A stretch of 52,785 nucleotides of DNA from a virus. Lineage: Duplodnaviria; Caudoviricetes. Shown piece by piece: positions 1 through 52,785 of this stretch (positions are counted from its first letter, which is position 1; every line of letters begins with the position of its first letter). The notes under the pieces are model-generated. The model saw only the letters and a program-made list of their open reading frames with translations. It did not search any database and was not told the DNA's origin. The position numbers were made by a program, and so were the translations under genes. The stretch spans positions 1 through 52,785 of the IMG/VR virus record IMGVR_UViG_3300035145_002598; one strand, 5' to 3'.

Positions 1-26
1 CAACGAGAGCAGACGAGGAGATACAG

Positions 27-659
27 ATGCTCGATACTAAAAACGACGACGTCGTCTCAGCCGACGCATTGACGGAGGCGCTCGACGCTCTCTCGAAAGC
101 GATGCGTAAGGACGACGAGATGGACAAAGGCGACGAGATGCAGCGCGACGACGATCGCCAGATCAACCTCTTCGACGACGACGAGATCCTCGAGGACGAG
201 GGCGACATGCCCGCGGACGACGAGATCATCATCGAGGAGGAGGACGAGATGGACAAGGGGCGTATGTACGCCGACGCGATCAAGGCGCTCGCAGAGAACA
301 GCGACCGCGTGATCGGCGACATGGAGAAGCGCCTCGACGCTGTCATGAAGGCGCTCGACGCGATGATGACCGAGATGAAGGCGATGCAGGGCGACCGCGC
401 TGAGATGTCGAAGAGCCTGAACACGCTCCTCGCTCAGCCCAACGCACCCCGCGCCGTCGTCTCCGCGCCCGTCGCGCCCGTCGCCCAAGCCCCCGCAGGA
501 CCGACTCGCGGGGACGTGATCCGCAAGGGTCTCACGATGCTCCGCGACGACGCGGACAAGCTCACCAATACGCAGCGCGGACAGATCCGCAACGCGATCG
601 CACAACTCGAGGCGGGCGTTCCTGTGTCCGCTGTATCTCACATCATCGACGCAGAGTAA
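27..659 (+). CDS. Acidic, helical protein upstream of the major capsid gene; probable scaffold or head-assembly protein
   Basis: GAGGAG RBS; very D/E-rich N-terminal half, coiled-coil-like middle, Pro/Ala linker; directly precedes the capsid gene. Confidence 0.5.
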   Translation: MLDTKNDDVVSADALTEALDALSKAMRKDDEMDKGDEMQRDDDRQINLFDDDEILEDEGDMPADDEIIIEEEDEMDKGRMYADAIKALAENSDRVIGDMEKRLDAVMKALDAMMTEMKAMQGDRAEMSKSLNTLLAQPNAPRAVVSAPVAPVAQAPAGPTRGDVIRKGLTMLRDDADKLTNTQRGQIRNAIAQLEAGVPVSAVSHIIDAE

Positions 660-668
660 GAGGTCGTC

Positions 669-2105
669 ATGTATTCATTTCCAGAAGCTAATCAGCTCGT
701 AAATATCGCGGACCTCGCTCAGCTTAATAGCGCGCTCCGTAAATCCGCAGACGCGGGATATCAGACTCCCGCCGGCACTAGTGGCGGTGACGCGGGTTCT
801 TTGAGCCCCCTCGTCCCACAGAGCATCGAGAACACTCTCAGCTCTGCAACGTACACGATGAAGGAGCTCGCGCTCTGGCCCGCGATCCCGAAGGTCAGCG
901 CGACGAACACCGTCCACGAGTACAGCGTGATCAACGATCACGGTCTCGATCTCGAGCCGTTCATCGCAGAGGGTAGCGCAGGCACGACTAACCGCTCTGA
1001 GTACGAGCGTAAGTCGGTCCGCGTTAAGTACCTCGCAGAGCGTCGCGAGGTGACTGACGTCGGTTCACTCGTCGGTCTCATCGGTAACAACGCGAACGCG
1101 ATCGCACAGGAGACCGAGCGCGGGACTCTGCGCCTCATGCAGAAGCTCGAGCGCTCACTCTGGCACGCGAAGGAGTCCGTTAACCCGCTCGCGTTCGACG
1201 GCATCATCGAGCAGATTGAGTCACACAACAGCGGAGCGAACACGTTCGATCTTCGCGGTAAGAGCCCGACTCCTCGCCTCCTCCAAGAGGTGCTCTCAGA
1301 GGTGCAGAGCGCTCCTCGATTCGGTCGCCCCGATTGTATTTATGTTGAGCCACGCATCCACGCGGAGCTCATCAAGTTCGCGGTTCAGTGGGGTCGCCAC
1401 GATCAATTCGCAGCTCTCCGCGCTGCGGACGGTCTCACGTATGGCGTTCAGGAGCTCAACATCATGAGCCCCTACGGACCCGTCCCCGTCAAGTCTGCGC
1501 CGTTCTTGTTCAACGCATACGCTGCTCCCGCGTCTGCGAGCTCAAGCGCTGCGCCCGCTGGTCCTACCATCTCAAGCGTAGCAGCTGCGGGAACCGCGGG
1601 AAGCTTCGCGGGTGATGACGCTGGCTTCTATGGTTACAAGGTCGTCGCGGTGAGCAACGACGGATTCAGCGCGGGCGTTAACTCCGCGACTGTTGAGGTC
1701 GCTGCGACTGAGAGCGTGACCGTGACCATCGCAGACGCGTCGGACGCCGTGTTCTACAAGATCTACCGTTCGGAGAAGGCAGCGACCGCGGGCGCGGTTG
1801 ACTTCGCTACATGTCGCTTGATCGGCGAGATCGCGAACACTAGCGGAGCGCCTACTGCGTTCATTGACGCGAACCTCGTGATCCCGAACACCTCGAAAAT
1901 CGTTTTCGTACAACACGATCCAACGGTCCTCGAGTTCGTGCGTCTCCTCGATTTCTTCCGTCGTCCTCTCGCCGAGGTAGCTACGAGCAAGCCCTTCTTG
2001 CTCATGCTCTTCGGTTCACCGATCGTCAAGGTCCCCTCTAAGTGCTTCGTGCTCCAGAACGCGGGTATCACCGACGTCGACTCGATGATTGACACCCGCG
2101 CTTAA
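669..2105 (+). CDS. Major capsid protein (SPO1/Twort-like, with a beta-rich insertion)
   Basis: 478 aa; ALRKS..AGY, PQSIENTL..TY, LWPAIPK..ATNTVHEY and LAFDGI resemble capsids of phage K/SPO1-type myoviruses; TAAGGAGG RBS. Confidence 0.85.
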   Translation: MYSFPEANQLVNIADLAQLNSALRKSADAGYQTPAGTSGGDAGSLSPLVPQSIENTLSSATYTMKELALWPAIPKVSATNTVHEYSVINDHGLDLEPFIAEGSAGTTNRSEYERKSVRVKYLAERREVTDVGSLVGLIGNNANAIAQETERGTLRLMQKLERSLWHAKESVNPLAFDGIIEQIESHNSGANTFDLRGKSPTPRLLQEVLSEVQSAPRFGRPDCIYVEPRIHAELIKFAVQWGRHDQFAALRAADGLTYGVQELNIMSPYGPVPVKSAPFLFNAYAAPASASSSAAPAGPTISSVAAAGTAGSFAGDDAGFYGYKVVAVSNDGFSAGVNSATVEVAATESVTVTIADASDAVFYKIYRSEKAATAGAVDFATCRLIGEIANTSGAPTAFIDANLVIPNTSKIVFVQHDPTVLEFVRLLDFFRRPLAEVATSKPFLLMLFGSPIVKVPSKCFVLQNAGITDVDSMIDTRA

Positions 2106-2111
2106 GGTTAG

Positions 2112-2348
2112 TTGATGCGTTGGTATCATGACACATTACGCGCGTGTACGCTCGACGTCGGCTCCGGTCGCGGTTCGGTGAAGATCGACCGCGAGGGATA
2201 CGTCGTCGAGATGAACGATTACGCGCGTCACGCGCTCGAGCTGTGGGCTCCATCGATCGGCTTTACGCAGGTCGACGACGCACCCACGGAGAGCGCACCC
2301 GCGAAGAAGCGAAAGCGCACCACTAAGCGCCAGAGCTCCGCGGACTGA
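2112..2348 (+). CDS. Small hypothetical protein with a basic C-terminus
   Basis: Fills the gap between capsid and neck genes; genome-typical codon usage; start may be 2115. Confidence 0.55.
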   Translation: MMRWYHDTLRACTLDVGSGRGSVKIDREGYVVEMNDYARHALELWAPSIGFTQVDDAPTESAPAKKRKRTTKRQSSAD

Positions 2349-2368
2349 GAGCGAGAGAGGTCGATCAC

Positions 2369-3316
2369 ATGGGTATCTATTCACAGATCACTCCCGAGTT
2401 TCTGAAGAGTACGACGCTCCTCGGGATCGACCTCACGCTCGACGACGGTTCGGACTATCCGGACCTCGTCTACACCCAATCTATACAAGCAGCGATAAGA
2501 CACGTCGAGAGCGACCTCGGGATCAATGTCGAGCCGTTCAAGGTCACGCGGGAGCGCCACGACGCCGAGCGTCAAGGTCAGTTCTCGTACTGGCCGTTTC
2601 GCCTAGACGCGCGCCCCGTGATCTCGTTCCAAGCTGCGCGGATCAGGTTCGGCTCGTTTCAGCCCGTCGAGGTCCCGACATCGTGGATCACGGCGACCTC
2701 AACGACACACGGGCAGGTGCACCTCATCCCGAGCGAGGAGTCCCTCGGCTCCTATTTCTTCCGCGCGGGCGTTCCCCTGATGGGGGGCTTCGGGATCTAC
2801 GAGTCACGCGACTACATCCCCGCTTATTTCGAGTTCGACTACACTGCTGGATTCGACGAGCGCACAGGGACGGCGACGATCCCCGCGGGGGAGACGAGCG
2901 TCGATGTCACGCTCGACTCGCGCGTGCTCCTATCGTACCAAGTCACGACGGATCAATCGACGGTACGCGTGAGCGGTCGAGGGAATGAGGGCTTTACGCT
3001 CAGCGTAACGAGCGCACCCGCGGAGGACCTCGTGATCGAGTGGACGCTAGACACGCTCCCCGCGGACCTCAAGCAGGCCGTCGCGATCAAGGCTGCGACG
3101 CTCTTACTCTTACACGTCGCCGGTGACTTGATCCTCGGCGCGGGTATCGCGTCGCAGTCTGTCAGCGTTGACTCGCTGAGCACGTCGATTGATACGACCT
3201 CCTCGGCGATGTACTCGGGCTACTCAGCGCGCGCTGAGAGCCTCGACAAGCAGTACAAACTCCTGATGAACGGCCTACGATCTCAGTATCGCGTCACTCA
3301 GTTCGGTGTGATCTGA
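2369..3316 (+). CDS. Putative head-tail adaptor (neck) protein
   Basis: Position after the capsid gene; FDYTAGF...LPADLKQAVAI...AGIASQSVSVDSLSTSIDTTSSAMYSGYSAR is typical of this neck family. Confidence 0.7.
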   Translation: MGIYSQITPEFLKSTTLLGIDLTLDDGSDYPDLVYTQSIQAAIRHVESDLGINVEPFKVTRERHDAERQGQFSYWPFRLDARPVISFQAARIRFGSFQPVEVPTSWITATSTTHGQVHLIPSEESLGSYFFRAGVPLMGGFGIYESRDYIPAYFEFDYTAGFDERTGTATIPAGETSVDVTLDSRVLLSYQVTTDQSTVRVSGRGNEGFTLSVTSAPAEDLVIEWTLDTLPADLKQAVAIKAATLLLLHVAGDLILGAGIASQSVSVDSLSTSIDTTSSAMYSGYSARAESLDKQYKLLMNGLRSQYRVTQFGVI

Positions 3317-4125
3317 TGACGACGTTCCCGAGCAGAGAGCCGACGAAGGTCAGACCCCGCGTCGACTTCGATCCTGAGCGATTCAGGAAACATATATTCG
3401 CGAAGGGCGTCGATCTGACGTGGGCGCAGTGCGCCGAGTGTCCCTGCGCTCGAAGCGCGAGCGACTTCACGCTCGACCTGAGCTACTCGAGCGCGTCGAC
3501 CGAGACAGGCGAAGCTCGACCCGATTGTCCGCTATGCGACGGTCGCGGGTACTTCTGGCACAGCGAGCAGACGATCCGCGCGATCGTGACATCCGGATCG
3601 AGTAAAACCGATTCGTTCGCGGTGTACGGCGAGTACGCTCGAGGGATGGTGTCGATCACGACGCTGCCCGAGCACCTCCCCGCGTTCGGCGATCGCTTCG
3701 AGATCGTCGACTCCGTGATCGTGTTCAGAGAGACACAGACGCGGACGGCGAACGCGGTCGAGGCGCTACGCTATCCGATCCAGTCACGGACGTTGGACCT
3801 CGCGACCGGCGAGACCGTCGTTCGTGTGTTGCGCTTGCAGTTCGCCGACGCGAACGGCTTGAGCGCCGAGGCTAACTCGTTAACAGAGGGAGAGGATTTC
3901 GTCGTCACCGAGGACGGCGAGATCGACTTCTCACTCGGCGACGCGAGCGGAACAGCGCCCGCGGAGGGTCTGCGATACAGTGTCTCGTATTATGCGCGTC
4001 CTCGTTACTACGTTGCTAGTCACCCTCACACTCATCGCGACTCTACACGGCGACGTAAGAGCACCACCGAGGCGCCGATCACGCTCCCGATACAAGTCGA
4101 GTGCTCGCTCGAGTTCATGGGGTGA
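3316..4125 (+). CDS. Putative head-completion/neck protein
   Basis: CAECPC...CPLCDGRG Cys motif as in the equivalent gene of Twort-like phages; coupled to the previous gene (TGATG). Confidence 0.65.
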   Translation: MTTFPSREPTKVRPRVDFDPERFRKHIFAKGVDLTWAQCAECPCARSASDFTLDLSYSSASTETGEARPDCPLCDGRGYFWHSEQTIRAIVTSGSSKTDSFAVYGEYARGMVSITTLPEHLPAFGDRFEIVDSVIVFRETQTRTANAVEALRYPIQSRTLDLATGETVVRVLRLQFADANGLSAEANSLTEGEDFVVTEDGEIDFSLGDASGTAPAEGLRYSVSYYARPRYYVASHPHTHRDSTRRRKSTTEAPITLPIQVECSLEFMG

Positions 4126-4129
4126 GACG

Positions 4130-4879
4130 ATGCCACAGATCGAAGCGAACACGGACGCGCTACTCGCTGCGTTAGGTTTCTCACCCGCTGAGTCGCGACG
4201 TCGATCGCAGACGCTCGCGGACCTCGTGCTCGCCGAGTGGAGCGCGGGCGCGCGTAACAAATTGAACTCGACGCGCGCTGCTTACCTTCGATCGCTTCAG
4301 GTGCGCGACGTCTCGCCGTCTGGCTTCATCTGCGGATTACCCGCGTCACCCTCGACCGCGATCATCGCGCACATGGTCGAGCAGGGGATGGGGAGCGGGG
4401 GGATCGGCACGACCGGACCTTACGATGTCCGTAAATATCTACTCCAAGCGTCGACGCGTAACATACGCCGACGCAAGGACGGCGGGCTCTATTTGCACGT
4501 CCCCTTCGGACACAAAGCGAAGGATCTTAAAGCGAACTACGGCTCGCTCATCGCGAACGCAGCGCGCAGACTCCAGGCGACGACGACCGACCCCAACCGG
4601 CGAACGCGCTACGGTGGGCGACTCCCCGAGGGTCAAGTGCCTAAGCTGAAACCGCACCACGTGACCGACCCGCTCGCGGGTCTCGTGCGTCTCGCGTCCA
4701 CGTACTCTCGAGGGGCGGGAGGTCGAGCGCGCACGCAGACGAGCGGATATCGGACGTGGCGCACAGCGAGTTACGCGAACACTCACCCCGACGCGTGGAT
4801 GAGCTCAGGGATCACCCCGCGCCGAATCATGGACGACGTGTCGAGGGAGCTCCCGACGCTCATCTCTCAGGTGTACTAA
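4130..4879 (+). CDS. Putative neck/tail-completion protein
   Basis: ATG at 4130 just after the previous stop; basic protein with YLHVPF and YRTWRTAS motifs; position in the structural module. Confidence 0.55.
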   Translation: MPQIEANTDALLAALGFSPAESRRRSQTLADLVLAEWSAGARNKLNSTRAAYLRSLQVRDVSPSGFICGLPASPSTAIIAHMVEQGMGSGGIGTTGPYDVRKYLLQASTRNIRRRKDGGLYLHVPFGHKAKDLKANYGSLIANAARRLQATTTDPNRRTRYGGRLPEGQVPKLKPHHVTDPLAGLVRLASTYSRGAGGRARTQTSGYRTWRTASYANTHPDAWMSSGITPRRIMDDVSRELPTLISQVY

Positions 4880-5523
4880 TGTTATTCGACCTCAACGCAC
4901 AGAGCGCGCTCGCTGCCGGCTTCGGTTACTACAAGACGCGAGAGGCTGAGTTTCGCGCGCTGTTCACGGGAGTGAGTGACGACGTGCTCGGCGCGTGGTT
5001 CGCTGAGCTCTCGCAACATTACCCGCTGTTCAGGACACGCAACACGCGAGGGACTGATGAGGCTCCGATGCTGGTCGTCACTCCGCAAGACGAGCGCGTG
5101 ACGCAGACGGTCCTCGGCGACTTCGACGTGAGGGACGATCAAGGGCGGGGCGTCGACTCGTATCTGATCCGCGAGACGGTCGAGGTGCTGATTATGGCGC
5201 GCTCCGCTGATATGGCGCGCGTGTATCATGTCCTCACGAGAGCGTCGATCGCGATCGCTCGACGCGCGCTCCATCGCGCCGGATATCATCTCGTCGAGTA
5301 CGGGGGAGCCTCGGGGCTCGCTCCTGAAGAGGACCTCGCAGCGGAGGAGCTCGGGCTCTATATACGACGCGTCACGGTCACAGCGGACCGACGCGTCTCG
5401 ATCACGATCCCCGCGTCGGCTGAGTTCGACGTTGATGTCTACTCCGGTGATGAGATCCTCGTACTCTCGAGCGATCAAACCGACGCATCGGGAACGGCGG
5501 GGGGCGTCGACGTCGATGTGTGA
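4879..5523 (+). CDS. Putative tail terminator protein
   Basis: TAATG overlap with the previous gene; directly upstream of the sheath gene. Confidence 0.5.
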   Translation: MLFDLNAQSALAAGFGYYKTREAEFRALFTGVSDDVLGAWFAELSQHYPLFRTRNTRGTDEAPMLVVTPQDERVTQTVLGDFDVRDDQGRGVDSYLIRETVEVLIMARSADMARVYHVLTRASIAIARRALHRAGYHLVEYGGASGLAPEEDLAAEELGLYIRRVTVTADRRVSITIPASAEFDVDVYSGDEILVLSSDQTDASGTAGGVDVDV

Positions 5524-5529
5524 TATACT
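5518..5529 (+). promoter_or_regulatory. Putative late promoter, extended -10 type (GTGTGATATACT)
   Basis: TGn-TATACT 25 nt upstream of the sheath ATG; near-identical 12-mers at 34431-34442 (-) and 52384-52395 (+). Confidence 0.55.
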
Positions 5530-5554
5530 CACTGCGAATCAATAGGAGGATTAA

Positions 5555-7519
5555 ATGCCGTCATCACTCAATCTAAACGGGCTCCGCGTATTCCGTCCCG
5601 CGGTATACGCGACCGTCGACGCCTCTGCGCTCGGTGGTCAAGAGCCGAGTACGGGAAACGTCTGCATCGTCGGCGCGTTCCCCTCGTTCAAACAATCCGA
5701 GGCGCTCACGTTCACGAGCGCGTCGAACCTCGTCGCGTATGATCCAACGGACCCAGAGCTCGCGCAGCTCGCGCGACTCGCGTTCTCTCCATCACTCGAC
5801 GACCGCATCCCCGCGGGCGTGAACTCGCTCTCGTTCCTCAACGTGCAGAGCACCACGCAAGCGAGCGCGATCTTACTCGACACCGACGGGGGCGACGCGC
5901 TGAGCGTTAAATCCTCGGTGTACGGTGAGCGCGGGAACCGTTGCACGATCGACGTCGAGAACATGAACACCGATCAAGTTAAGATCGTCATCAAGCGCGA
6001 CTCGATCGAGGAGACCTTCGAGGGCATCGAGAGCGGAGATCTCGCGTCACTGTACTACGCGGGCTCGCTCCTCACTCTCGTGTCGCTGAGCGCGTCTCGC
6101 TCTGCGCTCTCGATCTCATGGACTCAGGAGACCGCAGCCATGAACGCCGGAGCGCTGAGCGTGAACGTCGCCGACATGAGCTCGTCGTCTACGCTGAACA
6201 TCGGACTCAACGAGACCGACCACGCGAGCGCGGTGAGCGTCGTGATCACTGGACTCGACCAAAACGGCGCAGCAGCGACTGAGACGCTCACGTTTAACGC
6301 GGGTGACGGCACAGCGCAAGACACCGCGAACACGTACAGCTCAATAACGTCGATCGCTGTGAGCACAGCAGACAACGCGTACACGGGGACGCTCGACATC
6401 GCGGGCGAGATCGCGTTCACTCCTTCGGAGTTCGCGAACCTCCGCGAGCTGATCGAGGCGATCAACAGCCTCTCCGGATTTACCGCGACGTATGACGCGG
6501 GGCGCTCGTATCCCGCGGACGAGATCGACGCGCTCACCTCATCCGATATCATCGCGATCGGGAACAAGGCGACGCTCCGCGCGGATCTGTACGCAGTGAT
6601 CCAAGCGCTCGCACCATCTCAGCTCGTGGACGTAGAGCGCGCGAGCGGTGGGACTAAGCGACTCGCGCAGAGCGACGGCGATTCAGCGGTGAACGTGCGA
6701 CTCTCAGGAGGCGCGTCGAGCGCTGTAGTCTTGAGCGACTGGACCGACGCGCTCCAGACCATCGAGTCGAGTGACATTCAGATCGTCGTCGCGTGGACTA
6801 ACGCGATTAACGAGATGAAGGAGATCAAGAAACATCTCCCCCTCGCAGCTCGCGCGGGTCGTGAGCGTAACGCGTGGATGAGCGTCGCTGCGAACACGTC
6901 ACTCGCGACGCTCAAGAGTGATTACACGCAAGAGCTGAACGACCGAAACATCGCGATCGTCGGTCAGTCGATCGACGTGATTAACCCTCGAGGGATCAAA
7001 GAGACGCTTGCGCCTAAGTATCTCTCGCTCATGCTCGCTGCTATGCAAGCGGGGAGCGCGGTCGGGACTCCGCTCACGCGTAAGCGTCCGGACGTTGTCG
7101 ACGTAAGCGGAGCGTGGGATCCGAACCGCGACGCGACCGACGCGATCCGCGCGGGCGTCGTATCGCTCTCATTTAGCTCACTCGGTTATCGCGTCGAGCG
7201 CTCAGTCACTACGTACCTCGAGGACGATAACCCGATCTTCAGCGAGGTGTCAGCGAATGAGAGCGTTAACGCGTCCATCCGTGGACTCCGCTCACAGCTC
7301 GACGCGCTCATCGGAACCGCGAACCGAAGCCTCACAGCGAACCGCGTGACGTCGCTCGCACAAGCTCAGCTCAATCGACAAGTACAGGACGGCACGATTA
7401 AAGCGTTCCGCGACGTCGTCGTACAAGACCAGGGGGATACTTTGGTCGTCGGCTACACGGTAGCAGCGATCGAGCCCCTCAACTTCATACGCCTCGACGT
7501 CACCGTCGCGCGCTTCTAA
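5555..7519 (+). CDS. Contractile tail sheath protein
   Basis: 654 aa; N-terminal RPAVYATVDAS and C-terminal IKAFRDVVV...YTVAAIEPLNFIRLDV are sheath signatures; AGGAGG RBS. Confidence 0.9.
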   Translation: MPSSLNLNGLRVFRPAVYATVDASALGGQEPSTGNVCIVGAFPSFKQSEALTFTSASNLVAYDPTDPELAQLARLAFSPSLDDRIPAGVNSLSFLNVQSTTQASAILLDTDGGDALSVKSSVYGERGNRCTIDVENMNTDQVKIVIKRDSIEETFEGIESGDLASLYYAGSLLTLVSLSASRSALSISWTQETAAMNAGALSVNVADMSSSSTLNIGLNETDHASAVSVVITGLDQNGAAATETLTFNAGDGTAQDTANTYSSITSIAVSTADNAYTGTLDIAGEIAFTPSEFANLRELIEAINSLSGFTATYDAGRSYPADEIDALTSSDIIAIGNKATLRADLYAVIQALAPSQLVDVERASGGTKRLAQSDGDSAVNVRLSGGASSAVVLSDWTDALQTIESSDIQIVVAWTNAINEMKEIKKHLPLAARAGRERNAWMSVAANTSLATLKSDYTQELNDRNIAIVGQSIDVINPRGIKETLAPKYLSLMLAAMQAGSAVGTPLTRKRPDVVDVSGAWDPNRDATDAIRAGVVSLSFSSLGYRVERSVTTYLEDDNPIFSEVSANESVNASIRGLRSQLDALIGTANRSLTANRVTSLAQAQLNRQVQDGTIKAFRDVVVQDQGDTLVVGYTVAAIEPLNFIRLDVTVARF

Positions 7520-7531
7520 GGAGAGTAACTT

Positions 7532-7954
7532 ATGACACAGCCCGTATTCTCAGGCGCACGCGCGAAACTGATCGTCGACGGTCAGGAGATCGGATTCGCG
7601 ACAGGTGTATCAGCGAGCGAGAGCATCACGCACCAGCGCGTCGACGTACTCGGTAACATCGACTCGCAAGAGCTCGTCCCCGTGTCTCGCGTGGTGAGCG
7701 CGAACGCGGATTTCGTGCGCATCACGAACACCTCGATCCAAGAGCTCGGAATCATGCCACGAGGCAACACTGCGGACGTGATCAGCTTCCCCGAGTTGAC
7801 GCTCGAGATCTACGACCAAGTGAGCGACGTTCCCGTGTGGCGTATCGAGGGCGCTCGATGTGAGTCTCGCTCGTGGCAAGTCCAGAGCGGGAGCATCGTC
7901 ACCGTGAACGCGTCATTCCAAGCGCGCCGTTTATTTGACGAGCGAGGCGCGTAA
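7532..7954 (+). CDS. Tail tube protein
   Basis: 140 aa beta-rich protein right after the sheath; SGARAKLIVDGQEIGFATGVS...VLGNIDSQELVP. Confidence 0.85.
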   Translation: MTQPVFSGARAKLIVDGQEIGFATGVSASESITHQRVDVLGNIDSQELVPVSRVVSANADFVRITNTSIQELGIMPRGNTADVISFPELTLEIYDQVSDVPVWRIEGARCESRSWQVQSGSIVTVNASFQARRLFDERGA

Positions 7955-7956
7955 AT

Positions 7957-8388
7957 ATGGATCTACGGAACATCAAGAGCGACGAGCCCGCGCAGAGCGC
8001 GACGTTGATTCCGCGTGAGGTGCGTCTAAACGTGTCATACGTGTCACCCGACGGCGTGCGTCACGACGACGTCCTCCTCTCTCGTATCCCTGACGGAGAC
8101 GGACGAACGCAGATCGATCGACGCTCTGCGATCCTCGCGGGTGTTCCGTGGCAACAGTTGAGCGAGTACGCGCAAGCGCGCTTTTTAGCGCTCGCGACAC
8201 TCTCGGTGTATCTCGTCGACCTCCCCGACTGGGTGAATCAGTGGGCGCAAGAGGACGACGAGCTCCTCTTCTCACTCCGCGAGGAGGTTGAGCGTCACGC
8301 GCTCGCGTGGTTTCGCTCAGGTGCGGGAGAGGGTGACGGCGATGAGGTCGCGCCCCGAGTTCGTATTTCTACAGCCGACGCTCGCTAA
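7957..8388 (+). CDS. Tail assembly chaperone
   Basis: Lies between tube and tape measure genes; ATLSVYLVDLPDW motif. Confidence 0.65.
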   Translation: MDLRNIKSDEPAQSATLIPREVRLNVSYVSPDGVRHDDVLLSRIPDGDGRTQIDRRSAILAGVPWQQLSEYAQARFLALATLSVYLVDLPDWVNQWAQEDDELLFSLREEVERHALAWFRSGAGEGDGDEVAPRVRISTADAR

Positions 8389-8575
8389 GCCTAGCGCGAG
8401 CGCGTCGGACGTAGAGCGCCTCGAGCACTGGCTCCTCTCGCTCGATGATGAAACATTCGATACAATGACAACGAGGCCCGAGATCGCGATCCGCGACAAC
8501 GCGCCGAGCGCGACGGGCGACGAGGTCGGCGATCGGTGGGAGCGTGAGTTCTGGGCCAGCAGAGGTGCTAAATGA
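8342..8575 (+). CDS. Second tail chaperone ORF (separate start at 8342 or frameshift extension of the previous gene)
   Basis: Overlaps the chaperone in the +1 frame and ends in an ATGA overlap with the tape measure start. Confidence 0.5.
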   Translation: MRSRPEFVFLQPTLAKPSASASDVERLEHWLLSLDDETFDTMTTRPEIAIRDNAPSATGDEVGDRWEREFWASRGAK

Positions 8576-10368
8576 GTCAACAGAGACACAGCTCCGAGAT
8601 ACAGGTCACGATCGACGACTCGCAGGTCCGACAAGCTGCCGAGCGTCTCGCGCAGTCGATGGAGCGCGTCGGCGAGGCGGGCGAGCGCGCGTTCGATCGT
8701 ACAGCGCAAGCAGCGCGACGCGCTCGACAACCCGTCGCGACGCCACCGACGCCGACGGGCGCTGCTCCATCGGCTCCATCTGCGCCACCTAAAGCGCCCG
8801 TAGCGGTCCCCCCACCGGCACCAGGTACGCGACCGCGTGACGAAAAGGGGCGCTTCATCCCATATAAGGTGCAACAGCGTATGCTCGGGATGACCGCGCT
8901 CGATACGTTGGGCGTCGGGGACAGCAACCGCTCTCTCGACTCAATGGCAGCAGAGGGACGCAGAGCTCAAGAGGCGTCACGCCGACAAGCGGAACGTGAG
9001 GCTCAGGCGTTCACAGCGCAACGCCAACAGGAGCGCGAGCTCCGTCGTCAGCAGATCATAGGGGTCGGACAAGCGGGTTTAAGCGGTCTCGTCGGTGGCG
9101 CGCAGGTCGTCGCCGGCGGTGGCGCTGCGGACGTGTTCCGCGCGGGTGGCGCAGCTGCGGGGAGTCTCGCGGGCGCGTTCGGTCTGAGTCGGATCGCGGG
9201 GGGTCTCCCCGTCCTCGGTGGCATCGCGGGCTCGCTCATACAGCGACGCGCTCAGCGTATCGGGCAGATCGTCGGACTCGAGCGACCGCAGACCGAGCTC
9301 GCGCTCGGTGGAGCGGAGGGAGTGAGGGGAGCGCGCTCACGCTTCGCGCGTCTCGGGATCAGTAGCGCGGAGGGTGTCGGCACGCTCCGAGCGTTTGCGC
9401 GAGCGATCGGCGCGCGCACTGACCTCTTGAGCGGTCGATCGATCGGCTTCACGTCGGACTTTCTAGGGCAAGCAGCGCTCCGAGGGATCGACCCGACGAC
9501 GATCGGGGCGTTCGTGGGCGGTGGCGCGATCGGTGGAGGCGCGAGGGGTGACACGTTCCAAAGCGCGGGGCTCGCGAATCGCTTACTCGGTGGAGCGGGC
9601 GCGATGGGATTGACCGGCGCGGGCGCGACGAGGTTCCTCGCAGCTATCGCGCAGAACACACAGCGCATCGCGAGCGAGGGTCTATCGATCGATGAGGAGA
9701 GCGCGGGGCGCTTCATCATGGGGATTAACGAGGCAGCTCGACAAGGGGGTCAGCGTCAGCTGATGGGCGTCGGAGCTGCGCGCACGTTTCAAAGATTCGG
9801 GGGAGCGCTGAGCGGTGTCGCGGGCTCATTCCGCGGGCAGTTCGGCGGGATAGGGACCGGCGCGCTCACAGCAGCAGCAGCTCGAGGGGGCGGGGGTCCG
9901 CTCCAAGTGCTCAAGCGCCTCGAGCAGTTCCGCACCGACCCCGCGAGCGCGATCAAGGCGCTCCGCTCGATGGGGATCGAGGGCGACCTGCTTCAACTCG
10001 CGTTGAGCGGGATGGGACTCAGCACCGAAGAAGCGGACGTGCTCAGTCGCGCGGGAGAGGGTGATCTCGATACGGGGATGCTCGGAGCGGATCGCGGGAT
10101 CATGCGTCGCGGGATGGGCGTATCGCGGACGGTCCAGACCGCACAAGAGCGACTCATCCGACGCGTCGAAGCGGATCCCGCGTCGATTCAAGCGTTCGTG
10201 AAGCTGAACACCTCGATCGAGGAGCTCGCGCTGACGATGACAAAATCGAACAGCGTGCTCACGACCTCCATGCAGAGCATCGAGGGACACATCGCGAAGC
10301 TCGTAGACTTGATCGACTCGGGTAATCTCACCGACGCGCTCCGCAAGATGTTAAGAGAGCTCATATGA
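8572..10368 (+). CDS. Tape measure protein
   Basis: 598 aa, Ala/Gly-rich and helical; canonical position after the chaperones. Confidence 0.7.
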   Translation: MSQQRHSSEIQVTIDDSQVRQAAERLAQSMERVGEAGERAFDRTAQAARRARQPVATPPTPTGAAPSAPSAPPKAPVAVPPPAPGTRPRDEKGRFIPYKVQQRMLGMTALDTLGVGDSNRSLDSMAAEGRRAQEASRRQAEREAQAFTAQRQQERELRRQQIIGVGQAGLSGLVGGAQVVAGGGAADVFRAGGAAAGSLAGAFGLSRIAGGLPVLGGIAGSLIQRRAQRIGQIVGLERPQTELALGGAEGVRGARSRFARLGISSAEGVGTLRAFARAIGARTDLLSGRSIGFTSDFLGQAALRGIDPTTIGAFVGGGAIGGGARGDTFQSAGLANRLLGGAGAMGLTGAGATRFLAAIAQNTQRIASEGLSIDEESAGRFIMGINEAARQGGQRQLMGVGAARTFQRFGGALSGVAGSFRGQFGGIGTGALTAAAARGGGGPLQVLKRLEQFRTDPASAIKALRSMGIEGDLLQLALSGMGLSTEEADVLSRAGEGDLDTGMLGADRGIMRRGMGVSRTVQTAQERLIRRVEADPASIQAFVKLNTSIEELALTMTKSNSVLTTSMQSIEGHIAKLVDLIDSGNLTDALRKMLRELI

Positions 10369-11777
10369 TCCGCGTGTTTATTCACAACTACACGGAGCGC
10401 GCAGGCGAGGCGCGCGTCGACGGCGTCAACCCACGCGTCGAGATCACGGACCGCGTCACCGGCGCGAGTTGGTCCTCCTCGCTCGTCGCACCTTACGAGC
10501 AAGCGAGCGTCTCGACATCGATCAAGATCGACGAGCTCGACGTCTTAGGTCTAGGGACACCTCGCCGAGGCTCGAGGCTCCCCGCGCTCCACGCGTCGGG
10601 GTGGCTTGAGATCCTGGATGAGGACGTCCGCGCGTTCTATGGTCCGATCACTCGACTCTCGACGGGGCTGAGGGTCGAGCACACAGGAGCGCGCAAATCG
10701 CGGGACGTGCAGCTCTCCGCGACGTCGTGGGTCTCGCTCGCGCTCCGTCCGTTTCGCCTCACGTCTCGCGACGACCTCCTCGTGAGCGGGAGCATCTACG
10801 AATATAATACATGGGCGCGGATCTTCGAGACCGTGTTCTCCGAGGGCGCAGCGGTGGACGTCGCGCAGGGTCTCGCGCTGAGTTGGGAGAATCTCGCGAC
10901 GCTCAAGACGCCAGAGGGCGAGGAGCTCAGCGACTACGAGGTGCTCATCACACCCGATCAGCTCACGGACAACGCGATCGAGGGGCGCACGTTGACGCGC
11001 GTCGAGGGTAAGAATATATCGCAGGTCCCCGTGAGCTCGACGGGTTCGTTGTGGAGCGCGTTCACGGGAGCGTTTCAACCCGCGCCCCAACTGATCGAGC
11101 TCTATCCGATGCGCGAGCGCGGTCGCCCATATCTTATGTATAGGATGAAACCGCTCCCCCCTCACGATCCCGCGTACTTCGACGAGCGAGGCGAAGCGCG
11201 GGGGATCGATGACGACGACTCCGGCGTCAAAGCGGAGCCCGTCACGGTGCAATCGTTGGGGCGCGTCGTCTCTTACACGCTCGACTACAGCGGAGAGCGT
11301 AACAATTACGTCGAGGTCACGTCCCCCTATCTCGGCGTCTCGCAGCTCGCCGGACTGAACAGCTCCCCCGTGATCATGCGCGACGACATCGCGCGTTATG
11401 GTCTCTCCCCTCTCGAGATCGCGTATCCACTATTACGCGAGACTAGTGGATCGCTGAGAACAGAGCTCGAGCGACTCACGACATACGCGGGCGCGCTGTA
11501 CTCAGAGGGTCACGCGTTCGCGGTCGCGACGCTCGAGGTGATGTATCAAGACGTGAAGGTCGGCGAGTGGGCGCGGTGGGCTTCGTACCTGGAGGGCGAG
11601 GGCTCGACGCTCATCGGATACGTGACGCGCGTCGATCAGCAGGTCCGCGTCGATCCGCAGCTCGGCACCGTGACACGGCGCACTCTGCTACAATTGGAGC
11701 GCGTATCGCAGGACGGGAGACCGTCCCGTAAGACGCCAGCGTATGAGGTATCGGTGACAGCGGAGCTCGCAGAATGA
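10365..11777 (+). CDS. Putative baseplate hub protein
   Basis: Follows the tape measure gene with ATGA coupling; DDIARYGLSPLEI and GYVTRVDQQV patterns of hub-type proteins. Confidence 0.55.
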   Translation: MIRVFIHNYTERAGEARVDGVNPRVEITDRVTGASWSSSLVAPYEQASVSTSIKIDELDVLGLGTPRRGSRLPALHASGWLEILDEDVRAFYGPITRLSTGLRVEHTGARKSRDVQLSATSWVSLALRPFRLTSRDDLLVSGSIYEYNTWARIFETVFSEGAAVDVAQGLALSWENLATLKTPEGEELSDYEVLITPDQLTDNAIEGRTLTRVEGKNISQVPVSSTGSLWSAFTGAFQPAPQLIELYPMRERGRPYLMYRMKPLPPHDPAYFDERGEARGIDDDDSGVKAEPVTVQSLGRVVSYTLDYSGERNNYVEVTSPYLGVSQLAGLNSSPVIMRDDIARYGLSPLEIAYPLLRETSGSLRTELERLTTYAGALYSEGHAFAVATLEVMYQDVKVGEWARWASYLEGEGSTLIGYVTRVDQQVRVDPQLGTVTRRTLLQLERVSQDGRPSRKTPAYEVSVTAELAE

Positions 11778-12406
11778 AACTCGGAAACAATCACTTAACG
11801 GCGACCGTAACACGCGTGTACTATGGCGAGCGCGGTCCACTGTATGACGTCCGCACGAATGACGGCGCGACGTTTCGGGGCGTTCGCGTGAGAGGGATGA
11901 GCGCGAGCTTCTACCCCGTGTCAGTCAATCAAGAGGTCCATCTGCTACGACCAAGGGGGGCGTATGATCCCCCGTACATCGTCGGCGCGGACCTCACGAG
12001 CATCGTAGAGAGCACGCCGTCCGCGTCCACGAGTGAGGACTACTCCCCCGACGCGCTCGATCTCCAGATCAGGCACGCAGACAACACGCTCTCGTTGAGC
12101 GAGTCGGGCGTGACTGTCGAGACGGATGTGTTCAGGGTGCAGGGTGGACCGTTGCGCGTCTCTCTGGATGGCGACGCGCCTCACAGCGTGTTAAGAGGTC
12201 AACAGTTCGTCGACTCATTGTACGCGTACATCACAGAGCTCGAGACCGCGATCGGCGCGTTACAGACTCAAGTCGGCGTGTTGAGCTCTGCGCTCGGCGT
12301 CGCGGGTACATCGACGGCGATCGCTGCGTCGATCCCCCCGTCGAGCTCCGCGACCGCTAAAGCCAACGCTGAGCAAGCGATCACAAACGCGATCAAGGTT
12401 ACATGA
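11774..12406 (+). CDS. Putative baseplate spike (gpV-like)
   Basis: N-terminal OB-fold-like pattern (ATVTRV...YPVSVNQEVHLL...PYIVG) followed by a beta-rich segment; position. Confidence 0.55.
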   Translation: MKLGNNHLTATVTRVYYGERGPLYDVRTNDGATFRGVRVRGMSASFYPVSVNQEVHLLRPRGAYDPPYIVGADLTSIVESTPSASTSEDYSPDALDLQIRHADNTLSLSESGVTVETDVFRVQGGPLRVSLDGDAPHSVLRGQQFVDSLYAYITELETAIGALQTQVGVLSSALGVAGTSTAIAASIPPSSSATAKANAEQAITNAIKVT

Positions 12407-12417
12407 GAGGGTGAATC

Positions 12418-13983
12418 ATGGGCAGCAAATCAGCGACACCTCCATCGATCCCGATTCCGTCGAGCGGGAGACTCGGCGCGCTCCTACGCGTGCCGGTCGA
12501 TTACCTCTTCGAGGTCTACGAGAACGACGAGATCACGAACGTGATCGCGCTCCCCAACGCTCCGCAGAGTGTGACGCAGGGACGCACGAGCGCGACCGCT
12601 GTGACGCATACGCTCGGCGAGGTCGTGCGCGAGATCACGCAGAACCACCGGACCGACATATCCTTGAGGGGCGTGAGCGGTCTCGCTCCTCGCAGCGGAC
12701 AGACGCGCGACGGTGGCGTCTCCTTATTGGGCGGTCGCACGATCCTCGAGGAGTTCGATCGATTCCTCGACGACTACCAGACTCGCGCGAGTCATGACGC
12801 GGAGCGCGTGTTCATGGTCTACCGATCGCTTAACGAGGGGTACGCGTTCCGCGTTGAGCCTCTCGAGTTTCGGTGGATGGAGGACGCCGAAGCGCACCGG
12901 CTCTCGTATCAATGGGAGCTCAAGCTCGAAGCTTACGCGGGCGCGCCGTCCGATCCGCGCGGGTCGATCCTCTCCCCCGTGACTGAGATGATCCGCGCTG
13001 CGTCGCAATACGTCGCGGTCGCCGGTGGTGTTGTGACGCTTGCGCAGAACGCGATCACGAACGTACACGGCGAGCTCGAGGAGGCGCGAGAGCTGTTACG
13101 CTCGATCGAGAGCGTCGTCCGCATCATCAGCGAGACCGCAGACAGCGCGGACGGCGTAACGAGATTCTTCTCTCGCGATCTCCCTGCGACGTGGGCGTCT
13201 CTCGCGCAGAGCTACGCGACCGCGAGGAGAGACGTTGATGAGCTCCTCGGCTTAGAGGATCCCTCGTACTCTGCGGAGCTCGTGCCGTATTACGCGCTCG
13301 TTACGGCGGGCTTGAGCGGAGCCGATCAGGGTGATCTAGACGCTAACGCAGACGCGTCGCGCATCGAGACACGCTCAGCGCTGAGCGTAGAGCGCCCACG
13401 CTTTACGAGAGACGTCACGCTCCGAGCCGGAGACACCGCGCAGAGCGTCGCGCTTCGCGCGTATGGTGACGCGTCTCGATATGATGAAATCATCGATTAC
13501 AACGGATTGAGGGACGCGAAGCACAAGGGGGACGGGCGACCGCTCCGCGCGGGTGATGTGCTCTCTGTACCGTTCGACGCGTCAACTAGTGATGACCTCG
13601 GGCTCCCGAGCAAGGGCGACGTGTTCGGGCGTGATCTGCGAGTCGACGCCGACGGTGATCTCGTGATCTCGGGCGACGACATCTCGACCATCGAGGGACG
13701 CGCGAACCTCGAACAAGCGCTCCGTCTCCGCTTACTCTCTGAGCAGGGGAGCTCGTGGATCCTTCCGGCGTATGGTCTCCCCGTCCAGGTCGGCGCACCG
13801 CTCACCGAGCGCGTCGCAGCGTATTGCGCGAGCCACGTGACACAACAGCTCGACGCAGACGCGAGAGTCGATCGAGTCGATAATGTGGTAGTATCTGACG
13901 AGGGCGACGCGCTCACTGTGAGCGCGAGAGTCGCACCGCTTAACGGCGCGTCGATGTCGCTCATCGTGCCGATGGGGAGCTGA
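12418..13983 (+). CDS. Baseplate protein with a LysM-like domain and a C-terminal gp25-like wedge domain
   Basis: TLRAGDTAQSVALRAYGDASRYDEIIDYN..LRAGDVLSVP (LysM/tail-X-like); GRANLEQALRLRLLSEQG...PAYG...DARVDRV (gp25-like). Confidence 0.7.
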   Translation: MGSKSATPPSIPIPSSGRLGALLRVPVDYLFEVYENDEITNVIALPNAPQSVTQGRTSATAVTHTLGEVVREITQNHRTDISLRGVSGLAPRSGQTRDGGVSLLGGRTILEEFDRFLDDYQTRASHDAERVFMVYRSLNEGYAFRVEPLEFRWMEDAEAHRLSYQWELKLEAYAGAPSDPRGSILSPVTEMIRAASQYVAVAGGVVTLAQNAITNVHGELEEARELLRSIESVVRIISETADSADGVTRFFSRDLPATWASLAQSYATARRDVDELLGLEDPSYSAELVPYYALVTAGLSGADQGDLDANADASRIETRSALSVERPRFTRDVTLRAGDTAQSVALRAYGDASRYDEIIDYNGLRDAKHKGDGRPLRAGDVLSVPFDASTSDDLGLPSKGDVFGRDLRVDADGDLVISGDDISTIEGRANLEQALRLRLLSEQGSSWILPAYGLPVQVGAPLTERVAAYCASHVTQQLDADARVDRVDNVVVSDEGDALTVSARVAPLNGASMSLIVPMGS

Positions 13984-13985
13984 TA

Positions 13986-15350
13986 ATGTATGAACCAAGA
14001 TCAAGCGCAGAGATCACACGCGATTTAATCGCGAGGACGGTCGCGCGCACATCGTTAACGGACCTCGCGGAGAGCTCGACGCTCGGCGTGTTGCTGCGCT
14101 CGATCGCTGAGCAGATCGCAGAAGCGGACGTAAGACTCGCGCAGATCCGCGCGCAGTTCACCCTCGAGGGAGCGCGGGGCGTGGACCTCGACGAGCGCGC
14201 AGAGGAGATCGGCGTAACGCGCCTAACGGCGACCGCTGCCTCTGGATCCGTGGTCGTCGCACGCACCGACTCGAGCGCGTCGCTCACGATCCCCGCGGGG
14301 AGCGTGTTCGGGAGAGGTGATAGCGACGTGACCTACTCGACTACAGCGGACGCGGGGCTCTCGATCGGCGAGCTCACGAAAGAGATCTCGATCGTAGCGA
14401 ACACACGCGGAACAAGCGGGAACGCGCCCGCGCGATCGATCGACACGATCCTCGACGCTCCCTCCGCTCTAGTCAGCGTGACACAAGGCGAAGCGCTCGC
14501 GAACGCGACAGACGCGGAGACGGATCTCGCGCTCCGCTCTCGCGCGACGCTCGCGCTCAACAGCATCGCGCGCGCTCAACCGATCGCGCTCGAGTACACC
14601 GCGCGCACCTTCACGGCGACCGACGGCACACGCGCGACGACGGCGACGATCTACGAGCCCGAGACGCGTCTCGGTTACGTGGAGCTGCTGATCGACGACG
14701 GCTCCGGTCTAGGAGATCACGCGCCGACGCGATCGGGTGAAGCGGTGAGCGTGACGCTTAACGCCGTGTTAGGTCAGCTCATCGGCGTCGAGGCTCCGGT
14801 CGTCGGCTCGGTGCGCGTCCGCTCTGGGTCGAGCGTGCTCGTCGAGGGGCGCGACTATGACATCTCGAGATCGAGGGGCGTGATCACGTTACGCTCCGAC
14901 GCGAGCGTGTCGATCGGTGACACGATCACGGTCGATAATTACAGCGTATACACGGGGCTCATCGCTGAACTTCAGACGCTCATGAACGGCGACCCGAGCG
15001 ACGTCACATCCGGACACCGCGCAGCGGGGATCGCTTTAAGGGTCCTCCCCGCTCCCGTTCAGCGTATCCCGCTCGACGTGCTCATCGTCATCGAGGCGGG
15101 CTCTACGTTAACCACGGTTAAAGCAAACGTCGAGAGCGCGATAAGCGCGTACTTCTCAGCGCTCGGAGCGGGCGCTCCGGCGTATCGCTCCGCGTTGGTC
15201 TCCGTGGTGATGGGCGTCGGGGGAGTCGTGAACGCGACGATCCTCACGAGCGGGACCGCGAACGAGACACCCGATCTCTATCCCAACTCAGCGCGCCACG
15301 TACTCCGAGCGGGTAACGTGCGCGCGATCACTAGCACGACAGGCGGTTAA
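13986..15350 (+). CDS. Baseplate J-like wedge protein
   Basis: ARGVDLDERAEEIGVTRLTATAASG, TIPAGS, GTSGNAPA, DAETDLALRSR and HRAAGI motifs. Confidence 0.88.
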   Translation: MYEPRSSAEITRDLIARTVARTSLTDLAESSTLGVLLRSIAEQIAEADVRLAQIRAQFTLEGARGVDLDERAEEIGVTRLTATAASGSVVVARTDSSASLTIPAGSVFGRGDSDVTYSTTADAGLSIGELTKEISIVANTRGTSGNAPARSIDTILDAPSALVSVTQGEALANATDAETDLALRSRATLALNSIARAQPIALEYTARTFTATDGTRATTATIYEPETRLGYVELLIDDGSGLGDHAPTRSGEAVSVTLNAVLGQLIGVEAPVVGSVRVRSGSSVLVEGRDYDISRSRGVITLRSDASVSIGDTITVDNYSVYTGLIAELQTLMNGDPSDVTSGHRAAGIALRVLPAPVQRIPLDVLIVIEAGSTLTTVKANVESAISAYFSALGAGAPAYRSALVSVVMGVGGVVNATILTSGTANETPDLYPNSARHVLRAGNVRAITSTTGG

Positions 15351-15351
15351 C

Positions 15352-16782
15352 ATGGATCGCGTAAAACTCTACGCACAGGAACGACTCGACCTCGATGACG
15401 CGAACGCGCTCCAGAGTCTCGTGTATGACTATGTACAGGAGGCGCTCGGCGGTTTATTCGGTCGCATCCGTGGCGCGTTGAGCGTCCCCACGATCACGCA
15501 GACCGAGAACAGCGGAGCGCCATACATCGAACTAAGCGCGTTTCAGTTCGTGACGACCGCGCCGATCTCAGCGAGCGCGCGGAGCGTGACCTCGCCGTCG
15601 AGCGGACTCGCTTACTCGCAGATGAAGACGATCGTCGTCACGTATGAGCCGACTGAGGAGACCTCGACGCAGATCTCGATTGATACGCCTCGCGCGTATT
15701 ATCAGGACTATGTTGACGCGTATCTATGGGCTCGACCGATTCAGCGAGACACAGACACCGCGACGCGCGCTCAGTGGAGCGTCGCTCAGGGTGACGAGAT
15801 CACGTTCTCGGATGAGACGAGATCGTCTCAGCGCGTCGAGTTCGCAGTCCAACGCAACGCGCCGACATACGCGGACGGCGAGGCAGCGTGGGCTCCGATC
15901 GCGAGGATCACCGGATGGACGGACGCGGATAACACCGACTCGCTCGCGCAGTGGCAAATCGAGAGCGCTTACGAGAACGACCTAACGCGTCAATTCGCGG
16001 GCTCGTATCTCAGCGGAGACACGCTCACGCGCCCGAACGTCACCCTCGACACTGTCGTTAACTCGATGTCGACGTATCCGATGGAGTCCGGAGCGTCCCC
16101 TCGCGTGTTGGGCGTCGCTGATCAGCTCGCGTTACTGCGTTATAAGATCGCGCAACTTCAGGGACACGGGGTTAATGACCCGAGCGACACGCAGTCGAGA
16201 GCGTGGTACACGGCCCCGCTCGTTTCCGCGAACGGCGTCGACGCGCGACTCAACACGATCGAGTCGCAGAGGACCTCGCCGATCGTCTGCATCGCTGCGG
16301 GGCTCGTCCAAGTGAACGTAAACAACGCGCGCGTGATCTCGTACAACCTACTCACGAACGAGGGGATCAGCGCGATACGCACCTCGCCGACGCGAGGCAA
16401 TCGAATGTGTGTCGAGCTCGACGCTGATCTGCTCGCCGAGGACTGGAGACTCTTACACGTGGACGTGAGCCAAGTCGCGACGCGCAAAGACAACGGCGAC
16501 AACACACACGACTATAATCGCGTACACGCGCAGATCGGCGACATCTTGAGCGGGTTACTCAGCGACGCGAACAGCTATCGACTCGACGACTACTCGACGA
16601 GCTCGGGGCGGGGCGTCAACATTGAGCTCTTAGCGCTCGAGCAGTCGAGCGAGGAGTCGATCGCGGAGGACGTCGGCAGCTCTGGACATCCGGACGTGAT
16701 CGGGACCGCGCCCGCGGTGAACGAGATCATCAACCTCACGCTCGCGATCTACGCGATTCACGACGACCAGGATAACTATTAA
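15352..16782 (+). CDS. Putative baseplate/tail structural protein
   Basis: 476 aa in the structural operon after baseplate J; no specific motif recognised. Confidence 0.45.
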   Translation: MDRVKLYAQERLDLDDANALQSLVYDYVQEALGGLFGRIRGALSVPTITQTENSGAPYIELSAFQFVTTAPISASARSVTSPSSGLAYSQMKTIVVTYEPTEETSTQISIDTPRAYYQDYVDAYLWARPIQRDTDTATRAQWSVAQGDEITFSDETRSSQRVEFAVQRNAPTYADGEAAWAPIARITGWTDADNTDSLAQWQIESAYENDLTRQFAGSYLSGDTLTRPNVTLDTVVNSMSTYPMESGASPRVLGVADQLALLRYKIAQLQGHGVNDPSDTQSRAWYTAPLVSANGVDARLNTIESQRTSPIVCIAAGLVQVNVNNARVISYNLLTNEGISAIRTSPTRGNRMCVELDADLLAEDWRLLHVDVSQVATRKDNGDNTHDYNRVHAQIGDILSGLLSDANSYRLDDYSTSSGRGVNIELLALEQSSEESIAEDVGSSGHPDVIGTAPAVNEIINLTLAIYAIHDDQDNY

Positions 16783-17870
16783 TGAGTATCATCGCATACG
16801 CGTCGGCGAACGTCGACCCGATAAACAATCCCCTCGAGGACGGCGAGATCGATCTCGCGAGCGTAGTGACGCCCGCCTCGATCACGCTGTACGGAGACGC
16901 GGTCGACACCGAGGATGGGAGCGCGTCGTTCTCGTTCGCGTGGACGTTGCTCGATCCGACCAACTCGGGCGCGGTGTTGTCGAGCACGACGACACAAAAC
17001 ATCACGATCAGCAATATCACCGCGTGGCATAACCTACGACTGCATCTCGTCGCCACGAACACAGCGACGAGCGCGACGAGCGAGACCGACGTTTTACTCG
17101 CGCCGTCTGCGTCGTTCGTCGAGGTGCGCGTGCTCTCTGAGAATCGAGGGATTCAGAAGATCGCGAAGGGGTCGCGCTCGTGGCATCCCGCGCTCGAGGT
17201 CTGGGCCGACGCGATCGAGACCGCGCCGAACCTCAACGACTTGAGCGACGTCACAAACGCGACCGGCGCAGAGCTCGACATCCTACGCGGGGGAGCGCTC
17301 GCGGAGTCGGGGGGCTCGGCGCTTCACACTCACGCGGGGGCGCACATTGCAGACGCGACCACGACGACCGCGGGCGTCGTTCAGCTCGAGGAGGCGAGCG
17401 ACGCGACGGGGACGCCTCGCGTCATCACTCAGGAGCGGATCGTCTTATCGGGCATGGTGACGAGCTCAACAGAGAGCGACGGCACACGACACGACGAGAT
17501 CATCGATATATCCGCAGTTAGCGAGGATATCCCTCACATCTATTTCGCCGTGTCGCGTCACGCGATCAAGGTCCACGCGTACACGGTCGCGATCGCTGAG
17601 ACCGGAGGGACGACCGACGCTTACTCGTTTAAGCTCGTCGAGTACACACCCGCGGACTTTCTGACGATGTCGGGTACGACTACGCACGACACCTTCTCCG
17701 CGACACCGAGCGCAGCGAACAAGCCGATCCTAGAGACGCGCACGTTATCGCCCGCCGTCGAGGTCCCCGCCGGTCGCGTGATCGGTTTACTGATTGGGGC
17801 GTCGCCCGCTGCGGGTAGCGGTGGTAGCTCGTTGAGCGTGACCATCGAGGCGACGAGGAGCGTGACGTGA
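16782..17870 (+). CDS. Putative tail fibre-associated structural protein
   Basis: Thr/Ser/Ala-rich; LNDLSDV, HTH and DATTTTAGVVQL fibre-type motifs (the last resembles DATTTTSGKVRL in the 1070-aa fibre). Confidence 0.5.
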   Translation: MSIIAYASANVDPINNPLEDGEIDLASVVTPASITLYGDAVDTEDGSASFSFAWTLLDPTNSGAVLSSTTTQNITISNITAWHNLRLHLVATNTATSATSETDVLLAPSASFVEVRVLSENRGIQKIAKGSRSWHPALEVWADAIETAPNLNDLSDVTNATGAELDILRGGALAESGGSALHTHAGAHIADATTTTAGVVQLEEASDATGTPRVITQERIVLSGMVTSSTESDGTRHDEIIDISAVSEDIPHIYFAVSRHAIKVHAYTVAIAETGGTTDAYSFKLVEYTPADFLTMSGTTTHDTFSATPSAANKPILETRTLSPAVEVPAGRVIGLLIGASPAAGSGGSSLSVTIEATRSVT

Positions 17871-18733
17871 GGGGCTGGGGCGCGCCGAGTCATGAGACCG
17901 CGACCGAGTCGCTCACTCGCCCCGATTGGGGATGGGGTGATGACGCGCCGACCTCGTGGGACGTGTCAACGCTCGATTATGGGTGGGGCTCTGATCACGG
18001 GGCAGCGTTCCCGTCGTATCTCGAGCTCGAGACTCGCGCGATCGGAGACGACGGGGGATACGCGATTAAGATCGTCGGGGATTTCCCGCGTCGAGGGGCG
18101 TCCCGCTTCCAACGCCCGACGGGTTTTAAGGTGGTGCTCGTCGACGCGCAGAGCGTCGAGTATGCGTGTCACTCTGGTCTCTTCGGTCAGGGTGAGCAGT
18201 GCTCGACGAACATCCCCGCGCGGATCCTCAGAGCGTACTCTCCATCGTTGGGCGTGGGCGCGTATGATGTCGTCGTGAGATACGACGGGACAGAGCAGAC
18301 CGTCGGCACGATCAACGCGAGACGACGCGCGCGCACCGCTCACGAGTATGATCTCCGCGCAGCGTTACCGAGCGCTTACGCAACCGGCGCGCGACGAATG
18401 GAGCTCGACAGCGTGCTCGACACCTCTGCGCCTTCTGCGGTCGACGAGGTGCGCTCAACGCTCGAGACGCTCACGAGGGTCGTCGCGCAGTCACTCGCAG
18501 AGCTCAGCGCGAGCGGAGCGATCACGCGCCTCACGGTCGCATACACTGGAGGCGCTACGCTACACGTCGAGTCGACGCTCGGTTTCGCCGACGCGGGGGC
18601 GGTGTGGCTAGACGGCGAGCGCGTCGCGTACACGAGCAAGAGCGCGACCACATTGAACGGCGTAGACGCGCCACGGTTAACCGCTGCACGAGGGGCGAGG
18701 GTGACGCATGATCCGCACTCTATCACAGACTGA
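17867..18733 (+). CDS. Hypothetical structural protein with N-terminal GWG repeats
   Basis: GTGA overlap with the previous gene; C-terminal TLHVESTLGF...GAVWLDGERVAYTSK beta module. Confidence 0.45.
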   Translation: MRGWGAPSHETATESLTRPDWGWGDDAPTSWDVSTLDYGWGSDHGAAFPSYLELETRAIGDDGGYAIKIVGDFPRRGASRFQRPTGFKVVLVDAQSVEYACHSGLFGQGEQCSTNIPARILRAYSPSLGVGAYDVVVRYDGTEQTVGTINARRRARTAHEYDLRAALPSAYATGARRMELDSVLDTSAPSAVDEVRSTLETLTRVVAQSLAELSASGAITRLTVAYTGGATLHVESTLGFADAGAVWLDGERVAYTSKSATTLNGVDAPRLTAARGARVTHDPHSITD

Positions 18734-19493
18734 GAGCGCTCGACGCTCGACGATCTTTACGCGCGCAACGGACGACGAGCTCGACGCGCTCGGTGAATAT
18801 TACGGGCTCGTGAGACCGAGCGCGTATCCTGTGAGCGCGTGGCGTGAGGTGCTCCGCGCGGTCGTGTATCGACCTCGTGGGACGGTGGGCTCGCTGTTCT
18901 CTGCGCTCAACGCGCTCTTTAAGCCGTGGACTGATACGACCGCGATCACGACCACGATCGACGCGAACGGCGAGTTCACTCACGCGAGTCTCACCTCGAC
19001 CGCTTACGCTCATCGATGGGTAAGGGTTGGCGGTGATTCGTATCACTGGGTCGATGAGGTCGACACAGCGACGACGACCGCGACGCTCAACACCGTGAGC
19101 TCGTCGTATTGGGACGCGTGGACCTCTGAGCGCTCAAACGTCGAGGTCGCGTTTCTCCCGTTTCATTTCGTCGAGAGCGACGCGCGGATCCGCGTCTATA
19201 TCGATCTCGACCTGCTCTCGGTCCCGCCGACGTACATCCAAGAATCCGGAGCGACGCGCCCCAACGGTCAGCCCTACGGCGGGCAGCTCCTGAACCTGTT
19301 AGACTTGGATCCGGACACGTTGGATTATGGCGACCAGGTCAACGGACCTTATCCGCTCTATCTGCGAGGAGACGAGGCTTCGGGGGTGTTGGGCGACGTG
19401 TTAAATCGTATTATCGTCGCGGGTGTTCGCGTCGACGTATTGGGTGTTTCGTTTAACGGGTCCCTTGGTTATCCGAGCATCTCAGAGTTATAA
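18708..19493 (+). CDS. Putative baseplate wedge (gpI-like) protein
   Basis: ATDDELDALGEYYGLVRP...RPRGT and terminal IIVAGVRV patterns typical of wedge subunits. Confidence 0.55.
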   Translation: MIRTLSQTESARRSTIFTRATDDELDALGEYYGLVRPSAYPVSAWREVLRAVVYRPRGTVGSLFSALNALFKPWTDTTAITTTIDANGEFTHASLTSTAYAHRWVRVGGDSYHWVDEVDTATTTATLNTVSSSYWDAWTSERSNVEVAFLPFHFVESDARIRVYIDLDLLSVPPTYIQESGATRPNGQPYGGQLLNLLDLDPDTLDYGDQVNGPYPLYLRGDEASGVLGDVLNRIIVAGVRVDVLGVSFNGSLGYPSISEL

Positions 19494-19496
19494 GCG

Positions 19497-19526
19497 TTGA
19501 CGGATGCGTCGATCTCGGTTTAGAGT
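19497..19526 (+). promoter_or_regulatory. Putative sigma70-type promoter of the replication operon
   Basis: TTGACG-N18-TAGAGT in the gap between structural and replication modules. Confidence 0.35.
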
Positions 19527-19567
19527 GTCGGCGCTACGTTCAACCCTTCACCCGAGATCGGATATCT

Positions 19568-22500
19568 ATGTCCCCCGTTTTATCTATTAATCAGCGCCTC
19601 GGCTCGTTGTTCGGCGAAGACGCTGCGCAGCAAATCAGCAAGGCATCGAAGCCGAGCCCGTCGGCTCCCGTGATGCTCGACGGCGCGTTCTACGCTCACA
19701 GCGAGCTCGACGACGCGCGCGCGAGGCTCGAGCATGTGTTCGACGCGCCGGTGCTCATATTACCCTCCCCACGAGTCACAGGAGCGAGCGATACGTCAAG
19801 CAACGCGAAGCGCTATCCGGTCGTCTCGATGAGCGACGCGCTCACGTCTACCCACACCGTCGACGCTCACATGCAGATGTGCATCGCGCCCGCACTCACG
19901 AAACACGGCAAAGCGCCACGCGCGCGAGTCGACGCGATCCAGACGGGCGACGTGTCTCTGAATTACATCGTTCTCGATTACGACCTCGAGGACCACGGGG
20001 GCGCGAGGATGACGCCCCCACTGTTCCGACGTCTCGTCGGTGAGCTCTCCGCTCATCCGATGCTCGCGGGCGCGGTGTGGTACTCGACGCGCGGAGGGCT
20101 GCGCGCGGTCGTGCGACTCGCTGAGAGCTTCGCTCTTGACCCATCGGCGAGGGGCGCGGATTGGACCGCGTTTTATACGCACATCGTCGCGTCGCTCCCT
20201 CACGCTGAGCGGTGGGATCTCGCTTGTAAGGACGCCTCTCGATTAATGCGTATGCCATACGTAAGGCGAGACGACGAGGATCAGAGAGGCGAGCTCTTTA
20301 TCCCGCGTAACGTGGGCGCGTATACGCTCGACGCTGCGGACCTCGCGGTCGTGGTCGGCGCGCTCACGCGCTCAACGTCTCGCCGTGACGCTGTGAGCGG
20401 TGACGCGCTCCCTCGATTGTTCGAGCGCCTCGGATGGATGAGAGGCGAGTTTAAGCACATCAACGGCGCCCCCGCGTACCTCGCGCAGTGTCCGCTTGAG
20501 CATCTCCACAGCTCCGAGAATGAGTCGTCGACGATCCTACACGCGACCGAGGACGACGGCGGGTACGTGCTTCACTGTCTGCACAACTCATGTCGACAAG
20601 TGTTCAGCGAGTCCGGAGGGTGGCGCGCGTACATCCAACAACGACACGCGGACGAGTGGCGCGAGTGTGTCGGGCGTGACGAGCTCGACTACGTGTACGA
20701 CCCGAATGATCACTGGCGATTCGTCGAGCAAGCGGTCGAGCTCCTCGAGACGGCGTTCCCGAATCGGATCTTTAGGCGTCACGATAACGTCGCGACCGTC
20801 GAGCGCGACATCCACGGAGGCGCGCGGTGGAAGGTCTGGAGCGTCGCGGATCTCACGGGGCTCTTGAATCGCGTCGGGCGATGGAGCGCGATCACGCGAG
20901 AGGGAGAGACGCGCCGAACCTCGGTCCCTGAGCGTATGGTCAAGATCCACCTAGTCGCGATCGCTGACGAGCTCCCGCTGTGTGAGACGTGTACGACGCT
21001 CCCCCCGCTCGATCCTGAGACGCTCGAGCCGACGAGGTTCAGCGAGGGTTACTGCGAGGTGACGCGGTCTTATTTCCTGCCGTGTCCGCAGTTGGACCTC
21101 GCTCAGCTGCGTCGCGTGTACGATCGCCCCGCGTCACCGAGCCGAGCGATAAACGCGTACATGAGGCTCATTGATATTTATCACGATTTCCCGTGGAGAG
21201 ATCGAGCGCACCAGGTCCTCGGCGCGTCGATCGCGTTTACTGTCGCGCTTCGTCGCTCGATGGACGTCGCGCCGATGGTGTTCGTCTCAGCGAACAATAA
21301 GGGCGTCGGGAAAACGAAATTGATCAGCGCAGCGACCGCGAGCGTGTATGGTACGACGCCCCCTCTCGCGTCACTCCCGTCGCGTGAGGAGGAGCTTAAG
21401 AAGGTCCTCGACTCGTTGGTCCACAGTGACTCGGATATCTTCATCGCGGATAATGTCGCGAGCCGTATCGGGGGAGCGACGCTCGACGCGTTCCTCACGT
21501 CCCCTCTACACACCTATCGCCCTTTAGGTATAACTGATACCCGCGTCGCTCCGAACCGCGTATTCATCGGCGCGACCGGAAACAACGCGACGCTGAGCGG
21601 TGACACCGACCGGCGCGCGATCATGATTCGTCTCGTGACCGATCTTGAGCACCCTGAACAGCGACGCGGGTTCAGGCACGCGGACCTCCTCGCGACCGCG
21701 CGGTCGCGTGTTACCGATACGTGGTGCGCGATCCTCGAGATCCTGCGAGCGTGGCGGTCGGCTCCCGAGGCTGAGCGTCGCGCGATCCTCGACGAGGCTC
21801 GACCGTTCGGATCATATGAGCGATGGGCTGAGATCGTGCGCGACCCTCTCATGTGGATCTCTGGGCTCGCTCACGGTGAAGCTCAGGACGTGGTCGCGCT
21901 GTCACGCGAGGAGGTCGACGTCGCACGAGAGGACGATCGAACGGAGCTCTTCTCGATCCTCGCGGATTGGCAAGCGTCGCGACGTGGCTCGGAGAGTTGG
22001 ACCTCTCGCGACCTGTTCCGCGCGATCACTTCCGCGATGGAGGACGAGCCCGACTCACCGCTCGCCGGTATCGGCGAGGGGATGTATCGATGTACGCTCC
22101 GCAGTGTGTCGCTCTTAGTCTCGCAACGACGCGACCAAGTCAGCGCGGGGTATCGCCTCAACGCGAAGAAGAGCGGGGGAACGCTGAAATACAAGCTCAG
22201 CGCGGTCGACGGGAGCGAGCCACCTCCACCACCGCCGAAGCCGGACCCGTGGGGGACGCCTCCCACGACGCCGACGACGCCCCCTCCCCCGAAGCCGAGA
22301 GGCGAGCCGTTACCCGTGATCAACTGGACGAGCGCGTGCGATCAGGGTTCGGCGTATGAGGTCGACGCGCGACTCGTCGAGGAGCGTCCGCATTATGAAC
22401 CACTCACTCGCCGATGCTCGTTTTTACGCGAGGACATGTGCGCGCGCGATCGTATTCCTTGCGAGTACATGAGCGCGATCGATGGCGGGGCTGATGGCGG

Positions 22501-23005
22501 GATCACTCAACAACTCACGGACGCATTACGGAGCACTATGAGCGACGATATTGAGCGCATTGAAGCGCCCCCTCTCATCCCCCTCGACTCGACGGATCAC
22601 CCGCGCGCGATCGAGATCATCCGCGCGGAGTTTGCGGTCAAGGCGACACAACAAGCGATCGCCGACCGGCTGAATCGTGAGAACGTCCCCCCGCCGAACG
22701 GGAGGAAATGGACGAGCGCGAAGGTCGGAGTCATCGCGCGGAAGAACCAGATCACACGCCCGAAGAAAGTCGACGCGCCGAAAGCGGACCGCGTGCTCGA
22801 GCGCGATGGGCATTGGGCGGGCTATTGGAGCGACGCTCACCCGCTCACGACCCCATCGAGCGACGCCCCGAGCGTACCACAAGCGCACAGCGGGACGCGT
22901 ACAGCGAGCGCGAAAGCGATCCTCTCAGCACTCTACGGTCGCGCGATGGATTGCCGTGACGCGTATCTCGCGCGCGTCAAGTTCGAGGAAGAGTCGCCCG
23001 CATGA
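19568..23005 (+). CDS. Primase-helicase fusion (prim-pol-like domain, Zn finger, P-loop NTPase, C-terminal DNA-binding module)
   Basis: VLDYD...YSTRGGLRAVV...DASRLMRMP primase-like motifs; CPLEHLH...HCLHNSC; Walker A NKGVGKT; FIADNV; ATGNN...DTDRR. Confidence 0.75.
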   Translation: MSPVLSINQRLGSLFGEDAAQQISKASKPSPSAPVMLDGAFYAHSELDDARARLEHVFDAPVLILPSPRVTGASDTSSNAKRYPVVSMSDALTSTHTVDAHMQMCIAPALTKHGKAPRARVDAIQTGDVSLNYIVLDYDLEDHGGARMTPPLFRRLVGELSAHPMLAGAVWYSTRGGLRAVVRLAESFALDPSARGADWTAFYTHIVASLPHAERWDLACKDASRLMRMPYVRRDDEDQRGELFIPRNVGAYTLDAADLAVVVGALTRSTSRRDAVSGDALPRLFERLGWMRGEFKHINGAPAYLAQCPLEHLHSSENESSTILHATEDDGGYVLHCLHNSCRQVFSESGGWRAYIQQRHADEWRECVGRDELDYVYDPNDHWRFVEQAVELLETAFPNRIFRRHDNVATVERDIHGGARWKVWSVADLTGLLNRVGRWSAITREGETRRTSVPERMVKIHLVAIADELPLCETCTTLPPLDPETLEPTRFSEGYCEVTRSYFLPCPQLDLAQLRRVYDRPASPSRAINAYMRLIDIYHDFPWRDRAHQVLGASIAFTVALRRSMDVAPMVFVSANNKGVGKTKLISAATASVYGTTPPLASLPSREEELKKVLDSLVHSDSDIFIADNVASRIGGATLDAFLTSPLHTYRPLGITDTRVAPNRVFIGATGNNATLSGDTDRRAIMIRLVTDLEHPEQRRGFRHADLLATARSRVTDTWCAILEILRAWRSAPEAERRAILDEARPFGSYERWAEIVRDPLMWISGLAHGEAQDVVALSREEVDVAREDDRTELFSILADWQASRRGSESWTSRDLFRAITSAMEDEPDSPLAGIGEGMYRCTLRSVSLLVSQRRDQVSAGYRLNAKKSGGTLKYKLSAVDGSEPPPPPPKPDPWGTPPTTPTTPPPPKPRGEPLPVINWTSACDQGSAYEVDARLVEERPHYEPLTRRCSFLREDMCARDRIPCEYMSAIDGGADGGITQQLTDALRSTMSDDIERIEAPPLIPLDSTDHPRAIEIIRAEFAVKATQQAIADRLNRENVPPPNGRKWTSAKVGVIARKNQITRPKKVDAPKADRVLERDGHWAGYWSDAHPLTTPSSDAPSVPQAHSGTRTASAKAILSALYGRAMDCRDAYLARVKFEEESPA

Positions 23006-24141
23006 TCCCACATGTTAGCGCGTCTCAGATAAAGACGTTCCGCGATTGTCCGCGTAAATGGTACTTACAGAAGGTCGTGAAACTCCCCTCGCCGTCTACC
23101 GCTGCGACGGAGCTCGGCGGTCAGGTACACGCGGAGCTCGAGGCGTGGTTACGGGACGGGAAAGAGTTCAGCGCGACGCTCGCCGGAGAGATCGCGAAGA
23201 GCGGAGCGCACCACGTCCCCACGGATCGACACGTCGAGATCGAGTTGAGTCTCGCCGAGCGTATCCCGATCAACGACTCGCCCGTCAGGGTGGTCGGGTT
23301 CATCGATGCGCTCTACCCCTACGAGCCCGCGATGATATTGGACCACAAGACGAGCTCAAATAAGCGCTACACGAAGACAGCGCGCGAGCTGGCTCATGAC
23401 GTGCAGCTCGCACTCTACGCGAAAGCGTACCTCGATCACGCGCCCGACGTGGACGAGGTCACTTTAACACACGTCTATTACGGGACGCGCGGAGCGCCCT
23501 GGAGTAAGCGCGTAGACTCGAAGGTAACACGCGACCACGTCGAGACACAGTGGGCGCAGATCCGCGCGACTATCGAGGAGATGATCGAGGTCTCACACGC
23601 ACAGAGCGCAGCGGACGCGCCCCCCTCATACGACTCATGCGATAAATACGGCGGTTGCCCCTACGCGGGGGAATGCTTCCACGCCGACAAACAACGACCC
23701 CCACAAACAGAGAACAACGAAACGGAGAACGACATGACACCAGCAGAGCGACTCGCACAGCTCGGACTCGCCGAGCCCACAGCACCAAAGACCCCGAAGC
23801 CTAAGACAACGAAGCCGACGACACCCGCTCCAAAGAGCGGAGCCCCTAAGACGCGTATTCTGTACATCGGATGCACGCCTATTAAAGGAGCGTCGAATCC
23901 ACCGACGAACGCGGTCGAGGCGTTCACAACGATCAACGCTAAGCTCTGCGCCGAGTTCAAGGTGCCACACTTGGGACTCGTCGATTACGGTCGAGGGTGG
24001 GCTGCGTACTCTGGCGCGATCACCTCGGCGGGGTGGCCTAACGACGTGAGCGCGCTTTATCTCGATCCGCTGTGTCAGGAGTACGAGCGACTCGTCTCTC
24101 CGCTCTCTGAGCTCGCGGACGTGATTATCCGTCGTCTATGA
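23002..24141 (+). CDS. PD-(D/E)XK (Cas4/RecB-like) exonuclease
   Basis: SASQIKTFRDCPRKW, GGQVH, GFID, LDHKT, QLALY and C-terminal Cys cluster (CDKYGGCPYAGEC). Confidence 0.85.
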   Translation: MIPHVSASQIKTFRDCPRKWYLQKVVKLPSPSTAATELGGQVHAELEAWLRDGKEFSATLAGEIAKSGAHHVPTDRHVEIELSLAERIPINDSPVRVVGFIDALYPYEPAMILDHKTSSNKRYTKTARELAHDVQLALYAKAYLDHAPDVDEVTLTHVYYGTRGAPWSKRVDSKVTRDHVETQWAQIRATIEEMIEVSHAQSAADAPPSYDSCDKYGGCPYAGECFHADKQRPPQTENNETENDMTPAERLAQLGLAEPTAPKTPKPKTTKPTTPAPKSGAPKTRILYIGCTPIKGASNPPTNAVEAFTTINAKLCAEFKVPHLGLVDYGRGWAAYSGAITSAGWPNDVSALYLDPLCQEYERLVSPLSELADVIIRRL

Positions 24142-25808
24142 GTGAACCGGAGGACGTTCGCCGACTGAGGGAGCTCCCCCTCGACGTCGAGGTCACGGGC
24201 GAGGAGTACGTCGATCAGTTGACGCGATTATACGCGCGCGATCCAGATGCACCGACGCAGACACTAAGACCGCTTCAAGCTGCGATGCTCGTGCAAGCGA
24301 TACGCGGAGACGGTCTCGTCGCGCTCGCGGGGTGTGGATCGGGCAAGACCTTAACGTCTCTCTTATTGCCCCTCGTGCTCGGCGCGGAGCGTCCGCTGTT
24401 ACTACTCCCCGCAGCGATGCGCGCGCAGAACGCGAGCGACCAACGCGACTACGCGCAGCATTGGCGACTCATCCCCGTCGAGGTCATGAGCTACGAGGGG
24501 TTAAGCTCACCGAGTCAACGCGCGCGTCTCGAGGAGCTCGCGCCCGACCTGATCATCTGCGACGAGGCTCACGCGTTAAGGAACCTCAAGAGCGCGCGCG
24601 TGAGACGCCTCGAGTCGTACATCCGAGCGAGTCGCGCGAAGCTCTGCGCGCTGAGCGGGACGCTCGTCTCTCGCAGTCTGCGCGACTACGCTCATGTGAT
24701 GAATTGGGCGCTCCGCGTGTGGTCCCCCCTCCCTCGACACAACAGCATGATCGACATGTTCGCTCGCGTGATCGAGGACGGCGACGCGACGAAACAGATG
24801 AGCGAATATGTCGACAGCGCGCTCCCTCCAGGTGACACGCTCGAGGATCGCTTACACGTCCGGCTCCGTCGATCGCGGGGGGTCGTGATCTCGAGTGATC
24901 AGCGCGTCGCGTCCTCCCTCGTTATCGAGACGCGCAGATACAAACAATCGAAGAGGCTGCGCTCGGCGCTCGTGCGTCTGCTAGCAGATCAGAACGTCGT
25001 GAGCGCGACACACGACGCGCTTGATGAGGAGACCGTCGAGCTCATGCTGCGTAGCTCGGATCTGTGGAGCCCGAAGGATGCGATCTACTCGCGCGTGTGG
25101 GCTCAGCTCGCTATGGGTTGCGTGTACATATGGGATTGGGGAGACCGCGCTCCCGATTATCAATGGGTCGAAGCTCGGCGCGGTTGGGGCTCGACGGCTC
25201 GGCGTATTCTGGACGTCGGTCGCTATGACTCCGAAGCGCTCTTAAAGCGTGACTTGAGGAGCGGAGCGTACAGAGATCAGCGTGCGCGCGACGCGCTTGA
25301 TGCGTGGGACGCTGTGAGGGATCGAGAGCCACCGATGACGCGCGCGATATGGGTTGATACGTCGTGGGTCGAGGACGTCGTCGCGTGGGCTCGTGCTCAG
25401 AAGGACCCGCCGATCATCTGGGTGCAGTTGCAAGAGGTCGCGCGCAAACTACACGATTTGACAGGGTGGGCGATGTACGGGAGCGGGAGCGAGGCGAGCG
25501 CGCAGCTCGACGCTAATCGACACACCGCTCACCCGTGTATCATGTCGATCGCGTCACATGGTACGGGGAAGAATCTCCAAGCGTGGCGCTCTCAGATCGT
25601 CGCGCATCCCCTCTCGCATCCGGCGCGATGGGAGCAGATGATCGCGCGCACACACCGACACGGACAGCTCGCCGACTCCGTGAGCGTGACCGTGTATCGT
25701 CACGGGCTGTTCGGTCGCGCGCTCAACAAAGCGAGGAAAGACGCGCAGTACATCGTCGACACGACGGGACAAGAGCAGCGCTTAATCTACGCCGATGAAG
25801 CGCGTTAA
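24138..25808 (+). CDS. Superfamily 2 (SNF2-like) helicase
   Basis: LRPLQ, GCGSGKT, ICDEAH, LSGT, GTGKNLQ and EQMIARTHRHGQ motifs. Confidence 0.85.
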   Translation: MSEPEDVRRLRELPLDVEVTGEEYVDQLTRLYARDPDAPTQTLRPLQAAMLVQAIRGDGLVALAGCGSGKTLTSLLLPLVLGAERPLLLLPAAMRAQNASDQRDYAQHWRLIPVEVMSYEGLSSPSQRARLEELAPDLIICDEAHALRNLKSARVRRLESYIRASRAKLCALSGTLVSRSLRDYAHVMNWALRVWSPLPRHNSMIDMFARVIEDGDATKQMSEYVDSALPPGDTLEDRLHVRLRRSRGVVISSDQRVASSLVIETRRYKQSKRLRSALVRLLADQNVVSATHDALDEETVELMLRSSDLWSPKDAIYSRVWAQLAMGCVYIWDWGDRAPDYQWVEARRGWGSTARRILDVGRYDSEALLKRDLRSGAYRDQRARDALDAWDAVRDREPPMTRAIWVDTSWVEDVVAWARAQKDPPIIWVQLQEVARKLHDLTGWAMYGSGSEASAQLDANRHTAHPCIMSIASHGTGKNLQAWRSQIVAHPLSHPARWEQMIARTHRHGQLADSVSVTVYRHGLFGRALNKARKDAQYIVDTTGQEQRLIYADEAR

Positions 25809-25827
25809 ACTTTTTTAACATTGTATC

Positions 25828-25856
25828 TTGACACCTCGAGCGGGGTGTCTTACTGT
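25828..25856 (+). promoter_or_regulatory. Sigma70-type promoter upstream of the SSB gene, with an overlapping inverted repeat
   Basis: TTGACA-N17-TACTGT; GACACC...GGTGTC inverted repeat across the spacer; AT-rich dyad just upstream. Confidence 0.6.
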
Positions 25857-25926
25857 GAGGATCCTCGCTCGTTTCGCGGGGCAACACGAAACAACGATCG
25901 CACGATCAAAGACACAAGGAGTCAAC

Positions 25927-26490
25927 ATGACTTTTGACATTGGACAGTATTCAGACGACATCGCGAACGCGGAGTTCGACCGCGTGGACCGCGATTTCAT
26001 GGAGGCGGGGACGCACCTCATCCGGATCGAGGGAGTCCCCGCGATCACCTCGAAAAACACGGGGAACAATCTCGTGATCCTCGAGGCGCAGATCGTCTCG
26101 TCCGACTACCACGCGCCCGAGACGCTGGTTAAGCACCTCTTCCAACTCTCAGGGGTCGACCGTTGGAAGGTGCAGAGGAATCTCTCGCAACTGAAATCGA
26201 TCGTCGCTGCAACGCTCCCCGCCGAGGCGAGACACCTCGTCACCGCTGACATCGTAAACAAGGCGTTTCGCGAGGGGCTGTGCGTCGGCGCGGTCATCAA
26301 GGTCGTCGTCAAAAAGAAGACCTCTAAAAATGGCGCGGAGTACCTCGACTACTCGTTCCTCGCTGGACCCGAGGAGCTCAACCGAGGCGACGAGCCTGAG
26401 ACCGAAGAGACCGCTCCGTCCGGTAACAACTGGAACGTGAGCGAGGGTGATGACGCGAGCGACGACGACGGCGCTGACGTACCGTTTTAA
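25927..26490 (+). CDS. Putative single-stranded DNA-binding protein
   Basis: AAGGAG RBS before ATG 25927; beta-rich core; acidic tail ending DDDGADVPF; lies between helicase and polymerase. Confidence 0.65.
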   Translation: MTFDIGQYSDDIANAEFDRVDRDFMEAGTHLIRIEGVPAITSKNTGNNLVILEAQIVSSDYHAPETLVKHLFQLSGVDRWKVQRNLSQLKSIVAATLPAEARHLVTADIVNKAFREGLCVGAVIKVVVKKKTSKNGAEYLDYSFLAGPEELNRGDEPETEETAPSGNNWNVSEGDDASDDDGADVPF

Positions 26491-26557
26491 TCGTTGACTG
26501 ACGACGCTAGACGTGATACTCAACGCGAGAACTCTCTCCGTTGGGTTCTGAACTAGC

Positions 26558-26600
26558 AAACGACGCCCTCGATCGTCAACACCGGTCGGGGGTTTCGTTT
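26558..26600 (+). terminator. Hairpin between SSB and polymerase genes (possible terminator or attenuator)
   Basis: AAACGA..CCCTCGATCG-loop-CGGTCGGGGG..TCGTTT imperfect stem with G-U pairs and a short T-rich end. Confidence 0.4.
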
Positions 26601-26622
26601 ATCTACGAGACAGGAGAGAGCG

Positions 26623-28482
26623 ATGCTAATCGCAATTGATACAGAGACCTATTTGATCAAGGGTAGGAATGTCCCGCCGTTCGTGTGCCTCAGTTACGCG
26701 GAGCTCGTCGGCGCTGAATGGCGCGCGGGTGTGATGCGCGGAGAGGACGCTCGCGCGTATCTGGAGCGCGCGTTCTTGGGACACACGGTGATCTTACATA
26801 ACGCGCGCTTTGACCTCTGCGTGATCGCGCGCACGTTCCCCTCGTTGATGCCGATCATGTTCACGGCGTTAGACGAGGGGCGCGTTCATGACACGCGGAT
26901 CCGCGAGAAGCTACACAAGATCGCGAGAGGGGGAACGGGGGACGGCGTGATCCTCGACGAGGACGGACAGAGCGTCGGCGCGAAGCTGAGCCTCGGCGGG
27001 CTCGCGTTCAAATACTATCAACTCGACATCCGAGAATCGAAGAGGGGGGGCGTCCGATACACGTATGACGAGCTCGCCGACACTCCGCTCGAGGAGTGGG
27101 GCGACCAGGCGATCAACTACGCTACACAAGACGCGCTCTTGACGGGGCTCGTGTTCCACGCACAAGCGCAAGCGATCCCGAGCGAGGAGCTCCTCGACGA
27201 GTGTGCTCAGGTGCGCGCTGATTTCGCGCTCGGCTTGATCGGCGCGGAGGGGATGCGCGTCGATCCAGACGCGGTCGGAGGGGTCCGCGCTGCGATCGAC
27301 GCCGAGGTCGAGGAGCTCAAGACTCAGCTTCGTCGCGTCGGTCTACTCGACGTAAAAGGTAAAGCGAACACCGCGCTCATCAAGGATAAGATTGACCTCA
27401 TCCTCTCGACGCGGGGCGACGAGGTCCCCAAGACCTCGAGCGGAGAGGTCAGCACATCACGCGACGCGCTCCTCGCGACGGGTGATCCGGATCTCGCGCT
27501 CCTCGATCAGTACCGTCGCGCGGTGAAGCTCGGCTCGACATACGTCGGAGAGCTCGAGAGCGCGAAGCACTACGGCGGGATCCTGCGCGCGGAGTATAGC
27601 GTGCTGATGAGGACGGGGCGAACGTCGTGCAAGCGCCCGAACTTACAGAACCTCCCGCGACGTGGGGGGATCCGCGACTGCTTCATCCCGCGCGAGGGTA
27701 ACGTGTTCATTCTCTGCGACTACGATGCAGCGGAGATGAGGACGCTCGCCGAGTGTTATCTCTACGTGACCGGCGAACACTCACCGCTCGGCGAGATGTA
27801 TGCGCAGGATCCGCAGTTCGACCCACACTCGTATTTAGGCGCGCGGATCCTCGGGATCGAGTACGAGGAGATGCTTAAGCGCGTCGCGGAGGGTGATGTC
27901 GAGGCGAAGGGCATGAGGCAACGAGCCAAGCCCGCGAACTTCGGATACGCGGGAGGCATGGGCGCGAGCGCGTTCATCAACTACGCGCGAGGGTACGGCG
28001 TCAAGCTGAGCGAAGAGGAAGCGAGCGACTTACGCGACACCTGGATCTCGACGTACAAGATGAGGCCGTGGTTCAAGGAAGCGGAGCGCGCGCACAACGA
28101 CGGGCGCGTGATCTGTCCATCGTCGCAACGCATCCGCGGGAATCCGAGTTATACGGAGTCCGCGAATATGCCGTTTCAAGGTATGGCTGCGGACGGCGCG
28201 AAGCGCGCTCTCTTCGAGCTCGCTCGCGAGTGTTGGACCGATCCAGAGTCTCCGCTGTTCGGGTGTCGTCCGGTCGCGTTCATTCATGATGAGGTGCTCG
28301 TCGAGTCCCCGAAGGAGCGCGCGCACGAGGCAGCGATGCGCGTGCGCGAGATCATGGAGCGCGAGATGATGGTGTGTACACCCAACGTCCCCGCGTCCGC
28401 GACGCCCGCGCTCGCGACGCGTTGGCTCAAGGGCGCTGAGCCCAAGTATGACGAGCGCGGTCGCCTCATCCCGTGGGGGTGA
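26623..28482 (+). CDS. polA: Family A DNA polymerase with 3'-5' exonuclease
   Basis: AIDTET (Exo I), HNARFD (Exo II), YATQD (Exo III), TGRTS..PNLQNLP, CDYDAAEMR (motif A), RQRAKPANFG (motif B), FIHDE (motif C). Confidence 0.93.
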   Translation: MLIAIDTETYLIKGRNVPPFVCLSYAELVGAEWRAGVMRGEDARAYLERAFLGHTVILHNARFDLCVIARTFPSLMPIMFTALDEGRVHDTRIREKLHKIARGGTGDGVILDEDGQSVGAKLSLGGLAFKYYQLDIRESKRGGVRYTYDELADTPLEEWGDQAINYATQDALLTGLVFHAQAQAIPSEELLDECAQVRADFALGLIGAEGMRVDPDAVGGVRAAIDAEVEELKTQLRRVGLLDVKGKANTALIKDKIDLILSTRGDEVPKTSSGEVSTSRDALLATGDPDLALLDQYRRAVKLGSTYVGELESAKHYGGILRAEYSVLMRTGRTSCKRPNLQNLPRRGGIRDCFIPREGNVFILCDYDAAEMRTLAECYLYVTGEHSPLGEMYAQDPQFDPHSYLGARILGIEYEEMLKRVAEGDVEAKGMRQRAKPANFGYAGGMGASAFINYARGYGVKLSEEEASDLRDTWISTYKMRPWFKEAERAHNDGRVICPSSQRIRGNPSYTESANMPFQGMAADGAKRALFELARECWTDPESPLFGCRPVAFIHDEVLVESPKERAHEAAMRVREIMEREMMVCTPNVPASATPALATRWLKGAEPKYDERGRLIPWG

Positions 28483-28483
28483 G

Positions 28484-28741
28484 TTAACGGTTCTCGATCT
28501 TACGGTCGAGCGCGGTTAAGCGCTCCTCGAGTCGAGCGAGCGTCGTCGAGATCTTGGTGACGTTCTCCTCGATGCGCGTGAGCGTGCGCGCGGTGTCACC
28601 CGCTCCGCTCTCTAGCGCGGAGACCTTAGTGCGGAGCTCGGCGATCTCCGCAGCGTGAGACGCGCGCGCTCCGCTGATCTGCCAGAGCGAATACGCGATC
28701 CCGACGAGTCCGGTGAGCTGTGTGATGGTTAACTCGTTCAT
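28484..28741 (-). CDS. Small membrane protein, one TM plus coiled coil (holin-like)
   Basis: ATG 28741 with AAGGAG RBS; hydrophobic N-terminus, heptad C-terminus; last gene of the minus-strand late operon. Confidence 0.45.
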   Translation of the reverse strand: MNELTITQLTGLVGIAYSLWQISGARASHAAEIAELRTKVSALESGAGDTARTLTRIEENVTKISTTLARLEERLTALDRKIENR

Positions 28742-29211
28742 CGTGTCGTCTCCTTCATCAACAGCGAGCCGACGATGATGATCGTCGCCGACCCGAGCAC
28801 GCCGATCGTCGCCCACATGTACAAGTCGCGCTCCGCTTCGAGCTCGGTGTTCAACGTGAGCGCGTCATTCAATGCGCTCTCGGTGTCCTGGAGTCTTAGC
28901 GCGTAGGTGTCAGCGACCTCGAGGAGCGTCGAGCGCTCAGCGTGTATGAGCTCGCGGTCTCTCTCGAGTCCGCGGATACACTCGTCGAGCGTCTCGTTGA
29001 TCGCCCACTGACACACAGAGCGCGAGGTCCTCAACGCTGAGCGGATCCGAACCCAGTCGCGCGGAGAGATGAACGCCCCGTCGCTCGGCGCGGGCTCGCT
29101 GAGCTTGAGGCGCGTCGCGGTGATCGGCTCGATCTCGTACCCGAGGTCGATCACGAGGAGGGGCGTCGCCGGTTGGAGTATCAGCGTAAGCGAGAGGAGC
29201 TGCGCGATCAT
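28738..29211 (-). CDS. Membrane protein with N-terminal signal, coiled coil and C-terminal TM (spanin-like)
   Basis: MIAQLLSLTLILQP N-terminus; YMWATIGVLGSATIIIVGSLL C-terminal TM; ATGA coupling at both ends. Confidence 0.4.
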   Translation of the reverse strand: MIAQLLSLTLILQPATPLLVIDLGYEIEPITATRLKLSEPAPSDGAFISPRDWVRIRSALRTSRSVCQWAINETLDECIRGLERDRELIHAERSTLLEVADTYALRLQDTESALNDALTLNTELEAERDLYMWATIGVLGSATIIIVGSLLMKETTR

Positions 29212-29552
29212 GGTGACACGCATCCCCACGCGCCCGCGTCGCTCAGCGCGTCGGCGACCTCTTGCGCGCAGACGCTCTCGCAGTCGATCGCGCAATCCGC
29301 TGCACCCTGCGCGCGCGCTCTCGTGAGTTGTCCGCTCAGCTCGTCGCGTTGCTTCGTGAGCTTCCGGACCTCTTCAAGCAACGGCTCGCGCTGCTCCGCG
29401 CAGATGACGCGCTGAGCGTTGACGCCCTGACGAACGCCCACCAAATAAGCGCCGAGGAGCAGAGAGAACGCGAGCACGCCCGCCCCGCCCCAGAGGAGCT
29501 CGCTTCGTCGCGCGCTGAACAACGCGCGGAGTGTTTCGAGTGTTGTAATCAT
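29208..29552 (-). CDS. Membrane protein with TM, coiled coil and CxxxCxxxC tail (i-spanin-like)
   Basis: LLWGGAGVLAFSLLLGAYLVGV TM, heptad region, DCAIDCESVC. Confidence 0.4.
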   Translation of the reverse strand: MITTLETLRALFSARRSELLWGGAGVLAFSLLLGAYLVGVRQGVNAQRVICAEQREPLLEEVRKLTKQRDELSGQLTRARAQGAADCAIDCESVCAQEVADALSDAGAWGCVSP

Positions 29553-30028
29553 CCGATCCTCACGATCTTGATGCAGGGCTCTCCATAGGTCGCAGATAAT
29601 GAGAGATTCGCGACCCCCACCTCAGCCGTTACGCGGGGATACACTGTCAGCGTTGAGTTAGCCCCAAAGTCACTCGCGAGGATTAGCGCGCGCGTCACTT
29701 TGCGTGTTTGGCGTAGTTCGTTTCGGAGACCGCTTCCATGCCTAGCGCAAACGGCCTCCTGCCCCACATATGCAGAGTCTGTTTCGTTATACCATTGAGC
29801 AGTATAGCCCCCGCTTTGAGACGTCGAGTAGACAGTTAGGTGACACTCAAGCATCCACGAGTAACCGCTTGATATCACGAGCTTATTAGAGCTCAGCGAC
29901 AGACCGGTCATCGATGGAGCGACACTCGTTCCGATGACCATTCCAACGCTGACGGCGCCCGTGTTACACACTAGAATGTCTGTCGCTACATTGTCGCAGT
30001 GGGTTGTATTCGCTGATAGATTAGTCAT
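29549..30028 (-). CDS. Small beta-rich protein, possible fibre tip or receptor-binding subunit
   Basis: Coupled downstream of the fibre gene; Ser/Thr/Gly-rich beta pattern; atypical base composition. Confidence 0.45.
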   Translation of the reverse strand: MTNLSANTTHCDNVATDILVCNTGAVSVGMVIGTSVAPSMTGLSLSSNKLVISSGYSWMLECHLTVYSTSQSGGYTAQWYNETDSAYVGQEAVCARHGSGLRNELRQTRKVTRALILASDFGANSTLTVYPRVTAEVGVANLSLSATYGEPCIKIVRIG

Positions 30029-30428
30029 GGATCACAGCCCCCAAGACGCAATCACCAATATTCACAGTGCAATTTGTCAAGCTGAGCCCCTGCCCCTGCG
30101 GGCTCAGTCCTGAGCCTCTCCCCCAAAACTCATCACGTGCAATCACGCTAGACGTTGAGCTTAACGGAACCTGTCGTGATTTGTCCACCGACCCCGACGA
30201 ACCAGCGAAAGCCGACGCGAACTGAATGGCGTTTCCAGAACCACTATAGATCACATCACACAACGCGATGAAACCATGACCGTTCACGCTCGTCAGATCC
30301 TTGTTTTCGTATCGGCTCGCGCCGACGACTGAGCGCCCTAAATCTAGGTCGACTGTCTGATTGCTCCCAACACTCGTCGTAGCGTTGTTGATACGCATCA
30401 CGATCGCGCTGGATGGTGAATAACTCAT
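30021..30428 (-). CDS. Small beta-rich protein, possible fibre tip or receptor-binding subunit
   Basis: Starts MSYSP, like the neighbouring MSYLP; atypical base composition. Confidence 0.45.
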   Translation of the reverse strand: MSYSPSSAIVMRINNATTSVGSNQTVDLDLGRSVVGASRYENKDLTSVNGHGFIALCDVIYSGSGNAIQFASAFAGSSGSVDKSRQVPLSSTSSVIARDEFWGRGSGLSPQGQGLSLTNCTVNIGDCVLGAVIHD

Positions 30429-30429
30429 C

Positions 30430-30870
30430 TCAATAAGCCTCCAAAATCTGAAGAGTAAACGCGGGGTTCGCGGTGAACGTTGCCCCGTTGTGCGTGTTTC
30501 TCAGAGTAAGCTGTTGACTACCGTTGACGGGAACATTCACACAGATGAAGCCTGTCAGGTTGTAAGTCGCAGCTGTTGAGTTCCACGTGATCGGACTCTG
30601 ATCAGTGATCGCGACCCCGTTCTGACAGAACTCGAGCTTGAAGAAATCGCCCGACGCTGCTCTCGTTGTGTCGGGTGACGCGATCAGCCAAAAGCTACCC
30701 GGCCCATCAAGCGTAATGTTCACGCCGCTCACCGTGTGGCGCTGTGTGCTCGATGTGGACCGCTTTGTCGTCGCGTCCCATGAGACATCATCGAGATACG
30801 CGATTGACTGAGATGTGATGGTGTACTCTGTGACTATGAGCTCAGCAGCTCTAGCAGGTAGATAACTCAT
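30430..30870 (-). CDS. Small beta-rich protein, possible fibre tip or receptor-binding subunit
   Basis: ATGA overlap with the fibre stop codon; jelly-roll-like pattern (NITLDGPGSFWLIAS...FTLQILE). Confidence 0.45.
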   Translation of the reverse strand: MSYLPARAAELIVTEYTITSQSIAYLDDVSWDATTKRSTSSTQRHTVSGVNITLDGPGSFWLIASPDTTRAASGDFFKLEFCQNGVAITDQSPITWNSTAATYNLTGFICVNVPVNGSQQLTLRNTHNGATFTANPAFTLQILEAY

Positions 30871-33800
30871 ACGATGTACCACGCGTCGTTCGTCGTATCA
30901 CATACGAGCGTAACACTTGAGTATTGCACGTTCATCGCGAGCGTCCCGTTCACGACCGTGTCGAGGCTGTCGCCCGTGTTCGGCGTGATCGTGAACGTGA
31001 CGTTCGAGACCGACTTAATGTCGATCAAGGTCCCGCTCGTCACGCTCGACGCTGCGGGGAGGTTCACGACACGATCCGCGGACGACGTGAAGATGTAGAC
31101 GATCCGCGCAGCGCTTGGAGCGCTAATCGTATAATCTGCGCTCAGGGTGAGGGGCGAGACTGTCGCGTGAGCGCTTCCCCCTCCTCCGGATTGAGCGACC
31201 CATGAGAGGACGCCCGAGCCGTCGGTCTGGAGCACGTCGTTCGCGTTGCCGTCGTTTACGGGGAGCGTGAGCGAGTACGAGCCCCCCGTACTAAGCGCCG
31301 TATGAGTCGGGCTCTTGATCGTGACGTGGTGTGAGTTCTGCTCGCAGTTGAGACGGATCGCGCCCTGATTGTTCCCGCCGGTCGTGTTCCCGAGGATGTT
31401 GACGACGCCCGTCCCATCGGGCGCGAGCTCGAGGTTCGCGTTCGACGTCGTGACAATATCGTGACCGTTGAGATCGAGGTTCGCGCCGAGCTGCGGGGAG
31501 GCGTCCTCGCTCAAGTTCTGGAGACGTAAGCCGAGCGCCGTGTCAATGCCGATGAGGTGATCGTCGACATTAACGTCCGCTGCTGTGTAGTTCGAGGGCG
31601 TCGCGTGATCTGCGTTGAGGTCGTCCGCGCTGAGAACCACGGGACCCGTCGCGCCGTTCACCGAATCGACGGGCGCGCTCTGCGGGTCTCCGATTAAGTA
31701 TTTCCCGTTAGTCGCTGAGCTCTTCCAACCGACGATCTTGATCCACTGCCCCGCCGAGACTGTGAGCGTCGTAACGTTCGTGTTACTCGCACCCCCGATG
31801 CCGTCGATCCCGTCCGTCGCGTTGATGATGATATCACCATCGACCGCGCGCCCGACCCACATCTCGAACGTCTCGACGACACTCCCTGTCGCTCCGGTCC
31901 CCGTGAGCACCGAGAGGATCGAGGGGAGCGTGAGCGTAAAGTTCCCCGTACTGCTCGCGCCGTACCACACGTTTAAGTCTGGCGCGTCGCTCGCTGATGG
32001 CGAGTACGAGCTGCTCGTGGTCGCGTAGATGTTGGGATTCGTTGAGCCCCCGACCGACGCGAGCGCGGAGTCGATGCCCGCGAGGTGTCCGTCGATATTC
32101 GCGTTCGAGGCGGTGTAGTTCACGGCTGTGTGATCCGCGAGTAAGTCGTCCGCGCTCGGAGTCCCTGAGAGATCCGAGTACGCGCCCGACGACGCGACCG
32201 TCGCGAGACCGAGCGTCGTGCGCTGAGCTGCTGCGTCGGCGTCGTCGAGCAACGCGCGACCCGCTGCCGTGATCGACGCGGTCGTGTAGGAGTCCGCGCC
32301 GTCGGTGTAGATGATCTCGTCGCCCGACGTCGTCAAGCCCGCGATCGACGTGAGTCCAGAGTCGAGAGGTTGATACGAGAGATCGTCATTAAACGAGCTC
32401 AGAGCGATCGAACTTAAAGCCGTCGGCACGCTTCGATTATTCGAGTCGCCCAAGAAGATCTTGCCGTCGTTGAGGTTCGGAGTCGCTGCGCTACGTCCCG
32501 CCCCGCCGACTTTGATGATCCCTTCGGTCGCGCTCGCGCGAACGACGCGCCCGATGTTTTGGATCAAGTTCGCCTCGCCCGCGGGCGCTGTGTTCGTGAG
32601 CTCCCCCGCGTTCGTCGCTGAGACGTAGAGCGTATCGCCCACGCTGAGCGAGAGCGTCGTCGTGTCGTACTCCGTCAGATTCCCAAACGAGATGATCTGG
32701 ACCTCGGCTTGGTCGTTGGCGCCACTCGCAGCGAGACCAAACGCGGGCATCGTGGAGGCGCTGTTCGCCTGCGCGAGCTTCACGGTGGGGACGTCACCCG
32801 AGACGCTGTGGATGTAGACGACGTCCCCCTTGTTGATCGCGACGCCCTGGTCGTTCTTCGCCTTGAATCTGATCGCGCCGTTAAGGTCCGAATAAGTTGA
32901 CACGTAGCGCGCAGACTCTGAGCCGATGGTGTGCGTCCCGTCGGCGTCGGGGATGAGGTCCGCGCCGATCGCGATGTCCCCCGTCCCGTCGGGGTCGAGC
33001 GTGACGTCCCCATTCGATCCGGTCGCCGAGGTGATCGCGTGACCATTCACGTCGAGCGGGTTCCCGAGCTGTGGGGATGTGTCCTCGACGATGTTCGAGA
33101 GCCCACCCGCAGCGACGACAGCAGCGGAGACAAACGCGGTCGTCGCGATCTGTTGCGTGTTCGTCCCCGCGGTCGCTGTGGGAGCCTCGGGAACGCCCGA
33201 GAACGTGGGGGACGCGAGCGGGGCGAGGAGACCGAGCGCGTTATCGATGCCGACGAGGTGATCGTCGATATTAACGTCCCCCGCTGTGTAGTTCGTAGGC
33301 GTCGCGTGATCTGCGTTGAGATCGTTCGCGCTCGGCTTGTTCGCGAGATCGTTGTAGTCTCCGGAGGTCGCGACGGTCGCGAGCGTCGGAGTCCCTGAGA
33401 GGTCCGCATATGCGCCAGAGGTCGCGACGGTCGCGAGCGCGGGAGCGTTCAAGAGATCGTTGTAGTCTCCGCTCGTCGCCACAGTCGCGAGCGCGGGAGC
33501 GTTCAAGAGATCGTTGTAGTCTCCGCTCGTAGCGACGGTCGCGAGCGTTGGGGTCCCTGAGAGATCCGCGTATGCGCCAGAGGTCGCGACAGTCGCGAGC
33601 GTCCCGAGCTTCGCGTCGAGCCCGCTCAGGTGAGTCGTAAGCGTGTCGCTGTTCGTCGCGGTGTAGTTCGTCGCGTTGTGATTTCCGGTGATCTCGTCGC
33701 TCGTTGAGGGGTCGACGTTGTCGATCCTGTCGAGCTTCGCGTCGCTGAACGTCCCGCCCATATCGGCGTTAACGATGATCGAGTCGCCCACGCTGTAGAC

Positions 33801-34079
33801 GACGCCCCCGCTCGTCCCACCGGTCGAGATCTTGTAGTAGTCGCCGAGCTCAGCGTTCGCGAGCGTCGTCCCGAAGTTCGCGACGTCGATCGACCCGCGA
33901 TAAATCAGACCGTTCGCGAGGCTTGAGATCTCGGCTTGCAGTCCCGCGGGCGTGACCGCGATCGCCTCGCTCGTGCCCCCCGCCTCTGCGATCGTCGCGA
34001 GTCTGACCTTCCCGCTCGTCGTGGTCGTCGCGTCGGGGACGCTCGCAGCTCCCCCGCCTTGTGTATAGATTACGCTCAT
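30867..34079 (-). CDS. Long tail fibre protein
   Basis: 1070 aa, rich in T/S/A/G/D/N; fibre motifs LAPLASPTFSGVPEAPTATAGTNTQQIATTAFV, EDTSPQLG (twice) and VLQTDGSGVLSW; internal repeats. Confidence 0.85.
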   Translation of the reverse strand: MSVIYTQGGGAASVPDATTTTSGKVRLATIAEAGGTSEAIAVTPAGLQAEISSLANGLIYRGSIDVANFGTTLANAELGDYYKISTGGTSGGVVYSVGDSIIVNADMGGTFSDAKLDRIDNVDPSTSDEITGNHNATNYTATNSDTLTTHLSGLDAKLGTLATVATSGAYADLSGTPTLATVATSGDYNDLLNAPALATVATSGDYNDLLNAPALATVATSGAYADLSGTPTLATVATSGDYNDLANKPSANDLNADHATPTNYTAGDVNIDDHLVGIDNALGLLAPLASPTFSGVPEAPTATAGTNTQQIATTAFVSAAVVAAGGLSNIVEDTSPQLGNPLDVNGHAITSATGSNGDVTLDPDGTGDIAIGADLIPDADGTHTIGSESARYVSTYSDLNGAIRFKAKNDQGVAINKGDVVYIHSVSGDVPTVKLAQANSASTMPAFGLAASGANDQAEVQIISFGNLTEYDTTTLSLSVGDTLYVSATNAGELTNTAPAGEANLIQNIGRVVRASATEGIIKVGGAGRSAATPNLNDGKIFLGDSNNRSVPTALSSIALSSFNDDLSYQPLDSGLTSIAGLTTSGDEIIYTDGADSYTTASITAAGRALLDDADAAAQRTTLGLATVASSGAYSDLSGTPSADDLLADHTAVNYTASNANIDGHLAGIDSALASVGGSTNPNIYATTSSSYSPSASDAPDLNVWYGASSTGNFTLTLPSILSVLTGTGATGSVVETFEMWVGRAVDGDIIINATDGIDGIGGASNTNVTTLTVSAGQWIKIVGWKSSATNGKYLIGDPQSAPVDSVNGATGPVVLSADDLNADHATPSNYTAADVNVDDHLIGIDTALGLRLQNLSEDASPQLGANLDLNGHDIVTTSNANLELAPDGTGVVNILGNTTGGNNQGAIRLNCEQNSHHVTIKSPTHTALSTGGSYSLTLPVNDGNANDVLQTDGSGVLSWVAQSGGGGSAHATVSPLTLSADYTISAPSAARIVYIFTSSADRVVNLPAASSVTSGTLIDIKSVSNVTFTITPNTGDSLDTVVNGTLAMNVQYSSVTLVCDTTNDAWYIV
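33330..33600 (-). repeat. Five tandem 54-bp (18-aa) repeats LATVATSG[AD]Y[AN]DLxxxP within the fibre gene
   Basis: Visible in protein and DNA; 33430-33476 and 33484-33530 are identical. Confidence 0.9.
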
Positions 34080-34409
34080 TTAGATACCTCGCTCCCAGAG
34101 TGTGACGTGTGCGGTGATGGTCGCGCCCCCCGTGGTCGCGACGGTGACGCGGATCGCCGAGAACAACGGCGCCTCCTTACCCGACAGCATGACGAGGTCG
34201 TCGGGCGTCGCGTCCGTGATGTGGCGCTTAAACTCGATGTGACCCGCGGGTCTAATGTCTACGTTGAACGTCGCGCCGACGGGTAAGTCCTCGACGCTGA
34301 CTTGCGCGTTCGCGGGGTAGCTGTCCATGCGCCATTTCGTGACGCTGTGATCGAACGTAACAGAGCCGTCGCCCGTCCGCTCGATCGAGATTGTTTTGTA
34401 TGTGCTCAT
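34080..34409 (-). CDS. Small beta-rich protein upstream of the fibre gene, probably structural
   Basis: ATG 34409 with GAGGAGG RBS; abuts the fibre start. Confidence 0.55.
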   Translation of the reverse strand: MSTYKTISIERTGDGSVTFDHSVTKWRMDSYPANAQVSVEDLPVGATFNVDIRPAGHIEFKRHITDATPDDLVMLSGKEAPLFSAIRVTVATTGGATITAHVTLWERGI

Positions 34410-34430
34410 CGATGAGTCCTCCTCGCGCGT

Positions 34431-34442
34431 AGTATAACACAC
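34431..34442 (-). promoter_or_regulatory. Putative late promoter (GTGTGTTATACT) for the fibre/lysis operon
   Basis: Same motif as 5518-5529; 21 nt upstream of ATG 34409. Confidence 0.55.
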
Positions 34443-34445
34443 GCG

Positions 34446-36107
34446 CTAGTGTGTCGTGTAATTGCCCTGAAGCGCCTCGCCCCACCAGATATCGAGCCCG
34501 TCGTCCGCCTCGTCCGCGTTGAGCACGTCACCCCGTTCGTCGTAAATCGCGCCCGTCGAGTCGACATAACTATGCGCGAAGCGGTCCCGCCGTAACACGC
34601 TGTGAGCGATCCACAGCGAGAGGACCGTGTCGTCATGTTTCTCTCTGCCGAGCCCCCAGAGCTCCGAGATCAAAGGCTCGATCATTCGGCGATCGTGCTC
34701 GGTGCGACTCGGGAGGATGACTTTCCCGTTTTCAAAGAGCACCGAGAGCGACGCGACACCGCTCCACGGGTCCGCTTTTTTCGCGCCCGTGGTCAGGTGT
34801 GGCACGATCGGGAGGTCCGTCGATTGCCGGAGCCCGACGTAGTGCATCTCGCCGAACGCGTTACGCTCGACCGCGATACTCGAGACGCGCCCCCTGAAGC
34901 GGTTGAACTCCTCGATCACAGCGGTGCGGAGCTGCGCGGGCGTGAGCCCTCGCCGTCTAAACATCCCGAGGAGGTAGTGATCGCCGGTGTCCAAGTCGCG
35001 CGCCCACGTCGTCCCGACCGTGTAATCCGTGTCTCGCGCTTCCGCGTCGCGTACTGATTGGACGAGCGAGAAGTCCCAACCTTGCACGATCTCGAGGCGC
35101 TCTACGTATGGCGGGATCTCGTACATCGAGAGCTCGGAGCCTCGAGCCTTCGCGTCGCTCAACCACTCGAACCGAAACGCGCTCGCGCTGTCGTCCTGCA
35201 CTTGGTGCTGAAACTCACGCGCGAAGAGCTGCGCGCCCATCGAGCGACGCTCTCGCAGGAGGTACTCGATCGGTCTCTCTTCGGGCCACAGCACGCGCGC
35301 CTCTCCTTGTATAGAGACACCGCAGATCACCTCGCGCCCGTCGCGCGTCTCGGTCTCGTACGCGTAGCTCTCCGGCATCTGCGCGACCGCGGGGTCCTCG
35401 ATCAGCGCCCACGAGGGATCATTGATCATGTCCCCGTACAAATCGTCGTAATGTTTACGCGTCCCGATGACCGCGATCAAACCCCCACGCGACAACATCG
35501 GGAGCACCGTCGCTTTAAACCATCTTTTGGTCTTCGCTCGCTGCGCGCTCGTGTGACAACTCATGTCACTCTCCAAGTCATCCGCGAGGATGAGGTCGAA
35601 GTGAGCTCCGGTCACAGCGCCCCCGCTACCGATCGCCGTGATCGTAGGATCGACGCTCTCGAGCTTGCGCGGGACATACACTTGCGTCTGTGTCCACGGC
35701 GTCTCCTCAGACTCGAACGGGGTGCAACCGCGCGCGGGATCGCTCGCCCAATCCGCGACGATGCGCTCCGATCGTAGCAGCGCTTTGACGCGCCTCATGC
35801 GCTTCTCAGCCTGCGACGCGCTCTCGCAGATCCAGAGGATACGGACGTCTCGATTCAAGCAGATCGCGCGTACTGCGTAAGTGATGGCAGCCTCGGTTTT
35901 GCCGTGGTCGCGTGGCGCGAGTACGAGCTGCCGTCCCTTGTCTCCCTGTTCGCGCGCACCTTCCCACGTTCGATCGAGTTGATCGAACCAGTTCGAGCGG
36001 TGCGACGCGTAACGCATCCCGCAATAGTACGTATCGTAAAACACGGGCGACACCGAGCTGAGCGCTCGTCGCTCGATCGCTGACGCGGGTAGTAATGGGC
36101 GTGACAT
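34446..36107 (-). CDS. terL: Terminase large subunit
   Basis: APRDHGKT (Walker A), GGAVTGAHFDLILADD (Walker B), IGTRKHYDDLYG, nuclease motifs QGWD, DYTV and KHDD. Confidence 0.92.
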   Translation of the reverse strand: MSRPLLPASAIERRALSSVSPVFYDTYYCGMRYASHRSNWFDQLDRTWEGAREQGDKGRQLVLAPRDHGKTEAAITYAVRAICLNRDVRILWICESASQAEKRMRRVKALLRSERIVADWASDPARGCTPFESEETPWTQTQVYVPRKLESVDPTITAIGSGGAVTGAHFDLILADDLESDMSCHTSAQRAKTKRWFKATVLPMLSRGGLIAVIGTRKHYDDLYGDMINDPSWALIEDPAVAQMPESYAYETETRDGREVICGVSIQGEARVLWPEERPIEYLLRERRSMGAQLFAREFQHQVQDDSASAFRFEWLSDAKARGSELSMYEIPPYVERLEIVQGWDFSLVQSVRDAEARDTDYTVGTTWARDLDTGDHYLLGMFRRRGLTPAQLRTAVIEEFNRFRGRVSSIAVERNAFGEMHYVGLRQSTDLPIVPHLTTGAKKADPWSGVASLSVLFENGKVILPSRTEHDRRMIEPLISELWGLGREKHDDTVLSLWIAHSVLRRDRFAHSYVDSTGAIYDERGDVLNADEADDGLDIWWGEALQGNYTTH

Positions 36108-36166
36108 CGTGCGCTCCTCGTGCTATGCGTTGCGCTGTTTTAACCATCGTACCACAGGATATTAAG

Positions 36167-36787
36167 ATGCCTTGCTTGACTCCGAAGATCGACCTCGCGC
36201 TCTGGTGCTTCACCGCGCTCATGAGCCTCCTACCCGCCGGAGCCTCTCCGAGCTATAGAGCGAAGTACACGCGCATCATGGAGGGGCGCGTCGGGCGCTG
36301 CGTCTCGATCGCTCACCGAGCCGAGCAGGAGGAGCTCGACCCGCTCATCGCGATCGCGGTCGGCGCCTACGAGTCAAAGTTCGACCCGACCGCGAAGTCC
36401 TCGAGGGGCGCCGTCGGGGTGATGCAGATGACCCCCGTCGCGTTGAAGACGTGGTGCTCGGCTCACTCGATCAGGACGGGCGCGCCGAGCTTCGACCCCT
36501 CGCTGTATGCGACACGAGAGGAGATCCGTCGCTGTGATCACATCGGGGCAGCGATTCGATATCTCAGATACGTCGACGCGAAAGCGCCGGACCTCTGCTC
36601 GGCGCTCGCGATGTACAACGGGGGGACGCGGGGGAGCTGCAGAGGTCGAGGGGGCGCTTATGGTCGAGCCGTCGTACGCTTGATGTCTAAGGCTCACGAC
36701 GAGGTCGTCGATCACTATCGTCTCCTCGACGTCATTCAAGCGCACTATGACCTAGACGACGAGCGCGCGGAGTGTGCGGACGACTAG
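36167..36787 (+). CDS. Lytic transglycosylase (SLT domain) with hydrophobic N-terminus
   Basis: YESKFDPTAKSSRGAVGVMQM (catalytic Glu, GxMQ), GAAIRYL, ALAMYNGG; start codon uncertain. Confidence 0.85.
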   Translation: MPCLTPKIDLALWCFTALMSLLPAGASPSYRAKYTRIMEGRVGRCVSIAHRAEQEELDPLIAIAVGAYESKFDPTAKSSRGAVGVMQMTPVALKTWCSAHSIRTGAPSFDPSLYATREEIRRCDHIGAAIRYLRYVDAKAPDLCSALAMYNGGTRGSCRGRGGAYGRAVVRLMSKAHDEVVDHYRLLDVIQAHYDLDDERAECADD

Positions 36788-38874
36788 ATCTCGCACGCAC
36801 CGCCAGGGCATGACGGCTCGAGCATCATGGTCGTGTTGTCGTCGTCCTCGATGACCGCGCTGTAGTCGATCGGCGTGTACTGCGCCTCGAGTTGACAGAA
36901 GTAGTTATACGCTTCGATCTTCGCCTCGCGGTGTGGGTCGTCCTCCGCGATCTCGTGGGGGAAGCGGATCGCTTGAAACGGGGCTTGAGGGTAGTCGTAA
37001 TCACCACTCGCGCCGAGCAACGACACGCCCCCGAACTCGGCGCGACCATTTAACAGCGTCTCCGCGACCTCATCCCACTCGTCCGCGCTCACGGTGCATG
37101 TGTTCGAGACGTTGTGTGTGAGCCCCTCGACGCTGTTCGAGCGCAGCGTGCCACGCTTAACCCACGTCCCTTGCACCTGCTTAACCCACGAGAGGAACTC
37201 CGTCGCGCTGAGGTCATCCCGTGTCAGCGCGTCCTCGGGTGCGGTGATCGCGAACGCGAGACAGAGGTCCTCGCCCGACGCGCTCCACACAGAGCGCTCG
37301 ACCGCTTGGGGGTTCGCAGAGGCGAACGCTTGAACGATCGGAGAGCTCGCGGGGACCTGTACCCGTCGGATGTAGCGTCGCGAGTGCTCCGGATGAACAC
37401 CGCTCGCGCATCCGAGGTTAACCGCAGCGTTACCCGACGGCTTGACGCAGGTGACTCGCGCGGGCGCTTTCGGGAGCCCGACGCGCTCCCACGACTGCTC
37501 GGCGGTGCGTCGCGCGATCGTGCTCAGGTGCTCGAGCAGGTGAGACTCGCGCGCCCAATCTGGAGCGGAGCCGAGACCCGTCAGAGAGACGCCGAGCAAA
37601 CACTCGCGCTCGAGGATCGCGCGCGTCGCTGTGTCTGCGAGATAGTCGCCGTCGGTCCCCGTGTAGGTCGCTTGGATCATGCCGAGGATCGTCGCGAGGT
37701 ACACCGCGCGCTCGGCGTCCTCGATCGTGCGCCACGCGCTCGCGTTGATCTCGCAGAGGTTGCAGAATTGGAACGCGGTCTCGTAGCTGTAGCCGTCGAG
37801 CTCCCACGCGTGACGGCGTGAGTCCTCGAGCATGTCGATCGTGTACTCGTCGACGATCTCGCCGTCGCGGCCCCTGATCAACGTCGGACACATCCCGATC
37901 TCGACGCACGGGTTGTAAGCGACCTCGAGGGAGTCGCACCAGATCACCGCGGGCTCACCATACGCGCGCGTCGCCCTGAAGATGCGATCGAAGTGTGCGC
38001 GCGCGTCGGGGTCGCTGCGTAGGATCATCGCGGAGATGTTCGCGCGCGCGCGATAGGGATACGCGTCCCACCAGTTCGGCGCGCTCTTGTATCCGATCAT
38101 CTCCTCGTCGTCGGGGCTGAACATGCAGAGCAGCGCAGAGCGACGCACGCCCCCCGCGAGCACGCAGTCCGCGAGGATGCACATCAGGTCGCTCGCGTCG
38201 ATGGGGCGTAGAGCGGAGCCCGCGCGCTCTTTAAGCAACGTCTCAGCGCGAGCGAGCGCGATGCGGAGAGGCTCGGGGCCGGGCGCTTTGCCTCCACACG
38301 ACGAGATCGGCGCGCCCTTCTCGCGAATCATCGAGAAGTCGAAATCAAAGAGCGGTGTGATGGGGTCCGTGTAGCTCCGCACGAGCCCCTTGAACGCGTT
38401 AGCCCATCCCTCGATCGTGTCGGGGATGCACCGATCGACGCGCGCTTTATCTGCGAGCGTGTCCTCGTCGAGGATCGGGGGGAGTTTGGCGACGTGATGC
38501 CTTTGCACTGAGTACCCGACGCCCGCTCCGCAGAGCAGAAGATAGAGCGCTTGTGCGAATCGATCCACGTGGTCCACGTAGCATGACGTGCAGTTGTAGC
38601 TCCGCGCGTGCTTTGCGAGCACCGCGTCCCCCCCGAACTGCAGCGAGCGCTGAGAGCCGAGGATGCGACGCTCGTTGATCAGGAGCTCGATCTCCTCGAG
38701 CTCGACGCTCAGCTCCTCGGCGCGCTCGCCGAGCTTGGTCCGGTGCATGCTCATCACGCGCGCGGTCGCTTCGCTCCACGTCTCCCGCCTCTTGAGCTCT
38801 GGTAAATAGCGCGCGTATTTCTGCGCAAAATTAAACGACGCGAGCGCGTCGCGTTGGGGGTTCTCAATCGTCAT
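36784..38874 (-). CDS. nrdJ: Class II (adenosylcobalamin-dependent) ribonucleotide reductase
   Basis: KYARY..RRETW, YNC, GGVRRSA, NPCVEI, CNLCEIN, TCVKPSG and C-terminal CPGGACEI; no NrdB gene in the window. Confidence 0.88.
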   Translation of the reverse strand: MTIENPQRDALASFNFAQKYARYLPELKRRETWSEATARVMSMHRTKLGERAEELSVELEEIELLINERRILGSQRSLQFGGDAVLAKHARSYNCTSCYVDHVDRFAQALYLLLCGAGVGYSVQRHHVAKLPPILDEDTLADKARVDRCIPDTIEGWANAFKGLVRSYTDPITPLFDFDFSMIREKGAPISSCGGKAPGPEPLRIALARAETLLKERAGSALRPIDASDLMCILADCVLAGGVRRSALLCMFSPDDEEMIGYKSAPNWWDAYPYRARANISAMILRSDPDARAHFDRIFRATRAYGEPAVIWCDSLEVAYNPCVEIGMCPTLIRGRDGEIVDEYTIDMLEDSRRHAWELDGYSYETAFQFCNLCEINASAWRTIEDAERAVYLATILGMIQATYTGTDGDYLADTATRAILERECLLGVSLTGLGSAPDWARESHLLEHLSTIARRTAEQSWERVGLPKAPARVTCVKPSGNAAVNLGCASGVHPEHSRRYIRRVQVPASSPIVQAFASANPQAVERSVWSASGEDLCLAFAITAPEDALTRDDLSATEFLSWVKQVQGTWVKRGTLRSNSVEGLTHNVSNTCTVSADEWDEVAETLLNGRAEFGGVSLLGASGDYDYPQAPFQAIRFPHEIAEDDPHREAKIEAYNYFCQLEAQYTPIDYSAVIEDDDNTTMMLEPSCPGGACEI

Positions 38875-39499
38875 CTCTCGTCTCTTCCGTATCATCACCG
38901 TCTCGCGTCGCGAGATACCTATCCGCTGCGCGTATCGCGTCATCTAGTACCGCGAGGAAATCAGGGAGCCCATGCTCGTTTAACGGCACGTGGACGCCTT
39001 GCACCTCTAGATCGTGCGCGTTGAGGCTCCGTTTTTTGTCATGCGTCCACGCACGATAATCGATGAGATACCACGCCTCGGCGATTCGGACAAGTACGAG
39101 CGCGAGGTGTCCCCAGTAGCTCATACGAGTGAGGTCCATCGCTTGCGCCTCGCCGACACACGACAGCGTGACGCGGTTTCCTTTGCGCGACTTGACCTCG
39201 AGGAGACCGGCGCGCCCGTCCGCTAACCAGAGCTCGAAATCGGGACCACTCGCTCCGATGTTCACCGCCTTAAAGAGCCCGTTTTTACCCGCTCCCCCGA
39301 CGCGCTTATAAGGCTCGTATCTCTTACGCACGCGCGCTCGTAAACGAGCCTCGTAGTGTACGCCGATCTGCTCGACTAGATACTCCGCGTTAGCGCCTGA
39401 GCGCTGCGCTTCGCGGTTTACGTCGCTCGTTCGATTGCTGCGTGATGGTGGTCGTCGTCTCATGTATGGGGCGTACTCTCTGCGTCTGCGTCGTGTCAT
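38864..39499 (-). CDS. RecU-like Holliday junction resolvase
   Basis: GANAE...PDFE...LLEVKS PD-(D/E)XK pattern with RecU-like spacing; start uncertain. Confidence 0.7.
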   Translation of the reverse strand: MTRRRRREYAPYMRRRPPSRSNRTSDVNREAQRSGANAEYLVEQIGVHYEARLRARVRKRYEPYKRVGGAGKNGLFKAVNIGASGPDFELWLADGRAGLLEVKSRKGNRVTLSCVGEAQAMDLTRMSYWGHLALVLVRIAEAWYLIDYRAWTHDKKRSLNAHDLEVQGVHVPLNEHGLPDFLAVLDDAIRAADRYLATRDGDDTEETRDDD

Positions 39500-39564
39500 C
39501 GTTGCGTCTCGCCGTGGGTTGGTCTACGCTCGCCGAGACGAGCATCACGAGAGGAGATTAACAC

Positions 39565-40221
39565 ATGTTCAATGAATACGATACGCGCTCGCCGGTCATC
39601 GCCCTCGAGGGGAATATCGGCGCGGGGAAGTCGACGCTCGCGAAATACGTGCGCCGATATTACCCGTCGTGTCACGTCATCGACGAGGCAGAGAGCGCGC
39701 TCATGAGCGCGTATTCGCGCAATCCGGAGAGGTGGGGGGCGCTCGTACAGATTGACCTCCTCACGCAGAGAGCGACCGCGCTGAGACTCGCGCATCGGCG
39801 CGCGCTGATGAGCGACGGACCCGTGATTCTGGACCGCTCGATCGTGGGGGACCGCGCTTTCGCTCGCGCGAATTGGGCGCTCGGTCGTATCAGCGCGATC
39901 GAGTATACGATGTGGGAGAACCTACACGAGGAGCTGATGAAATCCACACCCGCGCCCGACATCGTCGTCTACCTGGACACGGACGTGAAGCTCGCGCACG
40001 AGCGCGCAGAGCAGAGGGATCGACGACAGCACAGCCTCGACTACCTCGAGGAGCTCGCGCGGGAGCACGTCGCAGCGCTCGATCACATCCGGTCGCACGG
40101 GGTCCGCGTCACGCGTGTTAAATGGGGTCACTATCCGTTACATGAGTATCACGTTCACGCCGATAATCTGCTCTCTAGGATCATGAAGGAGCACGAGGGA
40201 GCCGTGATCGACGATCTCTAA
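39565..40221 (+). CDS. Deoxynucleoside kinase family protein
   Basis: IALEGNIGAGKST, LDRSI and PDIVVYLD motifs. Confidence 0.88.
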   Translation: MFNEYDTRSPVIALEGNIGAGKSTLAKYVRRYYPSCHVIDEAESALMSAYSRNPERWGALVQIDLLTQRATALRLAHRRALMSDGPVILDRSIVGDRAFARANWALGRISAIEYTMWENLHEELMKSTPAPDIVVYLDTDVKLAHERAEQRDRRQHSLDYLEELAREHVAALDHIRSHGVRVTRVKWGHYPLHEYHVHADNLLSRIMKEHEGAVIDDL

Positions 40222-40374
40222 GTACGCGGATTCGTTGGTGTTCTAGTGTCTTGTTAAAACTTTTTAACAAAGTACTTGTGTTACTTTGTGATCTGTGGCA
40301 TATGTTTACCACGAGTCGGGGACGACCTCGAAACACGGTAAAACGAAACAACGAAACAACGAACGGAGAACACA

Positions 40375-40671
40375 ATGAACAACCGAACACTCAACACGAT
40401 CCGCGAGATCCTCATCGTCGCGACCTTCTGCTCTGGATGCGTCGCCTTCATCGCTCACATGGCTGCGGAGCTCGACCGACACAACCGCAGCGAGGCGGGC
40501 CGGTGCTACGACGCACACGTCAACGCCGGATTCGCTCACATCGAATTCAAGAGCGTCGATCATGGGGTGGCGTGGTGCGAGGCACATGAGGGCGACTGGC
40601 GCAAGCGCGTAAACGGGCGAGTCCTCGAGGCTGCCAAGCGCATCGACGCCCGCTACGCTGAGACCAAGTAA
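40375..40671 (+). CDS. Small hypothetical protein with N-terminal hydrophobic segment
   Basis: AACAACGAACGGAGA leader/RBS; AT-rich promoter-like region upstream. Confidence 0.6.
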   Translation: MNNRTLNTIREILIVATFCSGCVAFIAHMAAELDRHNRSEAGRCYDAHVNAGFAHIEFKSVDHGVAWCEAHEGDWRKRVNGRVLEAAKRIDARYAETK

Positions 40672-40696
40672 GAACGAACAACGAACGGAGACAGTC

Positions 40697-40933
40697 ATGT
40701 ATCAACGAGACGACGAGCTCATCGAGCAATTCAAGAACGGGGACCGCGCGGGGCGCGGAGTCGGCTTCGGTGAGAACGACCCGCAGGACATCGAGGACGC
40801 GTGCGACGAGCTCGGCGCGACGCTCCTCGAGGATGTCGGACACGGTTATCACCTGGTCACGTGGAACGGTCGCGCGTACCTCGTGGGGGACGTTAACGGA
40901 TGGTGGGCGGTGCCTGTCGAGATGGAGCGCTGA
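40697..40933 (+). CDS. Small acidic hypothetical protein
   Basis: Identical AACAACGAACGGAGA leader/RBS. Confidence 0.65.
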   Translation: MYQRDDELIEQFKNGDRAGRGVGFGENDPQDIEDACDELGATLLEDVGHGYHLVTWNGRAYLVGDVNGWWAVPVEMER

Positions 40934-40937
40934 GACC

Positions 40938-41342
40938 ATGCACACGACACCCGAGAACATCGCGAGCGACATCGCAGACTCTACGCTGTGGGCGCACATG
41001 CTCCGGCGCTCCTCAATCCTCGCGCTCGATGCAAGCTTCGATCACGCCTTCGGGACCGAGTACCGAACGGAGTACGAGTTCTACTCAGCGCGCGCGCACA
41101 CTGTGACGCTCGATATGGTCGTCACCGATCGCCCCGAGTGGCGCGAGTGGATGACACAGCTCCCCGCGTATGTCGCTTGGACGTGGGACGACGAGAGCGG
41201 GGAATATGACGCGCCGTTTCACAAGGTCACGATCACGAGTCACGCGTATCTCCAGAGCTTCAGCGTCGAGCTCGTCGGTCAGAGCGTGCTCGTCTCCATC
41301 GTCTACAGCTACGAGAACGAGATCGGCGCGCTCGAGGTATAG
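40938..41342 (+). CDS. Hypothetical protein
   Basis: ATG 4 nt after the previous stop; genome-typical codon usage. Confidence 0.55.
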   Translation: MHTTPENIASDIADSTLWAHMLRRSSILALDASFDHAFGTEYRTEYEFYSARAHTVTLDMVVTDRPEWREWMTQLPAYVAWTWDDESGEYDAPFHKVTITSHAYLQSFSVELVGQSVLVSIVYSYENEIGALEV

Positions 41343-41403
41343 ACGCGCGAGCCGGTCGCGAGTATAGTGAGCCCCTGTAACACACACACAGGAGGCTCGA
41401 CAC

Positions 41404-41796
41404 ATGGAAGATCAGATTATACCGCCCCCCGATCAGCTCGGGACGCTCGTTCAGTTATTGGGCGTTTGGGGGACCGTCGCCGTCGGCGGGCTCTTCGCGC
41501 TCTATAAGGTCGCGAACAAGTGGCTCGCGCAACGCGCAGAGATGAAGCGCGACGCGAACATCGAGACGAACTCCGAGGACCTGGAGGTCGTGCTGCAGAT
41601 GATCGCGGACGACGAAGATAAGGACCTCCAGCTCATCGCTCAGGTGAACACGCTGCGCTGTGAGGTCGAGGAGATCCGCGCCACGCGCGCCGAGTTGGTG
41701 GAGCTGCACGCGACGCGTCGAGAGATCGAGGAGCTCCGCGCGGAGCTGAAGGAGGCGCGCGACACGCTGAGCGCGCTCGAGGAGCTGATCAAGTGA
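41404..41796 (+). CDS. Membrane protein with TM and coiled coil
   Basis: AGGAGG RBS; LVQLLGVWGTVAVGGLFALY TM; heptad C-terminus. Confidence 0.6.
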   Translation: MEDQIIPPPDQLGTLVQLLGVWGTVAVGGLFALYKVANKWLAQRAEMKRDANIETNSEDLEVVLQMIADDEDKDLQLIAQVNTLRCEVEEIRATRAELVELHATRREIEELRAELKEARDTLSALEELIK

Positions 41797-41885
41797 GCGA
41801 TGCGATACTCGAACATACTGTGTTGACGGTCATCACGCTCGTGATCATCGCGTATCTCGCTCGCGGACTCGATGGGAGGCGATGA
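41793..41885 (+). CDS. 30-aa single-TM microprotein (not in the ORF track)
   Basis: GTGA overlap upstream and ATGA overlap with thyX; MSDAILEHTVLTVITLVIIAYLARGLDGRR. Confidence 0.5.
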   Translation: MSDAILEHTVLTVITLVIIAYLARGLDGRR

Positions 41886-42556
41886 TGCGCGTCTCCCTCT
41901 ACACTGGACAGGGTTACGTTGAGCTCGTCTCCTCGATGGGGAGCGATGCGACACCCGCGCGATCCGCTCGAGTCTCGCTCGACAACGACACCGCAGACTC
42001 GACACCCGAGAGGGACGCGAGGCTCGTGCGGTATCTCGCCGAGCATGAGCACCTCTCGCCTTTTGAACACTGCGTCGCGACATTACGAATCAAGGTCCCG
42101 CTGTTCATCGCGCGTCAAGTGATGCGTCATAGGACTTTCGCGTTCAATGAGGTGTCGCGCCGATACACGGACGAGGGCGTCGAGCTGCTCCGGATGGATT
42201 CGCTGCGCAAGCAGCACGACACGAGGCTCCAATGCTCGACGGATGAGGTGATCGAGGATGAGGAGCTCGAGGCGCTCGTCGAGGACTCCCAGATGCGCGC
42301 GCTCTACGCGTACCGGCAGATGTTGAGCGCGGGGGTCGCTCGAGAGCAAGCGCGCGCGGTGCTCCCTCAGTCCATGATGACGACGTTCTGGATGAGCGGG
42401 AGCTTGAGAAATTGGGCTCACTTCCTCCGGCTCCGGCTCGACTCGCACGCGCAACCCGAGGCGCAGGAGCTCGCGAGGGGTGTCGCTTCGATTCTCCGCT
42501 CGCTCTATCCCGTGTCGCTCGACGCGCTGCTCGGTGAGGGAGGGAGCGATGAGTGA
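41882..42556 (+). CDS. thyX: Flavin-dependent thymidylate synthase
   Basis: HLSPFEH, RQVMRHRTFAFNEVSRRY (RHRx7SxR), EQARAVLP, HAQPE. Confidence 0.95.
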   Translation: MMRVSLYTGQGYVELVSSMGSDATPARSARVSLDNDTADSTPERDARLVRYLAEHEHLSPFEHCVATLRIKVPLFIARQVMRHRTFAFNEVSRRYTDEGVELLRMDSLRKQHDTRLQCSTDEVIEDEELEALVEDSQMRALYAYRQMLSAGVAREQARAVLPQSMMTTFWMSGSLRNWAHFLRLRLDSHAQPEAQELARGVASILRSLYPVSLDALLGEGGSDE

Positions 42557-43010
42557 TAAACATGTCGGGCAAAGGATCGCGATCGCGCACCTCATCGCGC
42601 GCTCGTCTCCCTGCCCGCGCGCCCAAGTCGGCGCGGTCATCTTCCATCCTGGCAGTTGGGCGATCGTGTCCGACGGGTACAATGGACCGCCGAGGGGCGG
42701 GGGGCATCTGTGCGGGGGCGACGTGTGTCACCGGACGGAGCGGGGCGTCGCTTCGGGCGAGCGCTGCGAGCTCGGATGCCACCACGCGGAGACGAACGCG
42801 CTGATGAACGCTCTAAGGCACGGCGCAGCTACAATGGGCGCTTGGCTCGTGTCTACGCGCGCCCCGTGTCTCATGTGCGCTAAAGCCGTACATCACGCGG
42901 GGATCACGCGCGTCTATTGCCCGCCAGAGGAGGAGGGCGAAGCCGGAGACGGCGAGGGTACGAGATACTTACGACGGCACAAGGTCGAGGTGCTCTTCTT
43001 CGAGGGTTGA
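42549..43010 (+). CDS. dCMP deaminase family protein
   Basis: RSSPCPRAQVGAVI, GYNG, HAETNA, PCLMC. Confidence 0.9.
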   Translation: MSDKHVGQRIAIAHLIARSSPCPRAQVGAVIFHPGSWAIVSDGYNGPPRGGGHLCGGDVCHRTERGVASGERCELGCHHAETNALMNALRHGAATMGAWLVSTRAPCLMCAKAVHHAGITRVYCPPEEEGEAGDGEGTRYLRRHKVEVLFFEG

Positions 43011-43112
43011 CGCGCGTCGCGAAACGTGCGAGCGTGGCGTCGAGGCTGCGCTCCGCTGTTACATTTACACTAGAGTCAGATCCTAACCCCCGTTGCGGAG
43101 GGGCGCAGTCTC

Positions 43113-44102
43113 TCACTCAAAGAGGCTTAGCTGATCGCAAGCGCTCGACGTTTGACGCTCGACGCTCTGCGCTGCTGCGCTTGAGGGTTTCGAGCACATA
43201 GGGGAGCGCGTATCCGCGCGCTTTAAGATTCGCGCGATCTGATTCACAGCGTACGCGCCCCCCTTGCTCGTCCGATATCCGCGACGCGTGAGCTCGTCAG
43301 TGATCGCGCGGAGCGAGAGCCCCTTCTCGCGTAGATCTTGGATCACGTAGACGAGTTGCGGGTGGAGCTCGTTCAATGAAGGACGAGCGCGATGAGGCTT
43401 GCGCGGATTCACGTTCGGTGAGCGTGGCTTACGCTTGGGACGCGTCACCTCGATCCCCGTACACCAACGGCGTAACGTCGTCCCGCTTGGTGCTGATCCG
43501 CTACGCGCACGAATCCCCTCGCGTTTACACGCCTCGTGTAGACGCGTGAAGCTGAGACCCTGAGCGCGGAGCTCGCGGGCGCGCTCGATCTGCGCGCGCT
43601 CCTCCTCGTTGGGGACGATGTGTCCGTCGACCTCGCGGTATCCGAGAGGGACCGTCCCTGTACGCTCTCCGCGCTCGCGCTTCGCTCTGAGTGTCGCGCG
43701 GACGCGACGAGAGAGGAGCGCTTGCTCGTACTGCGCGACCATGTCGAGCATCGAGCGGAGGAGCGCGGACTCTGGCGACGCGTCCGTCTCTGCGTCGAGT
43801 GTGATGAGGCGCGCCCCCACGCGCTCGATGTGACGCCCGGTGAGCGTGTTGTCCATCGCGTCTCGACCGACGCGATCGCGCGCCGACGCGAGGATCGTGT
43901 CACCCGCTGAGAGGACGTTGAGGAGCTCACCGAAACCAGAGCGCTTGACCGCGGGAACTCGACCGCTGCATGTGTCAGAGAACACGCGAGAGACGTGCCA
44001 CCCCTGCGCGGTCGCGTGTGTCTCACACTGCGCGCGTTGTCTCTCGAGGCTCGTCTCTTGTCGCGGTGTGCTCCTGCGGGTGTAGATGTATACGTGTGTC
44101 AT
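43113..44102 (-). CDS. Serine recombinase (resolvase-type catalytic domain plus two recombinase-type DNA-binding modules)
   Basis: YTRRST..QETSLERQ, DTCSG...RSG, DRVGRD, G.VPLGY; ATG 44102 with GAGGAG RBS. Confidence 0.88.
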   Translation of the reverse strand: MTHVYIYTRRSTPRQETSLERQRAQCETHATAQGWHVSRVFSDTCSGRVPAVKRSGFGELLNVLSAGDTILASARDRVGRDAMDNTLTGRHIERVGARLITLDAETDASPESALLRSMLDMVAQYEQALLSRRVRATLRAKRERGERTGTVPLGYREVDGHIVPNEEERAQIERARELRAQGLSFTRLHEACKREGIRARSGSAPSGTTLRRWCTGIEVTRPKRKPRSPNVNPRKPHRARPSLNELHPQLVYVIQDLREKGLSLRAITDELTRRGYRTSKGGAYAVNQIARILKRADTRSPMCSKPSSAAAQSVERQTSSACDQLSLFE

Positions 44103-44546
44103 CGGCTCCTCGTCTCTCCGTTGGTTGTGTTTGTTAAACCGATAACACACCCCGCGCGACGAGGCAACGGTGAGCGATGAGGCGACGGGGCGCTTATGGT
44201 CGAGCGGTGAGCGTCGGAGCTCAGCGACACACGACGCGCTCACACACGCGCGCTCGTTGTCGATGGTGTGAGGGACGACGCGCTCGCAGAGGTGCGAATT
44301 CTTGCGATCACGCACTCCGGCCTCGCACACGCGCCCGCACGCGCCCACCCTCGCCTCCGCGATCCGCAGCCCCTCGAGGTCATCCCCCGCGTCTACCTGG
44401 TTCTCTGAGACAAGCTCGTCGAGCGCTCCCGCGATACGCGGATCGATGGAGCTCGTCGTTCGCCGGTCCACGTCTCAGCGTTCACTCTGGAGCGCTTCGC
44501 GCAGCTCTCCGGAGGTGCGTTTCGCGATTCGCGATTTACGCGTTTA

Positions 44547-44830
44547 GGTGTCGACGATTTCTCGCCACCTCTCGACACCTCGCTCGACACCACGCTGAAA
44601 CCCCCACGCGTTCGGCGTTCTGCGTTTAAATGGTGTCGAGGTGTCGAGGTTGTGGAGTTGAGCGGAGAGAATACGAAAACGGGTCTCCTCTTTTCTGTTT
44701 ACTTCTAACAATGTTTCCCCAGAACTCCACACTCTCGACACCTCGACACCAAAACACGAAATAATCGTTACTTATTACATACTTACGTGTGGTGTCGAGA
44801 AGGTGTCGAGAGGTGTCGAGAGGTGTCGAG
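44547..44830. repeat. Array of GGTGTCGAG 9-mers in both orientations forming nested inverted repeats
   Basis: Exact copies at 44571, 44583, 44734, 44742 (reverse) and 44632, 44640, 44791, 44802, 44812, 44822 (forward); 44632-44659 and 44723-44750 form a 26/28 inverted repeat. Confidence 0.9.
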
Positions 44831-44843
44831 AACATTTTCGACG

Positions 44844-44882
44844 TTCTAACCTTCGATATTCGATCATTACCGAAGGTTAGAA
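44844..44882. repeat. Perfect 12-bp inverted repeat in an AT-rich tract
   Basis: TTCTAACCTTCG-N15-CGAAGGTTAGAA. Confidence 0.85.
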
Positions 44883-44951
44883 ATCGAAACTTGTTTTCGT
44901 AGTAGTTACGCATACTTACGTCGCGCGGGGGCTCGATTTCACCAAATTTTG

Positions 44952-45147
44952 ATAGGGGCGCGCGGTACCACGTCAATAGGGGCGCGCGGTACCACGCCAT
45001 AGGGGCGCGCGGTACCACGCCATAGGGGCGCGCGGTACCACGTCTACCCCCTCAGACGTGGGCGCGCGGTACCACGCCATAGGGGCGCGCGGTACCACGT
45101 CAATAGGGGCGCGCGGTACCACGTCAATAGGGGCGCGCGGTACCACG
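44952..45147. repeat. Eight tandem iteron-like repeats (ATAG)GGGCGCGCGGTACCACG with a 23-24 bp period
   Basis: Two blocks of four separated by a short unique linker; directly visible. Confidence 0.95.
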
Positions 45148-45153
45148 TCTCTA

Positions 45154-45182
45154 TTGACTCACGCCTCGAGGCGTGCTGAGAT
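45154..45182 (+). promoter_or_regulatory. Putative promoter with a perfect 16-bp palindrome (operator-like) in the spacer
   Basis: TTGACT followed by CACGCCTCGAGGCGTG (45160-45175); the -10 element is weak. Confidence 0.4.
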
Positions 45183-45234
45183 GATCGCGCTATGTCGATC
45201 ACGACGGTCGACGGTTCATCCAACGGAGACACAC

Positions 45235-45582
45235 ATGAACAGATCAACATCGAAGCGCTATACGCTGCGCTTGACTGCGGAGCTCGAGGAGCTCATCGAG
45301 ACGCGACGCGCTGAGCTCTGGGCTGACTTGAGAATCCGCATCCAGCACGCGGACGGCTTAACCCCCGCTTACGTGATCCGCGACCTCGTCGCGTCGGGTG
45401 TGATGAAAGTGATGAGCGGGGGAGCGACGCTCGCCCCCGTCACCGGAGCGACGACGCGCACACTCAAGCTACACATCCCCCGCAGTCAGTTCGAGCAAGC
45501 GCTCACAGAGATCGCGCAAGCGTATGAGCTCTCGATCCACGCGACGCTCCGCGCGCTGATCGTCGCCGGTGCGTCGTCATGA
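45235..45582 (+). CDS. Putative tandem ribbon-helix-helix DNA-binding protein
   Basis: KRYTLRLTAELEELI...PAYVIRDLV and RTLKLHIP..QFEQALTEIA...SIHATLRALI each fit strand-helix-helix; CAACGGAGA RBS. Confidence 0.55.
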   Translation: MNRSTSKRYTLRLTAELEELIETRRAELWADLRIRIQHADGLTPAYVIRDLVASGVMKVMSGGATLAPVTGATTRTLKLHIPRSQFEQALTEIAQAYELSIHATLRALIVAGASS

Positions 45583-45818
45583 TGCGCGTCGCGTACAGGC
45601 TCGGAGTGAGCGGAGGTGAGGGGGAGTGTGTCGAGCTCACAGCTCGCGCGAGCGTCGGCGGGTATGTCGCGCAGCTCCCTCGCCGGTCGCGCTTCATCGT
45701 GATCACGCGCGACGGCGTCCGCTGCGCTTCGTCTGAATACGACGCTCGACGCTCTGCGACCAGGTTGACCTCGAGGGGCGTCTACGCGTGTTGGGCTCGC
45801 GTCGAGTTGACGCGCTAA
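45579..45818 (+). CDS. Hypothetical protein
   Basis: ATGA overlap with the previous gene. Confidence 0.4.
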   Translation: MMRVAYRLGVSGGEGECVELTARASVGGYVAQLPRRSRFIVITRDGVRCASSEYDARRSATRLTSRGVYACWARVELTR

Positions 45819-45835
45819 CACAAGCGCACTATCAT
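45807..45835 (+). promoter_or_regulatory. Sigma70-type promoter of the terS-like gene
   Basis: TTGACG-N17-TATCAT, then GAGGAGG RBS and ATG 45854. Confidence 0.65.
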
Positions 45836-45853
45836 CGCGCCGAGGAGGTGCGC

Positions 45854-46582
45854 ATGACAACAGAGCAGACACGAGCGGAGCGACGCGAGGCGCGTCGCGC
45901 AGAGAATCGAGCGAGACACGCGGAGCGTCTAGAGCAGGCTCACGCGCGATCAATGACCAAAGCGCAACGCGCCGAGCTACGCGCTCAGGTGATCGAGGAC
46001 TCACTCCCAAGTGTAGACGTGGGACAGTTCCAAGGCGTCGAACCACCGCCGACGACGAGCTATACACATGATCAGGTACTCGCAGCGGGCGAGGCGCTGA
46101 TCAGGGGGGCGACGTTGGGGGACGCCGAGGTCCTCTGCGGTCTCGCGCGTGGCGCGCTCCGTCGTTGGGTGAAGCGTCAGCGCGCGAGCGATCGAGGGGG
46201 AGAGCGCGTCGGAGCGTGGGCTAGCGCTTGCGCGTACACGGTGGAGCGCGCTCTCGCGATTCGCCGGATGAGGTGGCAAGGGCTCGCAGAGGAGGGGGGC
46301 AAGGGGTCGAGCGCTGCGCTCTGGATGCTAGAGCGTCGAGGCGGTCGCGAGTATCAACCGCCGGCTCAGCGCCACGAGGTCAAGCGCGAGTCTCAGGAGG
46401 TCGTCGTGCACACGACGCTCGAGTCAGCGATCGAGCACACGGCGCGCGAGCTCGGTCTCGACGAGGCTGAGCTGAGAGCGCAGGGTGAGTATTGGGCGCG
46501 CGCGATCACGGCGAGCGGGAGAGGCGAATCACTACCCGCGCCGGTGACGATCGACGCCTCCCCCATCGAGGGCGACGAGTGA
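45854..46582 (+). CDS. Terminase small subunit-like HTH protein
   Basis: HTH-like GATLGDAEVLCGLARGALRRW and SAALWMLERR..REY motif typical of TerS-like proteins. Confidence 0.6.
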   Translation: MTTEQTRAERREARRAENRARHAERLEQAHARSMTKAQRAELRAQVIEDSLPSVDVGQFQGVEPPPTTSYTHDQVLAAGEALIRGATLGDAEVLCGLARGALRRWVKRQRASDRGGERVGAWASACAYTVERALAIRRMRWQGLAEEGGKGSSAALWMLERRGGREYQPPAQRHEVKRESQEVVVHTTLESAIEHTARELGLDEAELRAQGEYWARAITASGRGESLPAPVTIDASPIEGDE

Positions 46583-47076
46583 GCGAGCTTACACGCGACG
46601 AGGATGCGTCGTCGTGGTCATCCAAAGCGCGCCGACAGCCGTATCAAGCGAGACGCTTAGCGCTCCGCGCGCTTCGAGCCCAGCGTTCGGGAACGCTCTT
46701 ATACGAGTTCGTCGACTCGCATGACGCGCCGTCCGTCGTCTCAGAGCTCGCCTATTGGTGCGCGTGGGAGCGTCGCTCACGTCTGCGCCGAGACTACGAT
46801 GAGCGCCTGAGCGTCGCGCCGATGGATGAGCAGACGCGCGCGCTCCTCCCCTTCATCGAGGCGTCTCAGCCGGTGCTCATCCGACTGAGCGACCACGAGC
46901 GACGCTATGGGATCCGGTGGATCCGAGCCCCGTTATACGTAGCGATCATGAGGGGGGACCTAGAGCGCGAGCTGCGCCGGTGCTATCGATACTCGCTCGC
47001 GTTCGTCGTGTTGGACCGCGAGGAGCTCGTCGCGACGTGGGAGGGCGATCTCGTGCCGTGGCTCCCTAGTGAGTAG
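46579..47076 (+). CDS. Hypothetical protein
   Basis: GTGA overlap with the previous gene; genome-typical codon usage. Confidence 0.5.
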   Translation: MSELTRDEDASSWSSKARRQPYQARRLALRALRAQRSGTLLYEFVDSHDAPSVVSELAYWCAWERRSRLRRDYDERLSVAPMDEQTRALLPFIEASQPVLIRLSDHERRYGIRWIRAPLYVAIMRGDLERELRRCYRYSLAFVVLDREELVATWEGDLVPWLPSE

Positions 47077-47665
47077 CCTCCAGAGTCGAGTGAACCACGC
47101 CCGCGCGCATCTCGACGAGCGTGACGGCGGTGACAGCGCGCGACCAATCGCCGAGCTCCTCGATGAGCTCGACCCGCGGGTCTCGAGCGTACTCTGCGAG
47201 TACGGAGAGCACCTCGTCACGCGTCAAACCGAACACGGTGGGCGCGCTGAGCGCGTGGACGACCATCACGCGCATCTCGTGGTCTGCGACGATCTCGCGC
47301 GCGAACGCCTCGCGGTCGACGCAGTTCGCCAACAACTCCGAGAGCTGTCGCGTGTTGGGTAAGACCGGAGCGAGCGCGTAACCCGCGGGGCGCTCGATCT
47401 CGACGAACCCGAGGGGCAGCGCGTACCACGTCTGGGCGACCTCGACGTACACAAAGGGCATCCCGACGGCGCGCTCGAGGTCCTGACGCGTCGGCGTGTA
47501 CGTCTCATCAAGCGCGACGAGAAACTCGAGACGCGCAGCCTCGAGCGCGCAGTCGAGACGCTCGTCTCTCTCAATGGGTCCGACATTATCCTGAGTCATG
47601 AGCTCGAGGTGCTCCTCGATCTCGCGGACGCGCGTCAGCGTGTTATATTCGCGTGTGTCTTCCAT
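47066..47665 (-). CDS. Hypothetical protein
   Basis: GGGGAG RBS; 199 aa with genome-typical codon usage. Confidence 0.6.
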   Translation of the reverse strand: MEDTREYNTLTRVREIEEHLELMTQDNVGPIERDERLDCALEAARLEFLVALDETYTPTRQDLERAVGMPFVYVEVAQTWYALPLGFVEIERPAGYALAPVLPNTRQLSELLANCVDREAFAREIVADHEMRVMVVHALSAPTVFGLTRDEVLSVLAEYARDPRVELIEELGDWSRAVTAVTLVEMRAGVVHSTLEATH

Positions 47666-47745
47666 TCTCTCCCCTTGTGTTCTTTGGTGACATGGTTTAA
47701 CGTGACCGCGTCACACTACATCAAAACGTTACGGAGCACAACGAA

Positions 47746-48336
47746 ATGAACCCCGAAGACTATCAACCACCGCCGTCGTTATCGCCAGAGCGCGCCGAGG
47801 AGCTCCGCGCGCTCCACGGCTTCGCGGGTCGTGAGGCTTCAATCCCGAGCCACTTCGCGGTGAGCCTGAGCGAGCTACGCGCGCAAACGCAAGCGCAGCC
47901 ATCGAAGCCATCGGAGCCACAAGCGGAGCCTGTAACGGCTCACACGGCAACCGTTATCGCCGATTCAGCACCCGATCGGTCAACATGTGAACCGCTCGTC
48001 TACCCCGTGGAGACGTGGGCAGACGTGCCGACATTCGAGGCGCTCATCCCCCGAATCGCTGAACAGCTCGAGCGCATCGCGGAGAGCGACTCACCGATAC
48101 ACCGCTCCGCGCTGCTCGGCTTAGCGCGTCGCTTGTCATCGATCGAGGTGGGCGACCCCGCGTTACGCTTAGCGCGTCAGCGCCGACTCGAGGGTAAGCG
48201 ATGGCGCGCGATCGCGGAGGAGCTCAACGAGCGGATCGAGAAGGGCGAGACGCGCTTCACGCGCCCCAACGGTAAGCTCTGGAACGAGAACAACCTGCGA
48301 TCACTCGACACGCAGAGACGGAGGAGGTCTAAATGA
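47746..48336 (+). CDS. Protein with a C-terminal recombinase-type DNA-binding module
   Basis: GKRWRAIAEELNE...FTRPNGKLWNENNLRSL; GGAG RBS. Confidence 0.6.
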   Translation: MNPEDYQPPPSLSPERAEELRALHGFAGREASIPSHFAVSLSELRAQTQAQPSKPSEPQAEPVTAHTATVIADSAPDRSTCEPLVYPVETWADVPTFEALIPRIAEQLERIAESDSPIHRSALLGLARRLSSIEVGDPALRLARQRRLEGKRWRAIAEELNERIEKGETRFTRPNGKLWNENNLRSLDTQRRRRSK

Positions 48337-48422
48337 GCTGCGAAGATGTATCTTGGATGGTGTGGCTGACGTGTCTGCTGTTGCTCGTCACGGTGGACCT
48401 GTTCTCGAACCCCCCGCGCTAG
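48333..48422 (+). CDS. 29-aa single-TM microprotein (not in the ORF track)
   Basis: GGAGGAGG RBS, ATGA overlap; MSCEDVSWMVWLTCLLLLVTVDLFSNPPR. Confidence 0.5.
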   Translation: MSCEDVSWMVWLTCLLLLVTVDLFSNPPR

Positions 48423-48426
48423 CGCG

Positions 48427-48618
48427 TCAACGGTGATCGAGGATCCGGTCGTTCAGCTCCTCGGGCTTCGGTGGCTCGGGGTCGTCGTCCTCAACGTCGA
48501 GGGTGTCGTCGATGTCCTCCTCGTCGAGATCGTCGAGCAGGTCCTCGAGCTCGGGGTTCGTGGGGGGCGCGACCCTGCGGGGCGGGGTGATGTGTTGAGC
48601 GAATCGGCGTCGTATCAT
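48427..48618 (-). CDS. Small, highly acidic protein
   Basis: AAGGA RBS; LEDLLDDLDEEDIDDTLDVEDDD tract. Confidence 0.5.
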   Translation of the reverse strand: MIRRRFAQHITPPRRVAPPTNPELEDLLDDLDEEDIDDTLDVEDDDPEPPKPEELNDRILDHR

Positions 48619-48660
48619 GGTCGTATCCTTTGAACTTGGAATCTATGGAGAGAGTAACAA

Positions 48661-48873
48661 ATGAACACAGAGACAGAGATAAAACTATGGGCGAAGATCG
48701 TGCTCCCCACGGTCGGCGATCCGGTCGCGGAGCGCGAGGCGATCAAGCTGTATCACGACACGCTCCGCACGTTGAGGGAGGTAACGCGCGCGCTGAGCTC
48801 ACCAGTCGCGACCACGCGCGCGCGTTTCGTGTCTGCGCTCGAGGGTGAGCGGACGGTGGAGGGTGACGAATGA
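48661..48873 (+). CDS. Hypothetical protein, first gene of the repeat-protein operon
   Basis: GGAGAG RBS; ATGA-coupled to the next gene. Confidence 0.55.
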   Translation: MNTETEIKLWAKIVLPTVGDPVAEREAIKLYHDTLRTLREVTRALSSPVATTRARFVSALEGERTVEGDE

Positions 48874-49268
48874 CACCCGAGCAGATCTACAACGCGCACG
48901 CGAACGAGCGACGCAAAGCGCGACGCGCGAACGAGACCGAAGAGGAGCGCGAAGCGCGTCGCGCCAAACGCCGAGCGTATGATCGAGCGCGCGCGAAGGA
49001 GCGCAACGCGCGACGCCGAGAGCGTCGAAGGGAGATCATCGAGACGGAGACCGCGCGCGAGCGCTCAGCGCGTAAGGAGCGAGAGCGCGCGTATGAGGAG
49101 CGTCGACGCGCGGAGCGGACGCCCGAACAACGAGAGCGGATCCGCGCTTATCAAGCGGAGTACAGACGCCGACGCAAGGAGACGGAGACGCCGGAGGAGT
49201 ACCAGGCGCGCAAAGACCGCGCGAACCTGCTGCGCAGAATCAGATACGCGATGAGGAGCGAGACATGA
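48870..49268 (+). CDS. Arg/Glu-rich 23-aa (STPR-like) repeat protein 1
   Basis: ETARERSARKERERAYEERRRAE / RTPEQRERIRAYQAEYRRRRKET / ETPEEYQARK... Confidence 0.7.
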   Translation: MTPEQIYNAHANERRKARRANETEEEREARRAKRRAYDRARAKERNARRRERRREIIETETARERSARKERERAYEERRRAERTPEQRERIRAYQAEYRRRRKETETPEEYQARKDRANLLRRIRYAMRSET

Positions 49269-50062
49269 GCCGACGCAAAGAGACCGAAGAGGAGCGCGAA
49301 GAGCGTCGCCTGTACCGCAGGATCATGTATCAGCAGTACATCGAGAACGAGACAGAGGAGCAGCGCGAGCGGAGACTCGCGCAGATGAGAGAGCGCAAGC
49401 GTCTGCGGACTCAGCGCGAGACGCCGAAGGAGCGCGCGAGGCGACTCGAGAAGCACGCGCTTCACGCGCGGGTCAAGTACGCGCTCAACCGCGACGAGCT
49501 CCAGGCGTATCACCGCGAGCGCTACCAGCGCTTGAGCGAGGAGCAGTATGAAGCGTACCTCGCGCGCAACCGCGCGAGCCGGAAGCGTCGACGCGAGGAG
49601 GAGACGCCCGAGCAGCGCGAGGAGCGACTCGCGAAGCGTCGCGCTAAGTATCACGCGAAGAAAGCAGCGGAGCGCAGATCGAGCGAGCGCGAGCAAGCCG
49701 ACAAGCGAGGCGCGCGGGTGGAGACCGAAGAGGAGCGCGAAGCGCGACTCGCATATCGTCGAATGGCGCGCAAGGTCGCGCTCGAGATGGAGACCGCAGA
49801 GCAGAGGGAGGAGCGACTCGCGAAGCGTCGCGCGCGCCGAGCGGAGCGCACAGCGCGAGAGACCGAGGAGCAACGCGAGCGCAGACTCGCCTCGAGCGCG
49901 GAGCGGAGACGCGCGAAACGCGCCAACGAGACCGAGGAGCAACGAGAAGCGCGACGCGCTAAGCGCCGAGTTGCGAACATCGAGGAGACGCCCGAGCAGC
50001 GCGAGGAGCGACTCGCGAAGCGTCGCGCTAAGTATCACGCGAAGAAAAGGAGCGAGACATGA
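49265..50062 (+). CDS. Arg/Glu-rich 23-aa (STPR-like) repeat protein 2, about ten repeats
   Basis: Repeated ETxEQRExRLA... units at mostly 23-aa spacing. Confidence 0.75.
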   Translation: MSRRKETEEEREERRLYRRIMYQQYIENETEEQRERRLAQMRERKRLRTQRETPKERARRLEKHALHARVKYALNRDELQAYHRERYQRLSEEQYEAYLARNRASRKRRREEETPEQREERLAKRRAKYHAKKAAERRSSEREQADKRGARVETEEEREARLAYRRMARKVALEMETAEQREERLAKRRARRAERTARETEEQRERRLASSAERRRAKRANETEEQREARRAKRRVANIEETPEQREERLAKRRAKYHAKKRSET

Positions 50063-50316
50063 TGCAGACACGAGAGGAGCGTCGCGCGTATCTGCGCGAG
50101 TACATCCAGCGCCCGGAGGTGATCGCGCACCGTCGCGCGTGGCACGCGGAGCGACGCGCGAGGATGAGCGACGAGGAGCTCGCCGAGCGACGCGCGTATG
50201 ATCGGCAGTGGAGAGCGGATCGTCGCGCGAGGATGAGCGACGAGGAGCGCGCGGATCGTCGCGCTAAGGACCGAGAGTATCAACGGAGACGACGCGCCGA
50301 GAGGAGCGAGACATGA
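50059..50316 (+). CDS. Arg/Glu-rich 23-aa repeat protein 3
   Basis: MSDEELAERRAYDRQWRADRRAR / MSDEERADRRAKDREYQRRRRAE. Confidence 0.7.
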   Translation: MMQTREERRAYLREYIQRPEVIAHRRAWHAERRARMSDEELAERRAYDRQWRADRRARMSDEERADRRAKDREYQRRRRAERSET

Positions 50317-50660
50317 TCAAACAGGACCCGACGGTGTACGAGACGCCGATCAAGAGACGCGGAGCGGGGCGACCGCGTAAAGCGCAGAAGCAGACAGCGG
50401 AGGAGCGACGCGCGTATCAGCGCGAATACAACCAGCGCCCCGAGGTGATCGAGAGGCGTAAGGCGTGGATGCGCGAGTATCGGAGGATGCGGCGATCCAC
50501 AGAGACGCCCGAGGAGCGCGAGGAGCGCCTCGCCTACGCGCGCCTATGGAGAGAGGCGAAGCGCGCGAGCGAGACCGACGAGGAGCGCGAGGCGCGCCTC
50601 GTGCGTCAACGTATGTATCAGCGCAAATACAAGCAACGAAAGAAGGAGCGAGCGCAGTGA
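50313..50660 (+). CDS. Arg/Glu-rich 23-aa repeat protein 4 with an AT-hook-like motif
   Basis: KRRGAGRPRK; ETPEEREERLAYARLWREAKRAS / ETDEEREARLVRQRMYQRKYKQR. Confidence 0.7.
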   Translation: MIKQDPTVYETPIKRRGAGRPRKAQKQTAEERRAYQREYNQRPEVIERRKAWMREYRRMRRSTETPEEREERLAYARLWREAKRASETDEEREARLVRQRMYQRKYKQRKKERAQ

Positions 50661-50875
50661 CAGAGGAGCAACGAGAGAAGCAGCGCGCATACATGCGCGA
50701 GTACATGAGGAGGAAGCGGGCGACGGAGACGCCCGAGGAGCGCGCCGAGCGTCTGCGCTTCGACAGGATGCGCGCGCGGATCCGCTTAGACGCTGAGACA
50801 GAGGAGCAGCGCGAGCGGAGACTCGCGAAATGTCGCGCGTATTACCACGCTAAGAAGAAGGAGACGCAACGATGA
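50657..50875 (+). CDS. Arg/Glu-rich 23-aa repeat protein 5
   Basis: GTG start in a GTGA overlap with AAGGAG RBS; three 23-aa units. Confidence 0.65.
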   Translation: MTEEQREKQRAYMREYMRRKRATETPEERAERLRFDRMRARIRLDAETEEQRERRLAKCRAYYHAKKKETQR

Positions 50876-51105
50876 GCGATCCAGTGAACCACCCCTCGCA
50901 TTATCGCGGGGGCGTGTATGAGGCGATCAACGTGATCTCCGCGTGGAGGCTCGACTTCGCGCGCGGGAACGTGGTCAAATACATATGTCGCGCGGGGTTG
51001 AAATCGAAGGAGACGGAGCTCGAGGACCTGCTCAAAGCGCGGGAGTATCTCGATTTCGCGATCGCTCAGCTCTCCGAATCGGAGTCCGGCGAGTCCGACG
51101 ACTGA
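50872..51105 (+). CDS. DUF3310-family phage protein
   Basis: DPVNHPSHY...F.RGNVVKYICRAGLK...EDLLKAREYL. Confidence 0.85.
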   Translation: MSDPVNHPSHYRGGVYEAINVISAWRLDFARGNVVKYICRAGLKSKETELEDLLKAREYLDFAIAQLSESESGESDD

Positions 51106-51542
51106 GAGGGGAGCCAACGAGAGACGGTCTCATCGAGCTCGACGCGCTCGGGTGACGGTCTCTCTCTGAGCTCGAGCGCGCTGAGTCGCTCGATGATCGC
51201 GCGCTGTAGATCCGTGATCATGTCGCGGTGAATCTGGAGTTGAATCTGCGCGTCCCTCAATCGGGCGATCAGCGCCTCGCGGTCCGCGTTCGCCTTGCCG
51301 AGCTTGTCGCGCAGCTCCTCGACTTCGCTCGGATCTCGACCGCTCGCGATCGCGAGCATCGACGAGATTGAGCCGGTGATGACGCCGAGAATACCCACCA
51401 ACACATCCCGATTCTGATCGACGATCGTGACGCGCGCGAGGAACACGACGAGCCCGACGACGAGCAGTAAAAAGAACACGGCGAACCACCAACCGCGTCG
51501 CGCTTTGTATTCGTCCAACTCCGTCACCTGTTCGCTCACCAT
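51066..51542 (-). CDS. Two-TM membrane protein with C-terminal coiled coil
   Basis: WWFAVFFLLLVVGLVVFLA and VLVGILGVITGSISSMLAIA; heptad tail; start overlaps the cyclase stop. Confidence 0.7.
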   Translation of the reverse strand: MVSEQVTELDEYKARRGWWFAVFFLLLVVGLVVFLARVTIVDQNRDVLVGILGVITGSISSMLAIASGRDPSEVEELRDKLGKANADREALIARLRDAQIQLQIHRDMITDLQRAIIERLSALELRERPSPERVELDETVSRWLPSQSSDSPDSDSES

Positions 51543-52363
51543 TGCTTAAACGCCTCTCTGATCGCTTCGACGGCGATCACGATATAATCGAACCAATCTA
51601 ACCAGGTCACGCCCCACAAGTGACGCCCATCTCGATTCGACATCCACGGGTATATCATAGCGAGAATGTAACCGACGCTGATCCAAGCGAGCCGATACGC
51701 GCTCCACAGCGCCCACTCCCTCCAACGACGATGACGCGCGCGCGATCGAATCGCTTTAGCGCCCCCGACGCGCTTCGCCTTCTCGTTACCGCGCGGAGGT
51801 TGAAGCGACTCGATGGTGTCGCCCACAGCGTACAGCGTGACGGGGTCTCTGACACCCTTGAATCGATAGAGCCCAACGCACGCGAAGCGCGTCCCCTTGG
51901 GCGTCTGTGGGTTCGTTCGATTGCGTACCGCGCGCATCGCGTCCCGCGTGAGGATGACTTGACCCGCTTCGCAGACGGACATCGCGCGCGCGGAGATGTT
52001 CTTCGCGACCCCCTCGAGCTCGACGGACTTCGCTCCGACGGCTGAGTAGAGCTCGTCCTGCGTAACCTCCACAATGTCCCCGTAATGAACGCCGATCCGC
52101 GCGTCGATCTTGACGCGTTGCGGGATCTGGGCTTGATAGTGAAGCGCGAAATTGAGCGCGTCGATCGGTCGCTCGAACGACAACAAGAAGCCGTCGCTCC
52201 TGTCGATCTCGCGCCCGTTGAATCGGTAGAGCAGAGAGCGCGCGAGCCGGTCGTGATATTGTAACCACGTCGCAGCGCGCATCGCCCCGACGCGTTGCAC
52301 GAACGCGGTCGAGCCGATCAGGTCGAGCAATACGATCGCGAGTCTGCGGTGCTTGAGCTCCAT
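51536..52363 (-). CDS. Class III nucleotidyl (adenylate/guanylate-type) cyclase domain protein with C-terminal membrane anchor
   Basis: IVLLDLIGST, DRSDGF, RIGVHYGDI, GVAKNISAR, GQVILT and GLYRFKGV; C-terminal hydrophobic helix; ATG 52363 with GAGGA RBS. Confidence 0.85.
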   Translation of the reverse strand: MELKHRRLAIVLLDLIGSTAFVQRVGAMRAATWLQYHDRLARSLLYRFNGREIDRSDGFLLSFERPIDALNFALHYQAQIPQRVKIDARIGVHYGDIVEVTQDELYSAVGAKSVELEGVAKNISARAMSVCEAGQVILTRDAMRAVRNRTNPQTPKGTRFACVGLYRFKGVRDPVTLYAVGDTIESLQPPRGNEKAKRVGGAKAIRSRARHRRWREWALWSAYRLAWISVGYILAMIYPWMSNRDGRHLWGVTWLDWFDYIVIAVEAIREAFKQW

Positions 52364-52383
52364 GTGTCCTCGATTCAGCGCGC

Positions 52384-52395
52384 GTGTGATACACT
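52384..52395 (+). promoter_or_regulatory. Putative late promoter (GTGTGATACACT) for the CHAP-like gene
   Basis: Same motif as 5518-5529 and 34431-34442; 29 nt upstream of ATG 52425. Confidence 0.5.
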
Positions 52396-52424
52396 CCACA
52401 TGATAACAGAGAGGAGCGTCACAG

Positions 52425-52785
52425 ATGGACGAGCACAACACCAGAGTCGAGAACTGTATCGCGCGCGCAGAAGACGCGCACGCGTTTAACGTCACCGAGC
52501 CCCCTCGCGGGTATTACGTCGATAAGGACGGCGTGATCTTGAAGAAGGGCGTGAGCGGATTCAGCGAGGTGTCGGGCGAGGACGAGTGTCACCGCGGAGC
52601 CGAGATCATCCGATACATCAACGACGGTCTCGGGTGGTCTAAAGAGGACCCCTACACCAACTCGTACAACCTGAAGATCGGCGGGTTCAGTTGGTGCGGA
52701 GCGTTCGCTGCGTGGTGTGACATCACGCTGAAAGCGGAGCTCCGTAAAAAAGTGATGCCGTCCACGTATCGCTTGTGGGAGTTCT
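52425..52785 (+). CDS. Partial gene running off the window; CHAP/NlpC-like cysteine amidase or peptidase, possible endolysin
   Basis: GAGGAG RBS; open to the window end; my translation MDEHNTRVENC...GGFSWCGAFAAWC contains the WCxxFxxW CHAP-type motif. Confidence 0.55.
   Translation, partial: MDEHNTRVENCIARAEDAHAFNVTEPPRGYYVDKDGVILKKGVSGFSEVSGEDECHRGAEIIRYINDGLGWSKEDPYTNSYNLKIGGFSWCGAFAAWCDITLKAELRKKVMPSTYRLWEF

Follow-up and report, generated by a model that had tools for sequence, protein, structure and literature searches.

Why does a Caudoviricetes phage carry, in a row, five genes for small basic proteins made of 23-residue repeats, and what might these proteins bind? The array lies at 48870-50875 on the plus strand of the window, by which we mean the whole 52,785-nucleotide stretch that was analysed (IMG/VR record IMGVR_UViG_3300035145_002598). 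A preliminary description of this DNA had likened the repeats to the STPR, a DNA-binding module that, like few others, lays single helices in series along the major groove. In the cited part of the structural paper on silkworm FMBP-1, the STPR is treated as essentially an animal domain, with Glu1, Thr/Ser2 and Arg9 as the hallmark residues of each repeat; FMBP-1 is described there as binding double-stranded DNA in the major groove, with about 4 bp per helix and a preference for AT-rich sites, and as reading it mostly by shape (PMC4856987).

The array comprises five back-to-back, translationally coupled ORFs, g1-g5 (Table 1). Each overlaps the next ORF via ATGA or GTGA, and an AGGAG-type ribosome-binding site lies 6-10 nt 5' of each start; these overlaps and binding sites at every junction bear out the earlier claim of five consecutive coupled repeat genes. 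The two flanking genes are joined to the array by ATGA as well, and the upstream one has an orthologue in the related phage locus L009 (dN/dS 0.23). We take g1-g5 to be genuine phage genes that are translated together and encode small, highly basic proteins built of STPR-type units. The ORF list also offers a longer GTG start for g5 at 50465; we prefer the start in Table 1, which couples g5 to the end of g4 and at which the orthologue in the relative L008 has an ATG. The AT-rich stretch at the start of the string of coupled genes is a possible promoter/operator region; the promoter scan gave no sigma-70-type match at this stretch, and the promoter and terminator scan as a whole gave nothing exceeding shuffles. 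No tRNA genes were found.

Table 1. Features of the STPR gene string and its borders (positions are those of the window)
Feature	Position	Strand	Remarks
AT-rich stretch	48608..48701		minimum 33% GC in 60-nt windows vs 62% genome mean
Upstream gene, 70 aa	48661..48873	+	stop overlaps g1 start (ATGA); no Pfam match
g1, 132 aa	48870..49268	+	net charge +18; divergent STPR-like
g2, 265 aa	49265..50062	+	net charge +30; 9 canonical and 2 degenerate STPR units
g3, 85 aa	50059..50316	+	variant units beginning M-S-D-E-E, 23-residue period
g4, 115 aa	50313..50660	+	basic N-terminal tail, followed by variant units and 2 canonical ones
g5, 72 aa	50657..50875	+	GTG start overlapping g4 stop; 1 degenerate and 2 canonical units
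DUF3310 gene	50872..51105	+	Pfam PF11753, 51.9 bits; ATGA-coupled to g5; ends gene string

The likeness to the STPR proved to be real. The Pfam profile PF21107 matched g2 with 48.1 bits against a gathering cut-off of 27, whereas the whole-protein scores of g5 (26.0 bits) and g4 (23.2 bits) fell just under the cut-off and no Pfam STPR match was obtained for g1 and g3; in a six-frame scan the matches over the cut-off fell in g2 and g5 (27.1 bits at 50672-50848). A search of 177,635 PDB sequences with g2 recovered a single match, silkworm FMBP-1 (5d23, E 5.4e-5). Among 1.84 billion representative proteins there were 34 matches, the best of them animal STPR proteins; ten were looked up, and all six that bore names were animal, one being titled 'STPR domain-containing'. 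An HMM built from 20 animal units was further used to score the phage proteins unit by unit, since whole-sequence scores against shuffles are distorted by the bias correction. It found five units of at least 10 bits in g2, two in g5 and one in g3, the best g3 unit reaching 16.6 bits; for these three proteins none of 300 shuffles attained the real best-unit score, and shuffles contained at most one unit of at least 10 bits. The g1 protein was not significant with this HMM, 35 of 300 shuffles scoring as high. Other resources were uninformative: no PHROGs family was found for g1-g5, PADLOC returned nothing for g2, g4, a cyclase-like gene and a 2TM gene, and the ESM Atlas placed g1 and g3 (scores 0.87-0.89) with unnamed clusters only, which are leads of no value.

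The periodicity of the proteins provides a further line of evidence. Both a 23-residue autocorrelation and STPR profile similarity, the absence of which had been named beforehand as grounds for abandoning the STPR reading, were found. Relative to 500 shuffles, the lag-23 signal has z=8.5 in g2, 6.7 in g3, 3.7 in g4 and 2.9 in g5, with an additional g5 signal at lag 46 (z=4.4), and it is absent in g1; E-T starts are spaced 23 residues apart in g2, g4 and g5. With unit HMMs trained by leaving one gene out at a time, each of g1-g5 outscored all 300 composition-matched shuffles. The five units quoted in the preliminary description are all present in the array genes; its count of about 20 units of 23 residues stands as 15 canonical E-T units (two in g1, nine in g2, one of which is shortened to 19 residues, and two each in g4 and g5) plus about ten degenerate ones, with the qualification that g3 has only variant units, bearing Met1, Ser2 and Arg9, and that the middle of g1 is degenerate. 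The proposed division of the unit into a constant and a variable half likewise holds, low entropy being found mostly at positions 1-10 and variability at 12-13 and 15-23. In the 14 full canonical units E1, T2 and R9 are invariant (entropy 0 bits), R6 is present in 13, and L10 and a K/R at position 20 in 11 each; positions 4, 5, 6, 7, 10 and 14 have an entropy of less than 1 bit, and 12, 13, 15-19 and 21-23 one of 2.1-2.8 bits.

Structure prediction with AF2 is consistent with one capped helix per unit. The g2 model (mean pLDDT 83.5) has 11 helices of 17-21 residues, separated by breaks of 2-3 residues at the E-T of every unit. Foldseek found no PDB match for this free, DNA-less model, as expected for an extended chain without a fixed tertiary shape, and pTM was 0.29-0.45 for the models of the array proteins. 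In g1, which combines canonical units at residues 22 and 106 with one or two degenerate ones and has a long R/E helix in its centre, helices were predicted at 3-20, 24-81, 85-105 and 108-131, the middle forming a single 58-residue helix. Stretches held in common connect the genes at the nucleotide level: 58 nt of g1 are 83% identical to one g2 unit, g3 and g4 share an N-terminal motif (82 nt, 80% identical), and the last unit of g5 has 33 identical nt in common with a g2 unit. The g2 gene itself looks like two blocks, both ending in one identical unit (66 nt, 100% identical at 49598-49663 and 49982-50047). The basic N-terminal tail of g4 contains a Gly-Arg-Pro core with basic flanks, which we take to resemble an AT-hook and whose core recurs in the L008 and L009 orthologues; Pfam gave no AT_hook match in g4 at E up to 10, which for so short a model is weak evidence either way.

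Several observations count against the STPR reading. The AT-rich preference of FMBP-1 (PMC4856987, in the part cited) sits uneasily with a phage of 62% GC; an array composition of 27% R and 19% E would also suit generic charged single helices; and, beyond the Pfam and animal-unit HMM results and the 58-residue g1 helix given above, FMBP-1 Y16 is retained in only 3 of the 14 units, with positions 13, 17 and 21 variable. Charge is nevertheless segregated along the unit. FMBP-1 contacts DNA through Arg6, Arg9, Leu10, Tyr16 and Arg20, with hydrophobic positions 13, 14, 17 and 21; the contact positions of the array units are 60% K/R and 2% D/E, against 17% K/R and 33% D/E at the remaining positions (Fisher p ~1e-14). 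We infer nucleic-acid binding from this segregation of charge, together with the STPR homology and the fusion of the same repeats to nucleases in other phages described below, and put at roughly 0.7 the probability that g1-g5 encode STPR-type binders of double-stranded DNA; by analogy with FMBP-1 they would most likely bind in the major groove.

A first alternative is that they are non-specific polycationic helices, i.e. protamine- or histone-like condensers or coats, which might pack or protect the phage genome or inactivate the host nucleoid, their STPR likeness reflecting helix capping and no site selectivity. Such an account would suit the net charge of +8 to +30 per protein, the 33% K+R content and the co-translation of five paralogues with about 25 helices overall, as well as the mainly shape-based reading of FMBP-1 itself (PMC4856987, in the part cited). 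It would also suit the unit repertoire: when 201 distinct units were clustered by their C-terminal halves they formed one continuum of 152, with no discrete unit types, which weakens any simple recognition code. However, positions 11-23 are 88% identical between orthologues against 23% between paralogous units, a degree of conservation that mere filler does not require. The array genes are under purifying selection (dN/dS 0.16-0.39, similar to the 0.03-0.23 of neighbour genes), which for g2 (0.18-0.19) and g4 (0.16) is again more than filler needs; and most relatives have one two-unit protein of about 65 residues, which offers little for coating a genome. We therefore regard the polycation account as unlikely. 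As to whether specificity is set repeat by repeat, the preservation of unit-specific halves between orthologues is a point in favour, and shape reading by FMBP-1 (PMC4856987, in the part cited) and the continuum of units are points against.

The ligand might instead be RNA, the proteins serving antitermination, the control of translation or association with the ribosome. RNA is commonly bound through arginine-rich helices, and the 27% R composition would fit such a use. Yet double-stranded DNA is the ligand of the only homologue with a solved structure, other phages carry the repeats joined to domains of DNA endonucleases, and animal repeats are joined to Helitron transposase-type proteins. 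An RNA ligand hence appears quite improbable.

The wider distribution of the repeat bears on both its novelty and its provenance. As the preliminary description supposed, no published account of such an array in a phage was found in the literature searched, but the array is not a one-off, relatives being present in at least 79 other viral loci. The search for homologous arrays in viral metagenomes that it had proposed confirmed 87 of 374 candidate IMG/VR viral stretches as encoding relatives. Most of them belong to a single phage lineage (44-64% GC), in which a related phage has one to four such genes, most often a lone two-unit protein like that of L011, and PF21107 exceeded its cut-off in all five other viral records tested. 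In 35 of 74 loci the small terminase gene follows directly or after one intervening gene; in the window it is not adjacent to the array, so that the positional argument rests on the relatives. Many of the STPR genes also have a small acidic protein encoded next to them. Of 10 larger viral proteins that were scanned, two (L090, L094) carry the repeats joined to Endonuclease_7, and of 18 homologues two (P0047, P0048) carry them joined to HNH_3; P0030 has, by eye, an HNH-like tail. Comparison of the window's 30000-52785 segment with GenBank phages by megablast yielded no match, nor did g2, g4 or the L017 protein when compared by tblastn with 50,697 GenBank phage records, a search in which the low-complexity filter was on and may hide relatives. 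A census of prokaryote genomes gave 330 pattern matches and no confirmed case with g2 as query, and 220 matches and five confirmed cases with alignment A2; only two of these five again yielded an STPR-like ORF with the unit HMM. Within one phylum, a single genome out of 301 had PF21107, namely the centre genome itself.

Given the nuclease fusions, the array could be imagined as decaying leftovers, i.e. arms split from mobile homing endonucleases that persist as selfish or neutral, readily recombining DNA. Consistent with this, gene number and unit number differ between close relatives (L009 lacks g3, and its g2 lacks exactly one 23-residue unit, residues 199-221), and contigs from 3 of the 4 sequencing runs examined, out of 24 listed and none of them from RNA, join across g1. 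Against it, neither the array nor the genes next to it show a nuclease domain or the vestige of one, the frames are intact and under purifying selection, and the position is kept across a phage lineage that spans the whole GC range given above; we consider such an origin very improbable. That the genes are an artefact, chance frames in GC-rich repetitive DNA or the shadow of a true 306-aa ORF on the opposite strand, can scarcely be maintained: long shadow ORFs do occur on both strands, but it is the plus frame that has coupled starts with ribosome-binding sites at every junction, profile and structural homology and dN/dS far below 1, and homologues occur in phages of 44-50% GC.

Returning to STPR-type binding of double-stranded DNA, homology with FMBP-1 suggests how the proteins might work. 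In each unit the two residues E-T would cap a helix some 21 residues long, and the helices would fold upon double-stranded DNA, lying end to end in the major groove with about 4 bp each, so that the 11 helices of g2 might cover about 44 bp. The conserved N-terminal half (E1, T2, R6, R9, L10, R14) probably provides the cap and phosphate contacts, and the unit-specific C-terminal half would be turned toward the groove. The paralogues may have arisen by duplication, fusion and unit-level recombination in a lineage of marine-type phages, in which one to five such genes lie between DNA-metabolism genes and packaging or late genes. That gene position points, more weakly, to a role in late transcription or packaging, either as regulators that select DNA by site or shape or as architectural factors, which we put forward only tentatively. 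The five-gene array and its relatives thus seem to form a family of DNA-binding phage proteins that has so far gone undescribed.

If the proteins are ordinary regulators, their significance is modest. The STPR unit is a signature gene of a widespread, uncultured, marine-type phage group, in which it stands alone, in forms from two-unit 65-aa proteins up to a five-gene array, and it also occurs as a nuclease arm. It gives a named, testable fold to 'hypothetical' basic proteins adjoining phage packaging genes, and a natural series of units with divergent, presumably groove-facing halves that should be useful for understanding how STPR helices choose DNA. It also raises the question of the kinship of phage, Helitron and animal STPRs. 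In a bolder scenario, which we think improbable, the STPR would belong first of all to phages and mobile elements, animals having domesticated it later, and in this phage lineage it would form a rapidly reshuffled kit of major-groove readers, each helix taking about 4 bp. Units of 23 residues and whole genes would be duplicated, lost and exchanged, and the proteins thereby directed to new DNA sites; if true, nature would have in it a modular system of DNA recognition other than TALEs and zinc fingers.

Among known systems the closest is the STPR domain of FMBP-1 (PDB: 5D23, 5D2Q, 5D2S; PF21107) and its animal relatives, e.g. ZNF821. The exact 23-residue period, the invariant E1, T/S2 and R9, the retention of R6, L10 and a basic position 20, the single capped helix per unit (on the phage side an AF2 prediction) and the basic character of the proteins are common to both. 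However, animal STPR proteins usually have four near-identical repeats, with 60-80% identity in FMBP-1, joined to other domains (PMC4856987, in the part cited), whereas the phage proteins have 2-11 units, no other domain, five genes in a row, C-terminal halves that are only 23% identical between units, Y16 mostly replaced, and a GC-rich genome. Long tandem arrays like those of the phage proteins occur on eukaryotic Helitron-like transposases: P0004 and P0010 combine PF21107 with Helitron_like_N and/or DUF6570, and STPRs are among the captured domains in the cited part of the HELIANO listing (PMC11417382). Those arrays are eukaryotic and fused to or beside a transposase, unlike the stand-alone phage array proteins. 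The phage Endonuclease VII/HNH fusions place the repeat on phage genomes in a clear DNA-targeting context; they differ in having a catalytic domain and unrelated neighbourhoods, whereas the array proteins lack such a domain and are syntenic across the lineage.

Two further comparisons are of architecture. Like TALE-type and other modular repeat readers of DNA, the phage proteins have tandem helical units, which would run along the major groove; the residues that vary occupy set places in the unit, and the unit number shifts by exact units, as in the L009 g2. There is no kinship in sequence or fold: TALEs use two helices per base and a residue code, whereas the phage proteins have one helix per unit, probably spanning about 4 bp, and no discrete residue code is visible in them. 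With the ER/K single alpha-helix (SAH) they share an R/E-rich, highly helical make-up and the lack of a tertiary core; but the SAH runs uninterrupted, with neither a 23-residue period nor a capping box, whereas the predicted phage helices break at every E-T.

Independent sources agree in supporting an STPR-type assignment of the five consecutive genes g1–g5, as had been proposed in the preliminary description. The Pfam profile of this 23-residue helical DNA-binding repeat (STPRs, PF21107) exceeded its gathering cut-off of 27 bits in g2 (48.1 bits), with g5 (26.0 bits) and g4 (23.2 bits) just under it and no match to g1 or g3; in a six-frame search of the record the matches over the cut-off fell in g2 and g5, and none of 14 control genomes gave one. 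A phmmer search with g2 against 177,635 distinct PDB sequences returned a single match, silkworm FMBP-1 (5d23_A, E 5.4e-5), and a search of 1.84 billion representative proteins gave 34 matches at E <=1e-3; among ten that were looked up, the six named ones were all from animals (mosquito, bryozoan, spider ('STPR domain-containing protein'), amphioxus, mayfly and tick), and the other four were unnamed metagenomic proteins. An HMM built from 20 animal units recognized units at >=10 bits in g2 (five), g5 (two) and g3 (one), and for these proteins none of 300 shuffles equalled the real best-unit score or had more than one such unit; g4 was marginal (1/300 shuffles scoring as high) and g1 not significant (35/300). 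We include g1 in the family by paralogy, because it carries a 58-nt stretch 83% identical to a g2 unit and because leave-one-gene-out HMMs recognized each of g1–g5 from the units of the other genes, above all 300 composition-matched shuffles.

The repeat is defined by 23 residues with conserved Glu1, Thr/Ser2 and Arg9 (PMC4856987). Our unit HMM delineated 15 canonical units beginning with E-T (two in g1, nine in g2, one of these of only 19 residues, and two each in g4 and g5) and about ten degenerate ones, the M-S-D-E-E units of g3 among them; all five units quoted previously are present. Identity autocorrelation at a lag of 23 residues greatly exceeded 500 shuffles in g2 (z=8.5) and g3 (z=6.7), exceeded them in g4 (3.7) and g5 (2.9, and 4.4 at lag 46), and was absent from g1. 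The 14 full units all have E1, T2 and R9, most have E4 (13/14), R6 (13/14), L10 (11/14) and R14 (11/14), and entropy reaches 2.1–2.8 bits at positions 12, 13, 15–19 and 21–23, so that the description of the unit as a constant half and a variable half is correct. Modelled by AlphaFold2, g2 forms eleven helices interrupted at the E-T of every unit (mean pLDDT 83.5, pTM 0.29), a prediction of confident helices without fixed packing, and g1 forms four, one of them 58 residues long. Arg makes up 27%, Glu 19% and Ala 13% of the pooled proteins, whose net charges are +8 to +30 each. In FMBP-1, R6, R9, L10, Y16 and R20 contact phosphates, positions 13, 14, 17 and 21 contact the groove, each helix covers ~4 bp, and AT-rich DNA is read mainly by shape (PMC4856987). 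The corresponding contact positions of the phage units are 60% K/R and 2% D/E, against 17% and 33% elsewhere; therefore their basic face coincides with the known DNA face.

The array lies within a string of seven plus-strand genes, namely a 70-aa gene, g1–g5 and a DUF3310 gene, which overlap successively through ATGA or GTGA. The junctions g1/g2, g2/g3 and g3/g4 carry one common cassette, AGGAGCGAGAC-ATGA, encoding the C-terminal R-S-E-T of the upstream gene together with the ribosome-binding site and start of the downstream one, and because it recurs at three junctions, whole genes were probably duplicated along with their junctions. For g5 we prefer the GTG start at 50657, on account of its coupling to the g4 stop and because the orthologue in L008, another viral locus with STPR-like genes, starts with ATG at the equivalent residue.

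Features of the window and of related viral loci (L-numbers)
Feature	Position	Strand	Basis or content
g1; g2; g3; g4; g5	48870-49268; 49265-50062; 50059-50316; 50313-50660; 50657-50875	+	132; 265; 85; 115; 72 aa
Seven-gene string	48661-51105	+	
Junction cassette copies	49253-49268; 50047-50062; 50301-50316		last four codons R-S-E-T, ribosome-binding site, ATGA overlap
Acidic ORF	48427-48618	-	63 aa
AT-rich stretch heading the string	48608-48701		
Cyclase-like and 2TM gene pair	51066-52495	-	weak profile matches
Family A DNA polymerase	26623-28482		Pfam
Large terminase	34446-36107	-	Pfam
RNR-II-like protein	36784-38943	-	Pfam
ThyX-type thymidylate synthase	41882-42556		BLAST to annotated relatives
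dCMP deaminase	42480-43010		BLAST to annotated relatives
Serine recombinase	43113-44471	-	Pfam (Resolvase + Recombinase domains)
AT-rich intergenic region	44656-44925		270 nt
Palindrome copies	25769-25841; 40205-40322		TTAAA(A)C-TTTTTAA
Record ends, the record stopping inside a gene	52425-52784; 1-659		
Small acidic flanking ORFs in relatives	L039 3799-4041; L059 635-931		
Overlapping STPR-like ORFs	L013 23-205; 75-602		60 and 175 aa

The IMG/VR record (52,785 bases, GC ~62%) is classed as linear with an estimated completeness of 87%; most of its large proteins lack a Pfam family, and a DNA-level search with positions 30000-52785 matched no GenBank phage. It ends within a gene whose orthologue in L009 is 215 aa long and lies ahead of a portal-like gene of 866 aa, and the missing part (~13% by CheckV) probably lies at the record ends. 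An AT-rich intergenic region adjoins the serine recombinase gene; the phage may be temperate, with an attachment site in this region. Similar copies of a short palindrome, possibly an operator, promoter or terminator element common to both sites, occupy two of the eight AT-rich spots, both intergenic. The basic STPR string is closely preceded by an extremely acidic ORF that has an orthologue in L009. In relatives, STPR genes have small acidic proteins of 75–83 aa as direct neighbours, on the upstream side in 13 of 74 loci and on the downstream side in 11; a PHROGs family was not found for them, and a role as partners or antagonists of the basic proteins is possible. On the minus strand, a 319-aa protein with a hydrophobic tail weakly matches class III nucleotide cyclases (Guanylate_cyc 16.7 bits, below cut-off) and is followed by a 158-aa two-helix membrane (2TM) protein with a weak SLATT-type match. 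This pair, for which a PADLOC search was empty, is kept across the phage lineage (31/79 and 16/79 loci), and the 2TM protein evolves very slowly (dN/dS 0.03–0.08).

L008 and L009, both closely related to the window (g2 89% and 94% identical in global protein alignment), share its neighbourhood and differ in the number of genes. In L009, g1, g3 and the DUF3310 gene are missing, and g2 lacks exactly one 23-residue unit (residues 199–221); in L008, g2 is accompanied by a hybrid of 155 aa, part g4-like and part g3-like, and by two shorter genes. The syntenic but more distant L049 has two STPR genes; the four of L072 are succeeded by DUF3310 and by the minus-strand gene pair also present in the window. 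Two 66-nt stretches inside g2 are 100% identical and 33 identical nucleotides are common to g2 and g5, a pattern that indicates recent duplication or gene conversion. In three of four sequencing runs, metagenome contigs contain a joint omitting 427 nt corresponding to g1; with flanks of 30–55 letters and a threshold of 85% likeness, these joints weakly suggest natural presence and absence of this gene. Despite the turnover the array genes are under purifying selection (dN/dS 0.18–0.19 for g2, 0.16 for g4 and 0.39 for g5; 0.03 to 0.23 in neighbouring genes). Orthologous units are 94% identical at positions 1–10 and 88% at positions 11–23, against 75% and 23% for paralogous units; therefore the variable half of each unit is individually maintained, which argues for a function of these residues and against mere charged filler. 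The L013 ORFs overlap by ~130 nt in different frames, as do those of L014 and L015, and could reflect a frameshift, a programmed shift or a repeat-borne assembly error.

Homologous arrays, which the preliminary description had suggested seeking in viral metagenomes, were recovered there. A two-unit alignment query from small relatives yielded 374 candidate IMG/VR stretches, of which 87 were confirmed and 80 retained, and a more divergent query at least 595 candidates with at least ten confirmed. Of 89 viral loci, several from the same contigs, 84 contained STPR-like ORFs by the unit HMM, as did 74 of the 79 left after removal of duplicates; 57 loci have one STPR gene, 18 two, 7 three and 2 four, counts that include same-contig duplicates and a few overlapping ORF pairs, possibly frameshifts. 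PF21107 exceeded its cut-off in all five other viral records tested and in 9/10 selected proteins. The census is biased towards relatives of the query alignment, and the majority of its loci represent one lineage (GC 44–64%), which shares, among 79 loci, the small (47) and large (42) terminase, the cyclase-like protein (31), a DnaC-like loader (30), ThyX (30), SSB (29) and dCMP deaminase (22). The repeat is rare in cellular genomes: across 185,579 species genomes the alignment query gave 5 confirmed loci and the g2 query none, and PF21107 occurred in 1/301 genomes of one phylum, the centre genome itself. Among 18 homologues, three were annotated 'hypothetical protein' and the rest had no name.

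The STPR genes have a conserved position where DNA-metabolism genes border on packaging genes; counted over 74 loci, the small terminase is the first downstream gene in 14 and the second in 21. In many phages this boundary is the site of late activators or packaging helpers. In other viral contigs, STPR repeats are fused to Endonuclease VII domains in two of ten larger proteins scanned (L090, L094) and to HNH_3 domains in 2/18 homologues, and animal STPRs are attached to Helitron-type proteins (PMC11417382); every known partner domain acts on DNA. Together with the FMBP-1 structures, these partners make a major-groove mechanism most likely, in which each unit would fold into a helix on DNA, its conserved half providing the cap and backbone contacts and its unit-specific half facing the bases. 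As to the role, our tentative reading, at a probability of roughly one in three, is that the proteins regulate late expression or packaging or assist in them architecturally. Non-specific coating, opposed by the individually maintained variable halves, appears unlikely. The proposed code-like modularity, with specificity set repeat by repeat, is a possibility that is not yet supported. In its favour are insertions and deletions of exact units, the exchange of units between genes and the conservation specific to each unit; against it are the dependence of FMBP-1 on shape readout and the single continuum, without discrete types, into which 201 distinct family units fall (152 of them in one linkage cluster). 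Binding of the array proteins to RNA we regard as very improbable. Should the phage proteins, on the DNA-binding reading favoured here, share the AT preference of FMBP-1, the genome's eight short AT-rich stretches, among them the one heading the gene string, might speculatively be candidate targets.

STPR proteins occur mainly in animals according to a 2016 paper (PMC4856987), and the literature found under STPR with FMBP-1, phage and domain names comprised animal and Helitron work only, in keeping with the earlier statement that no description of such a phage array was known. New aspects are: 1) free-standing STPR proteins in phage; 2) lineage-wide conservation of their genes beside packaging genes; and 3) expansion to coupled multi-gene arrays, the present five-gene array being the largest seen. 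Compared with FMBP-1, the phage units retain all three hallmark residues together with R6, L10 and a basic residue at position 20; Y16 is present in only 3 of 14.

Follow-up and report, generated by a model that had tools for sequence, protein, structure and literature searches.

A predicted membrane-associated class III nucleotidyl cyclase gene coupled to a two-helix membrane protein gene in phages

Introduction

Among the described nucleotidyl cyclases, those closest to the gene studied here are of the XC_0250 type from Xanthomonas. According to PMC3770947, XC_0250 converted GTP to cGMP in vitro and did not use ATP, and enzymes of this type signal to a linked cNMP-GGDEF protein (XC_0249 type). 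The closest solved structures are those of Rv1900c (1YBT) and Ma1120 (4WP9), which are soluble or differently anchored. With regard to gene layout, two further systems are comparable. In Pycsar, a class III-fold cyclase (PycC) that makes cyclic pyrimidines is followed by a small membrane protein or TIR effector (PycTM or PycTIR), in which a cNMP-binding domain is fused to the TM or TIR part. The SLATT 2TM effectors (PF18142 and others) contain two TM helices and a following helix, and their companion enzyme is SMODS or SLOG. To our knowledge, the dealings of phages with cyclic nucleotide signalling are so far confined to degrading or sequestering the immune messengers of the host, and no publication on class III cyclases encoded by phages came up in a search of open-access full text and bioRxiv.

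Here we analyse a gene pair from a viral DNA of 52,785 nucleotides, the whole of which is referred to as the window. We propose, with a probability of roughly 0.4, that this pair is a virus-only two-gene operon whose enzyme produces a cyclic nucleotide at the inner membrane of the host, working with a two-TM (2TM) partner protein.

Results

A class III cyclase with intact catalytic residues

The first gene of the pair, P0001, was recognised from its translation, its TIGR04510 domain, the Foldseek result and its relatives. The residue positions of its catalytic domain were mapped through alignments with Rv1900c and XC_0250-type proteins, and the C-terminal helix was taken from the AlphaFold model:

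51536..52363, minus strand: class III nucleotidyl cyclase gene P0001, 275 aa
51794..52363, minus strand: catalytic domain of P0001, aa 1-190
51638..51724, minus strand: C-terminal helix of P0001, aa 214-242, with a run of basic residues in front of it; presumed to anchor the protein in the membrane

The reading frame also offers an alternative start, a GTG at 52495 that would give an ORF of 319 aa. All 37 aligned relatives begin at the ME.. of position 52363, and a GAGGA is found 5 nt upstream of this start.

The translated protein contains the motifs VLLDLIGST (D14), IDRSDGF (D54, D57) and GAKSVELEGVAKNISAR (E115, N122, R126). When aligned with Rv1900c and the XC_0250 type, D14 and D57 took the metal positions and D54 and E115 the base-selecting positions, the latter being an unusual Asp/Glu pair. 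The transition-state positions, mapped via the Rv1900c alignment, are N122 and R126. All six canonical catalytic positions are present in P0001 and invariant in the 37 relatives, so that the class III assignment, the two metal-binding Asp residues and the Asn/Arg pair of the original prediction are borne out. The prediction was equally right that the usual KxxGD pattern is missing, as the corresponding loop reads EIDRSDG and is one residue shorter than that of Rv1900c, where the canonical Lys is missing as well. The nucleotide specificity cannot be read from the usual residues, as had been foreseen.

The AlphaFold model of P0001 (pLDDT 85.6) adopts the cyclase-homology fold. Its top Foldseek matches were Rv1900c and Ma1120 (E 5e-14, target TM-score 0.86-0.90), which were also the best solved-structure matches by sequence (E 2.8e-9). 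Unlike P0001, these two enzymes have other base-selecting residues and no 2TM partner, and the identity is 24-25%. The PF00211 gathering score was missed by P0001 (17.3 vs 21.9 bits, covering residues 71-179 only). P0001 is best described as a predicted phage-borne class III cyclase with intact catalytic residues, belonging to a divergent subfamily with the PF00211 fold.

The hydrophobic anchor claimed for its C-terminus can be upheld in part. The model shows a 29-residue helix at 214-242, whose counterpart in the aligned XC_0250-type proteins is a clear TM helix (residues 223-241 in L201 and 230-248 in L202; hydropathy 2.12 and 2.17), and the helix is more hydrophobic in the relatives than in P0001. 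In P0001 itself, the maximum hydropathy of 1.34 over 19 aa is marginal against the value of 1.6 over 19 aa used for a TM call.

Descent from the XC_0250 lineage and the probable product

A resemblance to the 'peptide modification system cyclase' proteins had been suggested for P0001, and the NCBIfam model of that name (TIGR04510, 'putative peptide modification system cyclase') indeed matched it with an E value of 3e-45 over model positions 7-204 of 814. The score of 155.1 bits lies below the full-length cut-off of 400, while true members score 433-1237. In one bacterial family, 41 of the 61 genomes had a member above the cut-off. A cNMP-binding gene was located directly upstream of the member in all five cases checked, with a GGDEF in the same frame in all three checked for it. 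Furthermore, the TIGR04510 protein L202 has all six residues named in PMC3770947, at that paper's own numbers. The TIGR04510 lineage is, as judged from these features, the XC_0250 guanylate cyclase family of Xanthomonas.

Over residues 10-196, the identity between P0001 and XC_0250-type proteins is 36-37%. The residues D14, D54, D57, R89, H93, K112, E115, K121 and R126 are common to both, as are the motifs EIDRSDGF and GAK..E.EG.AK, the Asp/Glu pair that occupies the base-selecting positions, and a PP..(E/D)K linker with a membrane helix right after the domain. Several differences are also apparent. The bacterial proteins have about 830-880 aa, whereas the phage form has 275 aa and is without the TPR-bearing C-terminal region of about 600 aa; the XC_0250 type has Pro where the phage enzyme keeps the canonical Asn122; its neighbour is a cNMP-GGDEF protein instead of a 2TM protein; and it is bacterial, while the phage form occurs in viruses only.

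A quick maximum-likelihood search on 68 rows gave a midpoint-rooted tree in which the 43 phage cyclase rows formed one group (SH-aLRT 100), nested in a clade that also included the XC_0250-type rows (SH-aLRT 99). The midpoint root separated this clade from eight ordinary PF00211 cyclases. Judging by this tree, the phage cyclase domain is nested in, and descended from, the bacterial XC_0250/TIGR04510 lineage. Because of this kinship and the features common to the XC_0250 type (metal Asp, Asp/Glu pair and membrane helix), our best guess for the product of P0001 is cGMP. The identity of 36% on which the specificity is judged and the Asn122 in place of Pro speak against this call.

A two-TM partner protein coupled to the cyclase

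The second gene, P0002, encodes a protein whose TM helices were located by Kyte-Doolittle hydropathy and whose long helix was taken from the AlphaFold model:

51066..51542, minus strand: P0002 gene, 158 aa by translation; the protein combines two TM helices with a coiled coil
51429..51485, minus strand: TM helix 1 of P0002, aa 20-38, hydropathy 2.85
51348..51404, minus strand: TM helix 2 of P0002, aa 47-65, hydropathy 2.18, Gly/Ser-rich and followed by an invariant GRDP
51165..51332, minus strand: long helix of P0002, aa 71-126, predicted coiled coil
51536..51542, minus strand: stop/start overlap ATGGTGA of P0001 and P0002, 7 nt (TGA at 51536-51538, ATG at 51540-51542)

AlphaFold gave a single long helix at 71-126, with pLDDT 79-87 there, which may be a cytoplasmic coiled coil. 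K13, R15 and R16 just before TM helix 1 suggest that the N-terminus lies inside the cell. The invariant columns are concentrated in two places, namely the TM helix 2 region (G53, T56, G57, S60, S61, M62 ... G68, R69, D70, P71) and the long helix (D87 R88 .. A90 L91 I92 .. R94 L95 R96 D97). A predicted complex of P0001 and P0002, based on alignments of both families and run with no controls, scored 0.00, a value that carries no weight either way. PHROGs gave nothing meaningful for either protein.

The overlap between the cyclase stop and the start of a 2-TM coiled-coil gene, already noticed in the original prediction, recurred in 73 of 78 related loci, and gene 2 is accordingly predicted to be translationally coupled to gene 1. 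The gene neighbourhood, proposed as a check, is strictly conserved: the pair kept the same order in 10/10 informative viral loci of a first, smaller set, and a P0002-type gene directly followed the cyclase in 79/79 informative viral loci. Because this co-occurrence and overlap persist across differing GC contents and portal types, P0001 and P0002 probably share a function.

The association is one-sided. More distant 2TM relatives, found with the single proteins P0287 and P0262 as queries, were without any cyclase in 49/49 loci, so the P0002 family serves some purpose independent of the enzyme and is not necessarily a cyclase regulator. By its distribution, the 2TM family appears to be an older phage membrane-protein family that also occurs cyclase-free at the same genomic place.

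Distribution of the two families

With 655 relatives of P0001 and 1403 of P0002 at E<=0.001, both families are far beyond chance. Both are common in IMG/VR, and their Atlas clusters are 99-100% viral; the cyclase cluster has 1722 members, 45% of them carrying PF00211. The phages that carry the pair span 29-64% GC and come from marine, estuarine and wetland samples. Neither family was found in 50,697 GenBank phages by blastn with the region and tblastn with P0001, P0002 and P0287. Nor did a pattern scan of contigs find either family in 185,579 cellular species genomes, prophages included. In that scan, single-sequence patterns gave nothing and family-invariant patterns gave 53 matches, none of which was of the 275-aa type or had a 2TM partner nearby. 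Both families therefore look virus-only.

RNA-library contigs from two studies matched both genes, and one spanned the gene junction. These are short Logan contigs that reveal neither the strand nor the level of expression and whose uncovered parts are uninformative. As DNA can occur in such libraries, they give only a hint that the pair is transcribed.

Genomic context and upstream region

The usual gene order in relatives is TerS, TerL, accessory genes, cyclase, 2TM, portal, protease and scaffold, and most pairs are co-directional between the terminase and portal genes, which corresponds to a late operon. In the window lineage, the pair runs opposite to the adjacent genes and seemingly has its own promoter, and for this reason the late-operon context of the relatives does not by itself imply late expression of the window pair. 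The following features lie upstream of the pair:

52364..52424, strand not assigned: divergent intergenic region of 61 nt, from the sequence the probable promoter region of the pair
52367-52371: ribosome binding site GAGGA (TCCTC on the plus strand), in the intergenic region
52385-52400: palindrome TGTGATACACTCCACA, in the intergenic region
52425..52784, plus strand: neighbour ORF, N-terminal 120 aa of a protein of about 210-240 aa; the record ends inside the ORF

The palindrome TGTGATACACTCCACA is the sole match in the window, where about 0.9 are expected by chance. It is kept with one or two changes in eight close relatives, and six others have TATAAT instead. We do not claim a CRP-type operator at this site in view of that chance expectation and of the TATAAT that replaces it in the sister group; the palindrome is probably part of a -10 region. 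A consensus promoter scan of 50700-52785 returned no promoter and two terminator-like sites, both inside genes, and a tRNA search found none.

The neighbour ORF is 54% identical to a 240-aa protein of the related locus L009, and such a protein precedes the portal in relatives. It was considered as the N-terminus of a portal and rejected, since the 866-aa portal ORF of locus L002 had no match in the window. The neighbour protein matched nothing in Pfam, PHROGs or the PDB by sequence and profile.

Proposed mechanism and alternative explanations

According to the proposed model, P0001 would synthesise a cyclic nucleotide, most likely cGMP, at the host inner membrane. It would have kept the membrane helix of the XC_0250 lineage and lost the C-terminal region of about 600 aa. 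P0002, a 2-TM protein with both ends predicted inside the cell and a long cytoplasmic coiled coil, would sit together with P0001 in the membrane, because the cyclase never occurs without its 2TM partner. There it would dock the cyclase dimer, regulate it, or itself be what the cyclase controls. The signal would then condition a late membrane event (lysis timing or exclusion) or act on host receptors. A more specific version of this model is quite unlikely in our estimate: a large, virus-only family of phages would itself produce cGMP, or some other cyclic mononucleotide, at the host membrane, and the 2TM protein would be a new nucleotide-controlled switch without a classical cNMP-binding fold that sets the time of lysis or closes the cell to further infection. 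If this were true, bacterial viruses would write second messengers, whereas in the known cases they only degrade or sponge them. Even the activity of the enzyme by itself would mean that phages make a second messenger, and the question would become what a virus gains from cGMP at the membrane. What is seen already is a very large, apparently virus-only family that keeps an intact cyclase of bacterial cGMP-synthase descent, locked to a conserved membrane protein.

The alternatives are taken in order of declining plausibility. Control of lysis, in which the 2TM protein would be holin- or antiholin-like with class II topology and the cyclase an accessory tuning the firing time, is unlikely. The two TM helices of P0002 with both ends inside would fit it, and P0002 is among the few plausible two-TM genes of the window, where no holin is annotated. 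In one cyclase-less locus (L151), an amidase (phrog_822) and a holin (phrog_3427) follow immediately after the relative of P0002. However, clear lysis genes were found beside only one of six distinct cyclase-less contexts, and there a separate holin already exists. In the window lineage, the divergent neighbour belongs to a family of about 240 aa with an invariant Cys, His and TIEGN in the alignment. Its full-length relatives matched TIGR02594 in 3/3 cases, and its L185 relative had a faint match to an endolysin PHROG (E 0.00099). The TIGR02594 matches are weak (E 0.001-0.045) and far under the cut-off, though, and the PDB profile search was empty. The window has just one clear murein hydrolase gene (SLT domain, 36095-36787), which lies 15 kb from the pair. 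Holins are usually small and fast-evolving. P0002 does not resemble them, with its 158 aa, a 55-residue coiled coil and 60-70% identity within the family across phages of 29-64% GC, and no PHROG holin family matched it.

The original prediction had likened the pair to Pycsar. A suicide module of the Pycsar or CBASS kind would exclude superinfection by means of a cyclic nucleotide that opens a SLATT-like 2TM pore once the cyclase senses a second infection, which we consider improbable. Its architecture of a cyclase followed by a small TM protein is the same, the window-lineage pair forms its own transcription unit on the opposite strand, and the phage may be temperate because it encodes a serine integrase. 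P0002 also matched SLATT_fungal PF18142 (E 0.001, positions 7-97 of 121), a match shared at E<=0.01 by 21 of 34 relatives, the best of them reaching 6.9e-5. All of these matches are under the Pfam cut-off, with 19.6 vs 26.5 bits for P0002, and its match to NF033635 reached 17.5 bits against a cut-off of 35. The unrelated membrane family AbrB matched a comparable 22/34 relatives. An hhalign comparison of the P0002-family alignment with one bacterial SLATT_fungal member, the only one in 201 genomes, gave a probability of 1.2%; set against a single member and not a SLATT alignment, this test is a weak one. The similarity to SLATT is weak, and the companion enzyme is a class III cyclase rather than SMODS or SLOG.

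Membership in Pycsar itself fails. The PADLOC collection includes Pycsar models; none of its families matched P0001 at E<=1, and P0002 matched only PD-T4-6 at E 0.035. In contrast to the Pycsar effectors, P0002 has no cNMP-binding domain (PF00027, E<=1), nor was any PF00027 or other cNMP-binding match found in the window at the same threshold, the record being 87% complete. The nearest relatives of P0001 make cGMP, going by PMC3770947, instead of cyclic pyrimidines. Most phage pairs lie in late packaging and head operons, not in a defence island, and the partner occurs alone in all 49 other loci. The absence of the family from the 185,579 cellular genomes, with their prophages, also argues against a suicide module.

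Host take-over by itself is slightly harder to credit. It holds that a flood of cGMP or cAMP drives host receptors of the cNMP-GGDEF or CRP type, and that the 2TM protein is an unrelated neighbour. The signalling of the bacterial relatives to a linked cNMP-GGDEF protein (PMC3770947), the lack of a phage-encoded receptor in the cNMP-binding search of the window, and the cyclase-free members of the partner family are consistent with it. Nevertheless, an unrelated neighbour does not agree with the 79/79 co-occurrence and 73/78 overlap across differing GC contents and portal types, and a diffusible signal would presumably need no membrane anchoring.

The T4 protein gp40 is a membrane factor for portal or prohead initiation, and a similar part for the 2TM protein, with the cyclase as an unrelated passenger, is very improbable. 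It is true that 70 of 80 pair loci, and 42 of 49 loci that have no cyclase, contain a portal gene or portal-linked head-module domain at a distance of at most 4 kb, and that the L158 2TM gene stands between portal and head-morphogenesis genes. But these loci come from related phages and are not independent cases, and the pair is away from the portal in a 312-kb phage and an 85-kb phage. Genes for ThyX, dCMP deaminase and methyltransferase also occur in the terminase-portal gap, which therefore seems to accommodate accessory genes in general.

The membrane-associated cyclase with its 2TM partner thus remains the reading that we prefer. As a further outcome of the comparison, the NCBIfam name 'putative peptide modification system cyclase' can now be tied to the characterised XC_0250 guanylate cyclase family.

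Relation of the phage cyclase to the XC_0250 family

Translation of the locus gave the two genes of the pair:
51536-52363, minus strand: P0001, 275-aa class III nucleotidyl cyclase
51066-51542, minus strand: P0002, 158-aa coiled-coil protein with two transmembrane helices (2TM)

All cyclase motifs quoted in the original prediction were present in the window translation, and the likeness it drew to the 'putative peptide modification system cyclase' was borne out, as P0001 matched NCBIfam TIGR04510 over its N-terminal 204 positions (E 3e-45). The PF00211 score stayed below the Pfam cut-off (17.3 vs 21.9 bits). The AlphaFold model (pLDDT 85.6) could be superposed on two mycobacterial enzymes of class III, Rv1900c and Ma1120, with a Foldseek E of 5e-14. 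Active-site positions were assigned via the Rv1900c alignment, with the roles of the Rv1900c residues N342 and H402 as given in the literature. D14 and D57 are the metal ligands and N122 and R126 the transition-state pair, while D54 occupies the adenylyl-cyclase Lys position in a loop one residue shorter, and E115 the adenylyl-cyclase Asp position. These residues were all invariant among 37 relatives.

In one bacterial family, 41 of 61 genomes had a TIGR04510 member scoring above cut-off. A cNMP-binding gene stood directly upstream on the same strand in all five genomes checked, with a GGDEF domain in the same frame as the cNMP-binding domain in three of three. PMC3770947 describes this arrangement for Xanthomonas campestris, where the cNMP-GGDEF gene XC_0249 is linked to the cyclase gene XC_0250. 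The residues D41, D71, L73, A150, L157 and A161 of that paper were found at the exact numbering in the protein of one bacterial locus (L202) and at an offset of 7 in that of another (L201). Because the linkage matches and the six residues are present, TIGR04510 is the XC_0250 guanylate cyclase family. According to the same paper, the XC_0250 cyclase domain converts GTP to cGMP in vitro and does not use ATP. The paper also takes L157 and A161 to replace the Asn and Arg of the transition-state pair; in our own alignment both lie outside these two positions, of which the first holds Pro and the second a conserved Arg (L201, L202).

P0001 was 36-37% identical to the XC_0250-type proteins over residues 10-196, sharing D14, S18, D54-D57, R89, H93, K112, E115, E117, K121 and R126, whereas position 122 is Asn in P0001 and Pro in the XC_0250 type. 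In both, a PP..(E/D)K linker comes after the domain and leads into a helix, which is clearly transmembrane in the XC_0250 type (hydropathy 2.1-2.2) but marginal in P0001 (1.34). Such a predicted helix right after the cyclase domain suggests a receptor-type topology for the XC_0250 type. In a quick maximum-likelihood tree (68 rows, midpoint root, two duplicate outgroup rows left out), all 43 phage rows lay on one side of a branch with SH-aLRT 100, within a clade that also took in the XC_0250-type rows (SH-aLRT 99), and eight ordinary PF00211 cyclases lay across the midpoint root from this clade. The phage enzyme would, in our reading, be a receptor-type guanylate cyclase captured once and reduced to the catalytic domain and a membrane helix.

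Linkage of the cyclase to the 2TM partner

The two genes share the overlap ATGGTGA. Hydropathy placed strongly hydrophobic helices of P0002 at aa 20-38 and 47-65, separated by a ten-residue loop, and the AlphaFold model showed one long helix (71-126). Because basic residues stand ahead of the first helix, both ends would lie in the cytoplasm together with the coiled coil. The SLATT similarity of P0002 was below cut-off and no better than the match to an unrelated membrane family, and a single hhalign test gave a probability of 1.2%.

The proposed coupling of cyclase and 2TM protein held throughout the close relatives. Twelve cyclase loci were found in IMG/VR, and the partner followed directly in all ten having downstream DNA. 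For the partner, motif scanning of IMG/VR gave 295 relatives. Among the best 80 loci, 79 had the cyclase immediately upstream in the same orientation, and the remaining one had just 133 nt of upstream DNA. Stop and start overlapped in 73 of 78 evaluable loci, with a gap of 1-15 nt in the other five. Searching 1.84 billion representatives by profile gave 118 distant partner relatives (E<=0.001), and no cyclase lay within 4 kb of the 2TM gene at any of 49 IMG/VR loci from the two groups examined, represented by P0287 and P0262. The dependence between cyclase and partner thus runs one way.

Distribution of the two families

A collection of 5.8 billion proteins held 655 relatives of P0001 and 1403 of P0002 (E<=0.001), almost all of them unnamed metagenome proteins. 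The ESM Atlas cluster of P0001 (1722 members) was 99% viral and the clusters around P0002 were 100% viral; neither gene was found in GenBank phages. A scan of 185,579 prokaryote species, each represented by one genome, with two family-invariant motifs gave 53 loci, in which the cyclase domain alone was covered at 33-43% identity (51-55% in three partial matches). All 53 matches opened long reading frames, which measured 627-1458 aa in the 42 cases where they closed and ran off the locus end in the other 11, and no match had a P0002 relative nearby. Near-identical DNA was present in wetland, marine, estuary and salt-marsh metagenomes (12 studies). RNA-library contigs of two studies matched both genes, one crossing the junction, which is a mere hint that the pair is transcribed.

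No description of a phage-encoded class III cyclase was found in the literature searched (open-access full text, bioRxiv), nor in the available text of the jumbo-phage survey PMC7824862. The enzyme family is already known; its virus-only, truncated and partner-locked form is new.

Genomic context

The window takes up one entire IMG/VR virus record, which is linear (52,785 b, 87% complete by CheckV), and PHROG and Pfam scans identified a tailed phage with genes for the major head protein, tail sheath, baseplate proteins, large terminase subunit, DNA polymerase, ribonucleotide reductase, thymidylate synthase, dCMP deaminase and serine recombinase. Features around the pair and in related loci were:
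52385-52400: CRP/FNR-type palindrome TGTGATACACTCCACA, one mismatch, located in the 61 nt that separate the cyclase operon from its divergent neighbour
52425-52784, plus strand: N-terminal part of the divergent neighbour, a ~210-240-aa family protein
L009 (related locus) 3307-4029, minus strand: relative of this neighbour
L185 (viral locus) 4001-4531, plus strand: cyclase-less 2TM gene in the window's slot, from DUF3310 to the ~240-aa gene and portal

In the window's high-GC lineage the pair is divergent from the ~240-aa pre-portal gene and convergent with the DUF3310 gene. The mid-GC majority has, on one strand, ThyX, TerS, TerL, then methyltransferase/ThyX/dCMP deaminase, cyclase, 2TM, portal, protease and scaffold. 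Of the 80 pair loci, 70 had a portal or portal-linked head-module domain no more than 4 kb away, as did 42 of the 49 cyclase-less loci. Six distinct contexts were seen among the cyclase-less relatives, one being the L185 slot and the others as follows:
between portal and head-morphogenesis genes (L158, also L155, L168)
immediately ahead of amidase and holin (L151)
preceded by a 393-aa protein of unknown function and, at a greater distance, by tape-measure-like genes (L167)
close to genes for SSB and nucleotide metabolism, two contexts (L170, L184)

In L185 a dCMP deaminase gene occupies the place where the cyclase would stand, and this looks like a natural cyclase-less state of the locus.

The record breaks off inside the ~240-aa gene and the portal gene is missing. 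Since relatives continue from the ~240-aa gene with portal, a phrog_2859 domain and a DUF5824 protein, a few kb are probably missing between the record ends (1 and 52785).

Possible output of the pair

The phage would make a cyclic nucleotide, by homology cGMP. The cyclase dimer would act on the cytoplasmic membrane face together with the 2TM protein, which might dock or regulate the enzyme, replacing the lost C-terminal region, or might itself be controlled by it. A merely diffusible, host-directed signal is disfavoured because of the strict one-way dependence, translational coupling and double membrane anchoring.

Lysis timing is the strongest specific rival as output of the pair. It draws on the holin-like topology of P0002, on the L151 context and on a faint hydrolase signature in the ~240-aa neighbour; short 2TM relatives stood among lysis genes in one of the six contexts. 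The neighbour family has invariant FxWCGAF, HIT and TIEGN motifs, and all three full-length relatives matched TIGR02594 faintly (E 0.001-0.045), while PDB searches with the ~240-aa protein gave no match. A papain-like murein hydrolase is one possible identity for this protein, whose gene comes right ahead of the portal gene.

Expression in lysogeny, and likewise an exclusion role, would be conceivable for the window, because in this lineage a separate promoter region seems to serve the pair and the phage carries an integrase. The palindrome is the sole CRP/FNR-type match in the whole window; it is retained with 1-2 changes in eight close relatives and is replaced by TATAAT in six others (sister group). 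It probably belongs to the promoter and is less likely an operator. A temperate lifestyle is possible because the phage encodes a large serine recombinase with Resolvase and Recombinase domains (43113-44471, minus strand), yet cyclase-pair relatives were absent from the 185,579 cellular genomes scanned.

Membership in Pycsar, suggested earlier from the architecture, failed on every feature tested: PADLOC gave no meaningful match for either protein, neither the partner nor the rest of the window held a cNMP-binding domain, the partner family lives without the cyclase at the 49 cyclase-less loci and most pair carriers show a late-operon context.

Other genes of the window

Two further groups of genes were recorded:
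36095-36787, plus strand: SLT-domain protein (E 3.9e-10)
48870-50875, plus strand: tandem array of five overlapping genes whose repeat proteins are extremely rich in Arg and Glu, two matching Pfam STPRs (PF21107)

The SLT-domain protein is the sole clear murein hydrolase of the window; its gene has terminase genes on one side and ribonucleotide reductase genes on the other, both on the minus strand, and no transmembrane protein adjoins it. We know of no described role of STPR-type DNA-binding repeats in phages. The STPRs match was above cut-off for 49265-50062 (48.1 bits) and reached 23.2 bits for 50313-50660, and a relative in the locus L003 also matched STPRs with 42.3 bits.
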